From Dimorphilus gyrociliatus (lineage: Eukaryota; Animalia; Annelida), in assembly GCA_904063045.1 (NCBI GenBank), contig CAJFCJ010000118.1, positions 39,473 through 103,472 on the forward strand: a DNA stretch of 64,000 bases. The letters run 5' to 3'. The position numbers were made by a program, and so were the translations under genes. Shown here in pieces: positions 1 to 64,000 of this stretch (its first letter is position 1; each line of letters begins with the position of its first letter). The notes below the pieces were generated by a model. It was not told where the DNA came from, ran no database searches, and saw nothing but the letters and a program-made list of their open reading frames with translations.

Positions 1-279
1 CTCTCTTCACTGCCTATCAGAATCTTTGAGGTGCAAAATTTGGAAAAGTTATTTATCATTTTATGCTTCTTATACTTNTTTGTTGAGCAGATGAACGCTG
101 TTATTACATATCTACATATGCTGAGTAAGTTTGTGATCAGCTCTTGAAAAGAGAAAGAAAATATCCGTATCTTTAGTTTATCTCTATTTATTCTTGTAAA
201 ATTTTACCTCTTTTCTTTAATAAATTAAATTGTTTACCAGTTTTCAGAGAGGAAGAGGCTACTGAAAAAAAAATAACAT

Positions 280-3200
280 ATGGAATACGAGAATAACAAA
301 CACTTGAGAACAAACTCAGTTTCGGGGATGGAAAATGAAAAAACTTGGAGAGATTTTTCTAATGAAACAACATTTCATGGTATAAAAAATATTTTTTTAA
401 AAGAAGCATCATTGATTAGACGAATTGGATGGGTTTTAATTGTCTTGGGTGCAATTTCCTTTTTCTGTTTTCAAGTAGTAAAAAGAGGATTGGATTATGG
501 TAAACGAGATATAAATGTCAATGTTGAAGTGATATATACTAAGCAACTTGAATTTCCATCAGTTACTGTTTGCAATCAAAATAAATTCAGGTGTGAATGT
601 AGGGACATTTTAACCTAAAAGAAAAGTTTTAGGTCTAGGTTAGAGGTTTTCAAAAATACAACTCTTGCTTGAATGCTTAACAATTAAAAGAGAACACCTT
701 TAATCAAATTTAAAGCATTGCGTTTCCAAGTCATTGAAAATAATTCTTACACATTTTTCAGGATGAAAAGCGCCATTGAATTGGGTTTATATGAATATTT
801 TTCAAAGATTTATAGCTTGGACAATGGTCAAAATACTACGTTTGATGAATATTTACCCAAAAATATGAATTTTAGCATGGAATACGTTTATAACTATGCT
901 GGACATAAACAATCGGATTTTATTTTCTGGTGTAATTGGATGGATCGGCCATGTAAATCGGAATATATCACAAAAACCATTACTGAATATGGTATTTGTT
1001 TCACTTTTAATTCTCCATCTTCCGTTGATCCACCAACTTCTTTAACTGTTTCCGAACCCGGAATGAATAATGGTCTTTCTCTATTATTCAACACTGAACA
1101 ATACAATCATATGCCTGGACCAGATTTCGATGCTGGTGTGAAAATATTTTTACACGATGACTATAAAAAACCATTAATGGCGGATTTGGGCTTTGCAGTT
1201 CCAGCTGGAATGCACAGTCTCATTGGAATAAAACGAACCGAATCATATAGTCTTGGCGACCCATTTGGCAATTGTAAAAAGACAAAGTACAAATCACACG
1301 CTGAATGCAGGGATTATTGCAGATATAAAACAATAGCGAGCCTTTGCAACTGCAAACCGTACGAAGCTACCGCAATCTTAAAAGATGATGACAATGCGAA
1401 ATATTCGCAAGAAAACTGTTCTCTACCGAAGAAATATAATTGTATTGAAAGAAAATTGAGGAGATTTGAAGAAACTGATAAAAATATTCTCAATTGTTCA
1501 TGTCCAATTCCGTGTAATCAAATCATTTATGAACCAAATCTATCATTCTCAGCCATATCGGAATTTGCGGCTAATAGAGTATTAAATGCGCATAAAGAGA
1601 AAGTTGATAAATTAGAACAAGACTATTTAAAAATTATTGAAGTTGGAGAAAAATATATTAAACCAAATTTTCATCTCAATAATGAAACTATAACAGAATT
1701 TATCATAAAAATAAATCAAGTTTTAAAACAATTTAATAAAACTTTTACAGTGTTTTCAACAAATAATCAAAAACTATCAGATAGTTTACAATTTGCAACG
1801 GCAATTTCAACAGATATTCAAAATATGGAAAATAATTTTAAAAAGGTAAAAACTGCTCTCAATTCACCAAAACTCACAGAATTATCTAAATCTTTGGATT
1901 ATATGAAAAATGTTATAAGATATTTTTGGAATAGACTTTATGGCAATTTTCTAGTACATTTTGATGAAGTTGTTGAAAGTTTTCAAATTTGTAAACAAAA
2001 TATACAAAATTTGAGTAATACACCTACAGTTTGTGATGGATTTATGAAAAAATTCCAATTTGGTGATTACGAAATACATTTTAGAGATTTCAAAAGCTTT
2101 TGGATCCAAATTATAAAAGATGCAAAAATTTCATGGGCTAAATCAAGTGTTTTAACAGATTTAGAAACTTATCTAAATAATCATACTAAAGAAATTGAAA
2201 GAATATTTCAAATGGATGTTAATGATACCAGATTACCATTTAATCAAATGTGTAAACCATTCTATATCAATTCAATAAAAGCAACAAAATCAATGCAATT
2301 TCAAAATCTAAATCATAATGATAGCTATGAAAAGTTTGGTGTGAAAATTGAAATTCTACTCAATTCATTAACTATATTTAAGAGAAATATTAATGATCAA
2401 ATATTCAATTCTGTTTGTCTAATAAGTGAAAATCATGCACTTGAAAAGATTAATTCATTACTTAAACAAATAAATTCAAATATTTTAGATTTATCTTCAA
2501 ATTTTCAAGATTTTCAAAATTCAATAAAAAATAATCATGAAACTTTTAAACAAACTTTAAATGAAACTGAACAATTTGAATCATATTTGAAAATTAATTC
2601 AGAAACAAAGAAATGTTATTTATCAGATACATTCTTATTGGAAAGTTACTTGACTAATATCAAAGATTTACTATTTCTTTATGATAAAATCAATGTGGAG
2701 AAGAGAAAATTTGAAAGAAAAAGAAAAAAGATTTATAAAGAATTGATAAAAATTGAAATGTTTGTTGTCGAACAATTCTATTGGCCTTTTCCAAAAAAGA
2801 ATAAACATAATAAAGATATCATTTATCATGATTTAACAGACTTTCATTCATACTTTGCTGAAAAAAAAGAAGACTATAACATTCCTGTGAATTGTTCAAA
2901 AGAACATTTACAACAAATTCGAATTGGTAGTTGGAGTAATTGTTTTCAAAATTTTACAAAAAAAATGGAGGAATATGGTCTCGTTCTAAGCAAAAATTCT
3001 GTTCTTGATAAGATGAATATCTTATCCGCCTATGACAAACTATATAATTTCATGCATAAGTTTAAAAGTTCTTGCAAAGTAAATAAAGATTTTTTCAGGT
3101 TTGGTTTCTTTAACTTTTCTTTTTGTATTTAAATATTTTTTTTCTTTAAAATTTGAATTTTCAAAACAAACAGAAGGAATTTTGCAAAAGTTAACATTTT

Positions 3201-3458
3201 CTACAAAGATATGTCTTATCAAAGAATTACTCAACATGAAAAATTTGGTTTTGTATCTTTTCTTTCTGAAATTGGTGGATTTTTAGGATTGTTCTTAGGA
3301 GCATCTGTTTTAACACTAATTGAATTTTTTGACTTTTCTCTTTGTAAGGTAAAAAACAAAAACAGAAATAGATTTCTCTTAATTTTTTTTCATTATAGAT
3401 CACAAAGTTAACATCAAAAAAACTTTGGAAAGATTCTTCTAACAACAATTCATTATAA
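280..3458 (+). CDS. DEG/ENaC (ASIC/ENaC family) channel subunit, ~960 aa, 4 coding exons (280-590, 762-3098, 3174-3348, 3399-3458)
   Basis: Pre-TM1 HG motif (FSNETTFHG), TM1, FPSVTVCNQN, Cys-rich thumb, NFAKVNIFY, TM2 GGFLGLFLGASVLTLIEF. GT-AG junctions keep the frame (2883 nt). An upstream exon is possible (AG at 239-240). Confidence 0.93.
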
Positions 3459-4362
3459 AAAAAATCTCTATGAACCAAAATCAACATAATCAAGAAAGCT
3501 TAGTTTGATTAAAATTTGATGAAAAGTACAAACTTGATTTGTGTGACCAAAAATGAAGATTGGGGACACTTGTCATTAAGAAATTGCATTGAAATTAATG
3601 TATAATACTTGAAATTTAAAAATTTTCTACTTTTTCCATGCTTTCACTCATGAGTATGTTTTGCCATTTTTGGTTTTGAAACAATCACAAGTGTGAGAAT
3701 TTTGGTTTTTAAGTTTTTCAATATCAATGCTTAAGGACAAAGTAAGCATGTCTGATTAATGCATGTTTTTAAAGTTGTATTGTATATATCATACTTTTTG
3801 AAAGTGAATAGAATCTAAAGCTTGAATAAACGCACAATTGATGTTTAATTGTCAATGCTTCCATATAAATTAATAAGTTTATAGATTGATGAACTGTAAC
3901 ATTTAAGTTTAAGATGAAAATCACAATATTTATCTATTATCTAACACAATTTGTTGCCAAGCATTGTATAAGCTCTCTGCTACATGAATCTAGGTCAATG
4001 CTGTCAATGACAGTTGTTATGGAAATTGCACTGCTAGTTATTGGAATTTTCATAAGATTTGTTATCTTCTCTCTTCTTAGATTATCTCCAATCTCTGTAA
4101 AAGATCTGACGAATTTATGTGCACACATAAATCAAATTATTTTAATGTTGTATTTAGTTGCTTGTCATTTTATGTGAACTATACTTATTATCTCTCAGAA
4201 ATATTTAGTAAGCTATTTCTACATTGATAAAGGTTCAATCACCAATTGAGACAGCAACTTTGTGTGTTGATAAATCATAGTAAATATATTCTGGATTTTT
4301 GATTCAAGAATGAATAAAAGATTTATTGGTATCAGATTTAATAAAGGTAGAGAAAGAATTAG

Positions 4363-5520
4363 TTAATTAATCATATGATCAAGGAATTGGTCAAGTGTCT
4401 TCGGATAAAGAATATCATTGACATTTACAATCCAGCATTGTGATTCACCTCTCCAGACAAGTTTACTAGGAAAAACCTTATCATTTATCTTTATTGATGA
4501 TGACTGCTCAAAATTTTGAATTGTTTGGAAGAATTCAAATGATTGATTAACAGTTTGACCCATAAGACCTCCAGGTGATTTATAAGAGTTGATATGATTG
4601 ATAAAAACATCAAGATATGTACCAATCATAGAATTCTTTGAACGCTTTACAGAAAATGTATTATTCTGAATACTCTTATCATTTCTCGGAATAGAAAGAT
4701 AGAAAACATCATTCTTCAATTCAATATTTATATCTCCTCTCTTAGTATTGAAACTAACCAATTGATTATTCCATTTAATGTAGCTGCCATTCTCAAAAAA
4801 CACTTTATTAGCAGTTACTTTCAAAAGTTGATTATCAATGTAGAAATGCATTTCGTGCATATAATAATCATCCTTCAAAATTCCATAAATCTTTATTCTC
4901 TCATATTTATCTTGAAAAACATTTATTCTATTGTAAGTTGTCGAACTTACATCAAAACAAACATTTTTAAAGCTTTTGTCCTTTTTATCTTTAATGAATA
5001 GGCTAAAGTGAGGATCGCCACTTCCAGCAGGTGGATCAATAATTTGAAGTTCAATTGTACCTACAATTGTGTTGCTGAATTGATTGCAATTTAATAATGC
5101 AAATACAGTTTCACCATTTTCTGGTATGGAGTCAGTTATTATTGAAACAGTTGCTGTAGCAGTCTCCGACTCTGAGAGAGAAAAATGTTTTTGGCCTATA
5201 AATTCATAATCAGGATCCTGTGATGTCAGGCTAAAAGAGATATAAAGTATTGATATCATATGAAAATGATTTTAGTTATCTTTAATTTTTATACTCGCAA
5301 GTACTTCCTCCAGTAGCACCTGTAATTCGAATGTTAGCCAGTGTCCCCTCTTCAAAGGGACCTTGTCCTAAAAGTTCAAATGATGTTGAAAGGGCAAATC
5401 CCTCACATTCATAATCTATAGTTCAATTGTAAACTTTTTAAATAAAACTAAAAAAAATGATATAATTCACTACTTACTTAAAAAGGAAATCAAGATACAA
5501 AGTATAAAAATCTTCATCAT
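4363..5520 (-). CDS. Secreted protein A: signal peptide + Calx-beta/Ig-like module + GDPH motif + ITIH C-terminal-like domain, ~343 aa, exons 5520-5478, 5415-5295, 5230-4363
   Basis: MMKIFILCILISFL leader; DPDY..F..IITDSIPENGE (Calx-beta-like); GSGDPHFSLF..NVCFDV resembles ITIH GDPHF..LCF. Junctions keep the frame (1032 nt). Paralog at 61355-62530 has the same exon layout. Confidence 0.8.
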
Positions 5521-6315
5521 TGCCTTTCTTCTATCTTTAAGAGAGCTTTAGGCGACTTTTAAATACTTTTTTAAAAACATTTTTTTAAGCCAATAAGAAT
5601 TTTTTATGAATTATCATTGAATTGACATGTGTAATTTATTCTATTTCCTCTTTTCATGATGTGAGTGACGAGAAAATATATGAATAAAATCTGAATGTCT
5701 ATCTTTATCAGAGGTTTTCAATTGTTGAAAAGACTTTATTACCATTAGAAATGGGTGTGGTATTTAGTAGAAAAAAGATGACTAATTTCAACAATTTTGA
5801 TAGTGTTACAGTTAATGAAATCACTGTTAGCAAGGTTATATATTCTTAATAAAGAATTGTGATTATTTAGATAAGCTTCAAGCTGGAGAAAAAGACGAGA
5901 TCAGCTTCAAACTGATATTGAGTAGTGTAATTAATACAAACACTAAACCTACTTGAAGTCCTAGAATAATATAGAATCCTAATATAACTATGAATATAGT
6001 GCTTTTAAGTAATTTGTGTGTAAGATATAAGATAAAAGTTCACTAGTTTGTTATGCTAGGTTTAATCAGTGATTTTTTTCTAAAATATTAATAGCCTGAG
6101 AAGAATAGGGCCTACAATATTTTGCAAGAAATTTCTTTCATATAAGCTGCCCACGCAATTCTGCTATTATTATACTATAGATATAAAATTATAAAAGTTA
6201 GGTCAATAACCTTGTTACACAGGTTGACAATGTGAATCACTCCAATGTAACAGATCATTCAACCATTTCTTCATATATATGAACAAAATAGATATATTAA
6301 AGAGGTGTGTCCTAT

Positions 6316-6521
6316 GGGGTCGACAGAAAACGTCCACAAATGATAAATTTCAAGACAAGTTTTTCAATTGAGAAATGGTTAGGCAGAAGAAAACAGCCAC
6401 TGATTCGTACTTAAGAGGGTCTCCTTTAAGGGTTAGGGCTAATGGAAAAGGTTAGGTACAGCTAAGGGCTGGGTTAGGGTTAGGTTAAAGCACTCATTTG
6501 TGGACGTTTTCTGTCGTATCC
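6316..6521. mobile_element. Non-autonomous TIR element (MITE), 206 bp, internal TTAGGG-like repeats
   Basis: Inverted ends CGACAGAAAACGTCCACAAATGA / TCATTTGTGGACGTTTTCTGTCG. Flanks GTGTCCTAT/GTGCCCTAT are a 9-bp TSD with 1 mismatch. Further copies occur in the window. Confidence 0.85.
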
Positions 6522-9115
6522 GTGCCCTATACAGCCCCATCATACACTAAATTTTTTGTCAGTAGAGTTTCAAGAAAAATCTCAAGGCTGTAAACAAACA
6601 GTTAATAAACATAGACGAAATGCTGTTAAATTTGCAATCTCTGATGTCTCTGGACCATTTTCTATTGGCCAAACCAATCAAGATATTATAGCTACAAAAA
6701 CTGGTTCCAGCGACTTTGCACTTAAAAAATTAACATGTAACAATCGACTGGATATATACTATTTATCCTAAAATCCCTCCTGGTAACCCTAGCTGTCAGG
6801 CAACTGTGTTGTCCTGTTGGAAGATGTAATTCCTGCACATTTTATTGATATTTCTTCAATTTTTTGCTCTATCCTCCTTGTTTCAGATAGCAATTGAAAG
6901 AAATTTCTTAGATATAGGCTGTAAAATTTTGTTATTGTGTTTTTATAAATAGATTGATATATGGGTTAGATCAATAACCTTGTTGAATAGGTTATCAATA
7001 TTAAATATTGCCCCAGACCTACAAAAACTGATTGTGGAATCAAAAGTAAAAGGTCAATCTATAGAATGAAAACATCGAAGAGGTGTGTCATATTCAGTTA
7101 TCATTGCTTCAGATAAAACATGCTTTCAACTTGGTCTGCCCTGTTTTTCTATATGAGTTGAATATAGTATATGAGTATATTTGAAACACTACATCTTATA
7201 TTAAATAATAAGAAAGGTTGATAGATGATGATAGATGTGTGATGTCTGCATTAATAAATTAATGGATGTCAATTATTTCAATTTTATAATCCTAACATCT
7301 CTCTCTATGTTTCTCTGTCCAGTGAATATTTCCTAGATATGTTCTGTTATTTCAAGGGTTAAAAGTTCATTGTGGAGTAAAGGAAATGTATCTTTATTTT
7401 GTTTTGGGTAGAAATAGAAGACAGAACACTCAACTGCCCAAAAAAATCAGTCTTTCTCTTTCTTTAAGATCAACTTGAATGTAAATTTATTAATCAAATA
7501 TGATTTTTTTTATTGAATCTAATCTCTGTTGCAGTTATCTTTATAATATGATATTAGAGATTTATGGAAAAACTAGATTTTATAAATATTTATATATTTA
7601 TAGTAATGAAATTGGCAATAAAGTAGCATTCATGTGTGATGGACTTGTTAACTCTGTAGGTCATCCCTATCTAGGGATTGGACCCTTGTCACTTGCAGGT
7701 AAATCATTAACAACTGATAAGAGATTATATAAAAGCCAAGGTCTAGACAGCAACAAAAATTTAGAAAAAAGACAAACTACTCATGAAAACAGTGCTGAAA
7801 CAAATGTTCCGTACAACCGACTTCTTTTTCGTAATGGCTATTTTGATGGGTAATCAAAGGGATTTTTTAAGAAAAAATTTGACTCCTGTGTAGGAAATTT
7901 TGTCTAGTTTTATTAGAAATTTTCAGATGAGTCAATTCATTAAGATGGCTTGAAGTTTTTTGTCCAGTGACATTGCTTGGAGTTGGGACATTTCGTCCCT
8001 TTTGCCTGGACATTACATCCCTTTAGTATGGACATTTTTTATGATAGGTTAGTGTAACTATTTACTTTTTTGATCACTTTATCAGTTTTCTTTATGAAGT
8101 ACTATTGTCTACCAGTTTTCTCAAGACAATTTTTTACCTCTTCTTGTTTATGGAAAAGTCTTGTAAGAATATTTGATTTTTGACTTATGTGTTGAGATCT
8201 GATTAGATTAATTAGTTACATTAAATGTTTAAAATATCTGTTATCTGTAATTTGTCATTATCAGTTCCCAATATTCAATTTTCAGTTCATTCTATTGAGC
8301 CTTTACGAATTCATTTTTGTTGTTAGCAAGTCATGTCCATGTGCTCTAAACAACCTCATATTTAGCTATACTATACCAATAATCTGCTGATTATTATAAA
8401 TCTATTTATAGAATAGAATTCTGCTATGTCAACAGGAAAAAAATTAATTTTGGTAATTTCTTAAGAATTTGGTTGTCATAATAAAACATTTCCCCTTCCA
8501 GTATAGATACAAAATAAATCAAGAGTAAACAATAACTTACAAATTTATATTATTCATTATCTTTATTCTTTTGATAGACAATAATAGAAAGAGATATAGG
8601 CTTAAGAAATTTGATAAATTTAATTTGGACAAATGCCAAAAAGTCAAGTCTAAAAAAAATGAAGAAAAATTTAATCAATCAGCTAAATAAATGAAAATCA
8701 ATGCCCAAGGAATAAAGTGCAAAGCCCATATATATAGGTAATTGAAATATTTGTTTTCTAGCCTCAATGATATGCATACAAACAATAAAGAGGAAACTAG
8801 AAGAGAAACTGCAAGAGATTAAAAAATTCAAAGCTAAAATAGGTTGTTCAAAATAAAAAACCAAGAATTTCTACTTTTACTTTCACTTTGTAAAAATAAA
8901 ATGAAAAACAATAAAAACTAGGACACAGAGATTAACTCAACAAAAGAAAATTGAATCTAAATATGAGTAATGAAGTTTTGTGCAAAAATTATGCCCATTT
9001 TGTTAGTCATTCGCTTAGTAAACTATTTATAGTGTACTTTATAAAATTTGAATCGGTTGCTGTTCAATCAACATTTTAACAAATATCTTTGATGATCTTA
9101 TTGAAATTATTGAAA

Positions 9116-11130
9116 ATGGAAAAAAAAGTCTTTCATGATTCTGTGCATGGTCACATGGGTTTGTAAATTCTTTTACATAAATATGTTGGAATACACTCAG
9201 ATTGTTGTTTGGTCGCCAATAATGATTTACTCCGATAGGAGACTGTAGGAAAATAGATTTATATGGTTTTATGAAGTTCGCCACTCATACTGCTGCTCTG
9301 TGGGCTGTCTAATGCATCTGCATAGCTGTGAAGGGCGGGGCACTTGTCTAGAAATGGAATAGCTCTTAAAGTCGGAGTCATTGATTTTGGTGTCCCAGGC
9401 AATCAGTATTTTTATTTGTAGTTTTCCTGGGTTTATTGAATCCAGGTATATTGTAGATATATGTAGGTAGTAAGCAAGGTTCTTCAATTCTTTCTCATTG
9501 TCGCCTACAAGTATAAGGTTGTCTATGTAGAACTCCTAATAATTTCTTTCTTGGGATTTTTGACACTATGACCATTGACTACATATTAATAAAATATTTA
9601 TTACAACAGAATTTCATCCTCTATTGATTAAAGTCATTGACACACCTCAATTTCAACGTTTACGGCATATCAAACAACTTGGCTCATGTTTTTTGGTTTA
9701 TCCATCTGCTAATCATAGCAGTTTTGAACACAGTTTAGGAACATGCCATTTGGCAATTAAACTACTTCAATCGATTAAACAAAATGTTAATCTGGATTTA
9801 GCAATTTCAATAACAGAAAGAGACATCTTTTTAGTTTCTCTTGCTGCTCTTTGCAGAAATTTGGCAAATGCTCCTTTACTTGTAGATTTTAAAAAGAGGT
9901 TTCAAGCTGATTTCAAAGTAGATGAAAGGGAGTTATCTGTTAGAATATTTAATCAAATTATTCAAGAGAATAATTTAAGAGAAGAATTCCATAAAGCATT
10001 TGATATCTCTGATGACGACATGATATTTGTTAGAGAGCTGATTTTGCGCCGAGAAGAAACAACTAAAGAATTTATTCAACTGAATGAAGGAAAGAGAAAG
10101 TAAGATAATAAATTAGCTATCAGACTATCTAATTGAAGAAACTTAACTATTTATAGATTTCTCTATGATATTATATGGAACAAGAAAAATGGAGTAGATG
10201 TTGATATATTTGATTACATTGCAAGAGATTCCTATCATCTAGGAATTAAATCATCATTTGATCATTCTCGTTTTATCCAATTGGTAAATGTCATTGAAGA
10301 TACTAAAGATGGGATTTATAAAATATGCTTAAGAGAAAAAGTATGAGTAAATAATTTCTAGATAAAAAATTTTCCCTTCTTGTCAACTTTTATTTTTTTT
10401 ATCAAGGAAGCAAAGTGCATTTTTGAACTTTTCCATTCAAGATTACTTCTGCATGATAGAGCTTATCAGCATAAAACTTGCAAAGCTATTGCTCTTATGT
10501 AAGTGATATTAATGAATAATTATTTTAATGATTAACAAAATATAAAGATATTTTTCCTTGTTTAGGATGTATGATGCATTGATTATGGCAAAGAATAATT
10601 CAATATTTCAAATAAAGAATAGAGATGGAGAAATTAAATCTGTAAAATTATCTAAAGTATTCACAGACATTGAAGCATTTCACCAATTTACTGATGACAT
10701 ATTTTCTAGAATACTCTATTCTACAGATTCTAATTTGAAAGAGTCTCAAAAACTTTTACAGAGAATTAGGGAAAGGAAACTTTATCGTTATATTATTGAA
10801 GTACAGGCTAAGGATGATGAGGATGAAGATAAAGTAAATAAAATCCTATCTTCTTGCTTAGGTAATAAAAAGGAGTTAATTACCTGTCACAAAATTGTAT
10901 TCAATTTTGGTATGAGAGATATTAATCCTGTAAAGAATTTTCTTTTCTATGAAAAATCTGAACCAACAAAAATTTTTCATATTCAAGAAGAAAATTTTAA
11001 GCAAGTTTTACCCAAAAGTTTCCAAGAAATTAGACTAAGAGTCTATTATAAAGGAGTTGATGATGGAGAATTTCTTGAAATGAAAAATAAAATTGTTAAA
11101 AAATTGGAAAATTATGGCAAGTTAAGTTAA
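9116..11130 (+). CDS. SAMHD1-like: SAMHD1-like HD-domain protein without SAM domain, ~457 aa, 5 exons (9116-9158, 9610-10099, 10157-10340, 10407-10498, 10566-11130); HD motif degenerate
   Basis: [67 protein letters not shown]. All junctions are GT-AG and in frame (1374 nt). Confidence 0.9.
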
Positions 11131-13272
11131 ATTCATTGAAGGATACTGTTAGAATGAATCCAGTTTAACAAAGAAAAAACAACAGTATATTTACAATGCA
11201 CTTCTTATTGGTTATCAATCATAAATCTACTCTACACCAGTCTAAATAATTGCTGATATTTCAAAGACAATACTCTTTTCTTTTATTACAATGTTTGGAT
11301 GTGAAATCAACTCTTTGTCCTACTTTTATATATATTTCAAATTTTGTCTTTTTGTGAATGTTGTTTAAAAAAAATTTAATTAATCTCATTCTATTTTTTC
11401 AATAGATTATCTTTTATTTCACATAGAAATTTTAAGAAATTTTTAAAAATTTTCAAAATATAAATGAGGCCATTTCTATTTGTTCGGCAAGTATAATATA
11501 ATTCCAGTAGTTGTAAAATCATCTGCAAAAGATCTTTGTTCATAAAGTGGCAGAAGACTTTTCAAGATCCTTTGCAACTTTTGATACCATCTTTAAAAAC
11601 AGATGTGGATTAGCAGGGGATTTTTACTTCATTAACACTTATTAAACACTTTATTCGTGTCATACTCCTTTTCATCTTCTCTACGTCTATGGTCTTCCTA
11701 TAGGGAACGGGTAAAATGAAACTTCTTCCATAAGACAATTGCAAGTTGTTGTAGATATTTTATAATACAATCAAGTTTTGTAATAAAAACTGAAATTTTG
11801 ATAATGACAAATTCATAAATACATATATTCTTTTCAAATTTGTAATATTTTCTCTTGAATGGAATCCGTAACCACAACATTAATCAATAATCTTTAACTA
11901 TAGACTATATTACTACTGGAATAATCTTTAGATTGGAACAACTTCGGGATGGTTGTTTGCTCCTCTGCTAATGGAACAGTAGCTCCATCTGTTGGTCTTG
12001 ATTATTATTAACAGGCAGAATTACTCAATTTTGCATACTGTAGTTGATAGCAATAAAAGATGAGAGTAAAATGTTGCCATAGTCACAATGACTAAACTTT
12101 GAAATGTGTCAATATAATCCCTTACTGACCATTACTGACTATTTTGCAATAGTGTTGTTTATACAATATAAAATATATAATGTTCATTTCAAAATGCATC
12201 TTTTCTAGATTTGGTGTGCAAAGCTATAAATTTAGATTTTACTTTTTCTTCAATGAAATTGGATAATCTTTTTGAACAAAAATCTAAAGCATCCTTGTCA
12301 TTTTTGAGAGAATCTTCTATTTCAGCAAAACTTCCAGATATTTCCATGGCCTCAGCCAAAATCAAAAAATACATCATTATGTTTTTAAAAGAAAGACCAT
12401 GTCTTTTGAATATAAGTCCAATACAATTATGATTGAGTATTATACATGGCTCACAGCACGCAGAAATTAAGCCTACATCCTTATTTATGAAAGGAGTGTA
12501 CTAAAGATTACTAAAGGGTTTCAGTTGTTTCCTAATACAATCCTAAAAATGTTGAAAATTTAGCAGTCAGCTAAAGAGTATCAAAAAGTCAAACTTGACT
12601 ATCGGTGATTTTTGGACTACTTCAAATTCTAACATTCAATGGCTGAATTGAATGTTACCAAAATAACTATGCCACTGGTTGATGTGCATTAATTGTGTTA
12701 AAATCTAGTACTCAGCTGTTTTATCAGCTATACTTTGTTATATTTTAATTGTTTTGTTTTTGTTTCAACCAAATTTGCCTTTAATATATCACCTAACCTT
12801 GACATTCATCTTTTCTGTGTTCTTTGTTTCTTTGTTAATTCCATACACCTTTGTGAATAGATTTTCAAGACATATGGGCCTAATAGACACTCCCATATAG
12901 GTTATTGTCAAATCCAAATGTTTATGTAAGAAAGTGTCTATTAAACCTTATCTCTTGAAAATCTATTCAGTATCCTGTCCTTTGAAGAATCTCATACTAA
13001 CTGACATTATTTGGGTGAATACCTGACTATGAAGATTTATGGAAAAAAGACAAATATTTTAGAATTTTGTTCAATTTTGTCAAACGTCTTGAAATCTGAT
13101 GGAGAATTATCATTAAAGAAAAAATGTTAAATGGTGAAAGAACTTTTATTCAAGGAGTTGTCCAGACAAAAGATTCCAATGAAAACTTAACTTCAATGCT
13201 TATATTTTTACATGCTGATTTATTAATATGTAACTTGAAATGTTAGATATAAAATGCAAAATGTATTTCAGG

Positions 13273-13549
13273 TTAAAAAGGACAGCTATGACATATCCTT
13301 CCAGTCAAGTGTTTACACAAATCACAAAATGCACTGAAAATGTCAGTAAGAACCTGGAAAAATGAAATTTTTACTTTTTTTTAATTAATGTACAAAGTTG
13401 CCTTATAAACTACTTACCTCGCCATTATCTCTCTTTTCAAATTCTCTCCTTAGTAGCTGATTTGCAACACTTTCATCTACTTCATATGGAAGAGAAAAAA
13501 CTTGTACAAGAAGGCAAAGAACAAGCACAAGATCACAAATTGATTTCAT
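13273..13549 (-). CDS. 70-aa secreted Cys-rich peptide precursor (not in ORF track), exons 13549-13418 and 13353-13273
   Basis: MKSICDLVLVLCLLVQVFSLPYEVDESVANQLLRREFEKRDNGE|VLTDIFSAFCDLCKHLTGRICHSCPF*. GTAAGT donor, TTTTTCCAG acceptor, 64-nt phase-0 intron, AATAAA about 50 nt downstream. Confidence 0.8.
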
Positions 13550-13572
13550 TTCTGTTGGTTTTAGGAAAATAT

Positions 13573-13707
13573 GATTGGTGTCAGCCTCTTTATATCAGAA
13601 TTTTTTTAATGCTGCTGTTACTTTATAGTAATAAAATTACAACTGGTTTTTCTATAAAGTAACAGCAGCATTAAAAAAATTCTGATATAAAGAGGCTAAC
13701 ACCAATC
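13573..13707. repeat. 56-bp near-perfect inverted repeat with 23-nt spacer
   Basis: Arms 13573-13628 and 13652-13707 are reverse complements with 1 mismatch. Confidence 0.95.
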
Positions 13708-14675
13708 TGGGCTGTAGGCTAGATGAGGCAAGACTACCTGTCCAGTTGTTCTAAGATATGGAGTAGTTTGTAAGCTTGTATGAGATCTGGCATTATCTTG
13801 TAATAAAATCACCTCTTTTCCTGGCCTGATTCTATTGATTCTTTGCTTTAATCTCTTTAAAATGCTGTTGTAAATCTCTGAATTTAAAAATTCTAGATGA
13901 ATAAGCCTTTCACTGTCCCAAAACACACATGCCATCAATTTGTCTGCAGACTTACCTGTCTTAACCCTTTTTGGTGGTGGAGAAAACTTTGTTTGACACT
14001 CTAAAGAGGGGTTGACAGAAAACGTTCACAAATGAGAAATTTTAGGACAAAATTTGGATTGAGAAATGGTTAGGCAGAAGAAAACAGCAACTGATTTGTA
14101 CTTAGGAGGCTCCTCTAAGGGTTAGGGGTAATGCAAAAGGTTAGGTACAGCTAAGAGCTGGGTTAGGGTTAGGGTAAAAGCACCAATTTGTGGACATTTT
14201 CTGTCTAAAGAAGCCCATTTAGTCAATTGTTCATGATAGAATACCCATGTTTCATTTCCTGTGACAATTTTTGACAAAAAATCCTCTCCTTCTTCACCAT
14301 ATTTTTCTAGGAGTTCTGTAGACCCCTCTACCCTTTTGTCTTTCTGATACCAATTAAGTTGGTAGGGAATCCATCTTGAGACAATCTTTCTCATCCCTAG
14401 ACTGGAAATCAAATCTTCAACAGGAGCATGACCTATGTTCAATGTTTGAGATATCTCAGCCTGGCTTATTCTCCTATTATCTCTGATTAGAGCAATAGCT
14501 CTCTCCTTATTTTCATTGTTATTGGCTGTTCTTGGGCATCCAGTTGCTTGTGAATATCAATTGCAGTAACTTGCTGTGACCCAAGAAATTGAATAATTAC
14601 TCTCTGCTTTATACAATCATCCATACCATGCCACCACTGAAGTCTCAATAACTTTTCATTCAGGGATCACAAGTT
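13708..14675 (-). mobile_element. Decayed mariner transposon remnant
   Basis: RWIPYQL, IVTGNETW, MACVFWD, QDNARSH, AYSPD fragments; interrupted by a MITE. Confidence 0.88.
14008..14205. mobile_element. MITE copy nested in the mariner remnant
   Basis: Same TIR and internal sequence as 6316-6521; (TC)TAAAGA is duplicated on both sides. Confidence 0.85.
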
Positions 14676-14950
14676 GTGAAAGTTTTTTAGTGATAGTGCA
14701 TTAATGAATTCACTTTCTATTAATAATGATAACATAGGCCTACAATGTACCGTTTTAAAATTACAGGGAAACAGGTAAAACTTTCAGGGTGAATCTTATA
14801 TTCATACAAATGTGAAAAAATTGTTTAAGGTAGGTTTAACATACTCTGAAAAAAGCAAAACCATAGCAATTGCAATGGAAATAGAACATCAAGTTTGAAT
14901 GTCATTATTTATTTTTACTAGCTATTATTAATATTGATAATTATTTAAGT

Positions 14951-15788
14951 CTAAATAAAATGTAGCCCTAAAACTGATGTTAAAAAAGTTACCTGAATGT
15001 GCTTTTTTCTATTTTGAAAATGAATTGGATGAATGATGCAAAAAAAATACTTATTTAAACCTTTAACATAGAGTACAACTTTCAATGACTTTTTGTAACT
15101 GGAACATAAACTTCTCACATAACATCTTCCCTCTTCAACAACATAATCAAAAAATCTAAAATTATAAAAAATTCTGTTATTTGTTTTGACCCAAAAAAAA
15201 TATTTTTTAAATTTGTTACAAACTTGCAATTGTCATGTAAATTACATATGTTTAAACATTCTTCAATAGTAGCAATTTTTGAAAATGAATCCCATTCAGC
15301 AGCTACAAAATTTTGATAAACATTTGTTTCAGTATTCTCATAAATTCTCCAGTTATTTGTTAGGTTTAGTTGTTGAGGATCTTTTACAAATAATATATAT
15401 CCAGAGACAGTTTGCTTATCAGAATGTGCAGATTTTAAATGGCAATATTTTGCATCTAAAAGAAAATCAATTGACCTGCAATATATTTGAAAAAAAGTAG
15501 TTATTTATTCCCTTTTTCAAATTGAGAATGTTTTAGGTAAAGTTTTCATTTGACTTTGACCTTAAATTTGTTGTTGAACACTTACTTGCATCTTTCATAT
15601 AAACTGCATACTCTTAGAAATTCCTCAATTGATTGTACTCTTGTATCCTGTCCATTCCAAATTGGAACTGAAAGGAGAAAATTAGAAAACACTCTTTGCT
15701 TTCCATATTGTCTATAGCCAAAAAATTCTGTTTCAATAGAATTTTCGAAATATAGAATGAGATGCAGGAAAATTTTGAATATTTCCAT
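14951..15788 (-). CDS. Secreted tandem PAN/Apple-domain protein, exons 15788-15586, 15475-15224, 15155-(3' end uncertain)
   Basis: MEIFKIFLHLILYF leader; SIEEFLRVCSLYERCK|SIDF..YCHLK and TIEECLNICNLHDNCK|FFDY..GRCYV..VVLYVK. Junctions are in frame. Confidence 0.65.
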
Positions 15789-15894
15789 TCTTTCTCTTTT
15801 CCAATTAGAATATTTGTCTTGTTTAATTGACTTAAATAGAGAAACTGCAAAACAGAGTTAATGAATTGTACTTCTCATTAAAGTAAATTCAATA

Positions 15895-17000
15895 AATAAC
15901 TTGAAAAAAAACATTTTGCAAATGACATATACACTAGCATAATTACTAATACATCACTTTAAACTTTATGAAGACAAAAAATTGATGAGTACCATCTCCA
16001 CATGTGTGAACTATAGAATGACTTTTTTGTTGTAGGAATTATAATGGTGGAAATTTAGAAAAAGTGTTATTTCATAGGAATTATAATTATGGAGCTTTAG
16101 AAAGACTTTTATGTAGTAGAATTAGATTCTAGAACTTTAAAAAGACCTTTATTTCTTAGGAAATAGATTCTTTGACCATAACAGGTGGTGCCACTATGGA
16201 ATTAACAAAGAAACAACAATAAAGAAAAAATGCATGTCAAAAACAGATACGGAAGAGGCAGGCTTGTTTTTACAGTGACACATTCATACAAATAAGAAAT
16301 TTCAAGACTAAATTTTGAATTAAGAAATGGTTAGGAAGAAGAAGAGAGCAACTGATTTGTACTTAGGAGGGGTAGTGGAAAAAGTTAGATACAGCCAAGG
16401 GCTGGGTTAGGGTTAGGGTAAAAGCACTCATTTGTGGACGTTTTCTGTCTCATCCATCTATACCTAATTCACCTACATTTTACATTTCGACTCGCTCATC
16501 ATTACTTTAGTTAAAAAGTACAAAATACTGCCAATGTGATTCAAATAAAATTTTTCTTTGGAAGATTCTTTCCTCAAACTTACTCATTTACCTTACTATC
16601 TTTTTTCTTTTATCTAATGGTATATTTCCCTTTATCCTCCCATTCACAGAGATTTAATACATGATGAAGCTGACAAGAGATTAGTAATATATTTTGCTTG
16701 CCAAATTTTAATGATTGTTCTTTTTCCTTCTACTTTCAATACAATTAGCAGAGTTTGCATTCATTTAGATTTAGTTTATGTAGAAGAATTTACGGAATTG
16801 AATGATGAACACCAGTCTAAACTAAAAAATTTATTCCCTAGAATTTTTGTGCACTCGTCTCTTGTTCACACTTTCAATAAGATAAAACTGATCTTGAAAT
16901 TAGAAATACTTATTTAATAGTAGATAGGGTCAATATCATTATGAAAAGGTTATTAGCATTATTAAAGGTTTGTTATCCTTGGCAAAAACTATGGTTAAAT
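15895..17000. repeat. Degenerate dispersed repeat, patchily homologous to 27760-28260; includes a ~41-bp subrepeat block (16035-16250)
   Basis: Shared strings such as CATTTTGCAAATGACAT and GGAATTGAATGATGAACACCAGTCTAAACTAAAAAAT. Confidence 0.7.
16289..16455. mobile_element. MITE copy, left end truncated
   Basis: GGGTTAGGGTTAGGG core and right TIR TCATTTGTGGACGTTTTCTGTC. Confidence 0.8.
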
Positions 17001-18100
17001 TATAGCTAGAAAGAGAAGACTGTAAGAAAATGCGTAAAATTAAGAGAGCTGTCTGAAATACTAAAAAGAGGGTTAGGAAAATATTCAGAAAGTTTAGGCA
17101 AGATTTACAGTTACAGTTTGAAAATTATGTAGAACTTCTGTGTTAAGGTTAGGGTTAGTGAGATAAAAGTGTCATTAAATGCTATGATCAATATGCATAT
17201 CAATGAATAATTAATTAATAAGAGAGATATCTGAAACTTTAAATTACCATTTCTATTGTGAACATACTTTAAGTAAATTGGTATGAAAATAACATGGAGA
17301 TACTTGAATAGGATAAAACAAAGTCTAAGGAAAAGTGTAATATCAAGAAGATATTCAAGTGGAAGAAGTGTTAAAAAGTAAAGAATATGAATAGGAATTG
17401 ACCTTCTCATTATAGTAATCAGTTTTTAATTCTACTGTAATTTAACATTACTTTTTGGTCAGCAGTTGGAATGTATTTCCCTTTGAAATTTATTAATGAA
17501 ATGTACTCAAATAGAATGAATATTCATATATGGAAATGAAAGAGAGGAAGAAAATGAACTCATAACTTACGTCTTGCAAAACCAACAAGTTTTTAAATTC
17601 AAATTTAACAATTCCTCAAAATCTGAACAAAATGAATTCTATATGTTAAAATCCAGTATGTTCAATTTCCTCAAAGTGCTTAAAGATCCTGTTTTAAACC
17701 CCAAAACCAAACCTAACCCAACAGTAGATAAAGTACTTTCTCCTTTTTTGTTTCTATCCTTCAATTTGACCTTGAGATAGAATGTAATTAAGGAAATTGT
17801 AGTTTTCCTAACCCTGAACCTTACACGCAGAGCATCTTTTTCCTCTATGAGCGTAGAAAAATAATGTTTTGAATTACAAAGTGCGCATATACGGCTTGTC
17901 AGCTGTGGTTTGTCCACATGCATCTGTATTGTTTTTAGAGAGCATTACAAGAGAGAATGACTGTCATTCGATCTCTCTGTTTAAACAAAAAACCAAAATG
18001 AGTGATCTGTAAAGCACAACAACATAAAAAGTATAAAATATCATCTTGTGTTACTAAAAGCATCTCAGCATTTTACTTGGATAAAACATTTGATTTTGTA

Positions 18101-21100
18101 ATGACTAATAGAAAATTTCTCTATTTTTTCTCATTTATTCTCCAATACAGTTTCTTAAGGAAATCTGTTCTAAGTCTCTTTGAATGTAAAATGGAAAGAA
18201 AAAATTTATCTCTCCATTTTTTAAATGAAATATATAGCTATTCAATAAAACCTCTGGTGGAAGATGATTACTCAGTTTATGGAAAGTTACAGATTAGAAT
18301 TCAGCCTATAAATCAAACTGAATACGTAGCGTTTCAATCTCGAATATCTGATATAGATATGAAAAAATTATGCCAACATATGGGGTTTGATAATATACAC
18401 TTTTTTGCACAGAGCTGTAAGCCTAGCGGAGGTAATAGTCATTTTTTTTTCAAAACTATACTACTTTGCTGTAGCCTACTGTAATGAAAATTCACAGAAA
18501 TGTTGACAATAATACCTAAGCGAACTTGGTATAATGTTGTTATACTGTATGTATGAAAATGTTGAAAATTTGTATAATAAACATCATATTCTATTAATAG
18601 ACACAGGATATTAAAAAATTCAGGCAATTCTCAATCATTTTGCATTAAATGTTTTAAAATTAAAAAACCATGTAAAATCATAAATTCTTTGAGTACTTTT
18701 ACATTAAATTTTCACTTTTTTTCCAGATCTTTTTGCCATCACCTTTTCATTAAATCAAGAAAAATTTATTTTAATGACAAGATTTAATAAAACTAATTAT
18801 AGAGTTGAAGTTGAAAATAAAAAAATGGATGAACGCCATAATGAAATTTGTGGTAGAACGCAATTCTTTAAAAGAAATTTTAATGAAAAAGCAATAAATG
18901 ATGAAAATTCTACAATTTATGATTTCGGAAATGAATTATTTAGATTAAATAAATTGAATAAATCTTCAAATCTCATTCAGATATTTTGTAAATTTCACCA
19001 ATTGAAAGGTAAAATAAAAAAAGAGATTTATTTCAATGTGCACTAAATTTCCCATTCTTCTTTCCTAACAGATGTCACTATTGTACTGAACATGCCTGAA
19101 TTTTATAGGAAAAATTTCTTTCCCCAATTATCAAATAGTACAATTACTCCTATAATTAAATCAAAAACCTATGGCTTTTTACCGATTGGCTATGAAAAAC
19201 GTTCCGATACTGTTAACTTTGCCAGAGTTTTATGTAAACTTGATGGGAAAATTGCAGCACCAGTTAAACACCTAGTTTATATTAGACCAGTTCAAGTAAA
19301 TATCAAAATTTTCAATACTACATTAACTTGATACAGTAGCTTCTGGGCGGGCAGAAAATACTTTATGGGTTAAAGTAACTAGGTGGGCTGAAAGTTTTCA
19401 TTGAGAAAAATAAATAGGACAAAAGTAAAATCATAAAATTTGTGGACACCTTCTTTTGCACATCACCCCCCGCCCCTTCCCTTATTGACCCACTTATCTC
19501 TAAAATTCAACAGTTGAGGCATATCGCTCATTGCCCATTTATGAATCAGCACATGGATGAAACTGATAGTGTTTTTTTGAAATTTTGTAAGTGGGACAAT
19601 TCAGAGCTTTGGGAATGTGAATTATATGATGCAAATGGAATGTCTTCCCACCATGTGCAACCTATATGTGAAAAGAGCTTAAACTCTTCAAGTAACTATC
19701 ATAATTAGAACATACTTGCCCAGATAGAATAAACGTGTTTTTACAAATAGATTGGGATGTACGCTTATTTTACAATCTAAAACATTCTCTGTATAATAAA
19801 GAAATGAACCATAATAAAGGAACGGTCACTGGAATCTTTCAAGTGTTCTTCAACAACTATTGGTATACACCGGATATAATTGATATGAGATATCCGGAAG
19901 TGATGGCAATATGTAAATATTTTGGCTATAAAGGCGGAACAATTTTAGAAAAATTGCCATACAGCGCATTAACTAATCAAATTATTCGTATGGAATGCAA
20001 CAGCAGTATCTCATTGATTGATAATTGTACTTTTACAAATGAAGCTTATAATGGGTTAGAAAATATTTAATTTAATTCTACAAAAAAATCAATCAACCAT
20101 TCAATAATAACCGTGTTTTTTAGCGATGCTAATGTAGTGGTGGCAATTCAATGCAGAGACAATACAAACATAGCTGGTTTGTCTTTGGAATAATTTCTAG
20201 TTTTTTGTGGGTAAAACTACTCTTATTTTTTTAATATTTTATTTTAGAATGTTCAGCAAACAAGATGGCAGATTCGTATTCTTTCGGCGATTCTTGTTTT
20301 CTTCTATTTAAAACTAAGAGAATGAAATCTATAAATGATATTAAAACAATTTGCAAGAAATTCAATACAACCTTGCCAAATTTTTCACTCAATGAATACC
20401 GGTTTGTAATCAGTTTAAAGAATCGAAATATTTACAGAGATAGCTTTTATCCGAGTTTGTCAGCTTCAAAATATAGAAATGGTCTACCAGGACGTAAATA
20501 TAGACAAGAAGAGCTTTCCTTTTCATTTCCGTATTGAATATTTTCTTTTTCTATTTTGAATTTAGATTTAAAATTGAAAAAAGACAAAAGAAATCGAGAA
20601 TTTCTAGTTTTTTCCGATGATAAACCTTTCGAAATGGCAAACGTTTTATCTTTAACAAGGGAATCTTTTGTAAAATTCTCTATGATTTTCCATAAAAAAA
20701 GTTGAAAACTTTAAAACTTCTCTGTTGAAATTCTAGGAGGACGCTTATTGTCTTTCGCATTTAGAAAGTCGAGAAACGAAACTGTTGAGTAGAACCGAGA
20801 GATGTTTTACAACTGTACATACTAGCTTATATAAGAGAAATGTTCAGGGAATTTCACTAAGGGGAACAAACTGTAATGTTAAAATATTTTCAAAATTCGC
20901 TTGCAAAGACGTCTATGGTGCGGATATATTCATTCAATGAGGATGATTAGCATTGATTTTCTTCTAAAATTATAGGAACTAGAAAAGGATCATTAGCCAA
21001 TTACGAAGAATTAAATATCGAGACTGTTTTAAAATGTCCTAATAAGACATTTCATTGTAAAATGGATGATATTTGCATTAGTTTCATATACGTTTGCGAT

Positions 21101-24100
21101 AGGGTTTACGATTGTTTTTCTGGCGAAGATGAGCAGGATTGCCTATTGGGAGAAAGATTCTTTTGCTCCTCAAACATCAGTATAGCCTATCAGTTTGTAT
21201 GTGATTTTATTCAAGATTGTCCTGATGGTCTAGACGAAAGAAATTGCGGTAAATGGATTTCTTTGTATTTGTATAACTCAAAATATTTATCGTCAATTTA
21301 CAATAAAACTACTTTTTCTTTTTAAATTACAAGAATGGAATGAATGCGAAAAAGGACAACATCAGTTAGTTTGTCAACTTAGATAAAGTGTTTTTAAGTT
21401 ACCATTTCTATAATCTATTCATAGATGCCAGAATCATCAATGTATCGGTAATGATCTTTATTGCAATAATGAATTTAATTGCTTTGACGGAAGTGACGAA
21501 AATTGCATGTCATTTATTGCGTCGAATGGAAAGAAACAAAGTATAATAAAAAAAATGGCTTTAATTATTTTGCTTTTAACGCAAAAAACGTTCACAAATC
21601 GAAGCGGAAGATTGTAATTGATTTGTATTTAGCAGGGAGGGAGATGGGTGGGGCGAAGAGTGTCAGGGTTAGGAAGATAACATTCTTTTGTGAACGTTTT
21701 CTATATTGTATACAAATACTTTTTTATCATCAAAATACACTTTTCACATCAATAGAATGTCGAAGTGATTTTCAGATGGAATGTGATGATAAATGTCTTC
21801 CTGATCAATACGCTTGTGATTTTCAGTTAAATTGTCTAAGCGAAATTGACGAATCATTCACACAATGCATGCATACATTTTCACATGATTATAGAAACTG
21901 TAATGCGAGAAAGTTGCTTATGAAAAGAAAATCTTACAAGTGTCACCTAAAATATAGTTCAATGGGCGATATTTTAACAAAACCTCAATCACCATTTAAT
22001 GAATTATTCGATTGTAAAAGATTTCAATGCGAAATCGGGGAATACAGCTGTAAAAAATTCAAATATTGTATATCAATTCAACAAGTTTGTGATGGTATTG
22101 TGCATTGTTTATATCAGGATGATGAAGTCAATTGTGGTAAGTTCTGAGAACCAAAAATTGAGGTCAATAAATAATTTCTCTTACCATCCAGATCAATACT
22201 TTAAACCAAAAGGTTATTTCAAATGCAAATACGATGTCGATTATATAAAACTGGAAAATGTTTGTGATGGTATCATTCATTGTAGAGTTGGAAGTGATGA
22301 ATTATATTGCGACACTGTGTTCAAATGTCCTCTGCATTGTCAATGTTCTTTAAATTATATTGTAATATGCTCATTTTCTAATTGGGAAGAATCATTTAAA
22401 TATTTAAATGATCTATCATTAAATTACAAAGCACTCTCTCTAAACGGCTCAAATGGTCGAAATAATGATGGAAAGTTCGTAGAACGAAAAACGATCAAAG
22501 TACAATTATCAATAAGCTATTTACACATCAATAATTACAATATTGAAAATATATCACTTTCTTCAACATTCCCAAATGTATTTTCAATGAATTTACAATC
22601 AAATAAACTAAACTTGAACAAAACTTTAGACAGCAAATTAAAAAATTTACAATCAATTAATTTGAAATTTAGCAAATTCAATATTAACCAATTTTTTACA
22701 TTTGGTCATCACAAACAGCTTAGATCCATTGATTTATCTTCAACTAATATCAAATTTTTTGGTAAAACTTTATTCTTAAATCTTAATAAATTGGAAAGTT
22801 TAAAAATTGAAAATTGTAATATTAAACTTATATGGAAAGGAATATTTGATTCTTTAAAATTTCTAAAATATTTATCACTAAGGAGGACAAAAATTCCATT
22901 AGAAGATGGAATATATTTGGTTAAACCATTAATAAATTTAAATGAATTGTATAGTAATTATTTTACACTGTGCTGCTTTGCTTGGAAATATTTGAGTAGA
23001 ATAATAAACTGTTCACCGGAGAAATCACTTTTTAACTCTTGTTCAGATTTATTCAAGTCAACAGCAATTCGAATAATACTATGGTTCATATGTTTTTTGG
23101 CCATAATTCAAAATGCTACTTCATTGATTTTTATTACGATTTTTGCATCTAAAAAAGTCAACGTCTTTCATTTTACACTTATGCTCGCTGATTTTGGAGT
23201 GGCAGTCTATGTGTTTATCATTGGATGGCAAGATCTTAAATATAGAGGTCATTACATTGAAAATGATATTACTTGGAGAAACAGCTTAACTTGTTCAACT
23301 CTAGGTGTAATTTGCAGTTGGGCAATGTTGCTGTCAGCTTTCAGTTTACTTTTAATTTCACTTGAGAGATTTCAAATGATTTTATATCCATTTCAAAAAA
23401 TTTTTGGAAGAAGAACATCTATAATTTGTATTGTAGCTATAGCTATACTTACTGGATTAATTTCCATTGTGCCTACTATTTTTTACCAAGTGAATAATTT
23501 TTAAATATTTAAAAATGAGATAGATAAATTAAGTTTTTCTTTTCTTTTTTTTAAGCAATTCTACTCAAGATATCCAGTCTGCTTTTCTCTGCATATAACA
23601 AGTGAGAAGAGTGAAGGCTGGCTATTTTCATTTATACTATATGGTATTGTAATTTCTGTTATTTGCATTGTTATTTTGCTGCTATATTTAGCAATTTGGA
23701 GAAGAACTCTAAAAGCTAAACATTTAATGGGAGAAGAAAAATTCCATACTACCCAAAAAAAATTGTTTCTTAATACTTTCCTTATTGTTTCAACAAATAT
23801 ATGTTGCTCATTTCCAATTTCAATATTAGGTTATTTTTCTACTTTTCTTATTACGTGAAGAAGAAGCGTGATAAAATATTCATCAATGAATTTTCTGGTA
23901 TTCCCCTATACCCCAAAAACTTAAACTATTGCCTGGTTCTTAGTGGAAAAAATGTCTCTAAAATCAGATTGTTGTAGATCAGAGTATGGGAAAATTGTCC
24001 AATGGGTGGGGGAAAACATTGTAGGAGTGGGAAAAGATATTTCGTGGATAAAAACTTGTCCTAATCTCTGAGATTCAAAAATATAAATGAATTTGTATAT

Positions 24101-25119
24101 ATTATCAAAAGCTGAGCACAGTTTGGCAAAATTCAGAGCAAGAGTAATTTAATTTTAACCCTGACATATTTTCCCAATCTCCTTCTGATTTGTGGACGTT
24201 TTCCGCCGTATCGAAACTAGTTGTTGTCCTAACTCTCCAATCAATTTCTGTGTTTTTTGTAACTTTTGATATAAGATGCCACCTAGGGCATAAAAAGGTC
24301 ATTATTGAAAAGAAATATCAGAATATTCATTAGTGATTTCAGTGACATCAAATAGATTAATCTTATTAGTATCATTTTAGGTATCTATTCAGTTTTCTTT
24401 TCACTTACTATAACAAAAGAAGTTTATGCTGGAATTGTTATCATTATTTTACCAATTAATTCCATGATTAATCCTTTCTTATACACTTGGTCTGAAGTTA
24501 AATCTTATTTAATTGCTAAAAAAATATTGAAAGCTGAAAAAATGTTGGTAAATCTACAATATTTTGTGTTGAAGTGCAAACGATTTTAATCATTTATCTA
24601 TTCAGCAAATTGGAAAAGGACAATTTTGAAAATCATTTGAGAAATTCATGTAAATTTAGATATAAATTTAATTGGTAACTTTTTCTCTCTTTCTTCAAAC
24701 AGATGCTAATTTTATAAGAAATGTGGATAATTATCATTTAATCACTAACAATTCCTCTTTTAATTGTAAAAATGTATTATTTCAACAAGGGACTTGTTTG
24801 CTAGTGAATAGCCAAATTTTAACAAATATGAAAGATCTTTTACAGGCATTAAACTTTTGTCATCTTAATGAATTGGGTTTTTGTGGATTAATTCATTTGG
24901 AAAATATTTATTTAAAGGTAAAAGTAGCAATTTCAATACGAAACAATGTAAAATATAAAATTGACATTTAAGGTGAAGAGTAAAGAGAAACTAAGGTTTT
25001 ATCTTTCCCTGAAAGATATTAGCCTCTGTGTCAATAGAACGAAACAAGATGACATTTTAGCTATTGGCAACTTTTTAAGGAAGCTTTTACAGCTGCAGCA
25101 GGCAGTCAAGTTAAAATAA
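18101..25119 (+). CDS. LGR1: GRL101-like multi-exon GPCR (signal peptide, degenerate SRCR/CUB/C-lectin-like modules, ~6-7 LDLa, LRRs, 7TM, kinase-like tail)
   Basis: LDLa (CDFIQDCPDGLDERNC), LRR (LxxLxLxxNxL/I), hinge CC..CSPEKSLFNSCSDL, TM3 ISLERF, TM7 PINSMINPFLY. N-terminal exon boundaries are approximate. Confidence 0.85.
21581..21703. mobile_element. Related short TIR element in an LGR1 intron
   Basis: AAAACGTTCACAAA ... TTTGTGAACGTTTT inverted pair with a GGGTTAGG core. Confidence 0.6.
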
Positions 25120-25700
25120 TCACTTTTGTATAACATTAATATTTTTATTAAATATATTTTAACATAAACAATTAAACATTTCCAAATTAAAAATTTAGAG
25201 AAACAATCTTATAGTTAACAGATGAAAACAACTGCAAATATATGGTTCAAGTTGTTCAAGTTGAGTTACAATTTTCATTAAATTGATGATTCTTTTTGGA
25301 ATAAACTTTAATTAACATTTGAAATTAATTTATAATTTTCCAACGCAAATATTCTACAGCAGCTTCAAATTTCACACCAATATCACTATGGTCAATTGTA
25401 GAATTATACTATCTGGATTAGGTCTTGGGGTTAAGGATTAGCACAATCAGTATAGACTGGAAATCCTCTTATTGCTATCTAAATGTAAAATAGCAGTTCC
25501 TAGCTTAAGCTATCACTTTATCTCCAACTGTCCCACTCCAAATTCTCAATAAGGGTGAATAGACACTGCACTGCAGTATTCCACAGTCTCTCTAATTAAA
25601 ATCTCACAATATTTTGGATCCATTGATCCTTTATCAAGTGTGAAGGAAGGCCACAGTTAGATTACCACTAGACTGATTAATGACAGGATTGGTGTACCAA

Positions 25701-26398
25701 NNNNNNNNNNNNNNNNNNNNNNNNNNNNNNNNNNNNNNNNNNNNNNNNNNNNNNNNNNNNNNNNNNNNNNNNNNNNNNNNNNNNNNNNNNNNNNNNNNNN
25801 NNNNNNNNNNNNNNNNNNNNNNNNNNNNNNNNNNNNNNNNNNNNNNNNNNNNNNNNNNNNNNNNNNNNNNNNNNNNNNNNNNNNNNNNNNNNNNNNNNNN
25901 NNNNNNNNNNNNNNNNNNNNNNNNNNNNNNNNNNNNNNNNNNNNNNNNNNNNNNNNNNNNNNNNNNNNNNNNNNNNNNNNNNNNNNNNNNNNNNNNNNNN
26001 NNNNNNNNNNNNNNNNNNNNNNNNNNNNNNNNNNNNNNNNNNNNNNNNNNNNNNNNNNNNNNNNNNNNNNNNNNNNNNNNNNNNNNNNNNNNNNNNNNNN
26101 NNNNNNNNNNNNNNNNNNNNNNNNNNNNNNNNNNNNNNNNNNNNNNNNNNNNNNNNNNNNNNNNNNNNNNNNNNNNNNNNNNNNNNNNNNNNNNNNNNNN
26201 NNNNNNNNNNNNNNNNNNNNNNNNNNNNNNNNNNNNNNNNNNNNNNNNNNNNNNNNNNNNNNNNNNNNNNNNNNNNNNNNNNNNNNNNNNNNNNNNNNNN
26301 NNNNNNNNNNNNNNNNNNNNNNNNNNNNNNNNNNNNNNNNNNNNNNNNNNNNNNNNNNNNNNNNNNNNNNNNNNNNNNNNNNNNNNNNNNNNNNNNNN
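25701..26398. other. Assembly gap (N run)
   Basis: 698 N bases. Confidence 1.
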
Positions 26399-26539
26399 AG
26401 AATTACATGTATTGACAAAATATCATAAATTGTTAGTAGTATGTAATGAAAAAATATTCAATTATATAATAAATGAAAAATATGCTTGCAACAGATCCTT
26501 GAATACGAATTTATTTATAACCCAAGGTGTTTTTGCTTC

Positions 26540-27720
26540 ACTCATAATTGCTTGTAATTTTTGGATGGTAATAAGATTCAAAAATCTATTGAAAAGATTT
26601 TGTCATAAGAATCTGGAGAATACTGTGAGAGAGGGATCTGTGATCAATGTGTAAATGGTAATTGTTCTGGAGGATTTTGCTCTTGTTTTAAAGGTTTTGA
26701 AGGATCAACATGTGAGATTGAGGCATTGTGTGAAAACTGGTGTATATGAATATGACTTGGGTTGGACAAGTAATAATTTTTCAGAGATAGCAAAATAGCA
26801 AAAGGGATGTTCAGACCATGGCATGTGTATTGATCATGATAAATGTAAATGTGACAAAGGATATTACAGGACCAACTTGTTTACAGTATTCTTGTGAGAA
26901 TATTAACTATTTCACCAATCATGGATCTTGTCTTGAATTTGATAAGGACTATTTTGATAAAAACTAGATGGAAATGAGATTCTTGTTCAATTGCAATTTG
27001 TTACAAAGACTGTTCATTGAATGGAGAGAGTGTATTGAACCAAATAAATGTACATGTAATGCTGGATTTGAGGGGGATTATTGTGAGAATTTAGTAGTAT
27101 ATGCATTGGAGAAGACACTATCAAAGCTATCTTCTTCAGTTTATGTAACTATAAATGTTAATGGTGTAAATAAATGTGCAGTAATTAAACATCCAGTTTT
27201 GGATGATAAAATTCTCTTAATATATCTATGGGATCTCTTGTATCAAGGATAGAAGCAACTGACTCTGATTCTGGTTCAAAAAGAGAAATGACATACAAAC
27301 TTGAGAAAACTCAAACAGAATCATATATATTTAAAGTGAGAGAAAATTCATCTGAGATAATAACATCAAAGTTTACTCTTCCAGTTGGATCATTTGAAAA
27401 TCATCTTATTGTCTTGGATAAATCTGATGATCATTGTTCAAGTACAATTGGAGAATATAACTGCAAAAGCAGAAGATGAAACTATTTCTAAAAGAATAAG
27501 AAGTGCATTGACAAAGGAGGAAAGTACTTTGAAGGAATTTAGTAAAGAAGATACAGATTTTTTAACTTTAGTATTTTTGAATGATGTTACGACATCTGGT
27601 GTAGGAAATATTAATACAATATCTTGTTCATTAAGAATTAGCTGATAAAAGTTCTGAAATGACTTCTTCAATAATTGCTGTTTCCAGTGTTAGTATGATT
27701 GTGTTTGTTACATTATTGAA
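26540..27720 (+). pseudogene. Degenerate EGF-repeat + cadherin-like + putative TM gene fragment
   Basis: CDQCVNGNCSGGFCSCFKGFEGSTCE, CIEPNKCTCNAGFEGDYCE, IEATDSDSG; multiple stops and frameshifts. Confidence 0.65.
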
Positions 27721-27759
27721 ATTTTTCTTCTTATATATTTGAGCCAAAAACATATATAA

Positions 27760-28260
27760 ATAACTTAAAAAAAACATTTTGCAAATGACATGCACTAGCA
27801 TAATTGATGTATTATCAATTTAAACCTCAGAAAGACAAAAAATTGAAGAGTCCTATGCCCATATAAAAAAGTCAGAGTCTAAAGTTTCATCTTTGTTGAC
27901 ATTCTCTCCTACTTATTTGTTTAGATTTAGTTGATATAAAAGAATTTATGGAATTGAATGATGAACACCAGTCTAAACTAAAAAATATTTATTGAGTACA
28001 TAAACAAAGAGAGTACACATTTTGTAGGAAAAGTGCATATTGTGCAGAAAAGATTATTTGAATGTGATTTTTGACCAAATTCACAAAAACTCAAAGTAGC
28101 AGTTTATTATTGTATTAGTATTTTAGTATTTTTGTGCAATCGTCTCTTGTTCACTTTCAATAGAAAACAATTGCAACAGCAAAGGTAAAATCGACCTTGA
28201 AAAAGTCTTTAGCATTGTTAAAGGTTTGTTTTGGTTATTCTTAACAAAAAATCTGGATTA
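27760..28260. repeat. Second copy of the dispersed repeat at 15895-17000
   Basis: Shared sequence blocks. Confidence 0.65.
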
Positions 28261-28309
28261 AGCAACAGTTATTGGTTTAAATTTATATTAATCATCAGAT
28301 TTATCCTAC

Positions 28310-29263
28310 TTAGCTCTGATTATGAATATGTGAAATTTGTTGTCCTCTCTTCATCAAGTTCTTAAACATTGATTTAATTGCAGTATTACTAAAAATAGTT
28401 ATAAGAGGATTACTGACTCCTTGAATTAATGTTGTATAGTCTGCTATTCCACCAACTAGTTGCTTAACTTGGGTTTTAGAATTGTGAATTGAGATATATA
28501 CAACAATTGAGCAGATAATCCAGAGAAATATAATGAAAAACAATTGTAGTAGAGTTGCTTTTGAAGATTTGGAAATATTTTTCATCTTTTGAGTTTGAAA
28601 TTTAATATCATTAGCATGTTTTTTAGCAATTTTCAAGGTTTTAACATGGAGTACTAAAGCCGTAAAGTGTAGAGGTAGAAAGAATCCAATATAAATAAAA
28701 TAGTAATAGGGTTTGTGTCTTACATAGCCTTGGCAATAGTTGTCTTTTCTATATTTCACCAATGCAGCATAAAAGGGGAATAGATGTAGTACACAGGAGA
28801 AAAAAATGACCAAAATGATCATTAACAGTAATCTTGTACAGGTAAAATACTTTTGAAAATGAAATGGATATTTAATGACTATATATCTATACACAAAAAT
28901 TAGGAGAAGAAAATACTGAGTTTGTGCATATATGACGAGAAAACTCATATTAACGATAACACAAGCAGCTGGATGTAATTTTTCAGTATTCAATTTCTCT
29001 CCAAGCAATAGAGCTATCGCATACAAAGTTATTGTTAATAAATCGGAGACAGATACTGCTGGTATAAATATTACAATATTTTCTCTACCAGTTTTCAATT
29101 TCTTATAGGCAATTAAAACAATGCTGTTGAAAAATACACCTGCAATGTACAATATAGATGTTAATACTTTTGACAAGTTATTGTCCCAATTATGATGTCG
29201 ATGAGGAATTGGAGAAGATGATAATAATGATGATAATGTAACATCTTCCGTTGATTCGTCCAT
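28310..29263 (-). CDS. Intronless orphan rhodopsin-class GPCR, 317 aa
   Basis: Seven hydrophobic segments, TM1 GxxxN, TM2 SVSDLL, TM3 C and YRYxxIxYPF, TM7 SNPLI. Confidence 0.85.
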   Translation of the reverse strand: MDESTEDVTLSSLLSSSPIPHRHHNWDNNLSKVLTSILYIAGVFFNSIVLIAYKKLKTGRENIVIFIPAVSVSDLLTITLYAIALLLGEKLNTEKLHPAACVIVNMSFLVIYAQTQYFLLLIFVYRYIVIKYPFHFQKYFTCTRLLLMIILVIFFSCVLHLFPFYAALVKYRKDNYCQGYVRHKPYYYFIYIGFFLPLHFTALVLHVKTLKIAKKHANDIKFQTQKMKNISKSSKATLLQLFFIIFLWIICSIVVYISIHNSKTQVKQLVGGIADYTTLIQGVSNPLITIFSNTAIKSMFKNLMKRGQQISHIHNQS

Positions 29264-29915
29264 TTCAAGATACAGCTAATATGAATTTTGACAACCGACT
29301 GCAAAGAAGATATCCTTTGCAGAATCTGCATAAATTGGCTTTTGTTAATTTTTTAAGGTTGATTGTGGACAGTTGAGTAAAATAATATTTTATTCTGAAT
29401 ATTTAATGAATTAATGGAGAGAAATGTGTTTGCTCTAATCAGGATTTCAAATATAAATAACTTTATCCATTGACTATATATTTTCTTTCAACAGATTTTC
29501 ATTATTTCACAAAGATAATTAGAAGAATCTATTGTTGATTTATCAATAATATGGAACTGTTTGTTTAGTATTAAATAGTCAATTTCTTTCTTCCAGAATC
29601 ATCACCTAATTTTTCAACTATCATTAATCTAATGTAACATCCATCTATTTGGTAATCTAAATACATATTTTGCAAGAAATAAGTAATGATTTTATTTTTG
29701 CGAAACAGCATGGCAACAAACACCAGTTTCTGGTTTATTCAAACAAGAAAGTGGAAGAGGCTGTACGAAAAAGAGCTTGAGAAAAAGATGAGATCAGCAG
29801 TAAACTGACATTCAGTAGTGTTAAACCTAACCCTTTCAAGTGGTCAGAGGCCTACAAAGTTGAAATCTGACAACCTCATAATTCTCAAGTAACAAAAATA
29901 GGAAAGACTGTTATG

Positions 29916-32900
29916 TCACACATGGGTCCCATCCAAGTACCATACCAAGTCATCTCTTATCAGCATCTTTTCCAAATGATCAGCATATTCACCCATTTCT
30001 GCATTTGAAATTTCTAAACCTTCTAATTTATCTACTACTTTCATCAGTTCCAAATCTTTAGCTTGTTCTTGTGGAAAATTCATTGTGATTTCACCATCTT
30101 CAATTTCATTGCCATTCTCATTTTCGTCATTACTATCTATATCCTCAAACTCTTCTGCATCTAGGAAATTACATGAAATTATGTCTTTTCTTTGCATAAG
30201 TTGTGTTGCAGACTCTTCAGCCTTTTTACTGTACTCAAATTAAGTTTTCTTTGAACAAATGTTTGAACCAAACTTTGGTGGTCAGTATATAAGAAGAACT
30301 TCTTGTATCTTAGGTAATGTGAAAACTTCTGTGTTGCCCAATAAACAGCAAAAGCTTCTTTTTGATATGCAGCATACTTGAGCTGTGAATTGATAAGTAA
30401 TTTTGATGCAAATGAAACTGGTCTCTTGGTTTTCTTTCCATCAGCTCCAACAGTTTCTTGCTCTAAGATAGCTCCAACTGCAAAGTCAGATGCATCAGTG
30501 GTAAGGTAGAAAGGTTTGTTATAATCAGGTAGCTGTAGGATTGGAGGTGTTATCATTGCTCTCTTGAGGGTATCAAAGGCTTCTTCTGCTTCCTTAGTCC
30601 AGTTGAGTTTGCTGTTTTTACCATGTTCCTTTATCAAATTTCGTAGAGGTTTGGTAATTCTTGCAAAGTCTTTAATAAACCTTCTATAATATCCACAAAA
30701 TGCAACAAAACTGAGTAATGTATTTGCAAATACAGGTTTGTTTGCTTCTTTGATCCTAGCAATTTTCTCTGGATTGGTAGCAATTCCATCTTTACTTATT
30801 CTGTGTCCAAGGAATTGAATTGATTCCTGAAGAAAGTTACATTTGCTCAGCTTGATTCTAAAATCTATTCTCTTGATTTGTTCCAGCACTTTTGTCAAAG
30901 CTACTTTATGCTCCTCTAGAGTGTTGGTAAATATGATAATATCATCCATATAATTGAGGCAGAATTTATCCAATCCATTTAAAACAAATGTTGCCATAAC
31001 ATAGCTGAAGTGAGGTGGGGCATTTGCTAACCCAAATGGCATTCTATTAAACTCAAAGAGGCCAAATGGTGTTATAAATGCTGTTTTCTCTTTATCTGCT
31101 TCTTTAATTTTGATGCGGTGATAAGCACTTGTGAGGTCGAGTACAGAGAAATATTTATTTTCTCCTCCTAGCTGATCAAATAAATCTTCTTGATGAGGGA
31201 GTGGATACCTGTTTTTCTTAGTCTGCTTGTTTAGTTTTCTATAATCAACACAAAGTCTTTGCGTTCCTTCTTTCTTTTGTACAAACAGAATAGGAGATGC
31301 CCATTCACTTTTACTTATTCTAATAATTCCACTGTTCAGTAAGTCATTAACTAGCTTTTTACATTCATCCATTTTCACTGGAGGTAATCTGTATGGTCTT
31401 TGCTTGAATGGAGTGGCTTCTTCACAAAGATCAATTGAGAGAGGTGGTACATCAGGTGTGCCAATATCTGTTTGATCTTTAGCCATAATCTCTTCAAATT
31501 CTTCAACAATAGTCATCAACTTTCTTCTTTCTTTTTCAATTCTGGTTAATTCCACTGCCTTGTCTGAATTCTTTTCATTTCTGATCATTCTAACAGCAAA
31601 TTTCTTCTTGCTTCTTTTTTTCTTCTTTTCTTCTGTTCTTCCTCCAGCTCCATGAAAGGATTTCACATGTAATTCTTCTTTTGCATCTTTACCATTCCAT
31701 ATGAAAAAGGGGAGGGATGCAGTTTTTGTTGCAAAGTCCAATCTTGCACCACTTTTTGTCAGAAAATCACATCCAAGTACAATTGACAAATCCAGATCCT
31801 TTACTACAATGAATTCCTGTTCCAGAATCTTACCAGCAAACTAAATATTCAATTTACAGTGTCCAAGTGTGTTTAGTCTTGTGCCATCAGCTGTTGTAAA
31901 ACATGGTGACCCAGGGGGTAATTCCATCTGTACCTTATCACCTAACAGCTGTATTTCCTTTTCTGTAATGAAGGACATGAGAGTACCTGAATCACACAGA
32001 GCCAAAGTTTCTCTCCCTTTTGGATTCACAAATCTAAATATGAAGTCATTTCTTCCCTTAACTTGAGAAGTACATCGAAAATGATACTTTATTTCTTGTC
32101 CCACATGATATATTGCAACTGTTCCAGCTGTATTTTCGCCATCTGATGGTTTGTCAGGTTTCTCAAAACTGATTCTGTGGAGGGTTGACTTTGATTCAGC
32201 TCTCCTGTTTCCATGATGGTTTCTACCATATCTTGGATTGTAACCTCTATTCTCTGGATTACTGTGTCTGTGTTGTGGAGGATTATAAGTCTTCCAATCA
32301 TTTTTCTTCCAATATTGTTCCTCTTTTTCCTCTATTCGTAGACTACTAAGATATGCTTCAGCTTCTTTTGCCAAATTTAGATACTGTTTTGCATTGTCAA
32401 TATTCCTGTGTTGTTCCACATGGTTGACTATATCAGCTCTCAGGCCAGATCTCAAGGTGTTTAATAACTGTATTTCTCTTATCCTTTCAATCACAGCAGG
32501 CTGATCATTTGCATTTCCAGGCAAGAATTTCTCAATAAGATCACTTGCTCTCCCAGCAAAACTTGTTACAGTTTCACCAGTTAATTGCTTCAACCTTTCA
32601 ACATCTCTTTTATAGATAATAGAGGGAGGGTTAAACTCAAAGTCTAAAGTTCCCCATATATCTTTTTCTGATGCTTCAGGAGGAAGTCTTTCAACAACCA
32701 GTCTAGCTTTATCTACAGTGTACTTTCTTAACATTTGTATTCTTTTTGCTTCAGTATTCCATGAACTTATTTCTGCAGCTGTTCTGAAATTCCTTTTAAA
32801 ATTCCAGGTGTCCTCTCTTCCAGAATATGGTTTCAACAATGTAGTATTTGGTCTTTCACCAGCATCCAAAAGTAAATTTGCCATGGTATGTTCCAATTCA

Positions 32901-33202
32901 GTGATTCTCATTACCAACTGTTCTGTTGTCCTCTGTCCCCTATTCCTTTCTTGAGACATTGGCTCACTTGAACTACCAGATTGCAATTTGCGGCTACTTG
33001 AACTTCCATACATAGAAGAGTTTTCAGGAAGAGTTAATGAACCAGACTGCACATGTTTTGCAATGAAGGATTCACCATCAACAGCTCCACCCAAATTCTT
33101 TATTTTCTCCATATATTCTTCCAATTTCAGCATATACTCACTGATTTTCTTTTCATCTTTACTTGCTCTACTAGTAGAGGGATCACTTCCAGCACTAGCC
33201 AT
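29916..33202 (-). mobile_element. Ty3/Gypsy element 1 internal region (gag-PR-RT-RNaseH, integrase missing), defective
   Basis: Gag without CCHC, PR LCDSG, in-frame TAG at 31843-31841, RT YMDD, RNaseH TDAS/YTDH, then frameshift and truncation. Confidence 0.93.
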
Positions 33203-33224
33203 TTTTCAAAAAAAAAAGATGAGA

Positions 33225-33242
33225 ATCCTGTCGACTGCGCCA
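33225..33242 (-). promoter_or_regulatory. Primer-binding site of Gypsy 1 (tRNA-Ser-like)
   Basis: TGGCGCAGTCGACAGGAT is complementary to a tRNA-Ser-type 3' end (ATCCTGyCGACTrCGCCA, recalled from memory). Confidence 0.8.
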
Positions 33243-33246
33243 AGTT

Positions 33247-33821
33247 TGTACTTTCCTGCTGAGGTTGTAGGTAAGTACTGGTCCAAATAGAACTGAACCA
33301 GGAGTAAGCCACTTAGAAGAGAGATGTAGAATTGATGAAAGATGAATATAGAACCAAACTGTAAGAATAATATAACTGTATTCTAAAGTAATACTAGACC
33401 TGTTCACTAAGGGAGTTGATTCAGGACTGAATGCCTGTTACTGCCTACGCCCTGCTTTTATACAATTCCTTATCAGTTGTTTATGCCTTGGCTGTCAACA
33501 ACAAGGGTCTAACCCCAGATAAGGATTGTTCACAACAAACAGGGTCAAGGGTTATCATATTTTGCAATAGTGATGTAAACAACAACAACTTTGTGTAGGT
33601 TACCCGTGAAGGGTCAATTCTTACATCATATTTATGTAAATAAACACTTGTTGTTGTTGTCAACATGTTTGTTATGTAACATCTTATCCTTTGCCTATAA
33701 AAGGGGTTGATTCTGGCAGTTGGGTACCATCTACCCCAGAGGCAACATCTACTTCAACACTTCTACCATATAGTAAATATCACTTATAAAATATCTATAA
33801 ACTATAGTTCATAAGTGTACA
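33247..33821 (-). mobile_element. 5' LTR of Gypsy 1 (family LTR1, 575 bp)
   Basis: TGTAC..GTACA termini, adjacent PBS, homologous copy at 45667-46073. Confidence 0.85.
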
Positions 33822-34520
33822 ATATATTTTCATAATTTTTTTTCTTATTTGGCCGTGAGTCACATTATTCCAGACAATGGTTTGGGGACTAATATTTGTA
33901 CTACTTCTGTATTTGATGACCTTCTTTCTCAATGCACGTAATGATTCTGGGTTCTCCATACCCCAAACACACCATCCGAGGTTATTAGTCCCCAAACCAT
34001 TACTCCACCTCTGCCCATATTTTTTGTTAATCTCATCTCTTTTTCCCTGTCATTTGTCCAGGTCACGAAGTTGTCAGGACCACTCAATGAAAGCCTTGCC
34101 TCATCTGTAAATATGACTCTTGACCAATCTAAGTTATCTCAAATAGTTTTTAAACAATACTGTTTCCTTCTTTTGCAGTCATTGCTTGTGAGATCAACTC
34201 TTTGTCAAATTCATTTATAACGAAAATTTTGTAATTTCAACTCTCTCTGAATTGTCTTCAGGCCTACATCTACCTCCAATTGATTTAAAATCTTCCTCTT
34301 GTCGCCCTTTCCTTGTTTCTTTTAAGTCTCTTCACAATCCTATTCATTCTTACTACATTTCTTTCTTTGAATCTCTTTGGATGACCCCTATTCTCTTGTT
34401 TGGGTGGCTTATACGTTAAAATAATGCCATTCCCAAAGCCCTTGCAGTTGCCCTTACTTTCCCCAATTCTTCATATTTCTGGATTACCAGGTTCCCAACC
34501 TCTTTTCCCCATGCCATAAT
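33822..34520 (-). mobile_element. Tc1-like transposase remnant truncated by Gypsy 1
   Basis: SDEARLSLSGPDNFVTW..GRGGVMVWG and N-terminal HTH-like fragments with stops. Confidence 0.7.
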
Positions 34521-35781
34521 GAAATAAATGATATAAAAATTAACTAAAGTAGGTAAAATAGATAATAAGTAATCAACTTAACTTGGAAAATTAATTTTGT
34601 TGAAAAAAATTTCAGTTTAAGATGTCTATTTAAATGCAAAACTGGATGTAATCCAGATGTACAGTTAATTTGGACTTACAGCCAAATAAAGAAAAAAACA
34701 ATGAAAATTAATAAAAAAATTTTGCTAATAATTTTCACAAATATGATAATTTTCTATAATTTTTTCAGTATTACATAAATATAACTCTTTCTTCATGGAA
34801 ATTTAGACAAAAAAACCAATTTAAACAAAGATAACATTTTTGGGGTGTTTTCAAAATTGGCCTATCAAAATTTACAGTGTCTGGGTATTTTAGACTTTGA
34901 CTTTATTTACACTAGTTGTAAATTTTCAGCTCGAGAGGACAATAAAGGGGAGAGTAGCTATGTGGAACTGTCCAACTTTACAATTACACTTGGAAATATT
35001 CAAGGATACTGTTCCATCTGTTGAAGGTGTCCTCTATGCTAATTATAATTCTTTCGGCAAAATTGCTTTGAAATTTAAATATCTACCATTGAGTAGTGTA
35101 AGAGTTTTGTGTCAAAAAATGAATTTTAGCCAATTTCATTGACTTGCTTTTCCGATTAAACTGAAGTATCGTCAAAGACAATTTGAATATTGATTGTTTT
35201 GAAGAAAATTGCGAATTCACTTATAATGTGAATTCAACAACAAATGTTGGTTTTGGAATTAAATGCTATAAAAAATATGGATCGTGTAAATATTGTTTTT
35301 AAATATGTTTTATTTTGTTTGTTAAATTCCAACTATAAAAATTATGCTCTAGATTTCTTTGCAATAAAAAGAAAATGGATTTTTCTGCTTCTCTTACACT
35401 ACGGTCGAGATAATAAAAACTATCACGTGACTACAAGAGAATTAAAAAAATTTAAAGGAAATTGTAAGAAGATTGAATTCTATATCCTTAATAGAAAATT
35501 GATAAAAAAGATAAAAATGGAAAAGGATTTGAATAGTTTGTTATTGGAGGAAAATGAATGGATATTGAGCAACATTACAAAATTTTACATATTAAAATGT
35601 CATCTTCACGAATTCAGAGGTAGGATGAGGAATCCTTACTTCTTTTTTAAAACAAAAAAATGTGTAGATACAGAAATATTACTAACTGGGAAAGATAAAA
35701 AAGATGATTTTATCATTGAACATTTGTACAATAAAACTTCGTCCCCTTATTATTTCAAATCGAAAACTTATGGAATAACAG

Positions 35782-36416
35782 TGTACAACTTTGGTTATAT
35801 TTTACATGCTTGAACTCTATTATTTTATGCAACATATACATGTACATCTTAAAACCTATGCAAGAAAATGCTATAACATTGGCCAAACATAAGTCTGATT
35901 AGTCAGCTTCAAGGCTCATCTTTAATTACCAATAAAGGTTTGGCCAAGTTATAATTTAATTAACTTGCCTAGGGTGTGGCCAAGTTATAATTCAATTAAC
36001 CTTCCTAAATGTTCAACCTTGTAACATCCTCTTACTAAACATAAATATGAACTACACATTTCGGCAACTGTAAAGTGATGATGGATGTCAGAGACAAACC
36101 TCAAAGTATATAAATCCTCATTATTCTCATTTGGCATGCAGCTTCCATCTGGACCCAAGGACCTGGGAAAATCATCTGGAAACAACCTCCACTGGAACCA
36201 TGCATCTACTCCTCAACATTGGAAGACAGTTTGGTAATTTGGCAACCTGCTATTACAAACTATCTACTCTGCTATCGAACTCTCATATTGTTACTTGCTT
36301 AAGTATTATTATTGCGAATAAACCGTTTTAATTTAAACATTTGTTTAAAAGGTTCGAGTAGAACCAGTATTGTTATAACTTGCAAACGCATAGATTTTGC
36401 CAGCAAGAGCAGTACA
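35782..36416 (+). mobile_element. Solo LTR (family LTR2, 635 bp)
   Basis: TGTAC..GTACA, 4-bp TSD ACAG (the paralog shows the empty site), near-identical to 56322-56956. Confidence 0.95.
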
Positions 36417-36496
36417 ACAGTATACTTTAGTCTAGTAAATGAAATTAAAATTCAAGCAGCATTTGTAATGATATGTAAAGTATTTTTCAATGACCT

Positions 36497-37237
36497 TGTG
36501 CACTTAGATATAAGGGTAGATTAGAAAGACTTCTATTTTATAGGAATTAGACTGGTGCAACTATAGAAATACTTATATTTCGTACGAATTATAGTGGTGG
36601 AACTTTAGAAAGACTTTTATTTCGTAGAGTTAGCTTTTAGTACTTTAGAAAGAACTCTATTTCGTAAGAAATAGACTCTTTGACTGTAACAGATGGTGGC
36701 TACTTGGGGAATTAACAAAGGAACAAAGAACATGGAAAAGATGCAGGTCAAACACCAGATGCTGATGAGACAGGCCTATTTGCTGTGGCACATGTTTGGC
36801 ATGTGGCCCTAATCTTAGGATTATATTTTATATGTGTGATATAACAGTCTTTCATATTTTTGTTGTATGAGAATTATGAGACTGTCAGATTTCAACTTTG
36901 TAATCCTTTGACCACTTGAACCCAAGCTTTGGAAAATGTATAAAAGGAAATGCATTTCCTCAGCTTGTCAGTTCAGTTCTTTAACCGTTAACTGGTTGTT
37001 TAAACTTACTTGTTTAGAACTAGAAACTCATTTACTCAAAACATATTCTTTGGACGAAATACTGGTATTTTGTTGAATAATTTCTACCGAAATTACATTT
37101 GTTAAGACTATTTGTGGACGAACTTGAAAGGTTCTTCTAATTGGACCAGTACTTTGGTAAATTGATAAATGATTGGAAAGGACGAATACTGTTCTGAAGA
37201 AGCAGAAATTCCTACAATTACAATACAACAAAGTACA
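36497..37237 (+). mobile_element. Solo LTR (family LTR3, 741 bp)
   Basis: TGTG..GTACA, 5-bp TSD GACCT (empty site at ~38947); 3' part shared with 48498-48760, ~51100-51421 and ~57400-57708. Confidence 0.9.
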
Positions 37238-38015
37238 GACCTACAATCTGATTGCACCACAAAAAATTGAGTCTACAACATTGGAAGAAGAAAAATATGT
37301 ATTGTTTTATTTTTCTCTTAAATTAATTCATAAATTAAAAATTCAACAAAAATAGAAACCAAAGATCGAGAGTTGTTTTCTGGACAATGAGTATTGCCTA
37401 ACAGATTTAACTGAAAATAATAAGTATGTCTATATGGATAATATGGATTTATAGTGTGCAAAAATTTTGGATTTAAATCAGGAACACTCACCAGACATTT
37501 TTTAGCACATTTTTCACATTGAAGACCACGTGATGTTATAAAAACTTTTCTCTCTTTGTAAACATACATACATTTTAGAAATGACACATTTTAGTGTGTT
37601 AAGCATCCATCTGTTCAGCACAATAATACAATAATGAATTAAAACAAGTTTCTTTGGTCTTTGCATTGGTGAGCTAGAAATCAAGGAAAATCATAAGACT
37701 TTCTGATCAAAGTATGCAAAGCTATTATGGGATGTTTTTTCCCATACTATAAGGCAAGAATTGTTCTTATATTGATTGTAATATAATCTATTATATACAT
37801 AAAACAAATCAAAAATAATCTATTCTTACATAAAGAATTCTCCATTACATTTTCTAATTTGAATAAAGAAAATTTAATCTTTTACTTTTCAAATTCATTT
37901 ACAAAATGATTAAATTAATTTTTCAAATACAAAACACAATGATATCAAATCTGTCTTATTTAAAAAGTGATTTTTGTGTTAAACATTTCATTGTACCATT
38001 ATTAAGAAAATAGGA

Positions 38016-41000
38016 ATGAGAGACACACTTTACTTACTAATACCATTCTTACTTTTTAACCATCCAACTTTACAACTTCACTTGGAAATATTCAAGGATA
38101 CTGTTCCATCTGTTGAAGGTGTCCTCTACGCTAATTATAAATCTTTCGATAAAATTGCTTTGAAATTTAAATATCTACCATTGAGTAGTGTAAGAGTTTT
38201 GTGTCAAAAAATGAATTTTAGTCAATATCACGGACTCGCTTTTCCGATTAAACTGAAGAATCATCAAGACAATTTGAATATTGATTGTTTTAAAGAAAAT
38301 TGCGAATTTAGTTATAATGCGAATTCAACAACAAATGTTGGTTTTGGAATTAAATGCTATAAAAAATATGGATCATGTAAATATTATTTTTAAATATATC
38401 TGTTTTGTTTTCTAAATTCCAAATGTGAAAAAATATGCTCTAGATTTCTTTGCAATAAAATCAAGATTTAATTTTCTGCTTCTCTTACACTACGGTCGAG
38501 ATAATAAAAACTATCACGTGACTACAAGAGAATTTAAAAAATTTAAAGGAAATTGTAAGAAGATTGAATTCTATATCATAAATAGAAAATTGACAAAAAA
38601 GATAAAAGTAGAAAAGGATTTGAATGGTTTATTAGTGGACGAAAATGAGTGGATATTGAGCAACATTACAAAATTTTACAAATTAACATGTTCTCTTCAT
38701 GAATTCAGAGGTAGGATGAGGAATCCTTACTTCTTTTTTAAACCAAAAAAAAAATGTGTAGATACAGAAATATTTCTAACTGGGAAAGATAAAAAAGATG
38801 ATTTTATCATTGAACATTTGTACAATAAAACTTCGTCCCCTTATTATTTCAAATCGAAAACTTATGGAATAACAGTATACTTTAGTCTAGGAAATAAAAT
38901 TAAAATTCAAGCAGCATTTGTAATAATATGTAAAGCATTGTCAATGACCTACAATCTGATTGCACCACAAAAAATTGAGTATATAACATTGGAGGAAGAA
39001 AAACAGGTATTGTTTTATTATTTTTTTTAAATAATTCCTAAATTAAAAATTCAACAAAACTAGAAACCAAGGATTGGGAATTGTTTCCTGGACAATGAGT
39101 ATTGCATAATAGATTTAACTGAAAATAATAAGTATGCAAATATCAACAATATGTTCATCTTGCAAAACTCGTGTGAAGAAACGACTTCCGGTATATTTAT
39201 CAAATTTAAATAGCTGTACCTTTGTTTAAGGCGCGTTGTAAAAATAGGATTTATTCGCAAAACAAAATTTCAATTTTTCAATCAGACACTTTAAACAAAG
39301 GTCATTGTCACTTTTTATACTTTTACACTATTTTGTTAAATTATTTTAAGAACATACCTACAAGTTTTACAATCCTGAAAATCAGCATGCTTTATATATA
39401 AATGACAGTCATAATCTTGAAGAGTTTAAAGGAGCTTTATTAAAATTTTGGAACAATGGATGGATTCCAATTGATTTTGCTTTTGATCACGAGGTTCAAG
39501 TAGTGTGCAAAAGTTTTGGATTTAAATCGGGAACACTCACCAGACATTTTTTAGCATCTTCATACCGTCGATACAGTTTTGGTCATTTCCACTGCAACGG
39601 AACTGTAGCAAATATACTACATTGCAGTCATGACAAAAGGTAAAAGATTGATATTTTTTTGCAAATAATTTTACCATATTCTTTTCCTATAAAGACTTGT
39701 TCGAACTAGTTTTATTTTTTCCTTCCAATGTTTCAAACATTCCTATTATCAGTTGGATTGTGACGAAGTCAATTTCCAATTAAGCTGCTACACTTTCAAA
39801 GATTATGATCCTCAAAATCCTACATTAAACATGAATTTTGGATATAGTTATAATTCTGTAGACAAAATTTGCACTGATCAAAATTTAACAATAACCAGCT
39901 TGTTAACTCCAAATTTCAAGTTTCTTGCTGAATATTTCTCTGATAAATTCAATTATAAACACAGGATATGTAAATGATTTAAATACGAAGATAACAATAA
40001 ACAATTTTGAAAAAAATATTGTCTTTTTAAAAATCTAGTCCTAAAAAAACGACAGAGTGTGATGAATATTTTAGTTTTGGTTACAAATGGAGGCTACCCT
40101 GCTTCATATCTACCAGTTTACGATTTTAGAAAGGTATATATATGTATATTTATATACTGTATATACACATATCTACAGTATTGGATATTCAAAAGTCTTT
40201 GTCACACCATGGAAAATATATAGAAAACTCCTAATTAATAGAAATGCTATCTTTCTTTTCTCTTCTTGAAGTGTTGAAAAAGTGTTTTATAACATATAAA
40301 CATTTTACTGTAACAAAGACTTTACACAGAGCACTACTGTATGTGGTGGGTGCAATGTAATAAAGTAGAAATGTGGAAGGAAGAACACAAATTTGAACTT
40401 TTAATTGCAGCATAACACTTTTAAATGTTATTCAAATCTTTCTTTTTCTTTCAATATTCAGTATAACTGCCACTGGTCAGATTATAATTATCCATTTATC
40501 AGGAGTAAAAGCTGTCTACAATACATAGAGTAAGTTTTTATGCAACACGAAAATCGTTTATCAAAATCAATATCTGTCATGAAATTAGCGGCAACGTACC
40601 AGAGATTGTAAGTTGTAATATGTTAATGCAGGTTTATTCTTGTCAAAAACTGGCTAGTTTGTTTTTTGTTTCTTATAGCCAATTTCAAATAAGTTTATCT
40701 AATTTTTTCCATAAGAGTTTCCCTCACTACAAAGAGAATTTTATCAGTCTGATTTAACGTTTAAGGAATTCCAGAAGAAAAATTCATTTTTTTGTAATAA
40801 AAGTAAATTTTTCGTCAATAAAGTATATCTATGTGATGGATTTAAAGACTGTTCATTTGGTGAAGATGAGGAAAATTGTCAAATAACTGATTTTATGAAA
40901 TTTCAATGTCATAATACTAATCAGGAAATTCATATAAAAGAAGTTTGCAATTATTTCAATGATTGTCTGGATAGTTCTGATGAAAAATATTGCCGTAAAA

Positions 41001-44000
41001 AGAAATTGTCTTCTTTTTAAATAATTTGTGTTTAACATTGAAAAATACATTTTCAGGTAATTACTGTTTGCCAAATCAGTGGTAATTTCTCCATTTTTTT
41101 GTTGATAAACTAACATTTACTTGTCGTAAAAACCATACTAAGGAAATGCAATAATGGTAAATGCGTGAATCTAACACAACTATGCGACAATGAAAGAAAT
41201 TGTATTGATTTCACTGATGAAATGTGCTATGAAAATAGTAACATTTATCAAAATATTTTTGGAACAAGTATACAAAAAAAAGAGTTCAATTGACTTTTCA
41301 ATATTTCATATGAATTATCTTCATTTAGAATGTAACAATGCAACTCAATTTGAATGTCCAGAGAAATGTATACCAAACTTTCAAATGTGCGATTTCAGAG
41401 CTAACTGCTTTAATGGTGAAGATGAAAATTATGATCTATGCAAAAATATAAGATGTAAAAAAGCTTCTGAAGTTCATAAAGCATGTACAATTGAGTACAC
41501 TTCAATGGGAATTTTAAAAGAATCATTTCACAATTCATTGACATTAACGGCTGATTGTAATAAAGTAAAATGTAGACAAGGAGAATATTTATGCAAATTG
41601 CACAAATATTGCATATCAATTGAGCAATATTGTGACCATATTGTTGACTGTTATCTCGGAGATGACGAATATGATTGTGGTCTCTAGACAATTATTTTTT
41701 TTAATAAAATAATTTTATTTTTGAGTTAACCTATTGATTTCTGATAGAAAATTTTTTTGGTGAAGGATTTTTCAAATGCAGAAAACAGAGATTGTTCTTG
41801 AACTCTACAAAAATTTGCAATGGTATTGTGGATTGTCAATATGGAAGCGACGAAGAACTTTGCACAAATCTTCATTATCCATTTAATAATTGTCAAACAA
41901 GCGATTTTCAAGATATAAAATGCATTAATTTAACTGACATTTCATTAATAGGAAGATCCTTTATGAAAATTATCATTAACAATTTTAATCATATTTTAAA
42001 AGATATTCAATACAAACACTTCTCTGTGAATTACCTAGAAATTACTCATTCAATAATACTTTCTGAAAATTTTCTAATGAATTTTCCAAATGTAGTGTCT
42101 TTAACACTGAAATATATAAATAATTCATTTCAAATGCTCACCTATTTGAAACCATTAAAATTATTACAAAATTTGGATGTATCTTTTAATCATATAGATA
42201 ATTTATCTTTTTTAAAAGAATTCCAATCAATCAATTTAAGATATTTGGATATTTCTCATACAAAGATAACACAACTTTTCAGAGTGGATTTTAAGAATTT
42301 TATAAAACTTGAAACTTTAAAAATAACCCATTGCAATTTAAATACTTTGGATATTGGTTCAGTGAATTTTTTAAGTAGTTTGAGAGAATTTCATTTAAAT
42401 AATACTAGATATCCATATTTACAAATGGAAACTACTGTTCAAAAGTTTCAAAAACTTGAAAAATTCTTCTCGCCTAGTTATTTAGTTTGTTGTATTATAT
42501 GGAAATATTTGAGAAAAATTAAAGTTTGCTATCCAACTAAATCACTTTTTAAGAGTTGTACAAAAATGTTAAAATTTACATATGTTTCAATTATTTTATG
42601 GATTTATGGAATATTTGGTTTTCTGGGAAATTTTTTGGCACTTTTACATTTAATAATTCATGTAAAGACTGGTAAAACATTTAGATTAATGTTATCATTT
42701 GGAGATATCCTGACATCATTTTATGTCTTAATAATCAGTTGTATTAATGTATATTTTGGTGAGAATTATGTTGACAATGACTATCAATGGAGAAATAGTG
42801 TGTTCTGTAATTTTCTTGGTTCTGTAATGACTTTTTCTCTCATCCTCTCAGTTGGCAGTGTTACTTTAGTAACTATGGAGAGACATTCATCAATTTTTAA
42901 GCCTTTTCTGGCAAAAACTCGCCAAAAACAAATATATATTGTAGCAATAGGTTTCTTCATTTCTGCTCTTGTAATTACAATGCTGCCAGTTTTAGTTTAT
43001 GAGGTATGAATTGAATTTTGGGATGATGTTGAAAATATCCATGTTAGAGCTTTTAGCTTATTCTCTCCAATCCCTTCTCGAGATTCACCCAAATGCAAAT
43101 AGTTCACTTTACACCCAAAATATCCCAAAATGGATATTTTCAATAGCTCATTCCCAAAAAATTTATTTACAGACTTAGTGGTTCATAAAAATGTTTACCA
43201 ACTATCTTTTTTGAAAGAAATATTACTCAACCACACCAGTTTGCTTTAATGTTTATATTAGAAGTACTAAAATGGAAGGGTGGATCTTTTCATTTCTGCT
43301 ATTTAGCATTTATCCACTGTTGAGTTGTATTCTTATACTTGTGTTGTATATTGATATTTTTCAGAGAGTGTTGAAATCTGGTAAACAATTTCAAAATCAA
43401 AATTTAAAAAATTACAAAAAGTTGGGTGGGAAAGCCTTTTTCATTATTTTCACAAATGTTACAAGTTGGTTACCATTTTCAATATTAGGTAAATTTCTTT
43501 TGTGCTTTTCAAATGTGTTTCATAAAGTTGATTAAATTTTAAGGAGTTATTTCAATGAATGGGAATTTTCATCTAAGTGACACTTTATATATCATTATAA
43601 CCTTATTAATTATTCCATTAAACTCTTTAATAAATCCATATATTTATTCTATTTTTTTAAGCTTCAACTTATTTAGAAAAAGAAAATATAAAGAACTTTT
43701 AAAACAGTTGGTGAAGAAGATACAATAATATTTCTTATTCTAATATTGTGCCTTGATTTTAGGAAAATTTTGTTGGAACATACTACTGATCAACTATATG
43801 AAACTTGTAAATATTTTTTAAACAATCTCTTATAGGACAATTTTGATATAAGGTCAAGGGTACTAAGGAACAGTTATAGAAATTTCAATTTTCCTATACT
43901 TAAAAATGGCTCCTTAGAACTTTTGCAATTCTTATCTCATAATTATGGTGCGATCGCAATATTGTAGACGCTTTGTATTTTTAACTATAACAATTAACTA

Positions 44001-45123
44001 ATTGTTTTTAAATGTTACAGCCTACCGTCTACTATAGAACAATTAACTATTTTATTTTTTAATAGTTGCCATTTGGATAGAAGTAAGTCAATGGTGTTCT
44101 GATAAAAGGAGGATGGTTTTCTCCTCAGAAATTCCTTGGTGTCTTTTTTTAATTCATCTATTCCCCTGATATGATATTTTAGTTTTCCAAGAAAGTAATA
44201 ATCAGATAGAACCAAATCAGAGCTGTGTGGGGATGTGAACATATAGGCCATGCCTGATTTGTCATAAAATCTGTAGTTCGAGACTTTTCATCCTGATTAA
44301 GGTCATAAGGGATCCATTTAGCACAAATTTTTCTATACCCCATCCCCTTAATCATCTTCCCAATAGCCTCTGGGCAAATGTCCAATTTTTTGGGAATTGC
44401 TCTCTGTTTAATCTTCCTTGTCAAGCCTGCCAACTACTTCTTTATTTGGATCTGTTATAGCTGTCTTTCAACAACCGTATCTTGGCAAATCTTCAAGATT
44501 TGCAGCTGCGTTCACCAAAATAAATCTGTAATGGCTGGACAGATCTGAATGAAAGTTTATAGATTAGAGAAAATATTTGGAAAGTATCAGTAGTATTAGT
44601 CAGGCCATTTTAAAACTACAGCAAAATGTCTACAATATCGCGATCATACTTAATATAATTATCTCTTTTTTTAACATTTGTTTAAATGATAAAATAAAAT
44701 CTTTTCAATATATTTTTTATAAAAAGTCACAGAATTTGTAAATTTAAGTGAAAGAAATTTTGTGAAATTGTGTGAAAATCCCAAAAGATATTGTGAACTT
44801 CAGTTCCATTATAAATTTTACTCAAATTTAAAATATTTTCAATGCATAAAAGAGAGTTTTCAAATTGTAAAATTTCTTCATCGTTATAACGTGTCATTCG
44901 AAAACGAATTACTGATTCAAGATATCAAATTTGAGGTTGGAATTAATGCATTTATATTTACATCTTTTTTTAAAAAGCCCTACTTTTTAAGATTTCAAGC
45001 AATCATTATGTTATTTTCAAAAATTCATATAAAAGAGGAACATTTGAAAAAAAAATGAATGACATTCAAAATATGGGCAATATTGTAAGGAAAATTCTTC
45101 AATATAGAAATAGGTTCAAGTGA
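38016..45123 (+). CDS. LGR2: GRL101-like multi-exon GPCR (SRCR-like modules, LDLa repeats, LRRs, 7TM, kinase-like tail)
   Basis: MRDTLYLLIPFLLF leader, SRCR-like VQVVCKSFGF..FHCNG, LDLa CDHIVDCYLGDDEYDC, LRRs, TM3 TMERH, TM7 PLNSLINPYIY, tail exons 44733-44935 and 44992-45123. Confidence 0.85.
43016..43158. repeat. Small inverted-repeat (MITE-like) element in an LGR2 intron
   Basis: TTTTGGGA..TTGAAAATATCCAT / ATGGATATTTTCAA..TCCCAAAA. Confidence 0.6.
43945..44652 (-). mobile_element. Internally deleted mariner element in an LGR2 intron
   Basis: Imperfect TIRs GATCGCAATATTGTAGAC / GTCTACAATATCGCGATC; KWIPYDL and SPHSSDLVLSDYYF fragments. Confidence 0.85.
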
Positions 45124-45277
45124 ACTGTCCTAGTGAAGACTACTTCACTATAAATTTTTGTAGTATAGCACAAATGAAAATTTTTATGTGTTTATACCCA
45201 ATACATGAATCAAAATAATCTGGTCAAACTATTCATAAAGGTTAGGTTTTGGAGTTAGAGATTAGCACAATCTGAAT

Positions 45278-45450
45278 GGGATCGACAGAAAATGTCCACA
45301 AATGAGAAATGGTTAGGCAGAAGAAAACAGCAACTTATTTGTACTTAGGAGGATTTCCTCTAACGGTTAGGGGTAATGGAAAAGGTTAGGTACAGCTAAG
45401 GGCTGGGTTAGGGTTAGGGTAAAAGCACTCATTTGTGGACATTTTCTGTC
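45278..45450. mobile_element. MITE copy (short internal deletion)
   Basis: Same TIRs and GGGTTAGGGTTAGGG core as 6316-6521. Confidence 0.85.
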
Positions 45451-45666
45451 ATTAGTTAAAATAAATTCTCTCAAAGTTGACAAAAATGGAAATAATTCCA
45501 TCGTTTTTACAGTGATGACATAGACTATATATACTATTTTTGCTATATTTAATTATTTCAGCAAAAAAAAAACATAATTAAATGAATGGCTTCCACAAAG
45601 AAATGGGGCATGGAGTCAGCAAATGTATGGAAAAAGAGGGTAGTCTTATTAAAAAATAGGATAGGG

Positions 45667-46073
45667 TGTACTTTCCTGCTGGGATTGTAGGTAAGGACTG
45701 GTCCAAATAGAACCGAATTAGGAGTAAGCCACTTAGAAGAGAGGTGTAGAATTGAGGAAGGATGAATTCAGAAGCAAAATGTAAGAATAATATAACTGTA
45801 TTCTAAAGTAATACTAGACCTGTTCACTAAGGCAGTTGATTCAGGACTAAATGCATGTTACTACCTATGCTCTGCTTTTATACAATTCTTTATCAGTTGT
45901 TTATGCCTTAGCTGTCAAAAACAAGGGTCTAACCCCAGATAAGAATTATTCACAACTTTTGATTCTGGCAGTTGGGTACCATCTACCCTAGAGGCAACAC
46001 CTACTTCAACATTTCTACCATATAATGAGTATTATTTATAAAAATTCTATAAAATATAGTTCATAATTGTACA
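45667..46073 (-). mobile_element. Internally deleted LTR1 copy (probable solo LTR)
   Basis: Homologous end to end with 33247-33821; no matching TSD seen. Confidence 0.8.
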
Positions 46074-46180
46074 TAGAGTATTTTCAGTTATTCTATTGTC
46101 AGATATCAATATATTTACAACTGAACTTGAATGTTATAGTTTGTTAGTGTATTGAATGTTAGGCTAATCAGTTATAACTA

Positions 46181-48497
46181 TCAGGCTATAAGCTGTTTTC
46201 TTTCTTTCATAATATGTTTTAAAAATTCTCCAAAGGCAAGAATATCCTGTTTTTCAAACTTGCTTGAAAAATTTTCATATTCTAAATTGTCCACAACATA
46301 ACTATTCTTTTTACCCTTTTAAGCAAAAATGTTTTAAGTAATTTGTATTAGTGCATTTAATTAAAAAGTAAAATGCTTTAATCAACCTCAACAATTGAAA
46401 TGTGATTTTTCAAGACTTTTATATTTCCACAAAGTTTATAGTTATGAAGCAAAGCTAAATTTTTAATTGTTTCCAAACAGCAATAGAAATATTCATAATT
46501 TTTAAAAAACTTGTAATTTATATTAACTTTTCTGAATTTTTCCATTGAAAACATATGCATTTGATAATTTATAATGGCCATAACTGAAAAAAAAGGCAAT
46601 TTTGTATTAATTTCACAGCTTTCTCTTTACCTTTCTCAATTTTTTCATTCATCATTCTTTCTATAAAATTTTGTCTAAAAGTTTATAATTGTTAAATAAA
46701 GTACAAGATAAAAATAGACATACTTCATTATTCTCTTTCTGGCCTTTTCAAAGCTTAAAATTCTAAACATATCCTCTGTTGCATAAATGTATGGATTGAT
46801 AACAGGATTTATTGGAACTAAAAAGCCAACAATTAGAGTGTAGGTGTTATTATTTACATTAAACTTGAAAAATATTGATAAAAGAGCTATTTAAATAAAC
46901 AAAAATTGACTTTTTTTGATCAGTTTAATGACAAAATAGACCTAGTAAAAAAATTGGTGTGCAGCAAGCAATGTTTGAAATTGATAGAACATAAATGCTT
47001 GTAGAAATGCGTTTGTTCGAGATAATTTTATTTTTTGCTGGTAATCTTGATTTTTTAACAGTGAAATATACTTTAATATACAAGGACAGAATTATGATAC
47101 TAATAATCATTGAAAATATTCCATATATCATAAAAGAATAAATCCATCCTTGGGTTCTATCATTTCCAATATAGATATTTAAACAAATTGGAACTTTGGA
47201 GTAATAATCCTACAAAAGTCTTTGATGTAAAAAAATATACAATATTAACTTTATGTACTTGAAAAAATATCAAAGGTGTGAGAGCAACAATAAATGAAAA
47301 TAGACAAATGCCAAAAATGATATGTAAAGTATAATTTTTCATCAGGCTCCTCTGAAGAGGATATAGAACAACTTGATATCTTTCAATTGATATTGCCAAT
47401 ATACTCAACAATGAAAACGTCAATGAAAATGACATGATTGTGCCAAGAGTTTTACAAAATGGACTGTATCTCCATATCTCTTCTTTTTCCAGATATTCTT
47501 CACTGTGAAATTGACTATCAACTATACAAATAGAAAATAGATGGATATTTGATAACAAGTCACCAATAAGTAAACAAAATCTATAAGATCTAGAAGTTTT
47601 TTTCTTCTGTGTAATTATTATATAAATTCCTAAAAGATTTCCAAATAACCCAATACTTGAAAAACACCAACTTGAAATTTTTTGATAATTTGAAGACAAA
47701 ACACTATTGCAATTAATGAAATATGGTTTTTCAGGTGAACATAATAAATTCATCATTGAAAATTTTTCTAAAAAACAACAAATTTGAAAATTTTCTGTTA
47801 TTGCAACACTTAAATATTTCATATTTTTGAATAAATGAATTATGTTTTTAAATGGAAGAGTAGTGTCATTCAAATATAAATATTTCAAATATTTAAAATG
47901 GAAAAAACTTTTTTTTTCCAAATTATTTATTTTACTCTTTGATAGAATTAGAGTTTTTAGAAGAGTAAATTTTCTAAAATGAGATTCCCGTAGATAATCA
48001 ATATTTATGTGAGAGATATCTAATATCAATATATTTTTTGTATTAAATTTCTGTAGAAAGTCAATTGTTTCCAAGAAATTGAAAGACAGATTTAAATTTT
48101 GAAGTAAAGGAAGATGAATATCTTTTGGAGTTAAAAGATTGAATAGTAAATTATTAGCTAGAGAAAATGTTACTAAATTTGGAAAGTTAAATGATGATAG
48201 TGTTAAATTTTCAAGAGCATAGTTTTTTTCTATTTTAAAAATTACAAGATTTCTCGAATGAAATGATCCTTGCCACGTAAAATTTCCCTCAAATATAGAT
48301 TTCTTGGTGTATTTCACAATTTCTGTTGGTAGTAACAACTGTTTAGTAGTTTTGCATATTTGTTCATATTGAAATGTATAAGTGCATGGGTCAAATAGGT
48401 TCTTTATTTTTTTTCCATTACAGAATATTTCATCAGAACTTTCTTTACAATCAATCATATCATTACATACTTTATCATGAAAAATATAATAATTTTC
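46181..48497 (-). CDS. LGR3: 5'-truncated GRL101-like GPCR (last LDLa, LRRs, 7TM, kinase-like tail)
   Basis: CNDMIDCKESSDEIFC, LRRs, ISIERY, PINPVINPYIY. Tail exons 46583-46387 and 46315-46181 splice in frame. An LTR abuts at 48498. Confidence 0.8.
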
Positions 48498-48760
48498 TGT
48501 ACTTTGTTGTATTGTAATTGTAGGAATTTCTGGTTCGTCACAACTGTAATCGTCCTTTCCAATCATTTACCAACTTGCCAAAGTACTGGTCCAAATAGAA
48601 CCTTTAAAGTTCGTCCACAAATAGTCTAACAAAGGCAATTTCGGTAGAAATTGATTAACAAAACACCAGTATTTCGTCCAAAGAATATGTATTGAGTAAA
48701 ATGAGCTTCTAGTTCTAAACAAGCTAGTTTAAACAACTAGCTGACGGTTAGAAAACTGAA
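48498..48760 (-). mobile_element. LTR3-family R/U5 segment abutting LGR3 (gap follows)
   Basis: Reverse complement of ~57450-57708; ends in GTACA. Confidence 0.85.
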
Positions 48761-49469
48761 CNNNNNNNNNNAAAAAAGTAATATTTTATTATTAAAGAGA
48801 AAATTTCACATATTTTACACATAGGACTGTAGAAAAATGGGAATATTTGTTCAGTCCTAGAGAAAGAGAGACTGATAGTTGCATAGAACTCTTTTCACTA
48901 TCTTTGCTTTAATATATTGATGTGTTGCTGTCTCTTTTGCAAAAGTTTTTTAACTAATAAGCCTAATGAACAAATATCATTTTTCTCATTTGTTTCTGTT
49001 CTATTATAAATATTTTCTATTTTTAAAATGTATTTCTTAGTAGAAATCTGAAAATTAGTAAATTCAAATGACTGAATATGAACTACTGAAGTGTTACCTC
49101 ATAATAAAGACAGTCTATTGTAAATGCTCCATTAAGTGACATGTTTTCCAAATGTGACAGACTTAGACCCTTTGTTAAGTTCACTATGGATTCAAGCATT
49201 TCATGATTCCCCAAAAACTGTATACACAATACTGTTGGATAGTGAATATAATCTAAACTTAGAATTTTAGCATAATTGATAATTAATTTAACTAGTTTTA
49301 GTTGAAAATCCTAAATGTATGGATTAATAAATTGTAATATTAATGCTAGGTTGCAAATAGCAATATTCTTTATATAATTTAATAGGTTTTATTGCTTCCA
49401 CAAAAGGTCTAGGACTTGTGACAATTATGTTATCACCATTTTTTCTGAACATAGGATAATTTTGCAGTT

Positions 49470-50440
49470 CTATTTCTTCTGATTCAGCTGTTGGAGCTGA
49501 AGGTAATCTTTTGTTTTTGTCAATAGTTTAGACAGTCTGGTAAATTGAACTCTTTTCAGTTTTTTCTTCCAAATAAAGTAAATGAAGAATCCAATTCCAA
49601 TCAAGAGTATAATTGGAAGAAGTGTGTCTATTAGTATTTTGAAAGGTTTTCTTATCCATGAAGAAAATAGATGTTGTGTTGGTGACAAGGATACTCCAAA
49701 GGATCCAGATCAAATTCGTCATGGAGGGCTTTCCATATTTCCTCCACAGTAGGCTCTCCATCCAGAGCCAACACCAAATCCTTTGCAGGACCAGTTAAAT
49801 AATCTAAAAGATTTGCTTTCACAACATCTTCTCCTATCCAACCATAAGCATAACATGCCTGATTAAAGTCTTCAATTGGTTCTTCAATTTCACTGTTGAT
49901 TTTCATTCTGATTGATTGTGCTGCTGCTGTTTGGAACCTGCATCCTTTCCTTGTATAATAGATAAATGTCTTCTTGCCAGAATGTATGGCATATTGGTTT
50001 TGTTCTGCATCCAAAATGATTTTTCTTGATCTTGAAGAGATGCTGAATTTGGTCACATGTACCATATTTTATGTCTTCTTTAGTGATGTGGTAAGCATGA
50101 TGAAGTATTGGATCAATTGAGAATAGGAGATCTTTATATTTGATCAGAAATTCTTTTGAACATAATCCATTTTTTGTTATAATTGTTGTGTCACAAACTA
50201 CTTGAACAGTTTTTAATTCTGTACATGTATTGAGGGTTGTTAGATCTCCTAACCATGTACTATGGGTTCCATGTTTAGATCCAAGTATTGTTGGTAGTTG
50301 AGGTGATAGTGGTGTAAGTAGGGCTATCATCCTGTTTCTCATGATAAATTCTTTGCATAAAAGTTGTGAAACTTGTTTAAAAACTGTTGGAAAGTTTTGA
50401 AAATTTTTGTCAATATTGTTTAACAGTGCAGCTGTTATTA
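49470..50440 (-). pseudogene. env-like glycoprotein remnant 1 (gB/class III-like core, C-terminal TM), frameshifted, with a gag insert at 49690-49872
   Basis: QLLC-x17-P-x16-LGD-x6-C pattern; TM LLPIILLIGIGFFIYFIW followed by basic KKKLKR. Confidence 0.7.
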
Positions 50441-50739
50441 TAGCATCTTTTTATATTTATTTGGTGTGTGTACACATTTAGGCAGTTTGTAGGTACTAAA
50501 CACATAAGCTTGTAACCAGGCTCGCAAATTCACACAATACACCCAAATTGTTACATTTCATTCATCAATGGAAAGCAATATTGAAAGAGTATTATAGAGT
50601 ACTCTACACACCTAAAACTACAACATACACTATTTAAACTAAGTTGTAAAAGTATTTTACAACTTAGATGTTAACCCTAATTATTATACACATCATATTT
50701 AATGAATATTAATTATATCTTCCACTATTCTATTTATAT

Positions 50740-51421
50740 TTGGAGCTTTTAGATTATTGTCACTTTTCAACAGTATTGTATGCACAATACTATATTGGAT
50801 GATTAAGTTTAATACTTTTATCCTACCAGTCCTTTACACAGAAACATATTATCTTACACAAACAATTATTATTAATAATTTGTTGTATATTAAAACAGCA
50901 TCAAGTTGACCTTTTCCTATTTTTGTGTTTTGGAATCAATCCAACTTCTATTAATAATTGTTACATCTTAGGCAACTTTCTGACCTACTAAAATAGGGAG
51001 CAAAAGTTCTCCAAGATAAAGAAAAAGTAACAAACATGGAAGTATATTTGAACTTTCCCTTTATCCAAATTGTTACATTTGTTTGTGTGAATATTTTTAT
51101 CCGTGAACTGTGAACTATTGGAAAAGTATATAAACCCTACGAATTTAACAGTAGTCAGTTCAGTTTTCTAACCATCAGCTGGTTGTTCAAACTTGCTTGT
51201 TTAGAACTAGAAACTCATTTACTCAAATACATATTCTTTGAATGAAATACTGGTGTTTGTTGGTTAATCTTTACTGGAATTACATTTATTAAGACTACTT
51301 GTGGACAAACTTGAAAGGTTCTATTTGGACCAGTACTTTGGCACATTGGTAAATGATTGGAGAGGACGAATTTGATAGTGACGAGCTAGGACTTCCTACA
51401 ATTACAATACAACAAAGTACA
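50740..51421 (+). mobile_element. LTR3-family LTR (start uncertain)
   Basis: Homologous to 57050-57708; TATAAACCC box; ends AAAGTACA. Confidence 0.75.
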
Positions 51422-51424
51422 GTG

Positions 51425-52235
51425 TGATTCTGGAATTTCTATGCTTTTTAATTGTTTCCTCTTTCATTTGTGATTTATTGGTTTTCTTTGTAAAAGTGTA
51501 TATTTGTATTTGTTGTTAATATCCCAGATGTCTGGAGAAATAATTTCTTTGACAAACCAAGTCCTCACTAATGGTGTTGCATGATTTCTTAACAGCATAT
51601 GCTAGGTTTTGTCACCATCTCTATACCAATCATTATATGTTAAAATATCTTGTATTTCTGTGACATTGGCCTTTCTTAGTGATGTTTTCTTTCCAATATA
51701 TTTCTCCATACTATTAGCTTCTTTATTTGAAATGATCTTGTAGTTTGTATCCTCTGTTATTTTATTGTCAGCATAACTGGAATTTGTAAGATCAGTTCTA
51801 ATATCCTTCTTTACCCCATGGTGGAGTAGGTCAGCTAATCAGGCAATTTCAATTTTTGGTTCAGAAAGGTGATTGTGGATATTTAACTGAATGGATTTTG
51901 CAGACACAGTGTGAAATCTGCATCCTCTTTCTGAATAATACACATATGTTTTGTCTTTCATCAGTTGGTTTCTTATAGGATTTAATTGATTGTGAGTTGT
52001 TTTGTAGAATAACTGGTTAGACCTACACTCATTATAGGTAATCTCTTCCAAATTGACTTGCTGTAACACATGAGTAACTGGTTCCACTTGGAAAAGCAGA
52101 GAAGACTTGACAGCTGTTGGGTAAATTTTTTTAAATTCTTAAAATTTGAATCAATACCATGTAGTAAGGTAGCTGTTTGGGCAGCTTCTCTCATTTCCAG
52201 TGGGAATTTATGGTAGGGGTCTTTAGTTATATTAT
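51425..52235 (-). pseudogene. env-like remnant 2, downstream of the Gypsy 2 integrase
   Basis: TATLLHGIDSNFKNL..LSSLLC and YVYYSERGCRFHTVSAKSI are homologous to remnant 1 (TAALLNNIDKNFQNF..VSQLLC; FIYYTRKGCRFQTAAAQSI). Confidence 0.65.
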
Positions 52236-52238
52236 GTT

Positions 52239-52355
52239 TCAGACTTATGTTTGGCCAATATTATAGCATTTTCTTGCGTAGGTTTTAAGATGTACATGTA
52301 TAAGTTGCATAAAATAATAGAGTTCAAGCATGTAAAATATAACCAAAGTTGTACA
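52239..52355 (-). mobile_element. 117-bp LTR2 5'-end fragment between integrase and env
   Basis: Near-identical to ~56840-56956. Confidence 0.85.
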
Positions 52356-55300
52356 CTCTGATAGGAAGTATTCCACCATTTGTTTGTTGGTTCCTTACTG
52401 TCACTGTGTTAACTGTTATAGGTTGTTTGTTAGCTAGTCTTAGTCTACTATCATGATAGAATTTTCTTTTATCTGCCAATATTTGTAATTCATACAAACA
52501 TTTTGTAGTATCAGTAGCAGTTACAAGGTATGGTCCACTCCATTTGCTTGTATTTATTCTGTTCATTCCTTGACCAATGTTTTCATTTCTTATGTGTACC
52601 CTATCACCAATTTTGTAAGTTGGTGGTTTTCTTGTAATAGCTTTATTAACTCTATCTCTATATTTCTTCTTTGTTAGAACAGATTTACAAAGTGCTGTTG
52701 CTCTAATTTCTTCAAGTTCATGTTTTCTATCAAATAAGAATTTTGTTGTTGGTTCTAATATTGGAACTTCCATTAATAGATCTAAGACATTTCTATTCTT
52801 CAATCCAAATAATATTTCATGTGGGGTTTTGTCAGTGCTTCCAACTGGTCAGGTAAAACCAGAATGTTTCTTTCTTCAAGGATAATCCAGATCATTTCCT
52901 TGTGAACAAACATCTCCATTATCAAAAGGTGTAAAAGTTCCAAAATAAGGAATAGGTAGCTGACCATCCAGTGTTAAATATTCTTTAATTGATTTTAAAT
53001 TCACATCTTTTTCTTGCTCTGACTGTAAGTCAACAGAAGACAAATCAATTTTCTCTTCACTGTTATCACTGGTAGCTACAAAAGTTAACTCTGGTGTATG
53101 TTCATACTGTTCCATTTTAACTGAAATAGAGGGAGAATTCTCCTCTTTGATTCTTCCATGAATTAGCTCTTCAAATGTTACTTTCCTTGGGGGTGTATAT
53201 TCTTCTAATCTTGTTAATGCATCTGCTCTATTTTTTCGTCCTGTCACATAGTTAATTGTAAATTTTAAATCCATTAAAGCCATGACCCATTTTGCTGTGC
53301 TGACATTCAATTTGTTTTGCTTAAATGTTTGTACTAGACTCTGATGGTCAGTATATAAAAAGAATGGCTTGTCTTGAAGGTAATGTAAAAATTTCTTTAC
53401 AACCCAGTAAACACCAAATGCTTCCTTTTGATAGGCTGCATATTTCATTTGATTATTGTTGAATTGTTTTGAAGCATAGGCAATGGGTTTCATTGTTTTC
53501 TTCCCATTCTCATCTACATAAACTTGTTCAAGAACTCCTCCTACAGCTACATTTGATGCATCTGTTGTTAAGTGAAAATCTTTAGCAAAATCAGGTAGTT
53601 GTAATACAGGAGGGTTAACTACTGCATCTCTCAACTTGAAAAATGATTGCTTGGCTTCCTCAGTCCATTGCAATTTATCCTTTTTCCCATGTAGTTTCAT
53701 TAACATATACAGAGGTTTAGCTACTCTTGCAAAATCTTGTATAAATTTTCTGTAATAGCCACAAAATGCAACAAAGCTTAGTAGTGAATTTGCAAACACT
53801 GGTGGCTGTAAATTATATAATTTATCTGTCTTGGACTTATCTGTTTCAATCCCCTTTTCTGATAAAATTTTTTGTTTTGGACAATGTGTCCCAAGAATTG
53901 AACTTGTTCTTTCAAAAACACACATTTACTTAGTTTAATCTTAAAATTGTATTTTTGAATCTGTTGAAGAATGGTCTCCAATGCTTCCCAATGTTGGTCC
54001 AGCGACTTGGTAAATATTATTATGTCATCAAGGTAGTTTAGGCACAAATGCTTTACATCCTTTAGCACAAATGAATTCATTACATAACTAAAATGAGGAG
54101 GGGCATTCATTAATCCAAAAGGCATCTTAATAAATTCAAACAAGCCAAAAGGTGTAATAAATGCTGTTTTAGACCTATCTTCTTTCTTGATGTTAATGTG
54201 GTGGTATGCACTTGTCAAATCCATTGTAGAAAAGAATTTATTTCCTCCTCCCAAATGGTCAAAAAGATCATCTTGATTTGGCAGTGGATACTTGTTTTTA
54301 ACTGTCATTTTGTTTAGTTTTCTATAATCTACACACATTTGTAGACTACCTTCCTTCTTTCTTACGAAAACAATTGGTGAAGCCCAATTGCTCTTGCTTG
54401 GTTGAATAACTTTGCTTTTTACCAATTCAGCTATCTGTTGCTTACATTCTTCCTGTTTTTGAGGAGGCATTCTATATGGCCTTTGTCTATATGTTGTTGA
54501 ACCTGGTTCAAGAGTTATTTCCAAGGGTGGTACCTCTGGATTGCCAATATCAAATCTGTCTTCTGCAATAGTTTCTTTATATTTCACCAAAATTTGGGTA
54601 ACTTTGTCCTTTATCTCGGGATTTTCTTGTTCAATTGTTGTCTGAAGGGTATGTATTTGACTCTCATTCTTTTTCATAATAAGAGGAACTGGGTAAAATC
54701 CTTTGAAAGATAAGTGTTGTGTTCCAACAGGGTAATTCTTTTCTGTACCTGGCTGGAGTATAATCTGTCTCTTGCCAAAGTCAAGGGTAGCTCCATTTTG
54801 TTGTAGAAAGTCACACCCAATAATACATTGTTGTGTAATGATTTTGTTGATCAGAAAGCATTGTTTAATAATCTTTCCATTAAAATAAAGTCTGAGAATG
54901 ATTTCTCCACATATCTTGATGCTATTTCCTGAAGCATCTCTAGCATTTTTCACAGTTTGTTCTGGGAAGGATGCTTTTCCTTGAACTTGTCTTAATACCT
55001 TTTTTGAAATGAAAGATCTATCACTACCAGAGTCTATCAAGGCATCAAACTTAAAACCAGTATTAGTTTCAAATTGTCCAATAAATGTTGAAGCATTTCG
55101 CTCAGATTGTTTGCTTTGTAACAGCTGACAAGTGGATTTGTCACTATCTGAAAAACAGAGAATATCTTGAACTTTGTCGCTTTCTGACATGCTTTCATTG
55201 TCTAATGTTTCTAATTTTTGTAGCTTAGGTTCCTCTTTCAGTATCGTCTTTGCTGGTTGATTTTTCTTATAATACCTATTTGTTGTAGTTGGTGCATACT

Positions 55301-56261
55301 TTTGGACTTTTTGGCTTGAAAACTTTTCTTTAGTACCATTTTTGTTGTCAGGTACATGCTTTCTATTCCAAAAATTTGGGGTTTCTGTAGAAGCATCTTT
55401 TCTGATTACCTGGGTCTTTTTGGTCTCTTTTCTTTGTTGAGTTTCCAATTTTGACACCATTGTGATCAGTTTTCTTTGAGTTAGTTTTAATGAAGTTTCT
55501 GCTTGCTTAGCAGCCTCATATAGTTCTCCCAATGTTTGACATTTAGGATGTAAGGTGTACACTAAATGTAGAATATCCTGTTGTAATCCTCTTTGTAAAA
55601 CTTCCATCAGTTTTATTTCTTTCATAGTTGCAAGCAATTGTGGTTCCATTGGTCTAGGTGGAGAAAACCTCTTTATCAATTTCTTTGCTCTATTAACAAA
55701 CTGAACCACACTTTCGCCATTCATTTGCTTTAAGTTAAGCAATTTCTCTTGATACTCCAAAGGATCCAGATCAAATTCGTCATGGAGGGCTTTCCATATT
55801 TCCTCCACAGTAGGCTCTCCATCCAGAGCCAACACCAAATCCTTTGCAGGACCAGTTAAATAATCTAAAAGATTTGCTTTCACAACATCTTCTCCTATCC
55901 AACCATAAGCATAACATGCCTGATTAAAGTCTTTTTTGAATTTTGAACACTCCTTGCTTCCATCATACAACTTGAGAATAGTTCTTTGAGGGCGGTCCCA
56001 AGCAGCCCTTAATGCTTGAATTACTGTTGTGATATCAACATTTGGGTTCTGAGCTGGGTGATGTGTTCCATCTCCATGATCTGTTGGAATTGTGATTCGA
56101 TTTCTTTTCATTTCACTCACCAATCTATCATAGTCTTCAATTAGTCTTTGTTGCCTTTCTGACATTCCTGCTGGCTGAATTGTAATTGTTGGAGTTGCTG
56201 GGGTTGAAGGGTTACAGTCTGTAACTGCCCCAGTGGCATTTCCAATTCCTCCTTCTGCCAT
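52356..56261 (-). mobile_element. Ty3/Gypsy element 2 internal region (single-frame gag-PR-RT, RNaseH, integrase C-terminus; IN core deleted)
   Basis: MAEGG start, LIDSG, YLDD, frameshift near 53900, TDAS/YTDH, GDRV..WSGPY (GPY/F module). Confidence 0.93.
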
Positions 56262-56299
56262 ATTTACTTTCTCAAAACTTTTGAATAAACCAAAAGAAT

Positions 56300-56317
56300 A
56301 TCCTGTCGACTGCACCA
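56300..56317 (-). promoter_or_regulatory. Primer-binding site of Gypsy 2 (tRNA-Ser-like)
   Basis: TGGTGCAGTCGACAGGAT, 4 nt from the LTR end. Confidence 0.8.
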
Positions 56318-56321
56318 AATT

Positions 56322-56956
56322 TGTACTGCTCTTGCTGGCAAAATCTATGCGTTTGCAAGTTATAACAATACTGGTTCTACTCGAACCTTTAAACAAATGT
56401 TTAAATTAAAACGGTTTATTCGCAATAATAATACTTAAGCAAGTAACAATATGAGAGTTCGATAGCAGAGTAGATAGTTTGTAATAGCAGGTTGCCAAAT
56501 TACCAAACTGTCTTCCAATGTTGAGGAGTAGATGGATGGTTCCAGTGGAGGTTGTTTCCAGATGATTTTCCCAGGTCCTTGGGTCCAGATGGAAGCTGCA
56601 TGCCAAATGAGAATAATGAGGATTTATATACTTTGAGGTTTGTCTCTGACATCCAATCATCACTTTACAGTTGCCGAAATGTGTAGTTCATATTTATCTT
56701 TAGTAACAGGATGTTACAAGGTTCAACATTTAGGAAAGTTAATTGAATTATAACTAGGCCACACCCTAGGCAAGTTAATTAAATTATAACTTGGCCAAAC
56801 CTTTATTGGTAATTAAAGATGAGCCTTCAAGCTGACTAATCAGACTTATGTTTGGCCAATGTTATAGCATTTTCTTGAGTAGGTTTTAAGATGTACATGT
56901 ATATGTTGCATAAAATAATAGAGTTCAAGCATGTAAAATATAACCAAAGTTGTACA
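56322..56956 (-). mobile_element. 5' LTR of Gypsy 2 (LTR2, 635 bp)
   Basis: Same length as and near-identical to the TSD-defined solo LTR at 35782-36416. Confidence 0.93.
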
Positions 56957-57049
56957 CTAGCATTAATATTACAATTTATTAATCCATAAATTTATGATTT
57001 TGAACTAAAACTAGTTCAATTAATTATCAATTATGCTTAAATTCTAAGT

Positions 57050-57708
57050 TTAGATTATATTCACTATTCAACAGTATTGTATACATAATACTGTTCTTTT
57101 TAACATGCATTAATCAGATATACTTCCTCCTTATATGCTGATGCTAAATTTACTAACTCAATCAATTGAATTTCATTATTAAGGTAGAATATAAAAATGG
57201 TCAAATATACAATCTACATGTTTTCTTGATTGTTGGACTTGTCCTACTAAAATTGTTACATCTTATGCAACTCTCCAACCTTCGAAATTCAACTATTATT
57301 TAGAAGAGGAAAACAATAAAAACATGACCATATTTAGAACTTTTCTTTGTCTTCAAATGTTACTTTTGTTTTTGTGAACATTGAAATTTGTGAACTATCA
57401 ACCCTTAAAAGAGTATATAAACCCTACGAAATTAACAGTTGATAGTTCAGTTTTCTAACCATCAGCTAGTTGTTTAAACTAGCTTGTTTAGAACTAAAAG
57501 CTCATTTTACTCAATACATATTCTTTGGACGAAATACTGGTGTTTTGTTAATCAATTTCTACCGAAATTGCCTTTGTTAGACTATTTGTGGACAAACTTT
57601 AAAGGTTCTATTTGGACCAGTACTTTGGCAAGTTGGTAAATGATTGGAAAGGACGATTACAGTTGTGACGAACCAGAAATTCCTACAATTACAATACAAC
57701 AACGTACA
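57050..57708 (+). mobile_element. LTR3-family LTR (start uncertain)
   Basis: Homology to other LTR3 copies; ends GTACA. Confidence 0.75.
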
Positions 57709-58015
57709 CAATGAGATTTTAAATAGTATGCTCTCCTAAAATATCAATATGAAAAACAAACTTGCAAACTGGACTACCAGTGACTTGATGTAGTTTGAGA
57801 ATTATTGAGTTGGGTTCATAAGAATTGGCTTTTACTAAGGCATTTACAGTAAATGGTGTTGAGTGTCCTTAGTCAACTAACATTTGAAATTGTTACATTA
57901 CATTTTTATATAAAAAGTAAAACAAAATAAAACTACTTAGAAAGAATAGTTGACTGACAACTAAGACTCATCAATTCATTTTGGCCAGAGTCTTGTCCGG
58001 TTTCATGTTCCACCA

Positions 58016-60232
58016 ATGGCAATTGAATTATTGGAAGATATAAAGCCTTTCAAACAAAGACCATACAGATTGCCACCCAACAAACAGCAGGAATGCAGGG
58101 ATCAATTAAATGGATTATTGGAAAATGGTCTAATTAGAGCAAGCAAAAGCCAATGGGCTTCACCCATTGTTTTTGTGAAAAAGAAAGAAGGAACATTAAG
58201 AATGTGTGTGGATTACAGAAAACTTAACAAGCAATCAAAAAAGAATTGTTATCCAATCCCACATCAGGAAGATTTATTTGATAAGCTTGGAGGAGGCCAC
58301 AAATATTTTTCTATATTGGATTTAACAAGTGCATTTCATCATATTCCAATTAAAGAAGAAGATAAGGAGAAAACTGCTTTTATTACACCATTTGGTTTAT
58401 TTGAATTCAACAGCATGCCATTTGGTTTGGCTAATGCACCTTCACACTTCAGCTATATCATGGCAATTTTGTTATTAATGGATTGGAAAACTTCTGCATT
58501 AATTATATGGATGATATTATAGTTTTTACCAAAACATTGGAAGAACACTTTGTAGCTCTACAGAAACTTATGTAAAGAATCAAGGAAAAAGACTTCAGAA
58601 TTAAACTGAGCAAATGTGCATTCTTACAAGAATCAGTTCAATTCCTTGGTCATAGAATTACACAGAATGGTATTGAAACTGATCCTGAAAAGATTCAGAA
58701 AATAAAAGATGCCAAATTACCTATGTTTGCAAATACTCTGTTGAGTTTTGTGGCATTTTGTGGTTATTATAGAAGATTTGTTAAAGATTTTGCAAAAATC
58801 ACAAAACCTTTGAGAGAATTATTAAAAGTACACCAAAAGACAGAAAAACTGAAATGGACAAAAAAAGCAGAGGAAGCTTATGAAACACTAGGGAATGCAA
58901 TGACAGAGCCCCCAATCCTTCAACTGCCAGACTTTACTAAATCATTCTATTTAACAACAGATGCTTCTAATTATGCAGTTGGTGCAGTTCTAGAACAAGA
59001 ATGGGAAGAAGATGGAAAGAAAATAAGAAAACCAATTTCTTTTGCTTCCAAGCTCCTAATCAATACACAACTAAGATATGCAGCTTATCAAAAAGAGGCT
59101 TTTGCAGTATATTGGGCAGTACAAAAATTCTCCCATTATCTACAGTATAAGAAATTTTTTCTCTACACTGATCACCAAAATTTGGTACAAACATTTGTAC
59201 AAAACAAACTGAATACAAGTACTGTTAAATGGGTGATGGCACTTATGGATATGGATTTTGAAATAATATACATACCAGGAAGAACTAATAGAGCAGACTG
59301 GATATCAAGAATTGGTGAAACTGATGAAGTAATTGATTTTCGTAATTTACTTAAGGAAAGATTAAATGAAGAAAAACAAAAATGGCAATACAGTTCCCCA
59401 ATTAGCAGAAAGAAAGGATATGCTTAAATGCTTTTATATTGATACAGAGGACTTAGAAGAATTAGATGATTGTTTAGATGACAATCTAGACAATGATTAT
59501 GATGAAGACATAACTGAAATCCAAGCCCAGATTATGAAACTAAAAATCACACCAGTTGAAATAAACTTCTATAGAGAACAAGTATTAGATACTCCACTAA
59601 TGTTAGTTGTAGACAAATTGGAAGGAGAAAACATTGATAATAGGTCTTTGAATGAATATGGAAACTTTATTGAATCTATGTTTGTAAAAGAAGACCTTGT
59701 ATGGTATCTAAATGGCTGTCAACCACTACTTGTAATTCCACTATCAACTCTAACCAACTTACTTGGACAAATTCATCAACATCAACTATTTGAGCACTAT
59801 GGTGTAGACATAACAATTCACACTTTGGAGCAAGCTTTCTGGCACCCCAAGCTAAAGAAAACAATTAAAGATCACATAAAGAGTTGTGAATTTTGTGAGC
59901 AATTAAGAGCACCAGGCAACAAACATCTGTTGGTTGAAACACCTCACCCAACTTTACCAATGCAAAGAATAGCTATGGACATAATGGGACCTCTGACTGG
60001 ACATGATTCTTACAAGTATATACTTGTCATTATAGACCACATGTCCAGATTTACCAACATATTCCCTCTAAAAACTCAAACAGCTGAGGAGATTTCTCAA
60101 CATTTGTTTTTCAACTATTTCACAATATTTGGTATCCCAGAAGACATTCTCACTGATCAAGGAAGGAATTTTCTTGGGGAAATCTTTACAGAAATGGTGA
60201 CATCAATGGGAATACAAAAAATTAAAACAACA
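58016..60232 (+). mobile_element. Ty3/Gypsy pol fragment (RT-RNaseH-IN), frameshifted, related to Gypsy 1, truncated by the tandem array
   Basis: KPFKQRPYRLPP, YMDD, TDAS, HHCC zinc finger (H..H..CEFC), IAMD, TDQG. Confidence 0.92.
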
Positions 60233-61270
60233 TAATATGAATTAATATCTTTTTCTACTGCCTACCCAAAATCTGTAATAGGATATTGATTTTATTCCAA
60301 ATAATCATAGTAAGCAAGTAGAAATATCAGAAAAATTTAAACAAAGAAAATATTGAATTTTTAGCCCTTAAAATTATTACAGTAGTGAAAAACCTACCTA
60401 TAGTGTTCACTTAGAAATATCAGCATAATAATATTTAGACTTTAGATATTATAGAACTTTAGAAAGCCTCATATTTTGTAGCAATTTTAATGGTGGAAGA
60501 TTAGAAAGACATTTATTTAGTACAATTTTAGTCTAGAACTTTAAAAAGGCTCTTATTTCATAGGAAACATATTCTTTGACAAAAACAGATGTTGCATGAT
60601 GGAATTAACAATGGCACAAACAATATTGAAAAAATGCATGTTAAACTAACCCAACCCTAGTTTACAGACAAAGATATTAGGTTTTTCAACTCTTGTTTAT
60701 TGTTATTATTTGAATCCAGTTGTAACACTTGCTTTTTTATTGCATATTTTTGGTTTTTTCTCACATTTTTATATAAAATTTCTATTCAGAGTTGTTTTTT
60801 TTTTACCTAGAAAATATGTAGATTTATTTTCAAGTATTTAAACTACATTTTAGATAGAATTAGATTATGATTAATAACATTGGACACTTGTTGAGAGGAG
60901 ATTGATAAAAAGCTTTCAAAATATACAAAGAGATTATATATTGTGAATCATTGATTTTTAGTTATTCAATATCAGCAAACATTTTTTGAATAAAATTGAT
61001 TTGGTATTATCAAAAATAAATTAATATCTTTTTCTACTGCCTACCCAAAATCTGTAATAGGATATTGATTTTATTCCAAATAATCATAGTAAGCAAGTAG
61101 GAATACCAGAAAAATTTAAACAAAGAAAATATTGAATTTTTAGCCCTTAAAAATATTACAGTAGTGAAAAACCTACCTATAGTGTTCACTTAGAAATATC
61201 AGCATAATAATATTTAGACTTTAGATATTATAGAACTTTAGAAAGCCTCATATTTTGTAGCAATTTGAAT
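60232..61270 (+). repeat. ~779-bp tandem repeat array (about 1.3 units)
   Basis: TTAATATCTTTTTCTACTGCCTACCC recurs at 60242 and 61021. Confidence 0.9.
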
Positions 61271-61354
61271 GGCTTTTTTATAGCCAAAAATTCATTACAT
61301 TCTTTGTTAAAATTTTCTATAAAAGCAATGTGAGTATTTATTCTGCATTTTAAG

Positions 61355-62530
61355 ATGAAAGAAAGAACTATGAATTTCTTAATCTTCCTGACAGTTGTAT
61401 TGTGTCAATTTGGTATGTCTTTTGTTTTGAATTTTGATTGTTTGTTTTTTTACAAATTTTACTGGAATATATTAATTTTTGTAACAATTAATTAATATTT
61501 TTAGAATATTCTGCATTGACATCCCCACCAAGTTTTATTTTTAATACTGGAGTGGAATTTAATGAAGGGGATGAAGTAGAAATAAAAATCAAGGGAGGGG
61601 TTCCAGCTCATACTTGCAGGTATGAAATGATTGATCCTTTTAGTAAATATCAATTTGCTCTTTTTTCTCTTTCAGTATACAAGTTGATCCAGATTATTCA
61701 GGTACTGGTGCCACATCATTTTCAAATTTAGAATCATCACAAACAGTAACTTTGACATTATCAATTGTAAGTGATGGTGAAACTGAAGGTCTTGAAGAAA
61801 AGATATTACGCTATAATTGTCCTTCATCATACTTTAAAAGTTTCACAAGTACCATATCTATTTTAAGTCAAGGTGGTGGTGGTGGTGATCCACATTTTTC
61901 TGTTTTTGTAAAGGATAAGAATGGTTTGGGAATGAAGCAAATTTGTTTTGATGTTTCTTCAACTTATTACAGGAAATTGAAAATTTTTAAAGATTTCAAA
62001 CAAAATATTACTGTATTTGGTGTTCTAAAAGATGACTACTATATGCATCAGATTGTCTTTTCTTTAAATAATCATAATTTGGCCATTGCTCTAGATGGAG
62101 TGTACATTCAGGATCAAAAATATCAAGACTGGCATTCTACAAAAAAACCAATTCAAATTGGAGATTTTACTGTGACTCTAGCACTGAGAATAATATATTT
62201 TTAGTTGGAATAAAGAAACAGAACCACTCTAAATCTGAATTTTTCTCAGTAAAAAAATCAAAGAAGCTTGTAGTTGGAGAATTTTTAGATATTATCATTC
62301 AAACACAATTGGCAAACAAGAAAAATGGAGGATTACTTGGTATTGTTTACCAAAAAAATTTTCATTTCTTTAAGAATGTTCAAGACAGTGAAAATAATAT
62401 GGACTCTTCCGTCATAGTAAATGATAGACTGGTTCATTCCAAGATAGTAAAGAGATATAATAATGATTGTTGGCTACTTGATGTAAATGATATCCTCTTC
62501 GCAGAAAATTTGAACAATTATCTTGAATAA
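61355..62530 (+). CDS. Secreted protein B (paralog of 4363-5520), exons 61355-61412, 61505-61619, 61676-62530; one frameshift near 62180
   Basis: MNFLIFLTVVLCQF leader; VDPDY..SIVSDGETEGLEE; GGGDPHFSVF..ICFDVSS; LKDDYYMH. The downstream frame resumes homology (FSVKKSK..GGLLG). Confidence 0.75.
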
Positions 62531-62609
62531 TCTTATTATTTGTAATGTAATTCTATCTACAATTTTATTCAAAACATAGACCCTAATTGCACTAAATAAA
62601 TGTCTTATA

Positions 62610-64000
62610 TTTCAACATTTTTTGAATAAAATTGATTTGGCATTATCAAAAATGAATTAATATCTTTTTCTAGTGCCTACCCAAATACTGTAATAGGATA
62701 TTCATTTTAATCTGATTAATCATAGTTAGCAAATAGCAATATGAGAGAAATTTAAAGTTCTATAATATAAAGTTCTAGAGTATCATTAGAAAGACATAAT
62801 AATGTGCTGATATTGAATAACTAAAAACCAATGCTTCACAATAATAAGAGCCTTTTTAAAGTTCTAGACTATAATTGTACTAAATAAATGTCTTTCTAAT
62901 CTTCCACCATTAAAATGTCTTTCTAATCATTCACCATTAAAATGTCTTTCTAATCTTCCACCATTAAAATTGCTACAAAATAATCTAATTCTATCTAAAA
63001 TGTAGTTTAAATACTTGAAAATATATCTACGTATTTCAGGTAAGAAAAACACTCTGAATAGAAATTTTATATAAAAAGTGTGAGAAAAACCAAAAATATG
63101 CAATAAAAAAGCAAGTGTTACAACTGGATTCAAATAATAACAATAAACAAGAGTTGAAAAACCTAATATCTTTGTCTGTAAACTAAGGTGGGGTTAGTTT
63201 AACATGCATTTTTTCAATATTGTTTGTGCCATTGTTAATTCCATAATGCAACATCTGTTTTGGTCAAAGAATATGTTTCCTATGAAATAAGAGCCTTTTT
63301 AAAGTTCTAGACTAAAATTGTACTAAATAAATGTCTTTCTAATCTTCCACCATTAAAATTGCTACAAAATATGAGGCTTTCTAAAGTTCTATAATATCTA
63401 AAGTCTAAATATTATTATGCTGATATTTCTAAGTACACACTATAGGTAGGTTTTTCACTACTGTAATATTTTTAAGGCCTAAAAATTCAATATTTTCTTT
63501 GTTTAAATTTTTCTCATATTCCTACTTGCTTACTATGATTATTGGAATAAAATCAATATCTATTACAATTTTGGGTAGCAGTAGAAAAAGATATTAATTT
63601 ATTTTTGATAATACCAAATCAATTTTATTCAAAAAATGTTTGCTGATATTGAATAACTAAAAATCAATGATTCACAATATATAATCTCTTTGTATATTTT
63701 GAAAGCTTTTTATCAATCTCCTCTCAACAAGTGTCCAATGTTATTAATCATAATCTAATTCTATCTAAAATGTAGTTTAAATACTTGAAAATAAATCTAC
63801 ATATTTTCTAGGTAAAAAAAAAAACAACTCTGAATAGAAATTTTATATAAAAATGTGAGAAAAAAACCAAAAATATGCAATAAAAAAGCAAGTGTTACAA
63901 CTGGATTCAAATAATAACAATAAACAAGAGTTGAAAAACCTAATATCTTTGTCTGTAAACTAGGTTGGGTTAGTTTAACATGCATTTTTTCAATATTGTT
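62610..64000 (-). repeat. Same ~770-bp repeat in inverted orientation (about 62800-64000), preceded by a short direct fragment; includes a 27-bp x3 expansion at 62887-62967
   Basis: TAATCTAATTCTATCTAAAA recurs at 62981 and 63751; reverse complement of 60240-61020. Confidence 0.9.

Follow-up and report, generated by a model that had tools for sequence, protein, structure and literature searches.

In this study, a gene of the annelid Dimorphilus gyrociliatus was found that probably encodes a working SAMHD1 paralogue without hydrolytic activity, kept by selection, with a role as a binder or regulator. It lies on the forward strand at positions 9116-11130 of the window, the whole 64,000-nucleotide stretch of DNA that was analysed, and is a SAMHD1-type gene of five exons and 457 codons (1374 nt). 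Of its 10 catalytic positions, 8 have lost the essential residue, although the homologue is otherwise intact. Our verdict, drawn from sequence comparison, is that the gene should be regarded as a pseudoenzyme and not as a pseudogene. A preliminary description made from the DNA letters had proposed that selection keeps the fold and the nucleotide sites, and not hydrolysis; the paralogues, the dN/dS values, the transcripts and the contig sequence over the motif now support this proposal.

The intact five-exon frame with canonical splice sites given in that description was recovered in the gene model, in which all donors and acceptors, when re-read, were GT..AG and the frame ended at a TAA stop (11128-11130). 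Given the base composition (29.5% GC), a codon would be a stop with a probability of 7.7%, and the chance of 457 open codons is about 1e-16. The features of the locus are as follows (human residue numbering).

8016-8047, forward strand: alternative upstream exon (its 3' end), with donor GT at 8048; joined to 9610 in one contig
9116-9158, forward strand: exon 1 of the gene model, ATG at 9116
9159-9609, forward strand: intron 1 (phase 1, 451 nt); an alternative acceptor, at 9238, is also used
9610-10099, forward strand: exon 2, with the A1 guanine pocket, the degenerate HSSFEH and LCRNLANAPLL motifs and the helical lobe
9714-9731, forward strand: H-S-S-F-E-H, replacing the canonical H-N-R-F-E-H; H167 kept, R164 changed to S
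9852-9881, forward strand: C-R-N-L-A-N-A-P-L-L, replacing C-H-D-L-G-H-G-P-F-S
10157-10340, forward strand: exon 3; D311 kept, K312 changed to I; Y315, D319, D330, R333, R352 and K354 kept
10407-10498, forward strand: exon 4; R366, H370, R372, Y374, Q375, H376 and K377 kept, N358 changed to C
10566-11130, forward strand: exon 5, C-terminal lobe, with R451 and K523 retained and a TAA stop (11128-11130)
11131 to at least 11600, forward strand: 3' untranslated region, from an unspliced X1 contig that runs from 11032 to past 11600

Exon 1 carries the equivalents of K116, V117, N119 (here H), D120, H123 and H125. Expression, a point raised by the preliminary description, was examined with contigs of one public run (X1, of a type not recorded as RNA), and their joints fall exactly at each of the four predicted introns. 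One contig joins 9158 to 9610 (recorded joint 9157 to 9609, GT..AG, cut +1), joins of 10099 to 10157 and of 10340 to 10407 are likewise found, and the junction of exons 4 and 5 is spelled by loose ends at 10499 and 10562; contigs span 10562-11052 and 11032-11600. No letter differs between these contigs and the window over 8600-11600, and the motif in this independent run reads AGA-AAT, not CAT-GAT. The gene is transcribed and spliced as predicted, as seen in this single run whose type is not recorded as RNA. At intron 1 the joints skip either 451 nt or 80 nt. The upstream exon was placed from a 149-letter loose end before 9608, the last 30 letters of which are unique to 8016-8045; the form that carries it is without exon 1, its sole in-frame start would give M-I-E-F-H-P-L-L, and its reading frame, when checked, encodes no domain. 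Intron 1 was not found as a dispersed repeat, and its origin as a transposon fragment was rejected, with only one weak 57-nt match elsewhere.

Database searches were performed exon by exon, while the alignment, dN/dS and trees used the joined 457-aa model. Against solved SAMHD1 chains in the PDB (phmmer), exon 2 matched about human 128-275 (E 7e-28), exon 3 about 296-354 (E 9e-15) and exon 5 about 405-560 (E 3e-19); exon 4 matched about 356-383 (E 5e-4 to 6e-3). Exons 2-5 are thus collinear with the SAMHD1 HD domain and C-terminal lobe, the identity with primate SAMHD1 is about 38% over the core, and in the tree the gene falls among animal SAMHD1 sequences. Exon 2 is matched best in the PDB by chains of the H206R/D207N mutant, because these chains read LCRNLGHGPF. 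Searches of the exon pieces against Pfam gave sub-threshold chance matches only and no HD domain, an outcome that says little because the pieces are short and the motif is destroyed. The SAM domain is absent, as first described, and the protein begins 2 residues before the K116 equivalent; however, a SAM domain is likewise missing from both canonical Dimorphilus copies and from many proteins named "SAMHD1-like", so this absence does not discriminate.

Residues were mapped on the 626-aa SAMHD1 of Pongo, whose residues at 167, 206, 207, 311, 137, 142, 145 and 451 (H, H, D, D, D, Q, R and R) are as in human numbering. The map bears out the residue losses and retentions first described. The replacements are H206R (AGA, 9855-9857), D207N (AAT, 9858-9860), H210N, H215V (the codon right after CRNLANAPLL), R164S, D218K and K312I, and the H233 equivalent is not kept, its place being taken by E in some alignments and by a gap in others; the D218 and H233 losses are additions to the earlier list. 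Within the metal-binding tetrad, H167 and D311 are kept and H206 and D207 are not, while the catalytic shell and triphosphate contacts R164, H210, H215, D218, H233 and K312 are all gone (S, N, V, K, E or gap, and I). D137, Q142, R145 and R451 are kept, as are Q149, D311, Y315, D319, R366, H370 and Y374. In the human enzyme, H206R/D207N abolishes metal binding and activity, yet crystals of the mutant still contain tetramers with bound nucleotide, and H210A and H233A each disrupt catalysis (PMC7045340).

The search for a separate active paralogue, suggested at the outset, revealed a tandem pair of canonical HD copies on contig 7, with the motifs HNRFEH and LCHDLGHGP(F/L)SH intact. A second intact copy with the RN dyad (RN copy) lies on contig 95; the gene model made here for it is identical to the annotated DgyrCDS14884 (P0002). 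It is 63% identical to the window copy and carries the motif LCRNLANAPLL, identical in protein with 2 synonymous differences. The window copy is the fourth intact SAMHD1 family member in the genome, which is new here. A third RN copy, on contig 70, has the same motif and 82% DNA identity with the window copy, but has decayed through stops, a frameshift and a deletion of about 437 nt; it serves as a neutral comparator and an example of decay. In the tree, the two intact RN copies are paired with 100/100 support and are sister to the canonical copy C7b at 100/98, on a long stem (1.2). They evolve about 3 times faster than C7b, indicating that constraint on them is relaxed. No other protein with RN..ANAPL was found in an exhaustive representative search or in word searches with the sister protein and exon 2; the window product is itself absent from this large protein database, so that this negative result counts for little, whereas DgyrCDS14884 is publicly annotated. 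The RN subfamily is best explained as Dimorphilus-specific and derived from the canonical contig-7 "b" type. In an exon-2 tree with Logan contigs of a relative, the order of RN origin and split is a trichotomy (AU p 0.45).

The pairing of the window copy with the contig-95 copy, new here, provides a direct test of selection. Between the two, dN is 0.23 and dS about 1.0, and dN/dS, which the preliminary description had left to be computed, is clearly below 1: 0.22 by ML/YN00 and 0.40 by NG86 (bootstrap 0.30-0.51; the highest of 200 resamples is 0.58). Private amino-acid changes number 35 and 39 (p 0.73), so that the lineages evolve at equal rates. Neither lineage is neutral, because the average dN/dS is too low to include one neutral lineage. 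Purifying selection acted after the catalytic loss, since both compared copies carry it. These values bear on the reading that the gene is a functionless transcribed relic, a young unprocessed pseudogene in which a stop has not yet been acquired. The decay of the contig-70 copy, the faster evolution of the RN copies relative to the canonical copy, the absence of the product from the protein database and the alternative 5' splice forms, which are probably unproductive, would fit such a relic. However, dN/dS is 0.22-0.40 at dS of about 1 with both lineages equal in rate, 457 codons are open although a random frame would be interrupted about every 13 codons, all splice sites are intact and used, and changes have avoided the binding sites. 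We consider this reading very improbable, and an unprocessed pseudogene was rejected on the lack of stops and frameshifts, the intact splice sites, dN/dS below 1 and equal rates.

At the sequence level, site A1 (K116, V117, D137, Q142, R145 and R451) is identical in the window copy at all 6 positions. In site A2, scored at N119, V156, F157, D330, R333, R352, K354, N358, R372, H376, K377 and K523, 10 of 12 positions are kept or conservatively changed. The exceptions are N119H, found in the window copy only, and N358C, common to both RN copies; F157Y is the same change as in the canonical Dimorphilus copies. Both RN copies retain the base and sugar contacts Q149, L150, Y315, D319, R366, H370, Y374 and Q375. 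Both RN copies are altered at 8 of 10 catalytic positions, compared with 2 of 28 in A1, A2 and the substrate contacts (Fisher p 4e-5), and the binding sites are conserved above the protein background (p 2e-4). One A1 segment of 16 residues has the same sequence in both RN copies and in C7b. This invariance reflects selection and not gene conversion, which was rejected because 6-9 synonymous differences are present.

Since H167 and D311 remain, a weak or altered metal site may persist in the RN protein. The protein may even still be an enzyme, with a remodelled pocket that carries out a different or metal-independent reaction or acts on another nucleotide-like substrate: the pocket would contain R206, N207, N210 and K218 with H167 and D311, next to base and sugar contacts conserved in both RN copies, and LCRNLANAPLL is invariant in three RN copies, suggesting constraint on the new pocket. 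This is improbable, as H206R/D207N suffices to abolish human activity, H210A and H233A disrupt catalysis (PMC7045340), six more catalytic-shell residues are lost, the exon pieces have no HD match and the sister RN protein DgyrCDS14884 is recorded without a Pfam HD domain. As for binding in the old substrate pocket, the kept base and sugar contacts may be relics, because human H210A loses the nucleotide from the catalytic pocket.

The reading that we prefer is a non-hydrolytic binder or regulator. After dismantling of the metal-binding and catalytic shell, dNTP hydrolysis would be lost, whereas the A1/A2 pockets may still bind either GTP/dGTP and dNTPs or single-stranded nucleic acid containing G, and the protein may oligomerise through them like engineered human H206R/D207N. 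Because hydrolysis is probably lost while A1/A2 binding and oligomerisation are predicted to persist, we propose for the RN protein a role as a binder or regulator that responds to nucleotides or nucleic acids. In human SAMHD1, the A1 residues D137/Q142/R145/R451 bind G of oligonucleotides, and restriction requires H376, R352 and K523, whereas dNTP depletion does not (PMC7854603); all of these are kept in the window copy. As a speculative variant, the RN protein might co-assemble with the two canonical copies and tune their activity, acting as a regulatory subunit that would contribute allosteric-site residues to mixed tetramers, together with dead active sites, and would so damp or retune dNTP hydrolysis. 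This sub-case, which is counted within the preferred explanation, is somewhat unlikely. It agrees with the retention of the A1/A2 residues, whose ligands are contacted in SAMHD1 by residues from three subunits (PMC7854603), with an exon-4 helix identical to that of C7b at 25 of 31 positions against 53% overall, with the presence of canonical partners in the same genome, and with the precedent for dead-paralogue regulation in the AdoMetDC prozyme. However, two diverged RN copies kept together suggest more than simple damping.

The locus was first described as a retroelement-rich region, which is only loosely true: reverse-transcriptase ORFs are present in the window, but the nearest (30179-31789 and 53778-56396) are at least 19 kb from the gene, and the region is flanked by host genes for DEG/ENaC channels and LGR-type GPCRs. 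The retroelement context was rejected as a functional clue.

The hydrolysis-independent roles of SAMHD1, including nucleic-acid binding, antiviral restriction, DNA repair and immune signalling, are disputed, and the usual means of probing them is an engineered dead mutant, for example H206R/D207N. In Dimorphilus, evolution has repeated this engineered dyad change, stripped the catalytic shell and, by purifying selection, conserved the allosteric pockets in two diverged copies, which coexist with normal enzymes in an animal that has a very small genome and is cultured in the laboratory. We tentatively suggest that animals may have made non-catalytic SAMHD1 sensors repeatedly, at least four times (Dimorphilus, caenogastropods, hygrophilan snails and cyprinid fish), and that the RN proteins could serve as separation-of-function alleles. 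If so, the retained pockets would be for binding guanine nucleotides and dNTPs or G-containing single-stranded nucleic acid, and the RN proteins would carry the much-debated dNTPase-independent activities: they might bind nucleic acid, restrict retroelements or viruses, or control the canonical enzymes by mixed tetramers. Together with the independent paralogues of snails and carp-like fish, the RN proteins offer natural material on what the regulatory pockets do alone, and indicate that automated "SAMHD1-like dNTPase" names are probably wrong for a recurrent protein class.

Among the closest known systems is DgyrCDS14884, which shares with the window copy the five-exon structure, the intron phases, H-(S/T)-S-F-E-H, LCRNLANAPLL and the kept pockets; unlike the window copy, it keeps N119 and has K312R instead of I and H215A instead of V. 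The canonical contig-7 copies (DgyrCDS6560, P0151, and its tandem neighbour) are similar to the RN copies in fold, length and the absence of a SAM domain, and C7b also in exon structure (53% identity, the closest canonical relatives); in contrast, their catalytic residues are all present, and so is the Pfam HD domain. The AdoMetDC prozyme of Trypanosoma brucei, reportedly a paralogue without catalytic activity that controls the active enzyme by hetero-oligomerisation, resembles the RN protein, by analogy only, as a dead paralogue retained beside active copies. However, the RN protein has an unrelated fold and pathway, and its interaction with a partner is conjectural. The human H206R/D207N mutant (for example PDB 4TNP and 4ZWE; 6BRK for the mouse equivalent) has the same HD-dyad substitutions, but the window protein has also lost R164, H210, H215, D218, H233 and K312, has neither the SAM domain nor the C-terminal T592 region, and uses the codons AGA AAT, which are no simple step from CAT GAT. 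HD-less SAMHD1-like paralogues also occur in gastropods (RG in Batillaria; RG, FN and YN in Physella; LS in Lymnaea) and in cyprinid fish (YN), where some are fused to beta/gamma-crystallin domains; a literature search for natural dead SAMHD1 paralogues, these included, found nothing relevant. As in the RN copies, other residues stand in place of their HD dyad, and A1 (D137/Q142/R145/R451) and most of A2 are retained; however, the replacement residues differ, most keep R164 and H210, and none has ANAPL. In the tree, the gastropod and cyprinid paralogues have origins independent of the Dimorphilus RN copies, a convergence that is new here.

Re-reading of the window sequence bore out the preliminary description of a five-exon open frame with canonical splice sites: all introns of the gene are GT..AG, and the frame runs for 457 codons. 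The G+C content of the window is 29.5%, so that a stop is expected about every 13 codons in a random frame, and the chance of a 457-codon open frame in this composition is ~1e-16. Searches were made exon by exon; the joined 457-aa model, built from the window, was used for alignments, dN/dS, and trees only. Exons 2, 3, 4, and 5 matched solved SAMHD1 chains collinearly. The top PDB matches of exon 2 were crystallisation mutants engineered to H206R/D207N, since L-C-R-N-L is what the window gene naturally encodes there.

Exons of the window gene and the evidence for each
9116-9158, plus strand: exon 1, from the window reading
9610-10099, plus strand: exon 2, PDB SAMHD1 chains, E 7e-28
10157-10340, plus strand: exon 3, PDB SAMHD1 chains, E 9e-15
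10407-10498, plus strand: exon 4, PDB SAMHD1 chains, E 5e-4 to 6e-3
10566-11130, plus strand: exon 5, with a TAA stop at 11128-11130, PDB SAMHD1 chains, E 3e-19

For the residue map, the model was aligned to a Pongo SAMHD1 of 626 aa, in which the landmark residues fall at the human positions. R164S, H206R, D207N, H210N, H215V, D218K, and K312I are the losses in the window copy; H233 is not kept either, its place being taken by E or by a gap according to the alignment. Of the four metal ligands, two (H167 and D311) remain, as do the base and sugar contacts Q149, L150, Y315, D319, R366, H370, Y374, and Q375. The guanine-specific allosteric site A1 is complete (K116, V117, D137, Q142, R145, and R451). 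The second allosteric site, A2, is kept at V156, F157(Y), D330, R333, R352, K354, R372, H376, K377, and K523, the exceptions being N119H and N358C. Every residue that the preliminary description had listed as lost or kept holds in this alignment. The reported absence of a SAM domain from the gene model was also confirmed, but the canonical copies of the same genome have none either.

Exons 2 and 5 were searched against the 77.9-Mb assembly in six frames, and gene modelling then gave the whole family. The search revealed a separate paralogue of the active type: contig 7 carries two canonical copies in tandem, one of them DgyrCDS6560, with HNRFEH and LCHDLGHGP(F/L)SH intact. The first canonical copy has two alternative 92-nt versions of exon 4 (5380-5471 and 5618-5709 of its locus, L016), which encode the R366-K377 helix and differ at the H370/Q375 equivalents (F/H versus Y/C). 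Contig 95 holds a second intact copy with RN in place of HD, 449 aa long, with five exons and phases as in the window copy; its model is identical to DgyrCDS14884. A reverse-oriented, 99.86%-identical duplicate of this locus (L015) at contig 163 1-5821 (L018) is probably a haplotig and thus no extra gene copy. A further RN copy lies on the minus strand of contig 70 (140537-141454; L017), with 82% DNA identity to the window gene, intron 2 included; it has an exon 2 frameshift, several stops, and a ~437-nt internal deletion, and exon 1 is not detectable in it. The window copy is thus the fourth intact family member, and the contig-70 copy is a decayed fifth, which provides a neutral reference for the intact RN copies. 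In a protein database of 5.8 billion clusters, the 63%-identical contig-95 sister is present, and the 457-aa window product is absent among that sister's matches; the public annotation therefore appears to lack or mis-model the window gene. None of six other ORFs recorded in the window adjoins it.

Other ORFs in the window
718-3132: DEG/ENaC channel
21999-23504: LRR-plus-7TM (LGR-type) receptor
30179-31789, minus strand: LTR-retroelement reverse transcriptase
41792-43009: LRR-plus-7TM (LGR-type) receptor
47160-48566, minus strand: LRR-plus-7TM (LGR-type) receptor
53778-56396, minus strand: LTR-retroelement reverse transcriptase

The two intact RN copies have these losses in common, so the divergence between them measures evolution after catalytic loss. 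Maximum likelihood and YN00 gave dN 0.23, dS 1.0, and dN/dS 0.22; the NG86 ratio was 0.40 (bootstrap interval 0.30-0.51; maximum 0.58 in 200 resamples). Values of 0.22-0.40 are not near 1, and one neutral lineage cannot be reconciled with so low an average. Private amino-acid changes, polarised with the canonical contig-7 copy closest to the RN pair (C7b), numbered 35 in one copy and 39 in the other (p 0.73). Changes had occurred at 8 of 10 catalytic positions versus 2 of 28 allosteric and substrate-contact positions (Fisher p 4e-5), and conservation of the binding positions exceeded the protein background (p 2e-4). Both RN copies and C7b share an identical A1 segment, [16 protein letters not shown], with 6-9 synonymous differences among them within 48 nt, which exclude gene conversion as the cause of the identity. 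The motif LCRNLANAPLL is invariant across the three RN copies (window, contig 95, and contig 70). The low dN/dS, the conserved binding positions, and the changed catalytic positions support the earlier reading that selection keeps the fold and nucleotide-binding sites, not hydrolysis.

In the IQ-TREE phylogeny, the four Dimorphilus copies form a single clade (support 100/100), with C7b as sister of the RN pair (100/98). The RN pair sits on a long stem (1.2 changes per site), and its terminal branches (0.55 and 0.74) are similar in length to the entire C7b branch (0.57); the RN lineage has therefore evolved ~3x faster than the canonical copy, yet is still constrained. Tandem orthologues of both canonical copies occur in Logan contigs from a relative of Dimorphilus (SRR23372228/29/31 and SRR31984834; L019-L022), whose exon 2 shows 77% identity to C7b and dS above 2. 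No RN-type exon-2 ORF from this relative was found in the protein database. The exon-2 tree does not separate the order of the RN origin and the split from the relative (AU p 0.45); the window/contig-95 duplication (dS about 1) postdates that split.

Of the sampled words, 85% are present in X1, a public run of 2017 whose type is unrecorded. Contigs of X1 show exact joints at 9158|9610, 10099|10157, and 10340|10407, and their loose ends spell the exon 4/exon 5 junction. Since the six-frame search with exons 2 and 5 found no intron-less copy in the assembly, these joints indicate RNA spliced at the predicted introns, and the gene is expressed. No letter differences from the window were seen in X1 contigs over 8600-11600; the motif therefore reads AGA-AAT, not CAT-GAT, in independent data. 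Two minor splice forms also appear in X1: one uses an alternative intron 1 acceptor at 9238, and the other joins an upstream exon (3' end 8016-8047) to 9610, skipping exon 1. The sole in-frame start of the latter gives M-I-E-F..., with the K116-H125 equivalents lost.

In an exhaustive search with exon 2, the HD dyad is also missing from several further proteins among the 150 best cluster representatives (P0026, P0079, P0081, P0091, P0103, P0121, P0021, P0006, P0067, and P0134). Cyprinid fish proteins have YN in its place, some with fused beta/gamma-crystallin domains; among gastropods, Batillaria has RG, Physella RG, FN, or YN, and Lymnaea LS. The fish and gastropod proteins have independent origins in the IQ-TREE tree and keep A1 and most of A2, while 206/207 and often 311 are lost; they carry public dNTPase names. 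The RN..ANAPL form occurs in none of these other HD-less proteins, and the literature searches turned up no account of naturally dead SAMHD1 paralogues.

The window product is predicted, with high confidence, to have lost catalysis; H210A and H233A are known to disrupt it (PMC7045340). The A1 pocket D137/Q142/R145/R451 also recognises G of single-stranded oligonucleotides, and H376, R352, and K523 are required for retroviral restriction and dispensable for dNTP depletion (PMC7854603). All of these binding residues are kept in the window copy, and a non-hydrolytic, ligand-binding, oligomerising protein is therefore proposed. Such a product would bind guanine nucleotides and dNTPs in the A1/A2 pockets, or alternatively G-containing single-stranded nucleic acid; it would also oligomerise, possibly in a mixed assembly of the RN protein with canonical copies. 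In sum, the sequence data support the window gene as a probable natural pseudoenzyme branch of SAMHD1, an enzyme in whose human form H206R/D207N removes both metal coordination and activity but still permits nucleotide binding and formation of the tetramer (PMC7045340).
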